From: Azolla caroliniana
Lineage: Eukaryota > Plantae > Polypodiophyta
Assembly: GCA_043228905.1 (NCBI GenBank)
Contig: JBHGNT010000012.1
Span: forward strand, 13,268,001 to 13,332,000
Direction: 5' to 3'
Length of the DNA: 64,000 bases
Shown here: positions 1 through 64,000 of the stretch, piece by piece
Position numbering within the stretch: the first letter of the stretch is position 1
Layout of the letters: each line of letters starts with the position of its first letter
Position numbers and translations under genes: made by a program
The notes under the pieces: generated by a model
The model's input: only the letters and a program-made list of their open reading frames with translations
Told to the model about the DNA's origin: nothing
Database searches by the model: none

Positions 1-416
1 CGAGGAGTTGAAATTGATCCTTCTCGCATTGAGAAAATCAAGCTTTGGCCCACTCTTCGGAATATTCGAGAAGTTCGATCATTCCTTGGTTTTGTGGGGT
101 TTTTGCGAAAGTCTCTTCGTAATTACTCCCAATTGACGACGCCGTTTACTGATCTTTTAAAAGGTTAAACGCGTAAGTCTACAAAACCTATTGTGTGGAA
201 TGCTATACTAGACCTTGCCTTTAAGGAACTCAAGGACTTGGTTTGCAAGGCTCCTTCACTTCTTTTACGCGATCCTTCAAAACCTTTTGAGGTTGAAACC
301 GATGCAAGCGATTATGCTATAGGTGCTGTCTTGTATCAAGATGGTAAACCAATAGCATTCGAGAGTAAGAAACTTGATTCTGCTCAATGTCGGTATACCG
401 TTCAAGAAAAGGAATT
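1..416 (+). pseudogene. Ty3/gypsy family G1 RT/RNase H fragment, running off the left edge
   Basis: ORF 193..420 has RNase H motif [16 protein letters not shown]; in-frame TAA at 166-168; near-identical to ~16776-17190. Confidence 0.9.
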
Positions 417-1682
417 TTAGTTAGTCTATCAACCACAACCCAGATGGCATCATGGCCTTTCTAGGTACGAGGAAGGCTGACAATAAAATCCATGGATATA
501 CTTTCCCACTTATTATTGGGAATGTCCAAGGGATGTAAAAGTCTTGCGACTTTAAATCGCTCGGCTTTGTTAACATGACATTAGTGACATTTAGTCACAT
601 AGCTATGTGTGACGGGATGCATCTTAGGCCAATAAAATTGAGTGGAGATGAGAACGAGTGTACGATGTATTCCAGGGTGCCCTGCTGAGGGTGCATCATG
701 GCATTAAAAAAGAATCCTCTTTTTGACCTCAGTTAAATCTGGGACACAAACCTTCCCATTACGGTAGAGCAAACCGTTAGCAATGTGGAAGTATTCCTTC
801 AAGGATGTGGTGGTGTCTGTTCCAGACTCAACTCTTGCCCAGTATTTTGCGAAATAACTGTCATCAGAATACTTTCCTCGAAGGTGATCATAAAGATCTG
901 ATGATATTTCAGTGAAGCTAAGCATGTTAACTTCACGGATGCGACTTAGTGCATTAGCGACAGTGTTCATGGAACTTTTACGATATCGTATGGAAAAATC
1001 AAAGTCCTGGATGAGATCAGCCCATCGTGCCTTACGACCTTTCAGGTCTTGTTGGTCACAAAAATATTTCAAGGACTCGTGGTCCGTAGTTACCACAAAG
1101 TGATTTCCATAAAGATAATGGCGCCATGTTTTGAGCGCATGTATAACTGCAAATAATTCCTTTTCTTGAACGGTATACCGACATTGAGCAGAATCAAGTT
1201 TCTTACTCTCGAATGCTATTGGTTTACCATCTTGATACAAGACAGCACCTATAGCATAATCGCTTGCATCGGTTTCAACCTCAAAAGGTTTTGAAGGATC
1301 GGGTAAAAGAAGTGAAGGAGCCTTGCATACCAGGTCCTTGAGTTCCTTAAAGGCGAGGTCTTGTGTAGCATTCCAGACAATAGGTTTTGTGGACTTATGC
1401 GTTTGACCTTTTAGAAGATCAGTAAACGGCATCGTCAATTGGGAGTAATTACGAAGGGATTTTCGCAAAAACACGACAAAACCAAGGAATGATCGAACTT
1501 CTCGAATGTTCCGAAGAGTGGGCCAAAGCTTGATTTTCTCGATGCGAGAAGGATCAATTTCAACTCCTCGTTCGGTTATGAGATGTCCAAGATAAGTAGT
1601 TGATTTCTTGAAGAACTCACATTTTGAGATCTTCGCATCAAACTATTTGTCATGCAATGTTTGTAAAACAAAGCGGACATGT
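414..1682 (-). pseudogene. G1 pol segment (RT end, RNase H, integrase N-terminus); left part of copy A
   Basis: ORF 704..1474 has [10 protein letters not shown] and WRHYLYG; after its stop the frame continues as CHDAPSAGHPG and then DAIWVVVDRLTK; continues at 7014 across the copia insertion. Confidence 0.9.
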
Positions 1683-2295
1683 TGATGAGGAATAATCGTC
1701 ACTTTCCAAACTCCACCTCTCGGCCGCAACCAAAGAAACACACGAATCGTTGTTGCAGAAAATGGGAAATGCAGAAGTAATAGATGGACACGCGATTTAA
1801 CGTGGAAAACCCTGTACGGGAAAAAAACCACGGGAGTACAAGACTCCGAACCGAAACTATGCACAGAGAAGTATACAATGGCGAGCTGCAAGGCGACGAC
1901 CTTGAGCTCGCTGTCCTCGCCACAGGCGGCGGAAATACACAGAGGCGTCTACCTCTTCCTCTCTCTCACGCTCTATCTCTCTCTCTCTCACGGCTGCTCT
2001 CTCTTCACTCCTCTTGAGTGGAAAAACAGAAAAATGAGTAGCAACAATAAAACTGTTTCCCCTAAGTCATATTTATACACATATGACTTTAGGGCTATTT
2101 ACAACTATAGCCTCAAGGGCCCTTGGCAAACATATTCACAGATATGTCCCCGCATCCGGATCTCGCTCCGGGTACATTCGTCATTCGGCTCCGAAACCGG
2201 GGTCTTCATCATCCGGTTCCGAAACCGAAACCGGGCTTGTCGGCATTCATCTCCGACATCCGACCATCCCATCCGAAGGGACCGTAATCCCAACA
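1683..2295 (-). repeat. 3' LTR of C1
   Basis: Direct repeat of 6396-7008 with 4 substitutions seen by eye; PPT (GAAGGGGGAG on -) at ~2298-2307. Confidence 0.95.
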
Positions 2296-2305
2296 AACTC
2301 CCCCT

Positions 2306-4951
2306 TCACTTCGGCATGGGATGTCTCTCCAATCCGATCCTCTTCCGGCATGCTTCCAGCTTGTCGGGTGTGAGCACCTTGGTCAGCATATCCGACCCGT
2401 TCTCGTCCGTGTGGATCTTCGCCAGCACGAACTCCTTGTCTTCTATCCTTTCCCGGATCCAGTGATATCTTCGCTGGATGTGCTTTGTCCGGGAGTGATA
2501 GGCCGCGTTCTTCGCAAGGTGGATTGCACTCTGACTGTCGCAGTAGAGTCGGTACTCCTCCTGCCGGATACCGAGCTCTCTAATGAAGTCCTTCATCCAT
2601 ATTATTTCCTTGCCGGCTTCAACAGCCGCCATGTACTCCGCCTCCGTGGTTGACAACGCAACCGTCTTCTGCAGCCTCGACTGCCATGAAACAGCTCCCC
2701 CTGCATACGTCATCACATACCCTGATGTGGACCGGCTGGTATCTGCATCAGCCGACATATCCGAATCGGTAAAGCCGTCGAGTTCGGGCTTACCGGAGCC
2801 GAATCGGAGGCACACGTTTGTCGTGCCCTTCAGGTATCGGAGTATCCACTTGGCCGCGTTCCAATGCTCTTTGCCGGGATTGCTCATGTACCGGCTCACC
2901 ACTCCGACTGCATATCCTATGTCCGGTCGGGTACACACCATCGCGTACATCAAGCTCCCGACGGCAGAGGCATATGGTACTTTCATCATGTCCTCCTTCT
3001 CAGCCTTTGTCTTGGGGCTTTGCTTGCTGGACAGCTTGCAGTTTGTCGGGAGTGTTGACCCGACCGGTCTTGCTTCCGACATGTTGAACCGGTGAAGCAC
3101 CTTTGTCACGTACTTCTCTTGTGACAGCCACAACTGCTTCTTCTTCCGGTCCCGGATGATATGCATCCCTAGTATTTGCCTCGCCGGACCCAGGTCCTTC
3201 ATTGAGAAGGTTCGGTGAAGAGCCTTCTTCAGCATCCGAATCTTGACCTGGTCCCGTCCGACGATCAACATGTCGTCCACGTACAGGAGGAGTATTAGAA
3301 AGTCTCCTCCTTCGAACTTCTTCACAAACACGCAGTGGTCGGACTGCATTTTGAGGTACCCTTCGTCGGTCATGAAGGAGTCGAACTTCCGGTACCATTG
3401 CCGGGGAGCCTGCTTCAGTCCGTAAAGGCTCTTCTTCAACCGGCATACCAGGTGCTCCTTCCCTTTCTTCTCGAATCCTTCCGGTTGCTGCATGTAGATC
3501 TCTTCCTCGAGGTCACCGTGAAGGAATGCCGTCTTCACGTCCATCTGTTCTACCTCGAGGTCCATGCTTGCCGCTATGCTCAGCACCGTCCGGATGGAGG
3601 TCATCTTCACTACCGGGGCAAATATCTCGTCGAAGTCGACGCCCTTCTTCTGATGAAACCCCTTCACCACGATCCTGGCTTTGTATCTCGGGGGGTTTCC
3701 GGCATCTCCCGGTTTCAGCTTGAACACCCACTTGTTTCGAAGTGCCCGCTTTCCTTTCGGCAACTCCACAAGTTCATATGTGTGGTTCTCATGCAGGGAA
3801 TCCATCTCGTCCTGCATGGCACTCAACCACCTGCGGCTCTGGGTGTCATGCTTTGCTTCTTCAAAGCTCTCCGGCTCCCCCTCGTCGGTTAGCAGCACGT
3901 GCTCTGGTTCCGGAAATCTCCGGGGGGCCCTTCTCTCTCTTAGAGGATATCTCCGTTCCGGAGCTTCGGTAACCGGTTCTTCCGATTCTTCTTCATCCGA
4001 ATCTATTTCGGGATCGGGGCCGGTTCCGGTATCATTTTCATCTTCCTCGGCCGGTTCTGTTTCTTCACCGTCTTCGGCCGGATCTTCGAGTGTTAACCGG
4101 TCCCTTGCCGGTCGGGACTGCTCCTCGTAGAGTTTATCCTCACCGGTTGACTTGGAGCTCTTCATCTTCTTCTCCGACTCCCAGTCGGCGAGTGTCTTGT
4201 TCTCCATGAAGATGATATCACGACTCCGGAATATCTTCTTGTCGACCGGGTCCCATACTCGGTAGCCGAACTCGTCATCGCCGTAACCGAGGAATATGCA
4301 TGGCCGGGTCTTTGGATCTAGCTTTCCTCTCCGGTCCTTTGCCACATGCACGTATGCGAGACACCCGAACACCTTCAGATGCCGGTAGGATACTTCCCTA
4401 CCGGTCCACACTCTCTGCGGCGTGTCTCCGTCCAAAGGTACTGAGGGTGATCTGTTTATCACGTATGTCGCCGTCGACATCGCCTCAGCCCAAAACCCCT
4501 TGGGTAATTCCGCATGCGCCAGCATACTCCGGACCCTCTCCATTATGGTCCGGTTCATCCTCTCGGCCAGCCCGTTTAGTTCCGGCGTCTTCGGCACTGT
4601 AAACTCGAGTCGGATTCCCTTCGAGCGACAGTACTCCTGGAACTGCCCCCGGTATTCCCCTCCGTTATCCGCTCGTATCGCTTTCAGCTTCTTGCCGGAT
4701 TCCCTTTCCACTCTCGCGTGGAGTTCTTTGAAGACGCACAACACTTGGTCCTTTGTCTTCAACGGTGCCGTCCACAGCTTCCGGCTGTGATCATCAATGA
4801 ATGTTACGAAGTAATGGGCTCCGCCATGTGACTTCGTTTCTACCTGACACACATCAGTATGCACCAACTCCAATGGTGCGCTACGTCTCGTCGGTGGCCT
4901 TGAGTGGAAGGAGGTTCGGTTCTGCTTACCGGCCAGGCAATCGGTGCACAT
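2306..4951 (-). CDS. C1 integrase-RT-RNase H, out of frame with gag-PR
   Basis: 881-aa ORF with LELVHTDV, IRADNGGEY, NGLAERMNRTI, MDVKTAFLHG, LLYVDDML, STTEAEY and TKHIQRRYH. Confidence 0.92.
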   Translation of the reverse strand: MCTDCLAGKQNRTSFHSRPPTRRSAPLELVHTDVCQVETKSHGGAHYFVTFIDDHSRKLWTAPLKTKDQVLCVFKELHARVERESGKKLKAIRADNGGEYRGQFQEYCRSKGIRLEFTVPKTPELNGLAERMNRTIMERVRSMLAHAELPKGFWAEAMSTATYVINRSPSVPLDGDTPQRVWTGREVSYRHLKVFGCLAYVHVAKDRRGKLDPKTRPCIFLGYGDDEFGYRVWDPVDKKIFRSRDIIFMENKTLADWESEKKMKSSKSTGEDKLYEEQSRPARDRLTLEDPAEDGEETEPAEEDENDTGTGPDPEIDSDEEESEEPVTEAPERRYPLRERRAPRRFPEPEHVLLTDEGEPESFEEAKHDTQSRRWLSAMQDEMDSLHENHTYELVELPKGKRALRNKWVFKLKPGDAGNPPRYKARIVVKGFHQKKGVDFDEIFAPVVKMTSIRTVLSIAASMDLEVEQMDVKTAFLHGDLEEEIYMQQPEGFEKKGKEHLVCRLKKSLYGLKQAPRQWYRKFDSFMTDEGYLKMQSDHCVFVKKFEGGDFLILLLYVDDMLIVGRDQVKIRMLKKALHRTFSMKDLGPARQILGMHIIRDRKKKQLWLSQEKYVTKVLHRFNMSEARPVGSTLPTNCKLSSKQSPKTKAEKEDMMKVPYASAVGSLMYAMVCTRPDIGYAVGVVSRYMSNPGKEHWNAAKWILRYLKGTTNVCLRFGSGKPELDGFTDSDMSADADTSRSTSGYVMTYAGGAVSWQSRLQKTVALSTTEAEYMAAVEAGKEIIWMKDFIRELGIRQEEYRLYCDSQSAIHLAKNAAYHSRTKHIQRRYHWIRERIEDKEFVLAKIHTDENGSDMLTKVLTPDKLEACRKRIGLERHPMPK

Positions 4952-6364
4952 GCTTCACTGGAATAAGGTTGTCTTCTGCAAGCCTCTTCATCCCCTTCTC
5001 ACTCATGTGGCACAATCTCTTGTGCCACAGCTCACCGGCAGTGTCGGTTGCCACGTTCAACTCTTCCGGACTCAACCAGGCATTCATAAGGTACAGTGTG
5101 TTGACTTTCCGGGCCCGAGCCACTATCAGGCTCCCCTTGCTGAACTTCATTACGCCGTTCCGGATGCTACCTGTGTAGCCTTCATCGTCTAGCCTCCCGG
5201 CCGAAATCAGGTTCAATCGAACCTCCGGAACGTGTCGGACATCCTTCAGCAGCATTTTGCATCCGGTCGGGGTTGTCAACCACACGTCTCCTATGCCGGC
5301 AATTCGGCACGTACCTTCATTTCCCATCCGAACACAGCCATGCTCACCGGCTGTGTAGGATGAGAAGTATCTTCTCTCCGGGGTCAGGTGGAACGATGCT
5401 CCGGAATCGACCACCCAGGTCGTCTCATCGCCGGCAATGTTTAGTTCACCTTCTTCGGTGATGAGCATGATTTCCTCTTCACTTGCCGCGAGTGCCGTCG
5501 TTCCTTTCCGGTCCTGCCCTCGCCGATCCGGACCTCTCCGGTCCGTGGCTCCCCGGTATGCACCGTTTCTCTCCGGTGACTTCTTCGAATCAGTGTCGTC
5601 GGCTCCGTTGTCCTTTCGGTAATGCCAACAATTCTTCCGGAAGTGCCCCGGCTTCCCACAGTGGAAGCATGTGGGTCTTCCTCTTGACTGCGACCGGGTC
5701 CCCGACTTCTCCCGTCTTTGCGGACTCCGGTTCCATTGTCTTCCCCGTTCCGATTCGGTAAGCAGCGCCTTTGAGTCGGAGGCCGGTTCTTTATCTCTCC
5801 GACGTGCTTCTTCGTTCAAAATACTTGTCTTTACCGTTTGTAGGGACAAGTTATCTTCCGTGCAGGAGGTGCTGAGAGTCACCACCAAGTTCTCCCAGCT
5901 TTCCGGCAATGTACACATCAGAATGATGGCTTGCATTGCATCCTCCAGCGGGAACTTAATCGCCGCAAGCTGGTTCACGAATCCCATGAACGTGCTTACG
6001 TGTTCCACCATACTCTCGCCGTCCCGGTACTTGAGGTTCACTATCTTCCTCATCAGGGAGGTCCGGTTCAACGCATTCTTCCTCTCGTAGAGGCCCAACA
6101 GCTTCCGCCACATCTCATATGCGTTGGTGTCGTTCGCCACATGTTGTAGAACGCTCACGTCGACGTATTGCCGAATGGTTGCAACGGCTTTCCGGTTCAG
6201 AAGCCTCCATTCCGACTCAAGTACCCCTTTCGGTATTTCCGACCTGTCAATCGGTTCGTACAGGTCCCGAACAATCAGAAGATCCTCCATCTTGATCTTC
6301 CAGTCGGCGTAATTCTGCGCATTCAGCACCATCATCCCCGGCTGCCCGCTGCCGCCGCCTTCCA
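4926..6364 (-). CDS. C1 Gag-protease (UBN2-type gag, CCHC knuckle, aspartic protease, GAG-pre-integrase start)
   Basis: ORF 4926..6446 has CFHCGKPGHFRKNC, WVVDSGASFH and LWHKRLCHMS; likely start MEGGGS at 6364, just after the PBS. Confidence 0.9.
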
Positions 6365-6395
6365 TTTTCTGCAGCAGTTCGCTCTGATACCAAAT

Positions 6396-7008
6396 TGATG
6401 AGGAATAATCGTCGCTTTCCAAACTCCACCTCTCGGCCGCAACCAAGGAAACACACGAATCGTTGTTGCAGAAAATGGGAAATGCAGAAGTAATAGATGG
6501 ACACGCGATTTAACGTGGAAAACCCTGTACGGGAAAAAAACCACGGGAGTACAAGACTCCGAACCGAAACTATGCACAGAGAAGTATACAATGGCGAGCT
6601 GCAAGGCGACGACCTTGAGCTCGCTGTCCTCGCCACAGGCGGCGGAAATACACAGAGGCGTCTACCTCTTCCTCTCTCTCACGCTCTATCTCTCTCTCTC
6701 TCACGGCTGCTCTCTCTTCACTCCTCTTGAGTGGAAAAACAGAAAAATGAGTAGCAACAATAAAACTGTTTGCCCTAAGTCATATTTATACACATATGAC
6801 TTTAGGGCTATTTACAACTATAGCCTCAAGGGCCCTTGGCAAACATATTCACAGATATGTCCCCGCATCCGGATCTCGCTCCGGGTACATTCGTCATCCG
6901 GCTCCGAAACCGGGGTCTTCATCATCCGGTTCCGAAACCGAAACCGGGCTTGTCGGCATTCATCTCCGACATCCGACCATCCCATCCGAAGGGACCGTAA
7001 TCCCAACA
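6396..7008 (-). repeat. 5' LTR of C1
   Basis: Matches 1683-2295; followed on - by PBS TGGTATCAGAGC (6381-6392). Confidence 0.95.
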
Positions 7009-7013
7009 CATGT

Positions 7014-10000
7014 TTAGCATGTTCTTGTAATGTATGGCTATAAACTAAAATATCATCCCAAGAAAATTACGACAAATTTTCCAAGTTATTCTCGGAAAAT
7101 GTCATTCATTTCTTGTTGAAATGTAGCCGGAGCATTGGTCAAACCAAAAGGCATAACCAAAAACTCATAATGGCCATAGCGCGTACGAAATGCCGTTTTA
7201 GGAACATCATCCTCACTTATACGTATTTGATGGTAGCTAGTACGGAGATCAAGTTTCGTAAAATACCGATCTCCCTGGAGACGGTCAATTACATCGTCAG
7301 CCCAGGCAATGGATAGGAATTTTTTATCGTCACTTTATTCAAGCGTCGGTAATTAATACACATACGCCATGTGCCCTCTTTCTTCTTAACCAAGAGAACT
7401 GATGCACCCCATGGAGATTTACTATAACGTATATAACCCATTCGTAAATAGTCCTTGAGTTGCTTAGATACCTCATCCTCTTCGGATCGACTTAAGCGCT
7501 AAGGAGGTATACTTATTGGAGCAATGCTAGGTACAATATCTATACGATGGTCTATATTACGTTTAGGAGGTAGCCCATATGGTAGTTCACTTGGAAAAAA
7601 TCAAGTTGTTGTTGTTCAAAATATGTTAAGTGAATTGAGACATTCTCGATATTGTAAACGTGAATGTTCGGATCAAGTACACAATAAAATAGAGTAGAAC
7701 AAGACAACTCGGATATTGATGGACACGAGGAAACAATCGAGAGGGATTGTTTTTTTACACATTGAATAAAATGAGTACAGTCATTCATTACAAATGTAAT
7801 TGAATGATGAACCCAATCAATAGATAAAGAAGAGTTTTTATTATAAAACCAGGGATAACCCAGTATTACAGAAGTAGTACAAAGATTCATTACATGGAAG
7901 TCTACTTCCTCTATATAAGTATCAATAGAAATTCCTAATGAATGAATCGCCACGTTGATGTATTGTACTCTTCCATCAGCCAACTACACGGTATAGGTGT
8001 GATCACATACGGTGGCTTAGATTCCCCATATTTGAACCAAACGATCATTCACAAAGTTGTGTGAGCTTCCCGAATCAAACAAAAATTGTACGAGAGATCC
8101 ATTGATATACCCGTTTGCAAGTAGTAAATCATTGGGACCCAATACATAGTGAGGGAAAGAACATTGAAAATTACTTAAATGATGTGTATAAACCTGAAGG
8201 ACATTAGGAATCTGACCTTTATGGTCTGCAGCTTTAGCTTTGTTGTCATGCTCTTTCCGTTGGAGCTTTCGACATTGCTCTTTTGTATGACCATTCTTTT
8301 TGCAGAATACGCAAAAAGGATGTTGTCGCTTACAATCGCGATCCATGAATTCATTGGGTTTCACAGCGAATTGCGACTGCTTAGTCTCAAGCGCTTCGTT
8401 GGGTTTGTTGTGGTCCTTCTTCGAAGTGCGTTGATAGCGAAGAACTATTTCAACGGCCTCTTCGAAGGATTTTGGATCCTTATCGTGCACTATCCAATGA
8501 TAGTCTGAATTGGGGATGCCATTGAATAAACAAGCTATTAACCAATTCTCCCCTTCTAGACCCGATTTTTGGATTTGGGGTCTAGTATGGTGGACATCGA
8601 CTTCTAGTGAAGAAAATTTCCTGCTAGAGAGGTTCATTAAAGCTTGAGCTGCCTCGGTTCGAGAGGGAGGTTGCAGAAATTGGCCCTTAAAAACTATGAC
8701 AAAATCTGTCCAGATATCGGGTAATTTCCCCAAAGTTCGGAGCCCATGCCACCAGGCGCCGGCTTTACCCCCTAGTTCTCGACCGACATATGCAATCTTC
8801 GTACTATCGGGCGTGGGATAGAACTCAAAATGAGACTCCCATCGGCCCAGCCACGTGCATATTGCTTCTTCAGTTGTTTCCTTTTTTTCTCCCGTAAATG
8901 GCTTAACGACAAATGATGGTTCACCCTGTCGCTCATCAGGTCTATTAGTCTCATGTTGTAAAATAATGACACGTGCGTCGAGAGCACTTTGAGATTGCCA
9001 AAGTTCGGTCATCTGTTGAGTGGTGAAACTAAGGTATTGGATTATTTGGGAAAAATACATCTCAATGGACATTTGTCCGGGAGGATTTCCTTGAGTTCCT
9101 TCCGCTTGTGCGGATGACATCAGGTCGTTATTTTGAGCCATTAAATGATTATTTCTGGCAAAGAAAAAGGATAAGTTCAGACAAATAGTCATAACATCAT
9201 GTCGTGATGTAAACATATCATGGGCAAACATTAATCAATATCATGATCTCACGTCAATACCCCTCTAGACGTATGAGATGAGGTTCAAGATCATGTTACT
9301 ATGGTAACACAAAGGTGTTTTTAAAACCATGGGGGTGACAAATGAATGTCTTTCCCTGATCTCTATATCGATTTTTTCATGGCGGCTCCCCGAGGCTCAA
9401 CCATGTATGTTTGTGTCATGAGTAGTTTATACACGAAAAAACTGTTAACAATAAACTATGTTTCTGTGCCCACATATGTGGTTTTGACTCTTTATGTCCT
9501 ATTACGAGGACCCCGAAGTGCACTTAGACCTCAAGTCTAAACATGTTTTATAGTCATATGTATCAACGATGTTGTATGGTCATGGTCATATTTGAACTAA
9601 AGACCTCGAGAACAAATGGATTAAACACTTGAACCAACCAAGTAGGTTGCTCTTCTTGAATGTTTAATGTTTCATGCGTATAAGGGATATGCCAGGCATT
9701 TGCCCATATATGTTTTTTTAAAAGAAACATATATGTCACGAGTCCTTATTTCCCCCTCGTTTACTACAAAATATGTTGGTATGTTACCTAACCTTAAGTC
9801 TCATAATTACGATGGCATACACCAAAGTGCAACCTAATGGTGAAGCGAAATGAGCCCTCTTTTTATAGTAGGCCCACGTGGCCCATCACATGGTTACGTC
9901 ATTATGAATGCCTTTCGTAAGAATGATCTCATGGTGGCATCGTATCCATGTAATGAGGGAGGGATGTTGGATATGTGTGTCATAGGAGTGACCTCACATG

Positions 10001-10587
10001 AAGTGGGTTAAGCCCTACGTACTCAACACCATTGTGGCTATGATTGTTTAATTACATAACAAAATATCGAAGTGACCAACGGGGATGTCAACAAAAAATT
10101 GTTGAAAAAGGGATGGTGAAAACGCCATTACTATTAGAGACATGAACTAATGTAATCATTAGATAAGGATAGAATATAGATAGATAGAAAGGAGAGAGAG
10201 AGAAAGAAGGGTGCCGATCCACCCGGACCACCCCCAAGCGAAGGGATCAAGACGGACTTGAGCCTCAATCAGCGTCCCATACCACCGCCGTGGCGTCGAG
10301 TCGTACCTGGTGCGGGCGCACTCGTTACAAGAGTTGACCCACCATAAGACAAAGTCTCGACGTAGTCAACAAGCTAATCAAATGAGGGTAGCTAGGCCTC
10401 TTATTTATAGCGATACCCAAGGCCCCTAGGCAAGTTCACACTTGGCCTTATGGGTTGTCTCAATCCCAAGGATTAAAATTAATCCTCCCCTTCTTTACAC
10501 TCTCATTTAACCCTCACACTTATCCACGTGTATAGAATACTACGGTAAATTCTCACCACAGGATATTCTATGGCCATGCCCGTAACA
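7014..10587 (-). mobile_element. G1 copy A, 5' part: LTR, partly deleted leader, gag, protease, RT start
   Basis: ORF 8017..9231 ([24 protein letters not shown]); LTR ~10132-10587 starts TGTTACGGGCATG on -; PBS and ~0.7 kb of leader missing at ~10128. Confidence 0.9.
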
Positions 10588-11140
10588 ACTAACATCAAGG
10601 GTAGAGTGAACTCAGCCTTAATAATGTCATGTGGGACCGTCGATTTGCTTCGGAGTTGGCATGATAACATCATCACCAATGGTCTCTCTAATTGCGTCCA
10701 CATGAAAGATGGTGGTCTTGGAGCCCAAACCTTACGAGCAATAAAATCCGTGATCTCATCAATGTAGATCCCAAAAAGAGTCGGAGATAGGGAGCAACCT
10801 TGTTTTACACCAATAGTGCTAGTGAAACAATCGGATATGCCACTTGGGCATCGAACACACCCGGACACTTGTTCATATAGTGCATAGATGGCCCAAACCA
10901 TGTCATTTGGTATCCTCAAGCTTTTAAGCCTATCAAAAAATCGCTCTGTAGGGACTGTGTCAAAGGCTTTGCGGAAGTCCACAAAACAACAACATGATTT
11001 CTTCTTGCGAGCCTTAGTTTGGTCAATTAAGCATCTAAGTGTGAAGATATGATCAATAGTGGAGAAGCCTCATCTAAAGCCAGCCTGTTCAGGTGCACGA
11101 AGATTTAAGGTCTCCATATAATCACTAAGCTTTGCTGCCA
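10588..11140 (-). mobile_element. Non-LTR retrotransposon (RTE-like LINE) RT remnant
   Basis: Reads QAGFR..FSTIDHIFTLR, FVDFRKAFDTVP and GVKQGCSLSPTLFGIYIDE; degenerate and internally deleted. Confidence 0.85.
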
Positions 11141-11271
11141 TTATTTGGGTCCATGGGGTCCATGGGGGCCACTGTGTTCATGGTCCATTATGGTGGAAAA
11201 CCCTCAGCAAGGGCACGATTGAATATTAGAGTTAGCAAGGGAGCTAGACACTCTCTCGCACGATTGAAGAT

Positions 11272-11272
<1 letters not shown>

Positions 11273-11310
<38 letters not shown>
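11273..11310. repeat. (GA)n microsatellite
   Basis: Directly visible. Confidence 0.95.
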
Positions 11311-11312
<2 letters not shown>

Positions 11313-11316
11313 TAGA

Positions 11317-11663
11317 TGGATGTAGTTCAGTTGGTAAGGTTGCCCAATGGAGATATGTATGAAGTATATAATAGAGAGATGAGGAAATTGGGTTCGAATG
11401 GAGACCAGGTGGTCATGGGTTGAACCCTTACATTCCATCGTGGCATCTAGTGAATTAAGAGATATGTATGAAGTATATAATTGAGAGGTGAGGAAATTGG
11501 GTTTGAATGGAGACTAGGCGGTCATGGGTTCAACCCTTACATTCCACTGTGGCAGCTAGTGAATTAAGAGATATGTATGAAGTATATAATAGAGAAGTGA
11601 GGAAATTGGGTTTCGAACCCAAGACGCAATGCTTATAGTGTAACAACTTACCACTAAGTTAAC
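11317..11663. repeat. 109-bp tandem repeat (~2.4 units) built from tRNA-derived SINE-like heads
   Basis: Unit starts at 11350, 11459 and 11568; A-box-like TAGTTCAGTTGGT and B-box-like GGTTCAACCC on +; a second A/B pair (TAACTTAGTGGT, GGTTCGAAACCC) on - at ~11595-11663. Confidence 0.6.
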
Positions 11664-12221
11664 ATAATTACGATAAAAAACAACAAAAGAGAGAGAGAAT
11701 CTATTAAATCAATAGCAGAGCTCCTACAGACATCAACCCTCCCCCATTTATATCTCTCAGGCATCATTACGACGGCCAAGGCCCTGAAATTCCTCTCCTG
11801 TCAGAGAGGAATCTCCACCACAATCTTCTCCTTAACTACCTCACCTACCACTCTTTTCTTCTCCTACATGTGCACTAAAGTACATATTATACTCACTCTT
11901 TCAAACAACACAGACAAATTGAATATGAAGATTCAAGCAAGATAACAAGAAGTAGGAAGCGCAGTTGTGCTCTAATGGAAACTCTTATTCCTCTTCTGTA
12001 AAACGCTCTCTATACAATGTTATTGTTGGGCTTATATACTCAAGCCCTAACTTGAGAACTTGTTCACACTTAAGGATACAATTTGGAAGGAGGGGGGAAG
12101 GAGTCAGCCTTTTAATGTGTTCCTTGTACACGCTTGTTCCTGTGCTCCTCGATGGATCCTCGATCGGTCTTCGGGTTCATTTCGTCTCCTCTCTAGTCAA
12201 TTTCATTGCACTTGATTGTGT

Positions 12222-15200
12222 TCTTACGAGCATGACCATATAATATCCCCTGGTGAGAATTTATTGTAGTATTCTATACATGTGGATAAGTGTGAGGGTT
12301 AAACGATAGTGTAAAGAAAGGGAGGATTACTTTTAATCCGTGGGATTGAGACAACCCATTAGGCCAAGTGTGAACTTGCTTGGGGGCCTTGGGTATCGTT
12401 ATAAATATGAGGCCTAGCTACCCTCATTTGATGACATCTTGACTACATTGAGACTCTGTTTCATGGTGGGTCAACTCTTCTAGCGAGCACGCTAGCACCA
12501 GGTACAACTTGACACCACGGCGGTGGTATGGGACGCTGATCGAGGCTCGAGTCCGTCTCGATCCCTTCGCTCGGGGGTGGTCGGGTGGATCGACACCCTT
12601 CTTTCTCTCTCTCCTTTCTATCTATCTATCTTTTATCCTTATCATATGCTTACTTTAGATCATAACTCTAACAATTGGTATCAGAGCTTATGTTTCTAAT
12701 GTTTCCTTTGTTTGTTTTTGTCTTCTTGATGGATGGTGATCGATCGACGTGCAGTTGACCTTGATCCAAATAGCGATCAACAAAGGAACTTCGGTAACTC
12801 TTTCTTGTTTTTTTTTTTTGTTTTTTTTCTTCTCCCATCTAATCATGTATATGGTCAATATGAATTTATTTCATTGATTCAATGATGTTGTAGTGTAATT
12901 AATTGGTTGTATAAAACGTTTACATATGTGTATGAGGTCAATACCTCATTTGACATATATTTAATATGTGATTAGTGTCGTATGCGTACGAGGTTAATAC
13001 CTCAATTGCGTATTACATTCACATACATATGTTACGTATGCGTATGAGGTCAATACCTTGATTTTTTGTAAATGATATGCGTTTGGTGTCGTATGCATAA
13101 GAGGTCAATACCTCAATTGCGTATTACGATTAACCCTTATTATTGGATGTTTCATGTGTGTAGAGGCTATATGCCTCAATTATGTGTCTCGATTTCATCA
13201 TACGTTGGCTATTTGATGTTGGGATTTTTCTTAATATACGCATATGTGGTGTATACGTATTTGATCATATATGTGTGATAAATATACATATGTGTATGTT
13301 AGTTATAACGTAATTTCTATATTGAATGTTGTCCTTTTCGGGGAAAGGATCTTGGTGTCCGTCCTCACATTTTTGTGAGAACGGCGTAGTCATCATCCTT
13401 TTTTCAACAATCTTTTTGTTGAAATCCCCGTTGGTCACTTCGATTTCATTACGTAACGAAACGATCATAGCCACAATGATGGTGAGAACGTACGGCTTGA
13501 CCCACTTCATGTGAGGTCGCTCATATCCAAAATCCCTCCCTCATTACATGGATATGATGCCACCATGAGATCATTCTAACGAAAGGCATTCATAATGAAC
13601 CATGTGATGGGCCACGTGGGCCTACTATGAAAAAAGGGCTCATTTGACTTGACCATTGGGTTGCACTTTGGCATATGCCATCATAATTATGAGACTTGAG
13701 GTTAGGTAACATACCAACATAATTTGTGGTAAATGAGAGGGAAATAACGACTCTTGACATATATGTTTCTTTTAAGAAAACATATATGGGCAAATGCCTC
13801 GCATATCTCTTATACGCATAAAACGTTAAATATTCAACACGAGCAACCTATTTGGTTAGCTCAAGTGTTTAATGCATTTGTTCTCGAGTTCCAATATGAC
13901 CAAGACCATACAACATTATTGATACATATGACTATAATACATGTTTAGACTTTAGGTTTAAGTGCACTTCGGGGTCCTCGTAATAGGACTTAAAGAGCCG
14001 AAACCACATATGTGGGCACAGAAACATAGTTTATTGTTAACATTTTTTTCGTGTATAAACTCATGACTCGAACATACGTGGTTGAGCCTCGGGGAGCCGC
14101 CATGAAAAAACGATATAGAGATCAGGGAAAGACATTCATTTGTCACCCCCATGGTTTTAAAAACACCTTTGTGTTACCATAGTAACCTGATCTTGAACAT
14201 CATCTCATACGACTAGAGGGGTATTGACGTGAGATCAAGATATCGATTAATGTTGGCCCATGATATGTTTACATCACGACTTGATGTTATGACTATTTGT
14301 CTGACCTTATCGTATTGCTTTGCCAGAAATAATAATTCAATGGCTCAGAATAACGAACCGATGTCATCCGCTCAAGTAGAAGAAACTCAAGCAAATCCTC
14401 TTGGAGCAATCTCCATTGAGTCGTATTTCTTACAAATAAAAAATTTCCTTAGTTCAACCGCTCATCAAATGTCCGAACTTCGGCAATCTCAAAGTGCTCT
14501 CGAGGCACGTGTCATTAGTTTACAACATGACACTAAAAGACCCGATGAGCGTCAAGGTGAAACATCATTTGTCGTAAAGCCATTTACGATAGAAAAAAAA
14601 GAAAGAGCCGAAGAAGCAATATGCACGTGGTTGGGCCAATGGGAGTCTCATTTTGAGCTCTATCCCACGCCAGATAGTACGAAGATTGCATATGTCGGCA
14701 GAGAACTAGGGGGTAAGGTCGCCGCCTAGTGGCGTGGGCTCCGAACTTTGGGAAATTGCTCGATACTTAGACAAATTTTGTCACATTTTTTAAGGGCCCA
14801 TGATATGTTTACATCACGACATGATGTTATGACTATTTGTTTGACCTTATCCTATTTCTTTTCCAGAAATAATCATTGAATGGCTCAAAATAACGTCCCG
14901 ATGTCATCCGCTCAAAATAATCATTGGATGGCTCAAAATAACGACCCGATGGGAGTCTCATTTTGACCTCTATCCCACGCTAGATAGTACGAAGATTGCA
15001 TATGTCGGCCGAGAACTAGGGGGTAAGGCCGGCGCGTGGTGGTGTGAGCTCTGAACTTTGGGGAAATTTCCCGATACCTGGATAGACTTTGTCACAGTTT
15101 TTAAGGGCCAATTTCTGTAACCTCCCTCTCGAACCGAGGCAGCTCAAGCCTTAATGAACCTCTCTAGCATGAAGTTTTCTCGCTAGAAAACTATGTCCAC

Positions 15201-15344
15201 CATGCTAGAACCCAAATCCAAAAATCGGGTCTAGAAGGGGACAATTGGTTAATAGCTTGTTTTGTTAATGGCATCCTCAATTCGGACTATCATTGGATAG
15301 TGCATGATAATGATCCCAAATCCTTCGAAGAGGCCGTTGAAATA
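12222..15344 (+). mobile_element. Older G1 copy B: LTR, PBS, long leader, scrambled and duplicated gag
   Basis: LTR ~12222-12673 ending CTCTAACA; PBS TGGTATCAGAGC 12676-12687; gag MAQNN at ~14340, restarting at ~14880 and ~14928. Confidence 0.88.
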
Positions 15345-15924
15345 TGTTACGGGAACCACGGGATATTATATGGTCATGCCCGTAATACTACGGTAATTTC
15401 TTACCACGGGATATTATATGGTCATGCCCGTAACAATTTACCGTAGTATTCTATACACGTGGATAAGTGTGAGGGTTAAATGATAGTGTAAAGAAGGGGA
15501 GGATTACTTTTAATCCTCGGGATTGAGACAACCCATTAGGTCAAGTGTGAACTTACCTGGGGGCCTTGGGTTTCGCTATAAATAAGAGGCCTAGCTACCC
15601 TCATTTGATCTTTTGACTACATCGAGACTCTGCTCATGTGGTGGGTCAACTCTTGTAGCGAGCGCGCCAGCACCAGGTACGACTCGACGCCACGGCGGTG
15701 GTATGGGACGCTGATCGAGGCTCGAGTCCGTCTCGATCCCTTCGCTCGGGGGTGGTCGGGTGGATCGGCACCCTTCTTTCTCTTTCTCCTTTCTATCTAT
15801 CTTTTCATTATCCTTATCTTAAGCTTACGTTAGTACCTAGATCTATAATATTTGGTATCAGATTTTTGTACTAATGTTTCTTTGTTTTTCATTTGTCTTT
15901 TGATTCATGCTGATCGATCGTTGT
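15345..15924 (+). mobile_element. G1 LTR with rearranged 5' end, plus PBS and leader stub
   Basis: TGTTACGGG at 15345; LTR body ends TATAATA at 15850; TGGTATCAG at 15853. Confidence 0.85.
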
Positions 15925-16009
15925 ATCCAACCCACCGTGAATGGGGAATCCAACCCACCGTAAACGTGAATGGGGAATCCAACCCACCGTAAGTGATCAC
16001 ACCTACACT

Positions 16010-18936
16010 ATGTCCCGATTCAATTAACATATTTTGAACAACAACAACTTGATGAAATCTTAAATGATTTTCATGATGTTTTTCCAAGTGAACTACCTGA
16101 TGGGTTACCTCCTAAACGTAATATAGACCATCGTATAGATATTGTACCTGGTGTTGCACCAATAAGTATACCTCCGTATCGCTTAAATCGATCCGAAGAA
16201 GATGAGGTATCTAAGCAACTCAAGGACTATTTACGAATGGGTTATATACGTTATAGTAAATCTCCATGGGGTGCACCAGTTCTCTTGGTTAAAAAGAAAG
16301 AGGGCACATGGCGTATGTGTATTAATTATCAACGCTTGAATAAAGAAACGATCAAGAATTCGTATCCATTGCCCCGGGCTGACGATCTAATTGACCGTCT
16401 CCAGGGAGCTCGGTATTTTACGAAACTTGATCTCCGTACTGGCTACCATCAAATACGAATAAGTGAGGACGATGTTCCTAAAACGGCATTTCGTACGCGC
16501 TATGGCCATTACGAGTTTTTGGTTATGCCTTTTGGTTTGACCAATGCTCCGGCTACTTTTCAACAAGAAATGAATGACATTTTCCGAGAACAACTTGGAA
16601 AATTTGTCGTTATTTTCTTGGATGATATTTTAGTTTATAGCCGTACATTACAAGAACATGCTAGACATGTCCGCTTTGTTTTACAAACATTGCGTGACAA
16701 ACAGTTTTATGCGAAGATCTCAAAATGTGAGATCTTCAAGAAATCAATTACTTATCTAGGACATCTCATAACCGAACGAGGAGTTGAAATTGATCCTTCT
16801 CGCATTGAGAAAATCAAGCTTTGGCCCACTCTTCGGATTATTCGAGAAATTCGATCATTCCTTGGTTTTGTGGGGTTTTTGCGAAAGTCTCTTCGTAATT
16901 ACTCCCAATTGACGACGCCGTTTACTGATCTTTTAAAAGGTCAAACGCGTAAGTCTACAAAACCTATTGTGTGGAATGCTACACTAGACCTTGCCTTTAA
17001 GGAACTCAAGGACTTTGTTTGCAAGGCTCCTTCACTTCTTTTACCCGATCCTTCAAAACCTTTTGAGGTTGAAACCGATGCAAGCGATTATGCTATAGGT
17101 GTTGTCTTGAATCAAGATGGTAAACCAATAGCATTCGAGAGTAAGAAACTTGATTCTGCTCAATGTCGGTATACCGTTCAAGAAAAGGAATAATTTGCAG
17201 TTATACATGCGCTCAAAACATGGCGCCATTATCTTTATGGAAATCACTTTGTGGTAACTATGGACCACGAGTCCTTGAAATATTTTTGTGACCAACAAGA
17301 CCTGAAAGGTCGTAAGGCACGATGGGCTGATCTCATCCAGGACTTTGATTTTTCCATACGATATCGTAAAGGTTCCATGAACACTGTCGCTAATGCACTA
17401 AGTCGCATCCGTGAAGTTAACACGCTTAGCTTCACTGAAATATCATCAGATCTTTATGATCACCTTCGAGGAAAGTATTCTGATGACAGTTATTTCGCAA
17501 AATACTGGGGAAGAGTTGAGTCTGGAACAGACACCACCACATCCTTGAAGGAATACTTCCACATTGCTAACGGTTTGCTCTACCGTAATGGGAAGGTTTG
17601 TGTCCCAGATTTAACCGAGGTCAAAAAGAGGATTCTTTTTTAATGCCATGATGCACCCTCAGCAGGGCACCCTGGAATACATCGTACACTCGTTCTCATC
17701 TCCACTCAATTTTATTGGCCTAAGATGCGTCCTGACATACATAGCTATGTGACTAAATGTCACCAGTGTCAGGTTAACAAAGTCGAGCGACTTAAAGCTG
17801 CAGGACTTTTACATCCCTTGGACATTCCCAATAATAAGTGGGAAAGTATATCCATGGATTTTATTGTTAGCCTTCCCCGCACCCAAAAAGGTCATGATGC
17901 CATCTGGGTTGTCGTTGATCGACTAACTAAAATGGCCAGATTTATTGCTACTAAAACCACGGTAACAGCTCCTGAATTGGCTTACCAATTCGTTGACGAA
18001 TTGTTTCGTTTTTATGGGTTACCGATGGATATCGTGAGTGATCGAGATCCAAAGTTTACTAGTGACTTCTGGACACAAGTCTTTAAGAAGTTAGAAACTA
18101 CGTTGAGCATGAGCTCCACGGATCATCCTCAATCCGATGGACAGACAGAACGAGTAAATAAAATTATTGAGGACATGCTTCGAGCATACGTTGGTGCAAA
18201 ACCAACAAAATGGGAACGTTATCTCCCAATTTTGGAGTTTGCTTATAACAGCTCCAAGCATACGTCGACGGGATATAGTCCTTTTATGTTGATGTATGGT
18301 TTTCAGCCACGAGCCCCGATTGATGTTAATATACATCATGATGAGTTGCGAAGTACACAAAACTTTCTTCGGGATATGCAAGATATGTTGCATATTGCAC
18401 GAGATAATATAAAAACAGCTCAAGATAGAGCGCGTTTTTATGCCGATCATCATAGGCAACCTCGTGTATTCAACCCTGGACAGAAGGTATTTTTACGTGT
18501 ACCTCACAATTCTAAGACATTGTCTACGGGTAAGTGCGCTAAGTTAGCCCCACGGTTTTGTGGACCTTTTACAGTCCTCAAACGCATTGGGTCATCAGCC
18601 TATCGTCTCGCTCTTCCCAATGGTGTTGGAATTCATCCAGTCTTTCATGTGAGTCGTCTAAAAGAACTTCTAGGTTCTGGCGACAATACAGTTATGACTG
18701 AAACTCTGGTTACTTCTGAAGAATTATCTTCTAAACCACATGTACCAGAAAGAATTCTCGATGTTAAAACAAAAAATTTACGTACTAAAGAAATCCGAGA
18801 ATTGAAAATAAAATGGATGGATAAATCAATAAAAGATGCCACATGGGAACGCGAAAATACTCTTAGAACTAACTTCCCTAACTTTCCATTGCAAGAGTGC
18901 AATGTTTTAAAGAGGGGGAGTATGTTACGGGCATGA
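16010..18936 (+). pseudogene. G1 pol: RT, RNase H, integrase and C-terminal chromodomain
   Basis: ORFs 16237..17193 ([20 protein letters not shown]), 17251..17643 and 17725..18936 (SMDFI, SDRD, DGQTERVN, GPF, PERILD..KW..ATWE); nonsense codons at 17191 and 17641; PPT AAAGAGGGGGAG just before 18923. Confidence 0.93.
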
Positions 18937-19835
18937 CCATATAATATCCCGTGGTAAGAATTTACCGTAGTATTCTATACACGTGGATAAGTGTGAGGGT
19001 TAAACGAGAGTGTAAAGAAGGGGAGGATTACTTTTAATCCTCGGGATTGAGACAACCCATTAGGTCAAGTGTGAACTTGCCTGGGGGCCTTGGGTATCGC
19101 TATAAATAAGAGGCCTAGCTACCCTCATTTGATCATCTTTTGACTACATCGAGACTCTGCTCGTGTGGTGGGTCATCTCTTGTAGCGAGCGCGCCAGCAC
19201 CAGGTACGACTCGACGCCACGGCGGTGGTATGGGACGCCGATCGAGGCTCGAGTCCGTCTCGATCCCTTCGCTCGGGGGTGGTCTGGTGGATCGGCACCC
19301 TTCTTTCTCTTTCTCCTTTCTATCTTTCATTTCTTTATCCTTATCTTAAGCTTACTTTAGTACCTAGATCTATAATATTATGTTACGGGCTTGACCATAT
19401 AATATCCCGTGGTAAGAATTTACCGTAGTATTCTATACACGTGGATAAGTGTGAGGGTTAAACGAGAGTGTAAAGAAGGGGAGGATTACTTTTAATCCTC
19501 GGGATTGAGACAACCCATTAGGTCAAGTGTGAACTTGCCTGGGGGCCTTGGGTTTCGCTATAAATAAGAGGCCTAGCTACCCTCATTTGATCATCTTTTG
19601 ACTACATCGAGACTCTGCTCGTGTGGTGGGTCATCTCTTGTAGCAAGTGCGCCAGCACCACGTACGACTCGACGCCACGGCGGTGGTATGGGACGCCGAT
19701 CGAGGCTCAAGTCCATCTCGATCCCTTCACTCGGGGGTGGTCGGGTGGATAGGCACCCTTCTTTCTCTTTCGCCTTTCTATCTTTCATTTCTTTATCCTT
19801 ATCTTAAGCTTACTTTAGTACCTAGATCTATAATA
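18923..19835 (+). repeat. Two G1 LTRs head-to-tail (18923-19377 and 19381-19835) joined by TTA
   Basis: Both are 455 bp, TGTTACGGG...TATAATA; first is preceded by PPT, second is followed by PBS at 19838. Confidence 0.95.
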
Positions 19836-19837
19836 TT

Positions 19838-22306
19838 TGGTATCAGATTTTTGTACTAATGTTTCTTTGTTTTTCATTTGTCTTTTGATTGATGCTGATC
19901 GATCGTTGTGCGGTTGGCCTTGATCCAGACAACGATAAACAAAGAACTTCGGTAACTCTTTCCATAATTTTTCTTTCTATTCTCTTTTCTCCCATCTAAT
20001 CATGTGTTTAGTTTATATGTAATTTTTTTCATTAAGTCAATGATGTTGTAGTGGTCTTTAATTGATTATCTAAAACGTTTACATATGTGCACGAGGTCAA
20101 TACCTCGTTTGACATATTAATAATATGTGATGAGTGTCGTATGCGTACGAGGTTAATACCTCAATTACGTATTACGTTCACGAACATATGTTACGTTTGC
20201 GTATGAGTTTAATACCTTGATTTGTTGTAAACGATATGCGTTTGGTCTCGTATGCGTAAGAGGTCAATACCTCCATTGCGTATTACGATGATCTCTTATT
20301 TGTGGATATTTCGTGTGCGTAGAGGTATATACCTCGATTACGTATCTCGATCACATCATTTGTGGCTATTTAATATAACGATATGTTTAATATAGGCATA
20401 TGTGGTCACATATATACGTATTTGATCGTATATATGTGATAAGTAAACATATGTGTATATTCGTTATTACATGATTATATCGAAAGTTGTCATGGTCGGG
20501 AAAAGGATGTTGGTGGCCGTCCTTACATTTTTGTGAGAATGGCGTTGTCACCATCCCTTTTTCAACATTTTTTTATTGTTGATAACCTCGTTGACGACCT
20601 CGATTTCGTTACGTAAAGAAACGCCAATAGCCAAAATGATGTTGAGTACGTAGGGCTTGACCCACTTCAAGTGAGGTCGCTCCAATGACGCACGTATCCA
20701 ACATCCCTCCCTCGTTACATGGATACGATGCCACCATGAGCTCGTTCTTACGAGAGGCATTCGTAATGACGTGACCATATGATGGCCCACGTGAGCCTAC
20801 TACGAAACGAGGGCTCATTTGGCTTGACCATTAGGTTGCCCTTTGGCATATGCCATCGTAATTACGAGACTTGAGGTTAGGTAACATACCAACATAGTTT
20901 TGGTAAATGAGGGCGAAATAAGGACCTTGACATATATGTTCTTTTAAAAAAACATATATGATCAATTGCCTCGCATATCTCTTATACGCATCAAACATTA
21001 AGCATTCGAGAAGAGCAACTTACTTGGTTGGCTCAAGTGTTTAATGTATTTGTTCTCGAGGTCTCGAGTTCAAATATGACCAAGACCATACAACATCCTT
21101 GATACATATGACTATAACACATGTTTAGACTTAAGGTCTAAGTGCACCTCGGGGTCCTCGTAATAGGACTTAAAGAGCAGAAACCACATATGTGGGCACC
21201 GAAACATAGTTTATTGTTAACATTTTTTTTCGTGTATAAACTATTCATGATGCGAACATACATGGTTGAGCCTCGGGGAGCCACCATGAAAAAATCGATA
21301 TAGAGATCAGGGAAAGACTTTTTTTTGTCACCCCCATGGTTTTTAAAACACCTTTGTGTTACCATAGTAACCTGATCTTGAACCTCATCTCATACGTCTA
21401 GAGGGGTATTGACGTGAGATAATGATATCGATTAATGCTCGCCCATGATATGTTTACATCACGACATGATGTTATGACTATATCTCTGACCTTATCCTAT
21501 TTCTTTTCCAGAAATAATCTTTAATGGCTCAAATTAACGACCCGATGTCATCCGCTCAAGCGGAAGGAACTCAAGGGAATCCTCCTGGACAAATGTCCAC
21601 TGAGATGTATTTGGCACAAATAGCCCAATACCTTAGTTTCACCGCTCAACAGATGACCGAACTTCGGCAATCTCAGAGTGCTCTTGAGGCACGTGTCATT
21701 AGTCTACAACGTGAGACTAATAGACCTGATGAGCGACAAGGTGAACCATCATTTGTCGTTAAGCCATTTACGGGAGACAAAAAGGAAAGAACCGAAGAAG
21801 CAATCTGCACATGGCTGGGACGATGGGAGTCTCATTTTGAGCTCTATCCCACGCTAGATAGTACGAAGATTGCATATGTCGGCCTAGAACTCGGGGGTAA
21901 GGCCGCCGCCTGGTGGCGTGGGCTCCGTACTATGGGGAAATTGCCCGATACCTGGACAGATTTTGTCACGGTTTTTAAGGACCAATTTCTACAACCTCCC
22001 TCTCGAACCGAGGCAGCACAAGCTTTAATGAACCTCTATAGCAGGAAATTTTCCTCGCTAGAAGACTATGTTCACCATGCTAGAATCCAAATCCAAAAAT
22101 CGGGTCTAGAAGGGGACAATTGGTTGATAGCTTGTTTTGTCAATGGCATCCCCAATTTGGACTATCACTGGATAGTGCACGATAAGGATCCAAAATCCTT
22201 CGAAGAGGCCGTTGAAATAGTTCTTCGCTATCAACGCACTTCGAAGAAGGACCATAACAAACCCAACGAAGCGCCCGGGACTAAGCAGTTGCAATTTGTT
22301 GGGAAA
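19838..22306 (+). mobile_element. G1 PBS, 1.7-kb 5' leader and gag, truncated before the zinc knuckle
   Basis: ORF 21524.. MAQINDPM...QFVGKR, then a switch to inverted pol. Confidence 0.9.
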
Positions 22307-23697
22307 CGGATGCGACTTAGTGCATCAGCGACAATGTTCATGGAACCTTTACGATATCGTATGGAAAAATCAAAGTCCTGGATGAGATCAGCCCATCGTG
22401 CCTTACGACCTTTCAGGTCTTGTTGGTCACAAAAATATTTCAAGGACTCGTGGTTCGTAGTTACCACAAAGTGATTTCCATAAAGATAATGGCGCCATGT
22501 TTTGAGCGCATGTATAACTACAAATAATTCCTTTTCTTGAACGATATACCGATATTGAGCAGAATCAAGTTTCTTACTCTCGAATGCTATTGGTTTACCA
22601 TCTTGATACAAGACATCACCTATAGCATAATCGCTTGCATCGGTTTCAACCTCAAAAGGTTTTGAAGGATCAGGTAAAAGAAGTGAAGGAGCCTTGCAAA
22701 CTAGGTCCTTGAGTTCCTTAAATGCAAGGTCTAGTGTAGCATTCCACACAATAGGTTTTGTAGACTTACGCGTTTGACCTTTTAAAAGATCAGTAAACGG
22801 CATCGTCAATTGGGAGTAATTACGAAGAGACTTTCGCAAAAACCCCACAAAACCAAGGAATGATCGAACTTCTCGAATATTCCGAAGAGTGGGCCAAAGC
22901 TTGATTTTCTCAATGCGAGAAGGATCAATTTCAACTCCTCGTTCGGTTATGAGATGTCCTAGATAAGTAATTGATTTCTTGAAGAACTCACATTTTGAGA
23001 TCTTCGCACGCAATGTTTGTAAAACATAGCGGACATGTCTAGCATGTTCTTGTAATGTACGGCTATAAACTAAAATATCATCCAAGAAAATAACGACAAA
23101 TTTTCCAAGTTGTTCTCGGAAAATGTCATTCATTTCTTGTTGAAAAGTAGCTGGCGCATTGGTCAAACCAAAAGGCATAACCAAAAACTCGTAATGGCCA
23201 TAGCGCGTACGAAATGCTGTTTTAGGAACATCATCCTCACTTATTCGTATTTGATGGTAGCCAGTACGGAGATCAAGTTTCGTAAAATACGAAGCTCCCT
23301 GGAGACGGTCAATTAGATCGTCAGCCCGGGGCAATGGATACGAATTCTTGATCGTCACTTTATTCAAGCATCGGTAATTAATACACATACGCCATGTGCC
23401 CTCTTTCTTTTTAACCAAGAGAACTGGTGCACCCCATGGAGATTTACTATAACGTATATAACCCATTCGTAAATAGTCCTTGAGTTGCTTAGATACCTCA
23501 TCTTCTTCGGATCGACTTAAGCGATACGGAGGTATACTTATTGGTGCAACACCAGGTACAATATCTATACGATGGTCTATATTACGTTTAGGAGGTAACC
23601 CATCAGGTAATTCACTTGGAAAAACATCATGAAAATCATTTAAGATTTCATCAAGTTGTTGCTGTTCAAAATATGTTAATTGAATCAGGACATTATC
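22304..23697 (-). pseudogene. Inverted G1 RT-RNase H fragment
   Basis: Core of ORF 22231..23790 ([20 protein letters not shown]); both ORF ends are chimeric. Confidence 0.9.
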
Positions 23698-24089
23698 CGG
23701 CTCCCCGATACGGCCGGTTGTTTCCAGATATCGATCCGGCTCAGGCTTATTCAGCCAATCCATATCCGGTTGAGCTTGCTCGCTCAACACTCCCCCTCAA
23801 GCTCAACTTGAGGTCGAATCGTGGTGTTAGTGTCTGTGGCGGCCGGTTCTTCTACCCGGTGCCTTCTGGCGTTGCTCCGCCTCGCTCGCGTTCCTCGTCC
23901 AGTCCGATCTTGTTTGCCGCGACCCTTCTGGTTTTGTGCACCTCGACCTCCTCGGTCGGCTTGTCTGCTCAACAGGCCCATTTCAGCTCCCTCGCTGTTG
24001 CGACTCCGGCGCTTGTCCACCCGTCGGTTCCTTCGTGTTGGCCTCGACTTCCGCGGCGTCCGTATCCACTTGGCCTTTAGTTCATCCAA
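23697..24089 (-). mobile_element. Copia C2 3' end: truncated 3' LTR (~23697-23789), PPT and 3' internal region
   Basis: LTR start TGTTGAGCGAGCAAGC on - matches 35330-35459; GAGGGGGAG PPT at ~23790-23798. Confidence 0.82.
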
Positions 24090-25735
24090 TGTTGTCCGCT
24101 GGAATAGTAACCGACGAACAGAAGCGCAGAAATATTAGAATATAGTAAAAGCATAAGAAACGCATGTAACGGTTCACGTGGGAAGTGTGAACGGCTAAAA
24201 GACCCTAGGTATATAAAGGGCAAAAATCCTCTGTAAGAGGTAGCGTGTAAATTTGATGCATAGAGTGTTATTCTAATAGAATACTATCTTTTCTGATTTC
24301 TGTGCATATTTGTGGTTTTATCTACTATGTTCTTTGTTCTCTGTGGCGAACTGTAATCGTAAAGGTGTAGGTGTAAGTGCGGATACTAAGTGCACTTCCT
24401 AAGGAGTTCGGTTGTAGCCGTCTCCCTTATACACTACTAGGATACAAGGAAGTATCCCATTACGTATTACAGTGTGACGGTACCATTCCTTGCAACACAG
24501 TCACCTTGAGGTCTAGGTCGAAGGACTGATCATAGACAGTGTTCCTAATCGGTAACACGTTTGGCACGCTTGGTGATCTGTGTCTTCTCGCAGACGAACA
24601 ACGACGAATGGATGTTTAGTCATAGACGTCCTAGAGAACCAGCACGACACGACCGACCAGTCACAAGGTCCATCACACGCCAGGCAGAGGAATGCGCAAG
24701 GCAAAAACCTCACCTCAGTGACCTTAGTGATATCTGTCGAGACCACAAAATCGCCTTCCCGCTCACCAAATACCCCGGCAACACACAGGAAGTTTCGTCA
24801 CCACACAAGTACGGTGGTCTTCCCTTTCCCGTCGTAGCGTCCAGCATGGCCTTCTCCTATCCCCGCTTCAACGGTGAAACAGACGTCGTAACCCACATTC
24901 GCTTGTTCTTGAATGTCTGGAATGCGAATCACATGGCAAAGAGACTTCCAGAAGAGGTAGCGCATCAGTCCAAAATGACAGAGTTTGGATTAACGTTGGA
25001 TGGTAGAGTTGCGTTTTGGCATTCGCAGATGGATCTGCCAGCAATCACGACCTTCGACTAGCTGCAGTCAGCCTTTCTACGGTTCTTTCATCGCAAGGTG
25101 CCGCAACGCGAAATCCTCGGGCAGTTCTATACAATCAAACGGTTGCCAGTCGAGACTGTCAAGGACTTCAGTTTACGCTTCCAAAATTTGCGCCGGAAAT
25201 TAGAATGGGGCCCGACATAGGACGAGGCTCAGGAGACATTTCTGCCAGCCTTACGACGACCGATACAGATGACGCTCAACAATAATAGCGTGAAAGGAGA
25301 AACAACTGATATGTTCATAGAACGAGCGTTGCAACTCGAGCTGGACGAAGAAGAGGAAAGGTTTTCTATTGCCTCATTACGACAAGTGTTACCTCAGGAC
25401 GAGGAACAACATTTTCGCCAAGCAATCTAGTGTACGATTTGCCTCAATTCTGGACATTCCGCAATGGAATGCAACATGCGAATCCACTGCCCAATCTGTC
25501 ACTCGAAAGCACACATGATCGAGCAGTGTGAGTACAATATGTTGAACAGACCCACGCCCATAGTACGAAGCATAGAAACACAACGACCACCTCGCCGTAG
25601 TGATCAAAGGCGCCAAGAAGAACAACCCCGGTATACGGATCGGAATCCACACGATGACCGGCACTACCGGAATCGCCAGAATAACAACGATTCCGAGGAA
25701 AAAGAACTGGAGGACGAAGACTACCAGGGCAACTG

Positions 25736-27256
25736 CAAATATAATAAAGGAGGACGACGTTACGAAAACTACCATTGTCGTGAAAATCCGTCACTATGTG
25801 CGGATCGAGAGGCGGAACCGCCGGGGTTCTGGACTAGAAGGATTTAGTGCAACACGTACAACACAAGGAAAATTCACATATAAGACGAGTAGATGAGAGA
25901 AAACCTTCGTTTATAGCATAAGAAAATAGATTCTTTTATAATTCAAGAATCTTGTTACAGTGGGTTGGAGATGAAAATGAGAGATAATTTTTTTAAAGAA
26001 AGGAGCCAACAACCATATAAGGAGTGGTCCAATATGAATATGAGAGATTATTCTTGAAAGGAAGGAGCCAACAACCATGTAAGGAGTGGTCTGATATCAA
26101 TATGAGAGAGATTTCCTCCCCAAGGAATGGGAAAGAGAAGAAGAAAAAAAAAACACTAGAGGGAAAAAATGGGACATATATTGAGCTCTTTTCTTATCCC
26201 CCCTTCGCAATGTTACTTTGCCTCCACTTTTAGTTGCATGGCCTCCATTTTTAGTTGCATGCCTTTTACTTTTAGTTGCATGCGATCGTCCGTATAATTC
26301 AACCAAATGACGCAATCATCCATAAAGTTTAGCTCATGCGCAATCCGTACGTGCGTCGTAACCAAACCGTAGACGTGTCCGCGCACAAAAGTCCTAACAG
26401 CGCAATGTACGCATCCACGCACGCGCGCGTCCCGATCGCGCCGTGTACGCCGCATCCGCACACACGCGCGTCTCGACCACGCCATGTACGCATCCGCGCG
26501 CTCGTCCACACACACGTCCGTCCGAAACGTCCACGCAACCGTGTATGCATCCGCGCACTCGTCCACACATGCATCCGTCTGAAACGTCCACGTGTATGCC
26601 TGGAACTTGCACACGCACGTACATCCGAAAACGTCCACGCGGCCGTGCACATGCGCATACGCCTGAAGCATCCGCGCGCTCGTCCACACACACGTCCGTC
26701 CGAAACGTCCACGCAACCGTGTATGCATCCGCGCGCTCGTCCATACATGCATCCATCAAAAACATCCACGTGTATGCCCGGAACTTGCACACGCACGTAC
26801 GTCCGAAAACGTCCACGCAGTCGTGCACATGCGCATACGCCTGAAGCGTCCACACTACACAATGTAGCCCAAGTCACCTTAAACATTCTGTGTTGCACAC
26901 ATTGATAGAATGAATATGTACGCCTAAAGTCCACACTACACAATGTAGCCCAAGTCACCTTAAACATTCTGTGTTGCACACATTGATAGAATGAATATGT
27001 TTTGGTTTCCCTTATATATCATGAGTTCCAATGTTGTCCTATCTATGTGGGATATCTCACAGTTTTGTCTTTTCTTTCTTTTCTTTTTTCTTCAAACTTC
27101 ACACTCACATAATTTGATACTTGTTTATCCGTTTCATGCATAGTAAAATACGTTATGAAGCTCTTGAAGACATCTATCTTTCAATATGAATACATTAAGC
27201 TAATCTTAAATAATTATTTTACTATTTTTTATATTGTGTGTGAAAAACCACACAAC
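25736..27256. mobile_element. Unclassified ~1.5-kb non-coding insertion in G2 gag
   Basis: G2 gag rejoins as GGCAACTG|TCCGGCG when it is removed; ACTG on both sides; hairpin TTGTGTG-8nt-CACACAA at the right end. Confidence 0.65.
26390..27000. repeat. GC-rich minisatellite plus a ~72-bp direct duplication
   Basis: Recurrent GCATCCGCGCGCTCGTCCACAC and CCGAAACGTCCACG units; 26848-26919 is repeated at 26929-27000. Confidence 0.9.
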
Positions 27257-29310
27257 ACTGTCCGGCGAACAAACATGGTGGCTTCAATGGGTCTCGTGGG
27301 AAACATCGACAGTATAGGGACCAACAACGTTACGACGAAAGTTCAGACGATGATCGGCACCAGGAGCCACGTCAGGACCAACAACAACCAGCGCGGACTT
27401 TCAGAAGAATGAACCAAGACCAGGAAGAGCAAGTCACACCTGGGGAGAGGAACATGCCACCAGCTATCGAGAAAGGCGAATCCAGCGTCCATTGTTTCGT
27501 TTGCCAACAACCCGGACATTATGCCACTCAATGTCCACTCCGCAAGGGCAAGGGCAAGGGCCCCGCTGTCAATACGATTATGGCGGACATTCAGCAAGTT
27601 ACGACAAGACAGCAAACGAAAAATGTTGATTGGGTCGCGCAAGATGCGATACGTCAGACGGCCCAAGCATGGGTCAAAAAAGCAAACGCGGCCAATACGG
27701 AACGCATGGGGCAGGAGTCCGCAAACAATGTTGGGCCATTGGAGGAAGACGTAATATCTTCGGATCCCATATGGCAAGCACTGGCAGGCTACGAAATAAC
27801 ACTGACCGTGGAGAAGCTACTTCAACTAGTTCCACAGTTCCGCCAAGCCATAGAGGATCACATAACGGGCAGACCTCGTCTCCGCCAACTTTACGAACAC
27901 CATCGCCAGACCAACGGTGGTGGATCACCACAATCCAGCTATTAAGTTGGTATTACACGGTCAGGAAATCACAGGATGCGTAATCGATTGAGGCTCTAGT
28001 GTCAATGTAATTAGCGCGAAGACATGCGAACAATTGGGAATTTCAGAATGCTTGCCCGTTTTGGCTTCGCATGGCGGATACCCGCTCAGTAAGGCCTTTG
28101 GGCTTAATTCGAAAATTAGGCATCATCATCGGCGGACATCGCTTCGACATCTCGGCGGTAGTCCTTGCCCTCGACGCCCTAGGAGCGTATCTTATGCTGC
28201 TTGGCAGACCTTGGCTTTGTTCGGCGAATATCAAACAGAGCTGGCAACATAAGTGCATCAATTTTCGACGTGGACGCACCAAGGTTCCCGTACCCACAGA
28301 GGAAATGGTGGCACAAACCAAGGGGATAACACCATTATACGCAGAAGATATAAATATGTTGGATGGGGTGGATGATACTGAATTAGAAGCATACCTTGAC
28401 GAGCACCCCCGAATCATTCTGCTATTCGAAATCGACGTAATAGAAACCGCAGCGGATTATGCCACGCCTACTGCGCTTCACGACGAGGCTTATGAACCAG
28501 ACCTAGAGTCAATATTAGAATTAAGCAGAGCACGGGCAGCGTTTGAGAGGGAAATGGAAATTTCATGACGAGTCGCTGCCTCAACCCTAGAAGAAGTGAA
28601 CGTAGGTACCGCGTCAGATCCCTGATTCCTCTCCATCGCAAAAGAGTTACTACCGGATTAGAGAGAGGCGATGATAGCACTGCTTAGGAAGTATAAAGAT
28701 GTGTTCGCTTGGTCCCACGAGGACATGAAGGGATTAGATCCGAAGTTCTATCAACATAAGATCAATTTAGCGACCGATGCGAAACCAGTCCAGCAGCGTC
28801 GATACCGCATGAATCCAAATTACGCGGCTTGCGTAAAAGAGGAAATTGACAAACTTCTCAAGACCGGATTCATTCGACCAGTCAAGAAAGCTACATGGCT
28901 AAGCCTGATAGTAGTCATACGAAAGAAAAATGGCAAACTACATGCGTGCGTGGACTACCGGAAGTTGAACGTTGTAACCATTACAGACGCATTCCCTTTA
29001 CCTTTCACCGACAGCGTACTGGATGCAGTCGCAGGGCATGACATGTATAGCTTTCTGATTGGCTTCAGTGGGTACAATCAAGTACGCATGCACCCCGACG
29101 ACCAAGAGAAGACGGTGTTTGTCACGGACTGGGGAGTCTATGTTGAAGTCGTCATGATGTTCGGGCTAAAGACGGCGCCGGCTAAATTTTAGCGGACAAT
29201 CACAGAGATTTTTGGGGAATATATATCTGCCTTCATGCAGGTCTTTTTAGATGATTTTGCGGTATATGGGACAACAGCTGAAGATTTTACGCATCTACAG
29301 CTTTGCCTCT

Positions 29311-29796
29311 GTCCTTTGGCAAACAAGGCGGTGCCGACGTCGTTTGTGTCGAGGATGAACATCCTCCCATCTCTACGCCCTTGTGCAATAATTTGGCCCT
29401 CTTCCTCGATGAAGCACCCGAGGTGCGTAAACCGCACATGCATCCCCTGGTCGACGATTTGTTTGACCGACACCAGGTTCTTTGTGATTGTCGGAACGTG
29501 TAATACATTCATCGGCTTCCCCCTTTGTCCGACATGGCTCAAAGGGACTTCACCAACATGCACAATCGGGTGAGGAGTGTCGTCGCCGGTTTTAACAACT
29601 CCCGGTTGATCCGATTTCTCCAGAAAAGAGAACCACTCTTCGTGGCTCGTCATGTGGTTCGACGCACCGGAATCAACGTACCATACTTCCTCTTATTTGA
29701 AAGTAGTCTTCTTCATCGGGTTTGCCTTGTGTCTCATCACGAAGGCTGGCCCCTTTCCGGTTTTCCTGGTTCCGGATCCCTCCAATCCTTCCGCGT
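29311..29796 (-). pseudogene. C2 protease region
   Basis: WYVDSGASNHMTSHEEWF...NVLHVPTITKNLVSV on - strand. Confidence 0.85.
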
Positions 29797-32700
29797 ACCC
29801 ACCACAAGAGCAAAGTCTCGATGTAGTCAAAAAGATTCAATGAGGGTAGCTAGGCCTCTTATTTATAGCGATACCCAAGGCCCCCATGCAAGTTCACACT
29901 TGACCTAATGGGTTGTCTCAATCCCGAGGATTAAAAGTAATCCTCCCCTTCTTTACACTCTCGTTTAACCCTCACACTTATCCACGTGTATAGAATACTA
30001 TGGACCCCGGGGCAATGGGTACGAATTCTTGATCGTCATTTTATTCAAGCGTCGGTAATTAATACACATACGCCATGTGCCCTCTTTCTTTTTAACCAAG
30101 AGAACTGGTGCACCCCATGGAGATTTACTATAACGTATATAACCCATTCGTAAATAGTCCTTGAGTTGCTTAGATACCTCATCTTTTTCGGATCGACTTA
30201 AGCGATACGGAGGTATACTTATTGGTGCAACACCAGGTACAATATCTATACGATGGTCTATATTACGTTTAGGAGGTAACCCATCAGGTAGTTCACTTGG
30301 AAAAACATCATGAAAATCATTTAAGATTTCATCAAGTTGTTGTTGTTCAAAATATGTTAATTGAACCAGGACATTATCGATATTGTAAACGTGAATGTCC
30401 GGATCAAGTACACAATAAAATAACGTAGAACAAGACAACTCGGATATTGATGGACACGAGGAAACAATCGAGAGGGATTGTTTTTTTACACATTGAATAA
30501 ATTGCGTACAATCGTTCAGTACAAAAGAAATGGAATGGCGAACCCAATCAATAAATAAAGAAGATTTTTTATTATGAAACCAGGGATAACCCAGTATTAC
30601 ATCAGTAGTACAAAGATTCATTACATGGAAGTCTACTTCCTCTATATAAGTATCAATAGAAATTCCTAATGAATGAATCGCCCCGTTGATGTATTGTACT
30701 CTTCCATCAGCCAAGTGCACCGTGTAGGTGTGATCACTTACAGTGGGTTGGATTCCCCATATCTGAACCAAACGATCATTCACAAAATTGTGTGAGCTTC
30801 CCGAATCAAATAAAAATTGTACGGGAAATCCATTGATATACCCGTTTGCACGTAGTAAGTCATTGGGACCCAATACATAGTGAGGGAAAGAACATTGAAA
30901 ATTACTTAAATGATGTGTATAGACCTGAAGGACATTAGGAATCTGACCTTTATGGTCTGCAGCTTTAGCTTTGTTGTCGTGCTCTTTCCATTGGAGCTTT
31001 CGACATTGATCTTTTGTATGACCCTTCTTTTTGCAGAATACACAAAAAGGATGTTGTCGCTTACAATCGCGATCCAGGAATTCGTTGGGTGTCTTGCGTT
31101 TCCCAACAAATTGCGACTGGTTAGTCCCAGGCGCTTCGGTGGGTTTGTTATGGTCCTTCTTCGAAGTGCATTGATAGCGAAGAACTATTTCAACGGCCTC
31201 TTCGAAGGATTTTGGATCCTTATCATGCACTATCCAGTGATAGTCCGAATTGGGGATGCCATTGACAAAACAAGCTATCAACCAATTGTCCCCTTCTAGA
31301 CCCGATTTTTGGATTTGGGTTCTAGCATGGTGAACATAGTCTTCTAGAGAGAGAGGTTCATTAAAGCTTGTGCTGCCTCTATTCGAGAGGGAGGTTGTAG
31401 AAATTGGCCCTTAAAAACCGTGACAAAATCTGTCCAGGTATCGGGCAATTTCCCCATAGTACGGAGCCCGCGCCACCAGGCGGCGGCCTTACCCCCGAGT
31501 TCTCGGCCGACATATGCAATCTTCGTACTATCTGGCGTGGGATAGAACTCAAAATGAGACTCCCATCGTCCCAGCCATGTGCAGATTGCTTCTTCGGTTC
31601 TTTCCTTTTTGTCTCCCGTAAATGGCTTAACGACAAATGATGGTTCACCTTGTCGCTCATCAGGTCTATTAGTCTCATGCTGTAGACTAATGACACGTGC
31701 CTCAAGAGCACTCTGAGATTGCCGAAGTTCGGTCATCTGTTGAGCGGTGAAACTAAGGTATTGGGTTATTTGTGCCAAATACATCTCAGTGGACATTTGT
31801 CCAGGAGGATTCCCTTGAGTTCCTTCCGCTTGAGCGGATGACATCGGGTCGTTAATTTGAGCCATTAAAGATTATTTCTTGAAAAGAAATAGGATAAGGT
31901 CAGAGAGATAGTCATAACATCATGTCGTGATGTAAACATATCATGGGCAAACATTAATCGATATCATGATCTCACGTCAATACCCCTCTAGACGTATGAG
32001 ATGAGGTTCAAGATCAGGTTACTATGGTAACACAAAGGTGTTTTTAAAACCATGGGGGTGACAAATAAATGTCTTTCCCTTATCTCTATATCGATTTTTT
32101 CATGGTGGCTCCCCGAGGCTCAACCATGTATGTTCGCGTCATGAATAGTTTATACACGAAAAAAATGTTAACAATAAACTATGTTTCGGTGCCCACATAT
32201 GTGGTTTCGACTCTTTAAGTCCTATTACGAGGACCCCGAGGTGCACTTAGACCTTAAGTCTAAACATGTGTTATAGTCATATGTATCAAGGATGTTGTAT
32301 GGTCTTGGTCATATTTGAACTCGAGACCTAGAGAACAAATACATTAAACACTTGAGCCAACCAAGTAAGTTGCTCTTCTCGAATGCTTAATGTTTGATGC
32401 GTATAAGAGATATGCGAGGCAATTGATCATATATGTTTTTTTTTAAAAGAACATATATGTCAAGGGTCCTTATTAAGCCCTCATTTACCAAAACTATGTT
32501 GGTACGTTACCTAACCTCAAGTCTCGTAATTACGATGGCATACGCCAAAGTGCAACCTAATGGTGAAGCCAAATGAGCCCTCGTTTCGTAGTAGGCTCAC
32601 GTGGGCCATCACATGGTCACGTCATTACGAATGCCTCTCGTAAGAATGAGCTCATGGTGGCATCGTATCCATGTAACGAGGGAGGGATGTTGGATACGTG

Positions 32701-34011
32701 CGTCATTGGAGCGACCTCACTTGAAGTGGGTCAAGCCCTACGTACTCAACATCATTATGGCTATTGGCGTTTCTTTACGTAACGAAATCGAGGTCATCAA
32801 CGGGGTTATCAACAATAAAAAATTGTTGAAAAAGGGATGGTGACAACGCCATTCTCACAAAAATGTGAGGACGGCCACCAACATCCTTTTCCCGACCATG
32901 ACAACTTTCGACATAATCACGTAATAACGAATATACACATATGTTTACTTTTCACATATATACGATCAAATACGTATATATGTGACCACATATGCCTATA
33001 TTAAACATATCTTTATATTAAATAGCCACAAATGATGTGATCGAGATACGTAATCGAGGTATACACCTCTACGCACACGAAACATCCACAAATAAGAGAT
33101 CATCGTAATACGCAATTGAGGTATTGACCTCTTACGCATACGAGACCAACCGCATATCGTTTACAACAAATCAAGGTATTAAACTCATACGCAAACGTAA
33201 CATATGTTCGTGAAAGTAATACGTAATTGAGGTATTAACCTCGTACGCATACGACACTCATCACATATTATTAATATGTCAAACGAGGTATTGACCTCGT
33301 GCACATATGTAAACGTTTTAGATAATCAATTAAAGACCACTACAACATCATTGATTTAATGAAAAAAAATGACATATAAACTAAACACATGATTAGATGG
33401 GAGAAGAGAGAATAGAAAAACATTTCTGGAAAGAGTTACCGAAGTTCTTTGTTGATCGCTGTCTGGATCAAGGCCGACCGCACATCAATCGATCACCATC
33501 AATCAAACGACAAATGAAAAACAAATAAACATTAGTACATAAATCTGATACCAAATATTAGAGATCTAAGTACTAAAGTAAGCTTAAGATAAGGATAAAG
33601 TAATGATAAATAGAAAGGAGAAAGAGAAAGAAGGGTGTCGATCCACCCGACCACCCCCGAGCGAAGGGATCAAGACGGACTCGAGCCTCGATCGGCGTCC
33701 CATACCACCGTCGTGGCGTCGAGTGGTACCTGGTGCTGGCGCGCTCGCTACAAGAGTTGACCCACCACAAGAGCAGAGTCTCGATGTAGTCAAAAAGATG
33801 ATCCAATGAGGGTAGCTAGGCCTCTTATTTATAGCGATACCCAAGGCCCCCAGGCAAGTTCACACTTGACCTAATGGGTTGTCTCAATCCCGAGGATTAA
33901 AAGTAATCCGCCCCTTCTTTACACTCTCGTTTAACCCTCACACTTATCCACGTGTATAGAATACTACGGTAAATTCTCACCACGGGATATTAAATGGTCA
34001 TGCCCGTAACA
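29797..34011 (-). mobile_element. G1 copy D nested in C2 gag; most of pol and both ends of the 3' LTR are deleted
   Basis: 5' LTR 33556-34011, PBS ~33545-33553, leader, gag 31865->, PR and RT start to ~30006, LTR remnant 29797-30000; flanks CGCGT (29792-29796) and CGCAT (34012-34016) look like a decayed TSD. Confidence 0.88.
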
Positions 34012-35459
34012 CGCATAGTGCGAGCTTTGTCGGTTTTGCTGGATCTGGATTTGTCCGAATCGGTTGCTTCTTCGAGCACTCGCTTTCCCTGTGGCCCTTT
34101 TTGCCACAATACCAACATTCTGTTTCAGCTTTTCCTTGCCGGTTTCTGACGTTGCTTTGGCTCCCCCTGCTTGTGGAGGGTATGGAACTGTTGTGGCACT
34201 ACATCTGTGCCTTCGGTCTTGCTCTTGTAGCCGCCTCCATTGCGTGCCGACCGACCACGTCCATGGGGCCGATCTATCTCCGTGTACAACATCCGGCCAT
34301 CCGATTGAGTGGTCCTCGACCCACTCGCGTGGTTTTCTTCGATCATCAGCATCGATTGCAAGTCGAAGAAAGTCGGTGACTTCTCCCGGGTGCAGATTGC
34401 TATCCGGATTGGCCCGTACCTTTGCGCTAGACCACCGAGGCAGATTTGTACCATCTCATCTTCGTCCACCGTCACGTTGATGGACCCAAGCACGTCACAA
34501 GTCTCCTTTATCTTGGTGGTGTAGTCTGTAACCGACATGTCTCTTTGTCGGATGTTGTTCAGCTCTTGCCGAAGTTGCAACTTATGGGCTGTGGTACTCG
34601 CGGTGAAAATCTTCCTCAGATTTCCCCAGGCCTCCTTCGGCCTTTTTGCATCCTTTATGTAGCCGAGCATCTGGTCGTGCACACAAGACGCGAGGCAGTA
34701 CAATACTCGGCTCGCTCTTTGTTCCCATACCGAGAAGTCCTCGTGTGCCGGCTCCGGCGCTACCTCGTTCGTTCCTTCCACGAAGCTCCAATATCCATGC
34801 CCCAGCAGATACTGGTGCATCTTATATGACCAGGACGCGTAGTTGCTCCAATCGAGCTACTCTGTTGGAAGTGAACTCGCCATTCCTCTGTCCATATCCT
34901 CTCTCTGTCTGTTGTTACCAAGTTCTAGGGTTCGTCTACGAAAGCAAGTGTCGGCTGCAAAGGTTCTCAACCCTCTCACTCTGATACCATGTGAATGTTA
35001 ACGTGCGGAAGCTTTAGACAAAACCGGCTCAGCCAGATAACAACAGTGAATAACATGAAGGTTTAATGGAGAAGCTTAATACACAGAGAGTATACGCGGG
35101 AGAGACGGAGAGAGCAGAACGTAAATGTAGATTCAAAATAATAAAAACACTCAGTACATACAATGTGCTATAACAACACTATTTATACAAGTCCATAAAA
35201 AAGGAATGACAAAAGTACTGGGTACTTCGATATTCCTACGTGTGACTTACACTAACTACGAGACAATACTTACCTAGTAGTCTAGGCTACTACTAGGCTT
35301 CCAGTTCCCGCTCAAATTCGGCTCTCTGATCCGTCTCCCCGATCCGGCCGGTTGTTTCTGGATACCATTTGGATACCGATCCAGCTCATCCTTCCGGATG
35401 TCGATCCGGCTCAGGCTTATTCAGCCAATCCGGATCCGGTTGAGCTTGCTCGCTCAACA
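34012..35459 (-). mobile_element. C2 5' part: LTR 34990-35459, PBS and gag
   Basis: TG...CA LTR; TGGTATCAGAG PBS ending at 34989; ORF 34125..34820 is UBN2-type gag; inserted in G1 integrase (flank CTTCC). Confidence 0.88.
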
Positions 35460-36959
35460 CTTCCTCGCACCCAAAAAGGTCAAGATGCCATATGGGTTGT
35501 GGTTGATAGACTAACTAAAATGGTCAGATTTATTGCTATTAAAACCACGGTAACAGCTCCCAAACTGCCTTACCTATTTGTTGACGAGTTATTTCGTTTT
35601 TATGGGTTACCGATGGATAACGTGAGTGATCGAGATCCAAAGTTTACTAGTGACTTCTGGACACAAGTATTTAAGAAGTTAGAAACTACATTGAGCATGA
35701 GCTCCATGGATCATCCTCGATCCGATGGACAGACAGAACGAGTAAATCAAATTATTGAGGACATGCTTCGAGCATACATTGGTGCAAAACCAACAAAATG
35801 GGAACGTTATCTCCCAAATTTGGAGTTTGCTTATAACATCTTCAAGCATACGTCGATAGGATATAGTCCTTTTATGTTGATGTATGGTTTTCAGCTACGA
35901 GCTCTGATTGATGTTAATATACATCATGATGAGTTGCGAAGTATGCAAAAAATTCTTCGGGATATATATGTTGCATATTGCACGAGATAATATAAAAACA
36001 ACTCAAGATAGAGCGCGTTTTTACGCCGATCATAATAGGCAACCTCGTGTATTCAACCCTAGACAGAAGGTATTTTTACCTGTACCTCACCATTCTAAGA
36101 CATTATCTACGAGTAAGTGCGCTAAGTTAGCCCCACGGTTTTGTGGACCTTTTCAAGTCCTCAAACGCATTGGTTCATCAACCTATCGTCTCACTCTTTC
36201 CGATGGCATTGAAATTCATCCAGTTTTTCATGTAAGTTGTCTAAAAGAACTTCTAGGTTCTGGCGACAAAACAGTTACAATTGAAACTCTGGTTACTTTT
36301 GAACAATTATCTCCTAAACCACATGTACTAGAAAGAATTCTCGATGTTAAAACAAAAAATCTGCGTACTAAAATAAACTGAGAATTTAAAATAAAATGGA
36401 TGGGTAAATCTATCAAAGATGCCACATGGGAACACGAAAATACTCTTAGAACTAACTTCCCTAACTTTCCATTGCAAGAGTGCAATGTTTTAAAGAGGGG
36501 GAGTATGTTACGGGCATGACCATATAATATCCTGTGGTGAGAATTTACCGTAGTATTCTATACACGTGGATATGTGTGAGGGTTAAATGAGAGTGTAAAG
36601 ACAGGGAGGATTACTTTTAATCCTTAGGATTGAGACAACCCATTAGGTCAAGTGTGAACTTGCTTGGGGGCTTTGGGTCTCGCTATAAATATGAGGCGTA
36701 GGTACCCTCATTTCATCATCTCTTGACTATGTTGAGACTATGTTTCGTGACGGGTCAACTCTTGTAGCGAGCGCGCCAACACCAGGTACAACTCGACGCC
36801 ACGACGGTGGTATGGGACGCCGATTGAGGCTCGAGTCCATCTCGATCCCTTCGCTCGGGGGTGGTCGGGTGGATCGACACCCTTCTTTCTCTCTCTCCTT
36901 TCTTATTTCATATATTTTATATCATTATCATATGCTTACATTAGATGATCACTCTAACA
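35460..36959 (+). mobile_element. G1 copy E 3' part: integrase-chromodomain, PPT and 3' LTR (36506-36959)
   Basis: ORFs 35352..35990 and 35908..36381 are frameshifted integrase; LTR ends CTCTAACA. Confidence 0.9.
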
Positions 36960-37260
36960 CCATTAGAGGTCAACGATTCTAGACTACTAGGTAGTTAATG
37001 TTCTTGTAGTTAGTGTCAGGGGCTCAGTACAAGCATTGAAGTACCTATCAGTACTTCGGTTAGGGACTTGTATAAATAATGTTGTTGAGCACATTGTATA
37101 GTGAGAGAGAGTTTTTAGTGTTTGGGAATATACATGTTTTCTATGTTCAGCTCTAACTCTGTCTCTCCCGTGTAAGGTTTCCATTAAATCTGTGTCTGTA
37201 TTCTTTTGCTATCCGGACGATCCGGTTTTGTCTTAGCTTTCGTAATCATATTCTTTTACA
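36960..37260 (+). repeat. 3' half of a diverged C2-related LTR
   Basis: Similar to the reverse complement of 34990-35290 (GACTTGTATAAATA..GCACATTGTA..CCATTAAA..CCGGTTTTGTCT); ends TTTACA. Confidence 0.65.
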
Positions 37261-38339
37261 TATACATTGTTGAAAAATGAATTGTGTCGTACCTCCCTCC
37301 ATTGAGTCTTCTTTCACCCCAATTAGAATCAAACTCTAGGAACTCTTTGGACTTGGTAGCCATCTGTGCAAGCAAGGCAGAATACCATAATTTATGAACT
37401 CCACCACCAGAATAATCGAAATCCAATGTTTTATCCATCCACATTTTACCCAACCCAACATTTTCCTTTCAATCACAAACATGCATACCAGAAATCATTA
37501 CAAAACATGCAATCAAAAGCAGACAGAACCTAGATGTCAACAATCATCCATTGCATGCATCGACAAGAATGTGGACCCTAATGCCACATTTGATGGTTCA
37601 TTTTACCCAACCCAACATTTTCCTTTCACTCACCAACATGCAAGTTTTTCAAAATAATCCAATGCATGCATGATTCACATGCATCCGCAAAAATCTAAAC
37701 CATAATACGCCATCTATGGTTTATTTTACCCAACCAACATTATACCCACATTTTATCCATCCAACATTTTCCGAACACTCACAAAACACTCACAAAATCA
37801 TTAAAAATGTAGCCATAAAAATGTAGAAAACAATAAAATACATACCATGCAAATGTGTAGTGGCGATGCACTTACACATGTGGGTTGGCAAGTGCAGGCA
37901 ATCAAAGTTCTTCCCTCCTAAAACTCAACTGCAACAGACGCGTCAAGCGATTCAAGAAGTGGGGAAAATGTGTAGATATTAGGGTTTTAGTTGACCACAA
38001 TTTAATTTTAAGTCAGGCTACCACTTTGAGTCAGGCTATTATAGTTAGAGAGTCGGGTGAGTGAGATGAGTCAAGTTAGGCTACTGATTTGAGCTAAGAA
38101 ACTGTTAATTTGAAGGGTTGGGTTACTCGGGCCACCAAGAATAAGATTTTATAATGGCACACTTGTTTTATGGATAAGATTTGACGGTGCAGATAACATG
38201 CACCCTCGGAAGTGCGCCCAGCAATGTACGCAATCGCGATTCCTTCTTCGCTAGGAAGGCCGCTTTGTGAATTGGGTGTGTGCAAATAGACACATCGGTC
38301 ACGAGCCTTGCCTTTGATGACCTTCATTTTTTAAAATTT

Positions 38340-38856
38340 GAATGGCATACATATATTATTATATATGTACATACCATACCATACCATACCATATACCATA
38401 CATGATACCAGGCTCTGCTTTTTAAAGAGTAAGCGTACACTTCTCTCAATGTACACACAAAATACAAACACAACTGTGCACTGCACTGCACTGCACTGTA
38501 CTCTCTCTCTCTTTACTCCCACTCACACTGTTATGTATGTTAGTCTCAGTCTTTCTTTCTTCCCAGGGTTTTTTGTTTCGGTTTTGAATTTAATTTCTGC
38601 TTTCTCTTCTCTTTCTCTCTCCGATCTTCATCCTGGAAAAACCTCTGCACCTGTCTGCACTTGTGTTTATACACACACACACACACACACAACAAAGCTT
38701 CTTCCCCCACTCCCACATTTATATGTATATGGATGGCTGCGATTTCTGACTTGCATTGCAGAGTTGTGTAGCTCATGAAACTTCTAGTTAGCCATGGTTT
38801 GTCAACAATTCAGCTGAAAGGGATACTCTGCTAACAAATTGTACCGGCATCCAAAG
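38340..38856 (+). promoter_or_regulatory. Probable promoter and 5'-UTR exon of the callose synthase gene
   Basis: (ATACC)n, (CACTG)n, (CT)n and (CA)n tracts; candidate UTR intron AG|GTTAG at 38857 to TGCAG| at 39465, just before ATG 39490. Confidence 0.5.
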
Positions 38857-39489
38857 GTTAGCATTCTTGTTCATTTTATTTAACCAAATGGAAAGTTGCA
38901 TATAAACTCACTATTGCTACACATTTCTTAAGCGATCAATGTGTGTCTAGTAAGACTATTTATTATGTATAAAAGAAGAAGAAGAAGCGAAATACACTTC
39001 TTTTAGTGTCTCAAAAAAGGGACAAAACTTTGTATGGAACCCAACGACGTTTTTGCAGTTCCTTGCTCGTGATGGTTACAAGAAAGAAGCACATGACTTT
39101 GGTTTCTTCATGTTGTGACTAACAAACACAATAAACACATTTGTCCTTGTCGTATCAGCATTCTAGAATTTCTGTATCCATCTAAACAGATCAATGCTAT
39201 GAAGTTGCGCTTTTCAAAACAAATATGACATGCGCATTCACCGTACACATTGTATCAGTATTCTTAACCTCTTTCTCTGTAGCTGGAAAAATTCATGTTG
39301 TGAACTCTCAATTTATTTAACGAGTAGTATATGTGCATTCATGTTGTAATGGCATTCCTGTGTCTCCAACTACCTGAACATTGTGAAGTTGCAGTTTTAA
39401 AAAAACAAAATCTGTGTATTCATTCATGCTGTGTTAGCATCCTAGAATTTTTCGTGTTCTTGCAGGGTAGGGATAATTAATTCAACAAG

Positions 39490-42400
39490 ATGGATTCTTC
39501 AAGGAACCTCGAAAGTGGTCCATCAAGGCACCTATCTCGAACCTTTACAGTTGGGAACTTCCCGGATTTTATGGATCCTGAGGTTGTTCCATCTTCACTC
39601 GCACAGATTGCGCCCATCCTCCGAGTGGCAAATGAAATTGAAGAAAAAGCTCCTCGGGTGGCATACCTTTGTAAGCTTTTCCCATTCTTTTTTCTTAAAT
39701 ACTGTTGTAACCTCTGTCAAATGATTTTTTCTTTTGCATTCATTTATAAGCTCTACCTAACGTTTTATGATTGCATACCTTTGTAAAGCTTTACCCAATG
39801 TTTATTCGTGTATACCTTTGTAGTTCTACTTGTTGTTTATTCTTATATATTACATTTTGTTTCATCCTGAGTTGTATCACAGGCCGCTTTTATGCATTTG
39901 ATCGGGCGCATAGCGTAGATCCAGCTTCCAATTTTCGTGGAGTGAGGCAGTTTAAAACAGCACTGCTTCACAAACTAGAGAAGGTAAATTATGGGTATTG
40001 TCATCCATCATCTACACGAGGTTTTAATTAACCTGGTTTTAGACATTTTTTGGTAATTTGTTGTTTTCCATCTTACAGGATGATATACCCACCCTAAGAG
40101 AGAGGTCTGCAAAAAGTGATGCTAGAGAGATGCAAAATTATTACCAGGAATTTTATGATAGATACGTGAAATCATTAGAGAATGCTGGTGACAACATGGA
40201 TCGGTAAGCCAAAATGATGATAATGATCATGGAATTTAATCCCGAAAGAACTGATAGAAGGTTTAACAGTGATACAAATTAGATGATTGACTATAACATT
40301 TATTTGTCTTCATTTTGCACTCTTCGCCTTTGCATGCATGTTTTTGTTTGATTTTCCATACTACTTTTTCTTCTTATGTCATTTCATCTTTGATCATTCT
40401 TCTCTTTTTTGGGGATCGTCTTCTTTATTTTCTATGTTCTTGAGGTCAAGCTCTTGATGTGAACTTATGAAGGCATACCCATATATTTCTATATGACACA
40501 AGCCTGTTTATGCACTAGAACTTTATGGTTCAAAGCTATTGGCAGCATGGTAGTTTTGAGTGTGCTGATCAGGATATGTCCCTAAAGGCAGAGCTAGAGA
40601 ACTATGTTCGTAATTTTTAAGAAGGCTTCAGTTGCTTATCAAAACTACATTGTCCATATCAAGTTTTTTATAATGTTGATACAGGCCACGACTGGCGAAA
40701 GCATACCAGACCGCTGCAGTTCTGTTTGATGTCTTGAAGGCAGTGAATCAGCAAGGTGACAACAATGAGCCAGTGGATCCTGATGTGAGTTTTCAATTGC
40801 CAATTTGTTTTTTTCCATATTATCCTAAACGTTTTTTCTTCCGGGCTGACGTGAAATGATTGCTCAGGTCGAGCATAAAGCAGAACTGGTAAAATCTAGA
40901 AAAGAAATCGTAGGTGCATACAATATATTGCCTCTTGATCCTGAGGCTATAAAACAACCAATAAGGATGCTACCAGAGGTAACCTTTGTAAATATTATGG
41001 ATACATGATATTCCAATTAATTTGGTCATACTTAATTTATCCGGCAATTTGCTAACACTTTAAATAAGTTGAAGTGGACTTTGAGGACACGTGCGACATT
41101 ACATTACACAATTCTTGGTGGGTAACATTGATTTGGACAGAACTGATTCACACCTTTGAAGTTGTATGGACAGAGACATCTATAGGTTCATGTAAAAGAA
41201 GGCATTATTGCCATATGTTTAAAACAAATGTAATTTCTTAAAAGGAAGTTAAGAGCAGTGGTCAACATGGTTATTCTTGTGATTAAACAAAAATAGAGGT
41301 GAATCCATCTTTTGCCTGAGGTGCTTGTCTGCTAACGATATTGGCAAATTGGGATAATTAGCATTGAGTGATTTTTTCCAATCATATATTAGTGGTGTTT
41401 TCATATTCTTGTGATTAAACAAGAATAGAGGTGAATCCATACTTTGCCCCAGGTGCTTGTCTGCTAGCTATATTGGCAAATTGGGATAATTAGCATTTTC
41501 AACTTGCATTTTCTCCAATAATGAAGTATTATGTATCATGTTGGGATGGCCACTACAAAATGTAGCAGGTCAATGCATATGGTTCTCTTGGGAGTAACTT
41601 GATTTCTAAGCACATGTATTTGCCTTCCTGACATCTGTCTCATATTTGAAGGAAAACACCTCTTCAGTCCCACTCATCCAGAAAATTGTGAACCTGACTC
41701 CCATATGTAACATTGTATTCTTGGAAATTTCCACCTACATACTCACTCTGTTACCTCATCCAATAACTTACCTCACTCTATTGCCTGATCGATGATGTTG
41801 TATTGATCTTTATTTCTACATATTGTATATAACTTTGAACTTACTAGCATATTTTTGAGGTGTTTTTGAACTGACCTCACTCTATTGCCTGATCGATGGT
41901 TAACCCTTTCAAGTATCTTGAGGTTGACCCCATTTCTGTAGTCGTTGATTAACTTGTAGCATGATTAGTGATGGAGCTAAAGAAAATCATTGTTGTTAAT
42001 GCCAGTCTTGAGTACCTCTTCTTCGTGAGCTACCAAATCCATTAGTTACTGGTCTCTAATCAGAATAATGCCTCGGTAACTTTGGGCTGCTCTCATCTCC
42101 ATCCGATTATATCATAGGGTGCAGCTTCCTTGCTCCTTATCATGTGGGCAATTATTATGACTAAAGGTGAAATCTTGACTTCACAAACTTGGTTTTTGCA
42201 TTCTCACACACAAATTGTGTGTGAAAATAGCGTATTACGCTGGAAGATTGCATATCCATCATTGTATTTGCAAGGCTATGATAAAAGATATTTATGAAAT
42301 AGTCTACACTGCATCTTAAGTGATTAACGATATTTACAATATCACTGAAATGGCTATTTTGGATTTTGATCGTGAAACCATTAACATTACTTTGAAGGAA

Positions 42401-45400
42401 ACCATTTGGAAATTAGAGGCTGTATTTTTTATAGATGTAAAGTGGTAATTACTTTCTGAACTATTTGGTATCCCATGGGAAAACTGTAGGATATGAAATT
42501 GAAATTCTGAACAACTTGCCTCCAGGTTGATGCAGCAGTAAAAGCACTTAAAAACATCCGCGGACTTTATTCTAGAGATCAGAAAGTCTCAAATGCAGAT
42601 ATACTTGATTGGCTACAACTTAATTTTGGGTTTCAGGTATTCTTGCAATGATGCATTAGTCATTCGAACAATTTTCCTTTGATTTGAGAATGAGGGTCAC
42701 TTAATTTTTAATTGTATTTGGGGCTCCAGAAAGATAATGTGGCAAATCAGAGGGAGAACTTGATTTTACTTCTTGCCAATGTGCATATTAGACAGATACT
42801 AAAGCCAGACCCTCAGAATAAGGTGATTTACTTGATTAGTTGAAAATGCTGTAAGGACATTAAATAGACTACAAAGGGAAAGCAAATATTCTGTCTCATG
42901 CTTCATATGATGGTTTCTCCTCAGCTCAGTATTGAAGCATTGAAAAGCGTTATGAAGAGATTATTTAAGAATTATAAAAGCTGGTGCAAGTTTCTGCATC
43001 GACCAAATTATATAGTGTAAGTCTTTATAGTTCCTCTCCTCTAAATGCTGCAAATTTTTTCAAAGTATTTTTTAAACATGAGTATTTATTGTCCCTAAAA
43101 GAAAGAAAGAAAGATATATTAATGTCTTTTTAGAGCACAAAATGGCCTGTAAGACCAAACAAGAGATTACATATTAAGTGTTGCCTCGCCTTAAGTAAAT
43201 AAGATAAAAAGAGACTAAAGTATCTTGTTATCAACACATGTAAGATTCTCAGGTCAGGTATATTGTAATTTTTTTCTTCGAAAGATCTCTAGCATAGGTT
43301 GACCCAAAATGGAGAGGTCTTCAAAGCAAGGGAAGCACCTGAAATGGTGGAGATAATGGCCTTTATATGTCGATGACAAGGGTGGTGAGATCGTGGTCCA
43401 TGGGGCTGGGGCCTACGTGCGCGACAATTTGCTATTGGCTGATCTATTGTAACCCCTTTGCAATGTCCTGGTCTGGCCCTTTTGTTATATCCTGGTCTGG
43501 AGCCCATTTTTGTAGCACTTGATTGACTTGTAGAATCAGGAGTGATGAGCTAAAGAAAGTTGTGATTGTTCTGTGTCTATGAGCTTGTGTAGCTGTCCCA
43601 TCGTCCAACAAATTTTCCCTGTGTCTTTGAGATCCAGCAAGAAAAGTCCTAGGCAATTGTATATTAGAGGTCATGGCTTGAGCCAGGTGCAATAACAGTG
43701 TTTCATTTTCATCGATATTATCACTAGCATCCATTTTGAGAAATTAATATATCTATGTAGGAAATTATTGACCAATAGTTTTATGCCTTGCATATATTAT
43801 TGGAAAGTTCCATGAATATATTGTTAATGTTTGTTATGATGGCATACTATTTTACCTAGAACTCCTGCATTCTAACTTCTTTGAAAGGCTTGTGTAGAGC
43901 AAAGTTTGTTGTCTTGTTTAATAAATTAATGGTGCTTTAAAACTAAAAGATATTACGATGCGGTAATGAATGGTTTTTATCATTCAAATTTTCTTATGGA
44001 TACCTGTGTCTTTTATGTATTCTCTTTATTTTCCTCTTCCAGCCAGATGAAGTACCTTCACATTGTGATTATCATTATCTCTATGTCTAGAATTTCCAAA
44101 CTCTAGGTGAGAGTAGAGTCTCTTGGAGTGGATCCTCAAGAGATTCCACTCTCCTGATGGAGGTAGAATTCTTACATATTTCTCCTTTTGTTGAATTCCC
44201 TTTTTGAAGACTCTGTAGGATGGCGATATTCCTACATTGTGAAGGAGAGTTCTCATGCCTCCAAACTAACTTGCAAGTTCATACTTGTTACAAGCCTTCA
44301 GCATGAACCAATATGTGCTTTGAAGAGTGAAGAGGATGCGTCCACTGGTTCTTCTAGGGAAGTGATCACAGTTTCCTCCCTCTCTTTTGATTTCGACCTT
44401 GGTATCATTACCTGGAGATAAACAACCCACATTCTTATAGTGATTTATATACATGGTATTTCTCAACAGAGGTTTTTGGCAATGAGTGTCGTGCATATTA
44501 CTCTTTGTACTTCCCTAAGAATTAGACCACATGGTAATTCTGAACTACACAGTTGTGGTTAAAACAAAGTAGAATATCATTAGGAGGTGAGCTGGTAGCT
44601 GTAAAAACAATGTTTTGATAAAGTGTTTTTTCTCGTCTTTGGCCTCAAGGCAATTTTGGAGCATTCCTGTATGATAACATTATGCATGTACTTTTTAGAG
44701 GAGATCCTTGCAGTCATCTCACAATTTCCAAACAGAATTCTGGTTATATTTATGTGAACGTATTCTTAATATGAAGATACTACCAATTGAGAGTTGCATT
44801 TTCTATAGAGAATTTGGCAAGAAAGCAAGTGATAGATGGTAATCCCACTGATAATTTGGGATTTGCCATGCTTTGAGAAACGATAATATAGATTCTAGAA
44901 GGGTTGTCTTTGTGTGTGAGAAAACAGCTTTTTTAATTATCCTCTTCAATTTCACTTTGTAAAAGCATTTAATGCACAAGCATTCAAGATGATTGTTTAT
45001 CTTATGCTTTCTGTTATATAATTCTTATAATGCAATCATGTTTGTTTTCCATCTTATTAAAGCAACTGTATGAATTGCATTTTGTTTGAACTATGATTTT
45101 GTATATTCCTTGTCAATTTATACATTCTTTCTCGATGGAATAAAGATTCCAGCTTATTAATGCGAATTCAGTTTTTGGATAAGGTGGTTTATGATCTGCA
45201 ATGGACGATGCTTTGTATTTTTAAACATATGTGTGGCAATATGTTCTCTACTCATTCTTGATGCTTTTAGGATTTATATTTCAATACAACGTTTTAATTT
45301 CATCAATGGCACAGGCTGCCAACAATACAGCAAGCAATGGAGCAAAGGATGATATTATACATTGGCCTTTTTTTATTGATTTGGGGAGAAGCGGCAAATC

Positions 45401-48400
45401 TGAGGTTTATGCCTGAGAGTCTTTGCTACATTTTCCACCATGTAAGCTCAGACAACTGAAGTTAGATTCGGTATATTATATTTGAATGTTGTAATGAGTG
45501 TTGAGTTCTTATTTCAGATGGTGCGCGAACTTAATGGTATGTTAGATGGGAATGTAAGCTCTGTAACTGGAGAGAATGTAAAGCCAGCATATGGAGGGGA
45601 GCTGAATGCTTTCCTTGATAAAGTAATCAAGCCTATCTATGAAGTTATAGCTGAGGTAAGATGTCATTTTCTGCCTTAGATATTGTATTGACAATCTGGG
45701 AAGTGTATTTAAAACTTGATGGTTTTTGATTAATGTTTCTGGTTGATTTCTGCCTACCTATGTCAACTATTCTGGAAAGGTCTTACGTCTCATCGTCTTT
45801 TCTTTTTTTGATGCTTACTTTTGACAAAGAATAAAAGCATCTTATTTTTGCCAGCTTAGTGCCATTGCAATATGAATGCATTTAAACTAGTCAATTTAAT
45901 AGGATGAGAATATGAATATTCTTTTGGGATAAGTGTTTATGTATCCATGCTTGTGTATGTGTTTGTGATGTATCTCTATGTATCTTGAAGTTTTCAAGTG
46001 TTATGGGGCTCACAGGAAGGTAGTCAAAACAAAGATGGCAGAGCTCGCCACGCAGCGTGGAGAAATTATGATGACTTAAACGAATTCTTTTGGTGAATAT
46101 AACTAAGATATTGTTTTTCAGCATTGTTCACTTTCTACGTGCTCTAAACGTTTTGCAACTTAAATAAAAATAGGTCTGCTGATTGCTTCAGTCTAGGGTG
46201 GCCTATGGCCATTGAAAAGGAATTTTTTGGACCACCTAAGAAGCCTAGACAGGTTTGTAAATGATAGTTCTTGTATTAGGATTTTAAAGTTCTGAAGCAT
46301 ATTTTAAAATACTAATTTGAAGATATAGTATATTCTAAATTGTATTAGTGTATATACAGGGAAAATCTGTTTGGCAGGATAAAGGCTCATGGATTGGCAA
46401 GTGCAATTTTGTTGAAGATCGGTCATTCTGGCATATATTTAGAAGCTTTGACAGGATGTGGTCTTTCTTCATTTTGTCTCTTCAGGTAACCCAGAGGAAA
46501 GAAAGCATTGGTAAAATTATGCCCAGGAAATGGAAAGTTTGTCAACTTTTATGAATTTGACATTATGAAATGACTGTTTGCAGATAATGGTCATAGTTGC
46601 GTGGAATGGGTCAGGCTCATTGGGGGACATCTTCCATGGTCCCATTCTTAGTAAAGTCTTGAGTGTTTTTATTACAGCTGCTATCCTCAGGTTCATCCAA
46701 GGTACATAGATATATTGAAGCAACTATTCTCTTCTTTTTCTCATTTGTGGTAATGACACTCCTATACTTATTCTCATAAATGTTTTCAAACTATTAAAAC
46801 ATGTTTAGATTATCATAAACGTATTTTATTGTAGGCAACATAAATAAATATACTTTTTCTAATTTTGTGGACAGCAATTGTTGATATTTGGCTGAGTTTT
46901 CAGTCATGGAGAAATATGAATTTTATTGGGATATTCCGGTACATCTTGAAAGTAATTGTAGCCTTAGGATGGGTTATCATACTGCCTGTATGCTACACCC
47001 GAACATGGGGAGCTCCTATCGAGCTGTTGAGAACTTTTGAAAATTGGTTTGGAAGATCAGAAAGCCCAAAACTCTACATAGGAGCAATTATTTTATATCT
47101 GGCACCGGATGCACTTGGCGTATTGTTATTCTTTCTTCCATCACTAAGGCGGCATATTGAACAGGCTGATCATTTAGTTGTCAAAATGCTTCTTTGGTGG
47201 GCCCTGGTGAGACAATTTTATGCTTGAAGGAATTTGTTCTTTTCTGTGTTTTTGATCTCATTAGCATGCCTTAGAAATGTACATATGTGTCTGTGATAAA
47301 TTTTGCTAATTTCTTTTCTTCAAATATATTTATCAATTTTGAAAATATCCAGACACCAACATTCATTATGCAAACCATGATGTAACATCTAAAGAATCTA
47401 CAATGCTAAAATGGTTCTGGCAATTTATAAATGCAGCCACCACTCTACATTGGGCGGGGAATGCACGAGAACTCCGTTACCCTCTTCAAGTAAGATTTTA
47501 TAGTTAACCTATTTCAAGTCAGTTTATACCCTTGTCAATTGTCTTCCTCACTAAGTTTGTTCTTATAGGTATACTTTGTTCTGGGTTTTACTATTGCTTA
47601 GCAAGATTTTATTCAGCTATTATGTTGAGGTGATGGATTGATCCTACCTTCTTCCTATATCTCATCTCTTTCATTTGCTGTTGAACTTGGTGATTCATCT
47701 GCTGTTATGATTTTCAATGCGCTTTCATAAAAGTAGTTTGCTTATTTTAATTTTCCTTTATTTCCTGTTGGCTTGTTTATTTTGGATTGCAGGTATTGCC
47801 ACTGGTGGGACCTACAAAGAAAATTATCCAAGCTCCTCTTGAAGAGAAATATCAATGGCATGAACTATTTCCCAATGGTATGTTATTTCGCATGCTAATA
47901 TTATTCCAATGTGTAGTGCTGTACATTATAGTAGCTTCCTGAAGTCCAGTTAGCTCACTTCAGTGGTCTGTACTTTGCAGCAAAAAACTATTGGGGTGTA
48001 GTTCTTGCATTGTGGTCCCCGATCATCCTGGTAGGGAAAAAGCAATTCTACAGTCGATTATTCCAAAAATTACTTAGTTCCTGAAACATTTCTGTGATTT
48101 TTGATGGGAACAATGCAGGTGTATTTCATGGATGCCCAAATTTGGTATGCAGTCTGGTCAACTATTTTTGGTGGGATAACTGGAGCATTTTCACGTCTTG
48201 GTGAGGTTGGTGTACTTGTGAATATTTTATTAGTACAACCAACTGCTTCTATCATAACTTCTCCGTGCATAACCTAATTGGTTTGTCTGTTCATCCTTAG
48301 TTCATGCATTGAAGTCTCCTAATAGTACTATATCCCTTATTGTAGCAAATCTTATGATATCATGATAAAATGATAGATATGGTGATCGTCTGAGAGGTGC

Positions 48401-51400
48401 AAACCTTGAATAGGCAAATGGAAAATAGCAAATTGCAATGTAGAGTTCCCTAAGATCCCCTCGTCAATTTATATCCACATATAATGCACATTTACATCCT
48501 TGTGCACAACCTGCACTCTATCATGGATCTCGTTTTTGTACAACACACCCATTCCTCCAGAGCCTTTTGTGTTTCCTTGTATCTGTTATTGAGAATGAGC
48601 ACTCTATCCTTGTCTGTCGGGGAATTTTCTAGCAATATGCATTGATGGTCTATATAAATAACAATATCTATGTTCTTGAAGGTATCATTAAAATACCCTA
48701 TATTTATCCTGCATAAGGTCTCATAGGCCATACACTTTCATGCAGCTCTGTTCTATGAAATAATGACATTACCATTTCTATATATGTATAGTGCCTGATT
48801 CATGCCGACAAAACCATTGTCGGCATGAATCAGACACAGGGAAGGAAGGAAAATGGGTAGAATGTGCCTCCATCTCCATTTTCTTCCGAAACCATTGTCA
48901 TTCTTTAGTGCCCTTCTCTTGGATTGGGAAGCTTTCTTCTTTCCATATCCATGAAGCGGACAGTCAAGACTTTAGCTCTAGACTCATCTCTTCCCAGTCT
49001 CCATGTTGAAGCTAATGGAATATTTGACGCATCAATCTTTATTCTGAGATTCTTGGCATTTTCTTGTGGCATTCCCTTTTCACCCCAACCAACGACTTGT
49101 ACATGTAATGCGTGAGCGTTCCTTTTGGCGTCTTCTTCGAATGTAGCGTTCATCATTTCCATCTTATCAACCGATGTTCTGTTTTGCTTTTGCCTTACCT
49201 CTATCCAGGGAGTGTTTGCTTTAATTTCGTTTAGAGCATGCTCGGCTTGAGCTTTGGCATCTCTGGCCATCGTTGACTATGTTTGGTTTTCCTAATTTAC
49301 AATGGTTTAAACTGTGGGGATGAAGTTTTCCACTGGTTCCTGTCCTTTTTGTAAATAAACTTTAATAGCTAGTAGTTCGACCTTATTTGAGGATAGTTCA
49401 TCTTTCAGATACTATACCATGTCATTGTTGAACTCTGAGTTTGATTCCTTTACAAGACTTGTGATGTCTTTTTGTATGGCTTCTAATAACTCCATCTTGA
49501 GAGAGGCAAGCAACTCCATCTTGAAGAGAGAGAAGCTTGAGTTTAAAAACGGCCGGATTGTAATTTTTGTCACAGATTCGTAATCAAGAGATGCTGAGAT
49601 CTCGTTTTCGGTCCCTCCCTGCAGCTTTTGAACATAACCTTATCCCTTCATCAGAAGATAGGCCCCGTCGTAAAGGTTTTGCTTTGTTTGATAAACATAG
49701 CAACTTTGAAGAATCTCAACCAAATAAAGAAGTCTTTGCCAAGTTCTCCCAGCTTTGGAATGAAATTATTGAAAGCTTACGTGAGGAAGATTATCTAAGC
49801 AACCATGAGAAAGAGCTTCTTTTGATACCATACTCAACAGATTCTTCAGCGTACAATCAATGGCCAGCATTTTTGTTAGCAAACAAGGTAATACAGTCTG
49901 TAGTTTTCTAAAGAAATACTTTGACTTTATCTTATTTGTTGTTGAACAATACTGTATACCTCTGAGAATGAACACAGATAGCGCTGGCACTAGATACTGC
50001 GAAAGACTTCACAGATGCAAATGAAGATGATGAGTTGATAAAAAGATTTGGCACCGATGGCTTCATGATGTATGCCATAAAGGAATGCTATGATTTGTTC
50101 ATAGTAATATTACGTGCTATTGTGACTGGAGAACGAGAGAAACAGTAAGTCTGATGGTAAACTTCTTCATTTATTTGACTTTCTGCTCCAATTCCACCAC
50201 TTACTCTGGAAAATTCGTTTTGATTAACATTAAATATGTTAACATGCAGAGTTGTAGATTCTGTCATTGTGGAAGTGCAATCTGTTCTCAATGGAAAATT
50301 CCTCAAAACATTTAGTATGAGTGCAATGCCATTGCTTTACGAAAAGATTGTTGACTTAGTGGAAATATTGGTAATCATCGCCTTCTTCGTCTTCCATGTT
50401 CATGCAGTTCTAAATCTGACTTGATAGGTTTTGACATTTTATTAGAAAGATGCGGATTCTACCAAAAAAGAAAGGGTGACATATCTGCTTCAAGATATTT
50501 ATGAAGTTTACATAAGAGATGTAACAATGAAAAGTGATTTGTGAGTCTTTTTCTTTCCTAAAAAATCTAGGAGTTTGATGTATTTGGTGTTCATTGCCGT
50601 TATTGTTCTTTGTGTATATTATCAGGGAAATCATTATTATGATCTCTCTTGTGAATTAATTAGTTCTTGTGCATAATGTTCATATGCAATCTTGGTTGAG
50701 CTGTTCTCATAAATATATGTAACGAAAAAATTGCTGGCTGCAAACTAAATTAATCTCATCTTAAAGAACACCTTACAAGAGTTTTAGTGATCATGGTAAA
50801 GTCCACTGCAGGCCTTTTTATTAGTTTGATAACTTATTACAATTGGTCTATCCTACTGATTAGTTCAGGTCTGTTGAGGGGGGCCTGTAAAACCATGTTT
50901 TTATGCTGACAGATTCAATGTATTCTAGATGCACCTTGAACATTTTGCCTTGTGATTAGTCAGATGACCATCATAGAAAAATACTTTCTTCAGTACAGTT
51001 TACAGCATCACCTTCTGCATATGTGGAAACACCGATGTTCTCAGATATTTGGTTTTGAGGATCAGTTTAGTTTGCATTGGGATTTTCTGCATTGTATGGC
51101 ATGAGCGAACTCCTGCATTGAGGAGTCAGTCAAATGCGTCTCTACACTACAGGCTGTACCATAGCATCAGAGTGAAGAAAGGAGATTTTTGTTTGAGTCT
51201 GGGATCACTCTTGACTTTCCTTTCAATTGGTTCTTGGGTAGATTACCTGAGTCCTAACCAACATATTCTGACTGTAGCTGTTGTACATCTTCTTTTGTAC
51301 TATCCCAGAATTAAGCCAAACTGGAAATTATGGTGGATGTCTCTTTTACAGGTATTATGGAGCCCAATATAGTGTGTTGATGCACCACAAGCGGATGCAC

Positions 51401-54400
51401 CACAAGCGGATGCACTTTAAGCACTATCAAACACATTTGAATTCTCTTAACATTTTCTGATGTATACAAGCCTCTGTTTGATTAGATTTGTTCGATATTG
51501 TTTTGGTAGACCTACAATAAAAGGAGAATATTAATGGATTTAATTCTCACGTGCTGTTTTTTATTTTTACAAATTTAGGATGAAAGATTTCTTAGATAGT
51601 AATCATGGAGCCCATATCAACTCAACCCATGGTCAGACAGATAATGTATCACTCAACAAAACCTTAAATTCTCTATTTGGGGGATCAAATATTCAATATC
51701 CTCTATCAGCTGAATTGGAGAAGAAGGTAGAGCTATGTAAATCATAAGTACACCAAACAAAAAGATTAGAACATGCATCTCTTTATATATCTGACTGATA
51801 CTTGATGCTGTTTATATCGCTTTTGCAGATAGAGCGACTTCACTTGCTTTTGACAATAAGAGAGTCTGCTATGGATGTTCCAACCAATGTTGAGGCAAGA
51901 CGGCGCATTGCATTTTTCACAAACTCAATGTTTATGGATATGCCTCCACCTCCTAAGATTCGGAACATGCTCTCCTTCAGGTCTCTTTTATTCCTAAGAA
52001 ACTTCCGTTGGTTGTAACAGTGCATGACTAGCCATATTGTGATTCCTTTCCAGTGTTCTCACACCTTACTATACTGAGGAGATATTATATACAAGGAAGG
52101 CACTGGAAGAGGAAAATGAGGATGGTGTGTCAATTCTTTATTATCTTCAAAAGATTTATCCAGGTTAGTCTACTTTTGCATTTGCTAGAAATATTTGTTC
52201 CTTTGGTAATATTTTTTTATTTAATACCAAACATGTGATCTCTATTCTATTTTTTATATGTCATGTGATCTCTAATCACTAGGCCTTTTTGCAATGTGCA
52301 TGGCCTGCTTGTCTATAAGTTTGCTATATAAGTATCCTGCTTGACGTGTGCCTAAATTTATCTTTAGTCTCTCCCCTAAGATGACTTTTCATCTTCAATC
52401 GCTTGGCTGAAAATAATCATTTTCTTCTACTATTCCTATTTTACTACATGATTTTGCCATTGGGGCAGTAGTAATAACATTGATGATGAGAAATAATATA
52501 GAATCTTGAAGTGAAGATTCATGATGACACAAGGTTTGCAATTTTTAACGTTTAACTGCTGATATACAGCATGATGACTATTTTCTGGTATGCATTTACA
52601 TCATGATTATGATTACTCAAGATTACATGGCGCCACTACATTGTTCTATGATCAATAGTGATTTGAGTGTCTGCATTCCAAGACTTAGCGATGAGATGAA
52701 ATTATTTTCGTGTGCGAAAATTCCTCATTAGTGGTAAAGGCCTCACTCTTTGTTCAGTTACAACCATATGTTTAACATGTCTTCCCTTGTCTCATTACGG
52801 TGACCAGACATATCTAGATGCTCTTCCATCTATGAAGGCCCTTTTTATATTCTGTTATTTGTGTTCTGTAGGATAAAAGGGCAGCCATCCCCACTTGATG
52901 CTATATGAAAAAGAGCTAGTGTAATCCTGATATCCTAGAACTGCTGTTTGAACCGAGGTTCTGTGAACTGGAATATTTTCTGAGGCTACAGTCACCCTTA
53001 ATCTGCCTACATTTTGTTTTTCCTTTGCTGTGGTGATTATATATTAAATAGTAAGAAGCTAATGTGAATGATTCTGACATCATCAATGTAAATTCTGTTG
53101 TTTGTCAGATGATTGGAGAAATTTCATGGAGCGGAATGGTTGCACAGAGTCAAATGTGGGTGATACTGAGATTTTTAATGCAGTTCGGCAATGGGCCTCG
53201 TATCGTGCACAATCCCTTACAAGGACAGGTTTGGAAATGTTTTGGTGTTTTGTAGTATAACAACGAACAATCACAGGAACCTTTGTCTGTTTACTATAGT
53301 AGGTTTGCGAGAGGGCTTGAATAGCTGACTTTTTAGTGTTCATCCTTTGGTAGAGACTTCAAATACACAACTTTATACTCCTCAATCAGATAGCCCTTTG
53401 AAATACACAACTTTATACTCCTCAATCAGATAGCCCTTCAAATACACAACTTTATACTCCTCAATCAGATAACCCTTTGAAATGTTTGATAGTTTTAGTA
53501 TACTCTAGATAAGGTTTTTGTTTTAAAAATGTAACGCTGGATAATTTGTTGTATATATATTCCAGTGTTTGCTGAGGCTAGACTATGATTTAGTTGGCTT
53601 CCACTCTTCTAGAAAACTACATCTGGTTTCTAATAAATTTGTCTAGTAGAACTCACTGCTAACTGAGTAGCGTATACACCATGTTTGTCTAATTATTGCT
53701 ATGCAGATGCTCAGTGAAACAAACTCTGATTTCCTAGCAGAACATTCCTTGCATAAAAATTATAACATACACATTATTATGCTGTCATGATGTATTTAAT
53801 TAGTCTACATTCACCTCCTGATTGTTGAAGTATTACTGTAATTACATGCAGACTAGAGAAATATCTCATTTCTGATGAAAGATTTGTTGTACAGATACTA
53901 TGACATATATAGGCTAGCTCAGTTTATGAAAAATGATTCCCCTAATCTTTATCTGTTTTTCAGTAAGGGGTATGATGTACTACAGAAGAGCTCTTAAGCT
54001 ACAGGCATTTTTTGACACGGCAAAACCCTCAGGTGAGTTCTACGTTTGCTTACTACTCATTTGATTATATAAGGAATGGTCTTATAGGTATTCTTCATGA
54101 TCAATCATCAGAAATAATGCAAGGATATAATGAGACACTCAAGGCTTCTTCCATTGAAAAAAGTCAACAGACACTTTCTTTAAACATTGAAGCAGTGGCA
54201 GACATGAAGTTTACATATGTTGTTACTTGTCAAAACTATGGCGTTCAGAAACGCACCCAGGATCCTCGTGCTAATGATATATTTAATCTGATGAAAGAGT
54301 GAGTGCTATAGTTTGTGTCCTCATTGTACTTAGGAACACATCAGCGTTTTCTCAAATTGACATGTGCATCGGAATTTCATTCGATTCTCATTACAGCAAT

Positions 54401-57400
54401 CCATCTCTCCGGGTAGCGTACATTGATGAGGTGGGAGAAGGAAATCACAAGGAGTATTATTCGAAACTTGTGAAAGTTATCGTTGATAAAGATAATGATA
54501 AAAATGCAACTGAGCAGGTACACTTAAATTTTTATTCATTCTAAATGTGGAATTCATGCTGATTTCGTTAGGTTTTAATTAATATTTCCTAATCCAGGAA
54601 ATCTATAATATTAAGCTCCCTGGAAACCCCATCATTGGTGAGGGAAAACCAGAAAACCAGAATCATGCAATTATTTTCACACGAGGTGAGGCATTGCAGG
54701 CGATTGATATGAACCAGGTATGTATGGTAATGAAATTTTATTTCAGCTGGGTATGCATTGCTTTCATAGAACTTTTAGGCGAATTGTTTTCATAGGATAA
54801 CTATTTGGAGGAAGCACTGAAGATGAGGAACCTCCTGCAAGAGTTCTTATTTGATGATGGAGTGAGATTGCCATCTATACTTGGAATGCGTGAACATATT
54901 TTTACTGGAAGGTGAATCAAAGACTCTGAGAATTTATTGCATGTGCAGAAACTCATACTTAGTTGGAATGTTTAATACGACAATTATCAATTTTTAAATT
55001 CCTGGAACTAATAAAGTAAAATTAAATCCAAATACCTCTTCTCTGAAGGTATGCCATCGTGTTTAAAGCTTGGATTTAATTTGCCTTCAAATACACAACT
55101 TTATACTCCTCAATCAGATAGCCCTTTGAAATGTTTGATAGTTTTAGTATACTTTAAAGTTGTCTGAAATAGAGTTATGTAGTTTTATATAATGGCTCCA
55201 CATTGTGACAATTTGCCAATATTATAACGTGGAGAAAATCTGCCTACGATGAGATGTTGTGGGGCTGATCCACAGATTTGTGTGCATATCTTCCTATCTT
55301 GATTTCTAATTGATGTGAACGGAGCATGTGGGCAGATATTATCTGTTAACACTTGTGCTTTTCTCCATAAGGACATGCTCACACGAATTGAGCGTGGCTC
55401 TCAACATTATCCATATATAAGGGCTGGTAATAAATGCTTCTTGCGGCATGTGTAAAAAGAGCGTCTTGTGGGCTTCCTACCTACAGAAGTTGTGGGGTTA
55501 ATCTATGCTCTTTCATTGTCCAATTTAATGATTTCTGTTTAGAACACCTATCCAGTTCAGTCATATTCAAGTGTGGATAATGCAAGCTATACTGGACTTA
55601 TGCCATGCGGCTAGAACCATTCTTGCTTTTCAGCATATCAATGGACAATCCAAGCTATATTCAAATGAGGGTGTAGTGTTTTTATACTTATGCCATGTAA
55701 CTAGAACCATTCTTGCTTTTCAGTATGCCAACACGGATTATATCTATGTTCAGCAAGCCATTTTGAGGACATAAGTTTAGTGCCTTTGCTTAGGGACCTC
55801 CAAATCTCTTGCATACCAGTCAATGATCAGAATAGTGCCATGGGCTGCTCTTTATCTCTGGTTGCATTATGCACTGTGAGCAATCATCAAGACTAAATGC
55901 CTCTCCAGATTTAGTGGACACCAAATTACTCTGTAGGTAGAAAGAAAAAAAGTATGAATGTGTTTTAAGAGGCCAAAATGGCCAATAAGACCAAACAAGA
56001 GATTACATCTTAAAATGTTGTCTCATGTTTGAGAACAGGAAACCAAAATTAATGTAACTAAGTAAAAAAGTAAATAGAAATAGAATTAAGACATGACTAA
56101 CGAATCTCATTATCTATATATGTAAGATTCTCAAGTCAAATCTATTGTCCTGTTTGTCTTCGAAAAATCTCTAGCACTGGTCTATCCAGAATGGAAAGGT
56201 CTCCGAAGCGAGGGAAGGGCCTGTAACGGCAGGAGATAATGGCCTTTATCTGTTGATGACAAGGGTGGAGAGATTGTGGAGAGAAGAATTTGCATTAAAC
56301 AAACACAATTTAGTTCATGGATCTTGGAATTGTATATGTGCACATTATCTCTCAAGGGTATCAAGGGCTACATTCTCATAGTGAGAACCAAGCCCCAAGA
56401 AATCTCCTGTTACCATGTACAAGCAACCTCCTTTTATGTCTTGGATTGTGTGTTTATTCCTAAGAAGCTACCGGTTCAGATCTCGCTATCCATGGTCGAG
56501 TGGTTTTAAACACCATCACTTTGGTTTTATCGTTTGACTCACATAGTGCATAGATTCCCATTGCATATCTATTGCTGCTAGTTGCTGCATGAACCAAGCA
56601 CATGGAACAATGCTGGAGGCATTCCCCAAATCCACAAAACATAGTGCATAGATTCCCATTGCATATCTATTGAAACTCCAAGGACTTCTAGTCACTGCAT
56701 GAGCCAAGCATGTAGAAAAGTGTTGGAGGCATTCCTCCAATCCACGAAGGATGGGCGAAACTAACTAGCTGTTGGGCTAGCTGTTATAACTTTTAAACAT
56801 TCTCAACGCTCCCCCTCAAGATGGGTGAAAAATATGCACTAAGCCCATCTTGTCACACAATCTAGTAAGACTTATTGGCCCAAGTCCCTTTGTAAGACAA
56901 TCTACTACTTGATGTTCAGTAGAAACATGAATCAATTTTAATATTCCATTATCAAGTTTTTCCTTGATAAAGAACCTGTCGATTTCGATGTGTTTGGTCC
57001 TATCGTGCTGTACCGGATTGTTGGCAATGCTGATTGCTGACTTATTGTCACACCACAACATCATCTGATTTTCTTGATTTACTTTTAGTTCTACTAGGAG
57101 AGTTCGCAGCCATAACATCTCCGCAACTCCTATAGCAATAGCTCTATACTCTGCTTCGGCTGTTGACCTTGCTACTATTGACTGTTTCTTACTCTTCCAA
57201 GAGACCAGATTGCCTCCAACAAACATGCAATATCCTGATGTGGATTTCCTGTCATCAGCACAACTGGCCCAATCAGAATCACAATTGCCCTCAATGTTAA
57301 AATGACCATGTTTTCTGAAGATTAATCCCTTCCCTGGGGCACCTTTGAGATATCTCAGAATATGGTACACTGCATCCATATGATCTTTCCTCGGATCATG

Positions 57401-60400
57401 CATGTAGCGACTTACCACACTTACTGCAAATGAGATATCTGGACGGGTGGGGGTCAAATAAATCAGCCGACCTACCAATCTTTGATACCTTTCACGATCC
57501 ACTTTCTCTCCTGCAAGTTCAGTTAGCTTGATCTTTTGGTCGATTGGAGAAGCTACATGCCTACATCCCAACATTCCAGTTTCTTTGAGAAGATCTAGTA
57601 CATATTTCCGCTGAGATAGAACAACTCCTTCTGCTCCACGAGCTACCTCAATTCCAAGAAAGTATCGTAGCAATCCTAGATCCTTCACCTCAAACTCTTT
57701 ACCCAATTGCATCTTCAGTTGAGCAATTTCTCCTTCATCGTTACCCGTGATAATTATATCATACATACGCAGCAAGCAATGTAGTATGCTCCTCGTGTTG
57801 TCGAAAGAACACTGTATGGTCTGCATTCGTCTGTTGGTATCCCATACCCACCATAGCCCTTCTTAACCTGTCGAACCAGGCTTGAGGAGATTGCTTCAGT
57901 CCATAAAGTGACTTCCTAAGTTTGCAAACCTTACCTATTGTTTGAATTGTACCGAAACCTGGGGGAACATCCATGTACACTTCCTCCATCAACTCTCCAT
58001 GAAGGAATGCATTTCTTACATCTAATTGATGTAATTTCCAATCCTTATTCACTGCTAAGGAAATAAGTCTTTTAACAGTGCTCATCTTCGCCACAGGTGC
58101 AAAAGTCTCGTAGTCAATGCCATATGTCTGACTATATCCTTTAGCCACCAATCGTGCCTTGTATCGATCTATTTTCCCCTCTAGGGTTTGTTTTATTGTA
58201 AACACCCATTTGCACCCAACCGCCTTCTTTCCTGGTGGTAGTGACACAATCTCCCAAGTTTTGTTCTTCTCAAGAGCTCCGAGTTCTTCTTGCATGGCTG
58301 CTTTCCATTTTGCATCTTCTTTAGCAACCTGTCAACACTTGGGTAAAGTGACAGAGTCTAATGATGCAATGAATGCTCTATGTGTTGCTGATATGTTAGA
58401 ATAAGAGATAAACTGAGCAATATCATAAGGAAACCCATAATGATTAGGAGGGACTCCTGCATTACTTTGAGGGATCCTCCTAATCTCTTAGGAGAAGGAG
58501 AGGAAATCATATCACCTGTGATTTCTGGGTTTGGGAGTTCTGTAGGTATTTTAGAAGTCGAGGCAGGTCGGGACATGGAACTTGATGGCACATGTGGCAC
58601 TGAAGATGTGTTCATATTTCCTTCTTTCTGCCTCCTCTTCCTTGTATACACCTTTAGCTCCCCCTCAGCTTGAGTCCCAACACATATAGGCTCCTCGTCT
58701 TCGTTTCCTTCTGCTTCCGTACCTCCTACGCTCACTTGTTTCTCAGCTGATGTAGGGATCAGTAAAGGAATTGATCCTATTTTTAGCAACCTGTCACGAT
58801 TATCTCCTTCCCTCATATTTTCAGTCTCAATTAAGTCATCAAAGGGTGAAGTTACCCCTTGTTTATAATATGGCTCTACCTCTCTGAAATGCACATCCAT
58901 GCTCACAAATAATCTCTTCTCTACTGGCCTCCAGCAAACATAGCCTTTTTGTGTGGCAGAGTATCCCACAAATACACATTTTACAGCTTTAGGATCAAGT
59001 TTTCCTACAGATGGTCTACTGTCCTTTACAAAACACACATATCCAAACATTTTCAAAGGAAGGATTCTAGAGTTATTGCCTTGCAACAACTCACATGGAG
59101 ACTTCCACTCCAATACTCTAGAGGGCATTCTATTGATCAATGTGGCAGCTGTCAAAATTGCCTGTCCCCACAACTGCTTTGGGACATTCATAGAGATCAT
59201 CATGCTTCTCGTTACCTCCAGAAGATGTCCATTCTTCCTCTCTGCTACTCCATTTTGTTCTGGTGTATATGGGCATGTAGTTTGATGTTGTATTCCTTGA
59301 TTTGAGAGGTATTCCTTAAATGTCATGTTAGCATACTCTGTTCCATTATCAGACCTCAACACTTTTACTACTGCACGATATCGAGTTTTACTTGCTCTAT
59401 GAAAATCTTTAAAACAAGCAAATACTAAATTCTTTTTCCTCATCAAATATAACCAAGTCACATGAGAGAAGCAATCAATGAAAGAGACAAAATATCGATA
59501 TCCATTAATAGAACTTGTGGAACATGGTGCCCAAACATCGGGGTGTATTACATCAAATGCACGGGAACTCCTATGACCTGAACTAGCATATGAGCTTTTA
59601 GTAAGCTTACCAATTTCAGAAAGGTGTGGATACACCCGACTCAAAACGCCATAAGAGGTATGTCCCATACGTTGGTGGTAAAGTGTCAACAACTCCTCAT
59701 AACTCATTTTAGATCCCCTTACATCCTATTCCCTCTACCATAGATGCTAATGCTGAATCCAGCCCTTCACGATCCAAATACCATAGTCCACTATGCCATG
59801 TGCCAGTCCCAAGTCTCCGACCTGTCCCTTTCTCCTAGAATATCACCTTGGGAATATCAAAAGAAACAACACATTTTAGTTGGTGTATGATAGAACTTAT
59901 GGATAATAAGTTTACTGGGAAAGGAGCATGCAACACATTAGACAACGTCACAGAGTCGGTACATTTTACTGTACCTATACCCCCTACAGGTTGTGTTGTA
60001 CCGTCAGCAATTTGAATGCTTTTTGGCATTGATAAGTGAGTATACAAGGAGAATTCACTAGCCTAGATGCACCAGAATCAATTATCCATTCTGGTGCAGA
60101 GGCAAGAGTACTTGTGTTGCTAGTACTTGTGGCCGAATAAGCATAGGTGGCAGTGTTACCTCTTGACATGAATGAAGTATCATTTGCGGCTCTTTGCTTC
60201 CTCCTAAGTATTTCTAAGAGAGCTTGATCCTCTTTGGTGAACACCACCTTAGTTCCTTCCTCTTCTTTTGCTACCATCAAGTTTGCATGGTAACCTTGTC
60301 TTGCACCTCTTCGCCCATCTTGAGGGGGAGTGTTGAGAATGTTTAAAAGTTATAACGGCTAGCCCAACGGCTAGTTAGTTTCAACAGCTAGGTAGCCCAA

Positions 60401-63400
60401 TGGCCAGATCTTGGCCTTTATAAAGAGGGACTTTCTCCTCATGTAAATAGAAGAGATCTCTGTATTTTTCTCCCTCCTACCTATGTATATTACTGAACAA
60501 ATGTGCTTTCTCATATTTCTTTACCTCATCAAGTGTGGGAATTTCAGCCTTGGCTAGAAGAACTGCCCTTCTTTGATCAAACGGCAGGTTGAGATGTTTC
60601 AAAAATTGCATGGTTCTTCTTTGAGCAGAAATTTCCTTGCTCTTACATTGAGGATGATTGCACATTGTCACAGGCGAGAAATGATTGTATTCTGCCCATA
60701 GACACTCCAGCTCTATGGCATATTCCTGAATCATCCTATCTCCCTGCCAAACAACATCTATCACTTGCTCAATTTGAAATACTCTCATGTTGTTTCCCCT
60801 CCCAGCATGTCTTTTGCAATTTCTCCCATATCTCCTTCACACTTCAAATTCCATCAACTGTTGTGGCGATTGATGGAATCATGGAGTTGAGAAGCCACGT
60901 GTACAAAGACATGTGGGTAGCTCTCCATGCTTTCCATTCATTGCTCGTTATGACAGGAGGTTCTTTCTCTTCTCCCGTTAGGTAGCCGTCAAGGTTTCTC
61001 CCTGTCAAGGCACCTATAATCCGACACAACTAGCTCAAGTATGTGGCTGGTCCATCGAGTTTGAACTCAACTGGGAGGAGTTCAAGTCGGGGTGGTGGTT
61101 GTGTTCCTGTCACACCTCTAGATGCTACAATCTCAGCCTGCTTCATGTATTTCACCAATGTTTTCACCTCATCCCAAATAAATTGGTATTTAGCATGTCC
61201 AGTTGTTTTCTAAGCATATACATCCATTTGGCAGCCATCCTCACATTAAAGTATAGATTTGCATGATCTGTCATCACGCCAACAGGTTTACTAGAGGTAG
61301 TGAAATATGTTATGACGGGTTGAAGGAATTGAGATCCCATCAAGAGAGGGATAAGATCAGCATAGTGGCGTCCACAATATTCTTGAAATTTAAAAGTAAC
61401 ATTGATATGGCTCTAGAAACTCCATACCTTCACGCAAGCATACCTGAACCTTCATGTAGATGTGGATAAATCACAAACGTTGAATCCCTGGAGAATGCAC
61501 TGAACTTATAGATGCCTTATGCAAGAATAGATAGGTACTTGATAAACAATGCTAAGTCTCAGGAAATCAATAAATTATGCATATGAATGTTCCTCTATGA
61601 CACATTGCTAAAAGAATAACATTTCTAACATCTAAATATTCATAATCTGTGATTTGACATTTTTGCATTGTGCAGTGTCTCTTCTCTTGCAGGGTTTATG
61701 TCAAATCAGGAGTCTAGTTTTGTAACCATAGGCCAGCGAGTTTTGGCAAATCCACTCAGGTATTTCACTATGCATGACTTCTCTATATGTTTCTGAGCAT
61801 GGTGTCCTGTATCTGATAATTTTATAGTCGTTGAAACAGGGTGCGTTTCCATTATGGGCATCCGGATGTTTTTGAAAGGCTTTTTCACATTAGTAGAGGT
61901 GGCATCAGCAAAGCTTCCAAAGGTGTTAACCTGAGTGAGGATATCTTTGCAGGTAGTGAAAACCACACAATGTGCCTTTCTAGTACGGCTTGCAGCTCAT
62001 AGACATTGCTTTTAAAATTTATGACCACATATTCAGGATTTAATACCACTTTGCGCCGTGGTCTTGTTACACACCACGAATACATACAAGTTGGAAAAGG
62101 AAGGGATGTGGGCCTGAATCAGATAAGCCTGTTTGAAGCCAAAATTGCGAATGGAAATGGTGAACAGACAATGAGTAGAGATGTGTATCGCCTTGGTCAT
62201 CGAATGGATTTCTTCAGGATGTTGTCTGTTTATTTCACAACTGTTGGGTTTTACTTCAACACTCTTGTGAGGAGATACTCTTGATTCTTTAATTTTTCTT
62301 TCTTTCCTCAGGGATTTTATGTTTATTTTGTTTCTGCACTTATGTTTGGCTTTAAGTTTTTTACTTGATTGCAGATTGTCGTACTTACTGTGTATGTATT
62401 CCTCTATGGGAGAATTTATCTTGCCCTTAGTGGTCTAGAAGCTAGCATGTACCACTACGCAGGCCTAGAAGATAATTCTTCTCTGCAGGCTGCCTTGGCA
62501 TCTCAATCATTTGTCCAGATTGGACTGTTAATGGCTCTTCCCATGGTGATAGAGATTGGACTCGAGCAAGGATTCCGTAAGGCCCTCAGTGAACTTATCA
62601 TAATGCAACTGCAACTTGCGTCAGTTTTTTTCACTTTTTCAATGGGTACAAAAGTTCACTTCTATGGGCGAACATTGCTTCATGGAGGTGCAAAATATAG
62701 GTCTACTGGACGTGGATTTGTCGTATTCCATGCTAAGTTTGCTGAAAATTACCGTCTCTACTCACGTAGCCATTTCACAAAAGGACTTGAGCTACTAATA
62801 CTTCTGATAGTGTATAATATATATGGAGTTACAGTGCATAAGACAGTTCCCTACCTACTCATTACATTCTCACTGTGGTTCCTAGTAGGGACATGGCTGT
62901 ATTCACCTTTCTTGTTTAATCCATCAGGATTTGAATGGCAAAAAATTGTTGATGATTGGGATGATTGGAACAAGTGGGTGAGCAATCGTGGTGGGATTGG
63001 GGTTCCATCAGACAAGAGTTGGGAGTCATGGTGGGATGAAGAACAAACTCATCTCAGTACTTCTGGGCTAAGGGGTCAAATTATCGAAATACTGCTGTCA
63101 ACGAGGTTCCTCTTATATCAGTATGGCCTTGTCTACCATCTAAACATTGCGCATGGCAACAAGAGTATTCTGGTGAGTCCAAACATCCATATGTTACATG
63201 TCAGATTAAAGGTTCCAGGTTGGAGCATTACGATTAATTAATATAAATATCCCAACTGCAGGTGTATGCTTTATCGTGGCTGGTCATTGTGTTTTTGTTG
63301 GCTTTGTTCAAGGTAAATTAGCAAATAACTATGTCATTCTTATAATGGAGCTCAATAACTTTTGATTAACATTGTAGTAACTACTGACTGCCAGGTGGTC

Positions 63401-63910
63401 TCTGAGGGAAGACGTCGGTTTAGTGCGGAATTTCAGCTTTTTTTCCGGCTCCTCAAGGGAGGGCTATTTCTTGCGGCTGTAGCAATTTTGATTGTCCTCT
63501 TTACAGTGGGGCAGCTTATAATTGCGGATTTATTGATCAGTCTGATTGCATTCCTCCCATCTGGCTGGGCAATTATTCAGGTAAACTAGTATTAATGATC
63601 TGTGGATGTGGATCTATTTCCTAGTAAAAATACTGCCTGAAAATTGAGCTTTGTGATGCCCTTCCTTTTGCAGATTTCTCAGGCATGTAGGCCAGTGGTG
63701 AGTAAGGCTGGTTTGTGGGAGTCTGTAAAAGCGCTGGCCCGAGGCTATGAGTACCTGATGGGCCTTGTATTATTCATGCCCATAGCTATACTGGCATGGT
63801 TCCCCTTCATTTCTGATTTTCAAACGCGACTGCTATTCAACCAGGCATTCAGTAGAGGATTGCAGATCTCACGTATCCTGGCTGGTAGAAAGGACAAGAA
63901 ATCCAATTGA
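39490..63910 (+). CDS. CalS: Callose synthase (1,3-beta-glucan synthase, GT48; CalS/GSL family), ~40 coding exons
   Basis: GT-AG exons encode [132 protein letters not shown] and [15 protein letters not shown]. Example exons: 39490-39670, 39883-39983, 40079-40203, 49577-49887, 54796-54911, 61676-61759, 62375-63172, 63674-63910. No disabling stop noticed, but not every exon phase was verified. Confidence 0.96.
41272..41497. repeat. Intronic direct repeat, two ~94-bp copies 132 bp apart
   Basis: TATTCTTGTGATTAAACAA...GGGATAATTAGCATT at 41272 and 41404. Confidence 0.85.
43110..43400 (-). mobile_element. Dispersed repeat, probably a LINE 3' end; second copy at ~55940-56275
   Basis: Shared blocks TAAGACCAAACAAGAGATTACAT, TGTAAGATTCTCA and GGAGATAATGGCCTTTAT..GATGACAAGGGTGG in two different introns. 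Confidence 0.6.
48850..49555 (-). mobile_element. LINE ORF1-like remnant in a CalS intron
   Basis: Coiled-coil-like start ([17 protein letters not shown]) then ORF 48905..49270 with R..VVGW.E...WRLGR...VRF, the pattern of RRM-type LINE ORF1 proteins. Confidence 0.6.
53358..53505. repeat. Three tandem ~40-bp units; one more unit with the same flank at ~55085-55152
   Basis: AAATACACAACTTTATACTCCTCAATCAGATAGCCCTT repeated. Confidence 0.9.
56420..56750 (-). mobile_element. Degenerate RTE-like LINE RT remnant with internal ~98-bp tandem duplication
   Basis: Reads VD..NAS....AW.MQ.L...IDMQW/GIYAL twice, resembling the remnant at ~10900 (DMVWAIYALYE). Confidence 0.6.
56757..61180 (-). mobile_element. 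Degenerate Ty1/copia C3 (Ale-like) in the 6.8-kb CalS intron 54912-61675
   Basis: gag ([17 protein letters not shown]), [46 protein letters not shown]; several frameshifts; PPT and partial LTR at 56757-56817; no 5' LTR or PBS found. Confidence 0.9.
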
Positions 63911-64000
63911 GTAATGAGGGCTGCATTTAATGATATGTGTTTTTGGACAATCCTCGCATTAAGGGTAACAACATTCACATCAATCAGCTAAGCTCTGAGC

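What the first reader, a model, noticed from the sequence alone, without database searches (positions are those of the whole stretch)
15925..22306. Circularly permuted gypsy copy with an LTR-LTR junction: likely fossil of a re-integrated 2-LTR circle
Seen: order is PR-end/RT/RH/INT, PPT, LTR, TTA, LTR, PBS, leader, gag, i.e. the element opened between gag and protease. In this family TT lies between LTR and PBS, and TA lies between PPT and LTR. Ligating unprocessed cDNA ends would therefore give LTR-TTTA-LTR; LTR-TTA-LTR is observed (19378-19380). The two joined LTRs share variants (GTCATCTCT, CTTTCATTTCTTT) absent from the LTRs at 15345 and 33556 (GTCAACTCT), so they pair with each other. Established: end-joining of linear retroelement cDNA makes 2-LTR circles, usually considered dead ends. 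Inference: a circle broke and was captured at a repair site without integrase.
Basis: partly seen in the sequence, partly recalled or inferred. Interest (0 to 1): 0.85.

Follow-up and report, generated by a model that had tools for sequence, protein, structure and literature searches.

The report
Fossil end-joined retrotransposon DNA in fern
In a probable fern genome, one dead copy of a jumping gene has its two end repeats joined back to back by three bases expected only on a free DNA copy, so it is likely a ring-shaped copy that broke and was patched into a chromosome break without the element's own insertion enzyme.

Summary
The order is pol, PPT, LTR A (18923-19377), TTA, LTR B (19381-19835), PBS, leader, gag, and there is no target-site duplication. 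TTA is the TT and TA of free cDNA ends overlapping by one T. A and B differ at 11 of 455 sites, group together (87/89), and share an allele at no more than 0.22% of family contig depth in 4 runs, so they are sisters. Its five joints show microhomology or templated fillers, the signature of polymerase-theta-type repair. A 722-nt stretch including the protease is missing, and it supplied one filler. End-joined cDNA captured by repair is likely (about 0.8). One broken 2-LTR circle (0.5) and a head-to-tail pair of sibling cDNAs (0.3) cannot be separated. No read or contig bridging the junction was seen. The parts are known; a fixed plant example was not found in my searches. The scan noted circle-junction ideas before on other genomes, not at this locus.

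The parts
15345..15435 (+). Left border of the block: first 9 nt of an LTR joined to an older copy's gag through a 2-nt TA overlap, followed by two inverted copies of the LTR's first ~50 nt (templated filler)
15436..15924 (+). LTR C (to 15850), TT, PBS and the start of the leader; a separate young fragment lacking the rare A/B allele
15925..16009 (+). 85-nt filler alternating between a protease stretch (copy D 30760-30722) and the opposite strand of the bases just upstream of the pol restart (D 30385-30397); both templates lie in the missing 722 nt
16010..18922 (+). pol fragment P1: RT, RNase H, integrase and chromodomain, with two premature stops; PPT at 18909-18920 and TA at 18921-22
18923..19377 (+). 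LTR A (455 nt, TG...TA ends), in 3' LTR context
19378..19380 (+). TTA junction: the TT of the right cDNA end and the TA of the left cDNA end, sharing one T
19381..19835 (+). LTR B (455 nt), in 5' LTR context; 11 substitutions from A
19836..22308 (+). TT, PBS (19838-47), 1.7-kb leader, and gag cut before its C-terminus; ends in a 3-nt microhomology (22306-08)
22306..23697 (-). Inverted pol fragment P4 (RT to RNase H), 34 differences in 1388 aligned nt from P1; starts within 1-4 nt of P1's start; right border of the block, joined by a 3-nt microhomology to a cut copia LTR

Best explanation
This is a dead chromovirus-type gypsy copy whose two LTRs are joined back to back, likely because a free cDNA was closed into a 2-LTR circle, broke in the protease region, and was then patched with other cDNA pieces into a chromosome break by host repair, without integrase. 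Shown by the sequence: the permuted order, the TTA spacer, sister LTRs, no TSD, microhomology or filler at all five joints, and filler templates lying in the missing 722 nt. Inferred steps: (1) end-joining of TT and TA through one shared T, which works for unprocessed ends or for integrase-trimmed ends with 2-nt overhangs; (2) one break in or near the protease; (3) polymerase-theta-type priming that copied the circle's other end into the left joint; (4) co-capture of LTR C and of the inverted pol, the latter possibly a copy-back to the end of the broken molecule; (5) loss of host sequence between an old gag (15344) and a copia LTR (23697). Age is roughly 1-2.5 Myr from 2.4% LTR divergence, using recalled rates that were not checked for this fern.
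For: Only free cDNA places TT after a PPT-side LTR and A before a PBS-side LTR (established reverse-transcription model; family spacers; chance 0.022). A and B share three derived sites and form a clade at 87/89. At 19634 the non-majority share of summed contig depth is 0.05%, 0, 0 and 0.22% in 4 of 4 runs, so the shared allele is nearly private. The two halves do not overlap and miss only 722 of 6108 internal nt; two independently truncated cDNAs do this in 11% of simulations. No TSD was found, while a copia element in the same window has a perfect 5-bp one. [quoted passage not shown] P1/P4 divergence (34/1388) matches A/B divergence (11/455).
Against: B and C share T at LTR position 174 (non-majority share 0.9-5.9% in 4 runs), while A has the common base; one cDNA then needs a repeat mutation or a reversion. 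Mutations since the split are lopsided: 9 in B and 1 in A (p 0.02; 0.065 if the ambiguous site goes to A). A+B support is below the tool's starred threshold. P1 and P4 share no derived allele against two or more other copies, and one non-CpG site (17014) groups P1 with another copy. Gene conversion between the adjacent LTRs could create shared alleles. No contig bridging the exact junction appeared among the rows shown (the tables were cut and only contigs were available).
Confidence: 0.5

Rival explanations
1. Two sibling linear cDNAs from one burst were ligated head to tail, and the concatemer, truncated at both sides, was captured at the break along with other fragments.
For: It gives the same TTA junction. 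The block holds at least two more family fragments (C and P4), so several molecules were present. It would explain the B/C allele that A lacks. Multi-fragment insertions at breaks, including Ty cDNA with cDNA-only extra nucleotides, are shown in yeast (PMC11372161, passages).
Against: It needs both molecules to carry the nearly private allele and two truncations that happen to be complementary (11%).
Confidence: 0.3
2. Ordinary integrase insertion of one element 3 bp beyond another's 3' LTR, or a nested insertion, followed by later deletions and inversions.
For: The family is high-copy and LTR-in-LTR joints exist in other copies. Double insertion at one site is documented in Drosophila (PMC5932611, passages and section 5).
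Against: The spacer is 3 nt rather than a 5-bp TSD, there is no TSD at any tested end, the spacer matches the cDNA-end letters, and unrelated insertions should not share a near-private allele.
Confidence: 0.08
3. One-ended integrase event: integrase joined the TG end of LTR C into the old gag, and repair finished the other end with a concatemer containing the junction.
For: The block starts exactly at TG of an LTR. The young LTRs end in TA rather than CA.
Against: The TA before TG is both the host's gag sequence and the unprocessed cDNA end, and an inverted filler follows after 9 nt. Contigs show LTRs ending precisely at both termini with varied flanks, so TA-ended copies seem to integrate normally.
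Confidence: 0.07
4. Assembly artefact or contamination by extrachromosomal circles.
For: No bridging read or contig was seen, and the region is highly repetitive.
Against: A current circle would have identical LTRs, but these differ at 11 sites including 5 CpG transitions. Repeat misjoins usually share one LTR and would not insert three fitting bases or templated fillers (inference).
Confidence: 0.05

Closest known systems
2-LTR circles of LTR retrotransposons and retroviruses (PMC7197481, PMC12951756, PMC10959353, PMC12786077; passages read)
   Same: Two full LTRs joined tail to head with junction nucleotides, attributed to non-homologous end-joining of linear cDNA.
   Different: Those are extrachromosomal with identical LTRs. 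This one is chromosomal, permuted and 2.4% diverged. PMC10959353 controls for genomic LTR-LTR junctions but does not describe them in the passages seen.
Ty1 cDNA capture at double-strand breaks in yeast (PMC11372161; passages read)
   Same: Integrase-independent, multi-fragment, and retains nucleotides found only in cDNA.
   Different: Induced and mostly short fragments. No permuted near-complete element with an internal LTR-LTR junction appeared in the passages seen.
[quoted passage not shown]
   Same: Microhomology of 2-3 nt, fillers templated from the ends of the captured DNA, and sequence loss.
   Different: The substrate here is retrotransposon cDNA, and the enzyme is inferred only from the scars.
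Tandem LTR retrotransposons in plants and Tf1 integrase-independent tandems (PMC11899658, parts 1-4 of 6; PMC11042837, passages)
   Same: Gypsy copies in tandem, partly without integrase.
   Different: Those share a single internal LTR and often have a TSD. Here there are two full LTRs and no TSD.
LTR-LTR tandem junctions in Drosophila genomes (PMC5932611; passages and section 5; its Table S2 not seen)
   Same: Genomic junctions between the LTRs themselves, at low frequency.
   Different: The mechanism is left open or ascribed to double insertion with a TSD. No cDNA-end letters or permutation were reported in what I read.

Membership tests
Chromovirus Ty3/gypsy | RT-RNase H-integrase order with a C-terminal chromodomain | tested here: met
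   (Chromo E 2e-05, 24.9 bits against a cut-off of 25.1); close relatives carry PF00385
Chromovirus Ty3/gypsy | Clade (Tcn1, Tekay, Reina, Galadriel, CRM) by RT tree | not tested
   no reference set was fetched
2-LTR circle junction | Full U5 end joined to a full U3 start with residues of the cDNA ends | tested here: met
2-LTR circle junction | Both LTRs from one cDNA (identical at origin) | tested here: inconclusive
   rare shared allele and clade support it; one conflicting site and a 9:1 asymmetry oppose it
2-LTR circle junction | Halves sum to at most one genome, without overlap | tested here: met
   722 of 6108 nt missing; the inverted pol P4 is extra
2-LTR circle junction | Circles of this family exist as extrachromosomal DNA | not testable with these tools
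   only contigs were available
Integrase-mediated insertion | LTR termini at both borders with a 5-bp TSD | tested here: not met
Shared-LTR tandem | A single LTR between internal regions | tested here: not met
   two full LTRs
Theta-mediated end-joining scar | Microhomology and templated insertions from nearby ends | tested here: met
Theta-mediated end-joining scar | Genetic dependence on polymerase theta | not testable with these tools
   fossil event
Permuted-att gypsy lineages (earlier scan notes) | All copies begin and end inside the LTR, with circles as the normal route | tested here: not met
   other copies have ordinary LTR-PBS and PPT-LTR layouts and precise termini

The most novel reading that the evidence does not exclude
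A 2-LTR circle, usually called a dead end, re-entered a plant germ line: it broke once at the start of RT, both of its ends left their marks (the filler and the copied-back inverted pol), and such captures recur in this fern, forming a countable class of integrase-free insertions that tandem and intact-element pipelines miss.
Probability: 0.25. Interest if true: 0.65.

Novelty: new variant of a known kind. Interest (0 to 1): 0.4.

Why it matters
If the single-circle reading holds, it is a nucleotide-level record that end-joined retrotransposon DNA can become heritable through break repair in a plant. The junction also preserves the true cDNA termini of an unstudied fern family. It defines a simple genome-wide search (U5 end, 0-4 cDNA-end letters, U3 start) that would measure how often this route contributes to large fern genomes, and it warns that LTR-LTR reads in mobilome studies can be genomic. 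As one dead locus built from known steps, its weight is moderate.

Tried and rejected
No whole genome is held, so no genome-wide LTR tree or junction count was possible. A pattern scan of metagenome contigs gave 2 matches, and both were chance hits with no similarity to the element. Public runs: 19 of 21 listed hold part of the stretch, all as contigs, with a best word share of 0.63. I laid 5 of the 21 in two calls of 4. Neither call showed a contig across the exact junction or a full end-to-start joint, but 12 and 31 joints and most pieces were not displayed, so this is no evidence of absence. The idea that loss of the terminal CA cripples integration is largely rejected, because precise termini with varied flanks occur. 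The idea that LTR C is the 5' LTR of A's element is disfavoured: 12 substitutions plus an indel in 415 nt, the rare allele is absent, and there is no TSD. An autointegration circle is rejected because it separates or deletes the LTRs (PMC7197481 passages). P4 as a copy of P1 is unresolved. PMC3112259 (passages) did not detect integration of broken circular vector forms, which counts mildly against circles being a frequent substrate. PMC13568524 and PMC12868710 (passages) gave nothing usable; no fern rate was found, so the age uses recalled rates. PMC11724301 and PMC11054761 (passages) gave background only. A sequence look-up in earlier scan notes found no look-alike.

Full report
Setting. The first 37 kb of the window is a nest of one gypsy family (G1) mixed with copia, other gypsy and LINE pieces. 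A callose synthase exon at 62369 has its closest full-coverage named relatives in Adiantum (84%) against 73-79% in seed plants, and the integrase's best named hit is Ceratopteris (54%), so the host is probably a fern. G1 has RT, RNase H, integrase and a chromodomain. Its LTR contigs are very abundant in public runs of several coded organisms. No whole genome is held.

Observation. The anatomy is as reported: PPT, TA, LTR A (18923-19377), TTA, LTR B (19381-19835), TT, PBS, leader, gag. In a provirus, TT follows only a PBS-side LTR and TA precedes only a PPT-side LTR. A linear cDNA carries them at its outer ends (established model, recalled; yeast Ty1 insertions at breaks keep such cDNA-only letters, PMC11372161 passages). 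TT and TA overlapping by one T give TTA. Integrase-trimmed ends with 2-nt overhangs would give the same result, so the junction does not show whether the ends were processed (inference). The chance of TTA from local composition is 0.022.

Are the LTRs sisters? A/B differ at 11 of 455 sites, A/C at 12 of 415 plus an indel, and A/D at 16 of 455 plus an indel. A and B share three derived sites and group at 87/89, below the starred threshold, in a tree of 7 of the window's 8 LTR pieces (the short piece H was left out). Contigs from four runs laid on B show that at 19634 the majority base holds 99.8-100% of summed depth, so the A/B allele is nearly private; at 19784 the non-majority share is 0.7-24%. 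Summed contig depth is not a copy number, and only contigs at least 90% alike count. Against a clean single origin: B and C share a T at 19554 (non-majority share 0.9-5.9%) that A lacks, and B carries 9 later changes to A's 1 (p 0.02). Conversion between neighbouring LTRs cannot be excluded.

The real extent. The unit sits in a block of young G1 DNA from 15345 to 23697 with five joints. (1) An older gag meets an LTR start through TA, followed by two inverted copies of the LTR's first ~50 nt. (2) LTR C and the start of its leader meet pol through an 85-nt filler that switches repeatedly between a protease stretch and the opposite strand of the bases just before the pol restart. (3) TTA. (4) gag meets an inverted pol through 3 shared bases. 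(5) That inverted pol meets a cut copia LTR through 3 shared bases. Relative to copy D, 722 of 6108 internal nt are missing, including the whole protease, and both filler templates lie inside that gap. No end pair tested has a TSD, whereas the copia element at 1682-7008 has a perfect 5-bp one. The old LTRs at 12222 and 36506 group together (89/90) and may be the two ends of the host element, although they have no TSD; if so, roughly 3 kb of host was lost (inference). Microhomology with templated fillers is the polymerase-theta signature in Arabidopsis, where fillers can come from the other end of the captured DNA but also from unrelated molecules (PMC10923293 passages).

Circle or dimer. Non-overlapping halves with a gap this small arise in 11% of simulated pairs of independently truncated cDNAs, which favours one circle. 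The inverted pol starts within 1-4 nt of the forward pol (chance about 0.0015) and is as diverged from it (34/1388) as A is from B. That fits a copy-back to the end of one broken molecule, with the molecule's other end feeding the filler. But the two pol copies share no derived allele against two or more other copies; two conflicting sites are CpG and one is not. The young family is close to star-like, so the test has little power. I put end-joined cDNA captured by repair at about 0.8, split 0.5 for a circle and 0.3 for a sibling dimer.

Reality of the locus. Only contigs were available. Two layings showed LTR-PBS and LTR-flank ends and several LTR-in-LTR joints, but no contig across this junction among the rows displayed. 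Diverged LTRs and intricate fillers argue against an artefact or a present-day circle (inference).

What is known. 2-LTR circles form by end-joining (PMC7197481, PMC12786077, PMC10959353, passages), and retrotransposon circles rarely integrate in the Drosophila germ line (PMC12951756, passages). Plant tandems described so far share one LTR (PMC11899658, parts 1-4 of 6). Tf1 integrase-independent tandems do too (PMC11042837, passages). Drosophila genomes hold rare LTR-LTR junctions of unstated origin (PMC5932611, passages and section 5; Table S2 was not among the supplement files that could be searched, and may bear on novelty). Five searches aimed at this structure and two on capture and vectors listed no paper describing a fixed, permuted 2-LTR junction in a plant chromosome. 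I saw only the top listings, and the library lacks most subscription papers. Earlier scan notes describe gypsy lineages on other genomes that may use circles as their normal route. G1 is not one of them, since its other copies have ordinary ends.

Verdict. A real, single, dead locus that records end-joined retrotransposon cDNA captured by error-prone repair. The circle reading is the best one but is not proven. New variant of a known kind; interest 0.4.

Noticed in passing
window 10130-10587, 15345-15850, 18923-19835, 33556-34011 versus 12222-12673, 36506-36960: Five G1 LTRs (A, B, C, D, E) end TG...TA, while the older F and G end in the canonical CA; a non-canonical terminus that seems to have amplified successfully.
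   Followed up: partly
window 29792-34016: Copy D sits in a copia element between two 5-mers matching at 4 of 5 bases, yet its pol breaks after 370 nt of RT and its 3' LTR is only positions 43-251; possibly a one-ended or pre-rearranged insertion.
   Followed up: partly
window 1-1682: A second inversion joint between two G1 pol fragments at 414/415.
   Followed up: partly
window 14795-15344: An older set of short gag and leader duplications with filler-like pieces, just left of the block.
   Followed up: partly
window 10129-10130: LTR E is joined directly to mid-leader, with the PBS and about 700 nt missing.
   Followed up: no
window 1682-7008: A near-intact copia element with 99.3% identical LTRs and a perfect 5-bp TSD, nested in G1 pol.
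   Followed up: partly
window 23697-24080 and 34992-35459: Two LTR pieces of another copia family; the left one is cut after about 95 nt and differs from the right by a 36-nt indel.
   Followed up: partly
public contigs laid on window 19170-19610: A joint from LTR position 360 to TA plus the LTR start occurs in runs of two studies (X2, X5); it could be another LTR-LTR junction with a U5 deletion, or a nested insertion.
   Followed up: no
window 24080-29306: Fragments of another gypsy family, with a 178-nt tandem repeat near 26490-26851.
   Followed up: no
window 62369-63241: Callose synthase exon, closest to fern proteins.
   Followed up: partly

Follow-up and report, generated by a model that had tools for sequence, protein, structure and literature searches.

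A hairpin array within the leader intron of a fern Ty3/gypsy chromovirus: a candidate signal of unspliced retrotransposon RNA

The long 5' leader of an LTR retrotransposon in the fern Azolla caroliniana contains five regularly spaced stem-loops, and the question raised by this locus is what such an array might do for the element. The window, that is the whole stretch of DNA analysed, comprises 64,000 nucleotides (GCA_043228905.1, contig JBHGNT010000012.1, positions 13,268,001 to 13,332,000), and the element, here named G1, is of Ty3/gypsy type with LTRs of 455 nt. Its 5' end is laid out as follows.

19381..19835, + strand: 5' LTR of the G1 chromovirus copy (sequence, self-BLAST, TRF period 458)
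19838..19847, + strand: primer-binding site (PBS), which we take to be of tRNA-Met type (sequence; the identical word heads many families)
21524..22308, + strand: start of gag (Pfam Retrotrans_gag and Ty3_capsid), its ATG 12 nt 3' of an intron acceptor described below

The gag of this copy is interrupted at about 22308, and the G1 Gag carries a CCHC knuckle. Protease, RT/RNase H and chromodomain integrase were found with Pfam in G1-family fragments of the window, the Chromo domain on the family fragment scoring just below the Pfam cut-off (24.9 vs 25.1 bits), and the order LTR-gag-integrase-LTR is seen in two elements elsewhere (L252 and L253). With LTRs, PBS, gag, protease, RT/RNase H and an integrase with chromodomain, the family is a Ty3/gypsy chromovirus; its best named integrase matches are from ferns (46–54%). 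An identity with moss RLG1/Tcn1 was considered and dropped, since G1 and a sister family described below have a Met-type PBS and the best integrase matches are fern. Most members of the Tcn1 clade, including moss RLG1, lack a tRNA PBS and self-prime, according to the accessible part of PMC6317226, and placement of G1 in the Galadriel clade is likely, judged from PBS and host range only against the same part of that source. In the 523 Mb assembly searched, the 40 best matches to the array are all at least 99% identical, thus one G1 lineage is young.

The initial annotation had placed five GAGGT-N4-ACCTC cores about 250 nt 3' of the PBS, and re-reading of the sequence bears this out for the slightly wider form GAGGT-N4-RCCTC: the cores start at 20093, 20149, 20205, 20260 and 20322, unit 1 lying 255 nt after the PBS start at 19838, and the third is imperfect as described (GAGTT..ACCTT at 20205). 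The two further arrays it listed were also found, in copy A with cores at 12934, 12990, 13046, 13101 and 13163 and the same 56/56/55/62 spacing as in G1, and in copy D on the minus strand.

20083..20117, + strand: hairpin unit 1, top 20093–20106 (sequence, fold, variation among copies)
20141..20172, + strand: hairpin unit 2, top 20149–20162 (variation among copies, lower-stem shuffles)
20194..20233, + strand: hairpin unit 3, top 20205–20218, broken in the young lineage (copy alignment)
20252..20283, + strand: hairpin unit 4, top 20260–20273 (copy variation, lower-stem shuffles)
20315..20345, + strand: hairpin unit 5, top 20322–20335, one base longer in some old lineages (copy alignment)
12934..13177, + strand: array of copy A, an older lineage (sequence, motif matches)
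33056..33298, - strand: array of copy D (sequence, motif matches)

Within the window GAGGT-N3-6-ACCTC occurs 11 times against 0.14 expected. The array consists of decayed tandem repeats, a degenerate 56-nt unit with a higher-order period of 111 nt (TRF), and Rfam gave seven weak matches in 18500–22000, none near its cut-off. Each unit is predicted to fold into a top of five pairs closed by a four-base loop, which a small, asymmetric internal loop separates from a lower stem rich in wobble pairs. The array region folds better than 200 of 200 shuffles on either strand (sense z -5.21, antisense -4.35). When the core was held fixed and the flanks shuffled, the sense-strand z of the G1 lower stems ranged from -1.9 to -3.0 over all five units, and the antisense was weaker in units 2–5 and stronger in unit 1; copy A units 3 and 5 gave no lower-stem signal by the same procedure. 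Unit 5 of copy A, previously read as a plain compensatory swap, is in fact 15 nt long, by a one-base insertion plus a G, and other old lineages have T..G or G..G at the altered position. The loops of units 1–4 are CAAU or UAAU and not self-complementary, which makes the suggested role in dimerisation unlikely; an AUAU loop occurs only in unit 5, whose loop differs in old lineages.

The array does lie in the leader, as first described, but not merely there: it sits inside a spliced intron.

19952..21511, + strand: leader intron, GT-AG, 1560 nt, with the array inside (exact loss in L220, near-exact loss in L221)
21486..21511, + strand: branch-point-like CTGAC, pyrimidine tract and 3' splice site (sequence; same arrangement in the sister family)
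L220 (G000:C2:8676469) and L221 (G000:C857:3554): intron-less copies, full elements L252 and L253 (GT-AG ends)

The donor-like site is at 19951/19952, the array begins 141 nt 3' of it, and the acceptor AG ends at 21511. Searching the genome with a probe for the spliced junction returned two matches (backwards control two), both members of the G1 family: L220 joins 19951 to 21512 exactly, and L221 has the same joint plus a single additional A within a run of A. Each keeps two LTRs, PBS, gag and integrase, hence spliced RNA can be copied; their LTR pairs are 98.6% and 97.1% alike, one LTR being truncated in each so that target-site duplications could not be compared. The two copies are only 95% identical and differ after the PBS, and so are probably separate events, and since the overlap at the joint is a single base, the plain reading is that a spliced RNA was reverse transcribed. 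The exact and near-exact losses from genomic copies are genomic proof of a leader intron in G1. A probe for the unspliced donor found 638 genome matches (backwards control 90), of which 76 of 85 sampled are G1, and intron-less copies thus amount to some 0.3–0.4% of those visible to the probes. Counted from an assumed transcription start at 19595, the leader contains 54 ATGs unspliced and three when spliced, and splicing explains the long leader better than the translational control proposed earlier. Contigs of related organisms contained no splice joint (15 of 45 joints viewed, plus 6 of 6 in a second set) and some of them continue through the acceptor in unspliced form; as to splicing, these contigs are uninformative in either direction. 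If splicing is rare, however, the rarity of intron-less copies requires no sorting signal.

Selection on the array was assessed in an alignment of 19860–21400 from 123 distinct copies (138 collected, 15 duplicates removed), which leaves out copies with large rearrangements and about half of which were found via the array itself. Changes on branches with at least three tips were compared with single-copy changes on a tree from which the array was excluded. The counts were 38/305 (lineage/single-copy) at 144 hairpin sites, stems and loops together, vs 70/262 at 127 other array sites, an odds ratio of 0.47 (p 0.0005), or 0.45 and 0.31 when four and six tips were required. Tree-free counts agree, transversion polymorphisms in at least six copies being present at 2/144 hairpin sites vs 17/127 others (p 0.00015). 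The hairpins are thus better kept than the divergent linkers, their positions changing 2–3 times less in replicated lineages (p at most 0.002), and even the youngest G1 copies carry the array. Loops are constrained as much as stems, which suggests that sequence is read as well as shape.

Evidence from pairing is thinner. Eight pairs have a second type in at least 11 of the 123 copies: one double change, five G-U, one A-A to U-A and one break, in unit 3, with no A-C second types among them. The double change is C-G/U-A at 20092–20107 (77 vs 41 of 123 copies), and could stem from CpG decay flanking the conserved core on both sides; at pair 20146–20167, U-A is found in 81, U-G in 28 and C-G in 11 of the 123. 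A test of events for sense pairing was not significant (14:4 vs 117:74, p 0.21), and at four or more tips gave 12:1 (p 0.034) with some double counting. The excess of G-U favouring the sense strand is modest, and the stems in these tests were defined on that strand. The top stems barely vary, so that covariation is limited to the one double change; across units it was weak (13–38 of 500 shuffles), one register being forced on unlike lower stems. Changes within the family thus mostly keep pairing, with little covariation in the strict sense.

The units are clearly redundant, in that some can be lost in successful lineages: unit 3 is broken in the youngest lineage, and in two sister copies, located on different contigs, the top of unit 2 is missing as well. 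In a sample drawn by the donor only, 65 of 76 G1 copies keep at least three units, eight keep one or two and three have none, through two deletions and one truncation. Whole-array deletions in L091, L176, L274 and L290 have different breakpoints, and exact siblings of the L091 and L274 junctions were absent among the 40 best matches, a search of little power. Only three deletions are shared across the 1540 nt aligned. Intron-less and array-less copies are all single, but dead copies would be expected to carry such one-off deletions regardless of the segment removed. Taken with the constraint and folding results, the sequence data support a real, selected RNA structure on the sense strand.

Further evidence comes from a sister family. 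A metagenome scan found five loci, one with a leader (L170), whose family is abundant in the same genome as G1 and whose Gag is 69% identical to that of G1. The two leaders align only over one 164-nt block, at 83% identity. The sister donor-like site lies 119 nt after the PBS start vs 113 in G1, and a branch-pyrimidine-CAG acceptor lies 8 nt 5' of the ATG; among 25 sister loci there are 24 donors, and AG is present in 17 of 23 acceptors. Donor and acceptor thus recur at corresponding positions despite an otherwise unalignable leader, and a sister leader intron is predicted; a genome-wide probe for its junction had no matches. At the same place in this intron lies an array of different sequence (two units of 122 nt and at least three of 83 nt) whose folding is confined to the sense strand (z -4.05 vs -1.08 antisense). 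It contains GAGGT without the hairpin top, and the G1 motif was not found in the sister family (best model match E 0.05, opposite strand). In young sister copies the unit number varies (L170:5975–6435; L198, L206, L210), and a GGCC word lies in the loop region of the 83-nt hairpin.

These observations bear on whether the array might simply be a functionless, decaying minisatellite of a palindromic unit, its resemblance to a copia sequence (see below) being due to chance or capture. The 111-nt higher-order period, the unit number that varies among related organisms and within the sister family, the loss of units from successful lineages and the self-pairing of direct repeats of the near-palindrome TRCGTA would all be expected of such a repeat. 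However, hairpin sites are 2–3 times more constrained than adjacent linkers in replicated lineages, 73 of 76 donor-sampled copies keep at least one unit and 65 at least three, and the sister family has an independent sense-folding array at the same place, so that we regard this explanation as quite improbable.

The segment shared by the two leaders is a second candidate signal.

21261..21420, + strand: conserved structured block, common with the sister family (83% identity to L170)

The block lies towards the 3' end of the intron, corresponds to L170:595–757 and is also found in L195–L219, and contigs of related organisms carry it amid unlike flanks. Double changes occur at 4 of 38 predicted pairs, in two helices, of a structure chosen with the alignment in view. 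It is more constrained than the array: lineage changes over 21261–21398 (9/305) are the lowest in the intron, elsewhere 0.12–0.25, although on a short-alignment tree that included the block there was no excess constraint (24/224, like the flanks), the excess being restored once each region was excluded from the tree. The block is a candidate core packaging, export or internal-entry element. It is a better candidate than the array for a core packaging signal, which makes the array less likely to be one. The proposal that the array has a role tied to genomic RNA has meanwhile gained weight, since the array is lost with the intron from spliced RNA, even if the core packaging signal would be better placed in 21261–21420.

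The block ends only about 100 nt 5' of the gag ATG and is strongly conserved, so that one could imagine the unspliced RNA to serve as message, ribosomes reaching gag at the block through internal entry or shunting, with splicing a rare accident and the array tuning translation or RNA stability; the lack of splice joints in the contigs examined from related organisms would fit. Yet the same set of donor, branch-like word, pyrimidine tract and AG is present in both families although their leaders do not align there, and two independent losses coincide with the intron ends, and we consider this reading highly improbable.

The hairpin top of G1 recurs in an unrelated superfamily.

6603..6668, - strand: two copies of the hairpin top in the 5' LTR of a copia element (Pfam RVT_2 and Retrotran_gag_2)
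1890..1955, - strand: two hairpin tops in the 3' LTR of the same element (self-comparison, motif matches)

A two-unit pattern matched 3,338 places genome-wide vs 229 for the control; 23 of the first 50 were not G1, and these lie in both LTRs of one Ty1/copia clade that includes the window element at 1682–7008. In this element's sense the form is GAGGT-N4-GCCTC, and in the 5' LTR the tops lie about 125 and 175 nt 3' of a TATA-like box. GAGGT-N4-RCCTC as a whole occurs about 13,740 times per strand in the genome vs 1,483 for the control. In an alignment of 23 of 27 PBS-sampled copia copies, with the structure again chosen with the alignment in view, the second hairpin is paired in 96.7% of cells, has double changes at two pairs (G-C/A-U and U-A/A-U) and a fixed U-G closing pair; the first has unrelated sequence in some lineages and a motif match in others. 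The chance of a match is 0.0016 per shuffled LTR, and over many families perhaps a few percent by our own estimate, the match having been found post hoc; a captured fragment is a possible source. Among the copies viewed from other copia families, one (L147) has a single matching top.

Several features of these copia elements were observed in passing. The LTR 3' of the TATA-like box is a chain of hairpins (6395–7008 and 1682–2295, - strand; L080–L162), the box itself lies in an inverted repeat, and the first hairpin swaps sequence wholesale between lineages while staying paired. The LTR U3 of the clade (L061–L074) contains 54-nt tandem repeats of variable number 5' of the box. A second copia family (L081, L083, L102, L147, about 130–180 nt after the PBS) has a 600–700 nt leader, with a donor-like site in U5 and a bulged hairpin of its own, and one lineage has a single GAGGT-N4-ACCTC.

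The match with copia challenges the idea of a Gag-specific role, since a copia clade has the top and a sister family with 69% identical Gag does not. As copia and gypsy Gags are also distant from each other, a host reader is likelier than Gag; binding of the array by a host export factor would be one possibility, hinted at only indirectly by the motif common to the copia clade.

A host factor might instead bind DNA. The units could be sites for a dimeric protein (half-site RAGGY, four-base spacer) in an intronic enhancer or insulator, and likewise in the copia LTR, as the near-invariant top stem beside a loop that differs between families, the genomic excess of the motif and the nearly equal folding of the G1 antisense would allow. 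The Su(Hw) insulator of Drosophila gypsy offers a precedent, being an array of repeated sites with AT-rich spacers just 3' of the 5' LTR of a gypsy element. That insulator is a DNA element, however, whereas G1 substitutions lean to sense-strand RNA pairing, with five G-U vs no A-C lineage variants. The lower stems are asymmetric, with registers that differ in units 1, 2 and 3, the spacer is fixed in four units while old lineages have an extra base in that of unit 5, the copia site sits within covarying hairpins, and an enhancer alone would not account for the rarity of intron-less copies. We therefore consider DNA sites unlikely.

Alternatively, the AG/GU within each stem could act as a decoy 5' splice site that binds U1 and curbs splicing or premature polyadenylation in the AU-rich intron. 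Four of the 11 best-scoring GT sites of the region are unit sites, equal to the true donor (6 of 9 matches to the consensus), and the array is only 141 nt from that donor; in unspliced EVADE RNA, U1 suppresses premature termination, according to the accessible part of PMC5580714. But AG/GT is automatic given GAGGT, the pairing strand and lower stems are also under selection, the copia sites are poorer U1 matches and lie in both LTRs, and the sister array keeps GAGGT and not the hairpin top. In our view this is rather improbable.

We propose instead that the array is a redundant signal that sends unspliced RNA to export and packaging, probably via a host protein, and hold the case for this reading to be evenly balanced. 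As to its reader, a host protein is a tentative possibility and Gag an unlikely one. Spliced RNA, with three upstream ATGs rather than 54, would be the main Gag-Pol message. If so, the intron would have to hold the routing information, because spliced RNA retains all the classical elements of reverse transcription and can be copied, and yet the family keeps the intron; something in the intron would make replication prefer the unspliced form. This is supported by two intron-less matches vs 638 with the unspliced donor, and none for the sister family. Above its wobble-rich lower part, each unit would display a GAGGU/RCCUY stem capped by a four-base loop, and a host protein bound to the array would let intron-holding RNA exit the nucleus and reach particles, the array acting as a redundant, family-specific module beside the block at 21261–21420. 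The earlier suggestion of a multivalent RNA signal thus keeps its core, a selected sense-strand structure, while its dimerisation, Gag-specific and translational versions are weakened. More speculative, and somewhat doubtful, is a broader version in which fern chromoviruses sort message from genome by means of a 1.5-kb non-coding intron ahead of gag, and in which gypsy and copia lineages each adopted the hairpin of that intron, as the site of one host RNA-binding protein, for full-length RNA; it would then be a common plant counterpart of retroviral export elements.

Retroviral packaging signals sit 3' of the splice donor. The G1 array resembles them as a set of stem-loops between donor and gag, present on unspliced RNA only and lost on splicing, in an element with a CCHC Gag, and its sense stem-loops are conserved (as predicted, with one double change). 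It lacks the self-complementary loop for dimerisation, the G1 acceptor precedes gag so that spliced RNA keeps Gag-Pol, PBS and both ends, the intron is non-coding, and roles in binding and packaging are putative. There is a likeness too with the IAP RTE, the MusD MTE and the structured leader of CaMV, structured cis elements for nuclear exit that are proposed to export intron-holding retroelement RNA via a host route (PMC12786077, in the part available). The G1 array is likewise structured and confined to unspliced RNA, but it consists of five repeats within a 5' intron, its top also occurs in an unrelated superfamily, and the likeness is by description only.

According to the accessible part of the same 2025 review (PMC12786077), RNA export of LTR elements has not been studied directly in plants, and the intron-bearing plant elements named there are only Ogre and EVADE. 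These, EVADE being Ty1-copia, share with G1 a functional spliceosomal intron and two RNA forms that do different jobs (PMC12786077, PMC6317226 and PMC5580714, each as available in part). Their introns interrupt or separate coding domains and govern the Gag:Pol ratio, whereas that of G1 is wholly 5' of gag; in Arabidopsis Ty3/Gypsy no conserved splicing was found, in the portion of PMC5580714 available. BARE also keeps separate RNA pools for translation and replication, but by two promoters and capping (PMC12786077, in part), whereas those of G1 would be split by splicing. The palindrome region of Sireviruses likewise consists of repeated, fast-turning, non-coding hairpin palindromes in a plant LTR element, but it is a cis-regulatory LTR part of a copia genus (PMC4728375, in part), and the G1 array is intronic, 255 nt past the PBS. 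In the openly accessible literature covered, we came across neither a plant chromovirus with a leader intron 5' of gag nor any description of the hairpin motif; the leader intron containing the array is new here.

How plant LTR retrotransposons sort RNA for translation and for export or packaging is a largely open question. The G1 family offers two small, separable candidate signals, array and block, which make it testable with short RNAs and reporters, and if the hairpin common with copia does bind a host protein, this would suggest that the two superfamilies make use of a common host factor.

A few other features of the locus may be recorded. The array motif was not seen within 1.5 kb of eight matches, of 150, to an N6/N4 DNA methyltransferase family, a first intron possibly having been missed; the family has at least 150 scored matches in the genome (e.g. 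L187–L194). At 18921–19837 two LTRs stand in direct tandem, 97% alike, the end of another copy abutting the start of G1. A further family copy at 10129–10146 lacks PBS, donor and array, its LTR end jumping to the equivalent of about 20538 in G1. In the young lineage the PBS match is shortened, two bases after TGGTATCAGA differing from older copies (19838–19855; L124, L135, L137), and this lineage is the most recently amplified one. At 62369–63241, on the + strand, lies part of a host gene for callose (1,3-beta-glucan) synthase.
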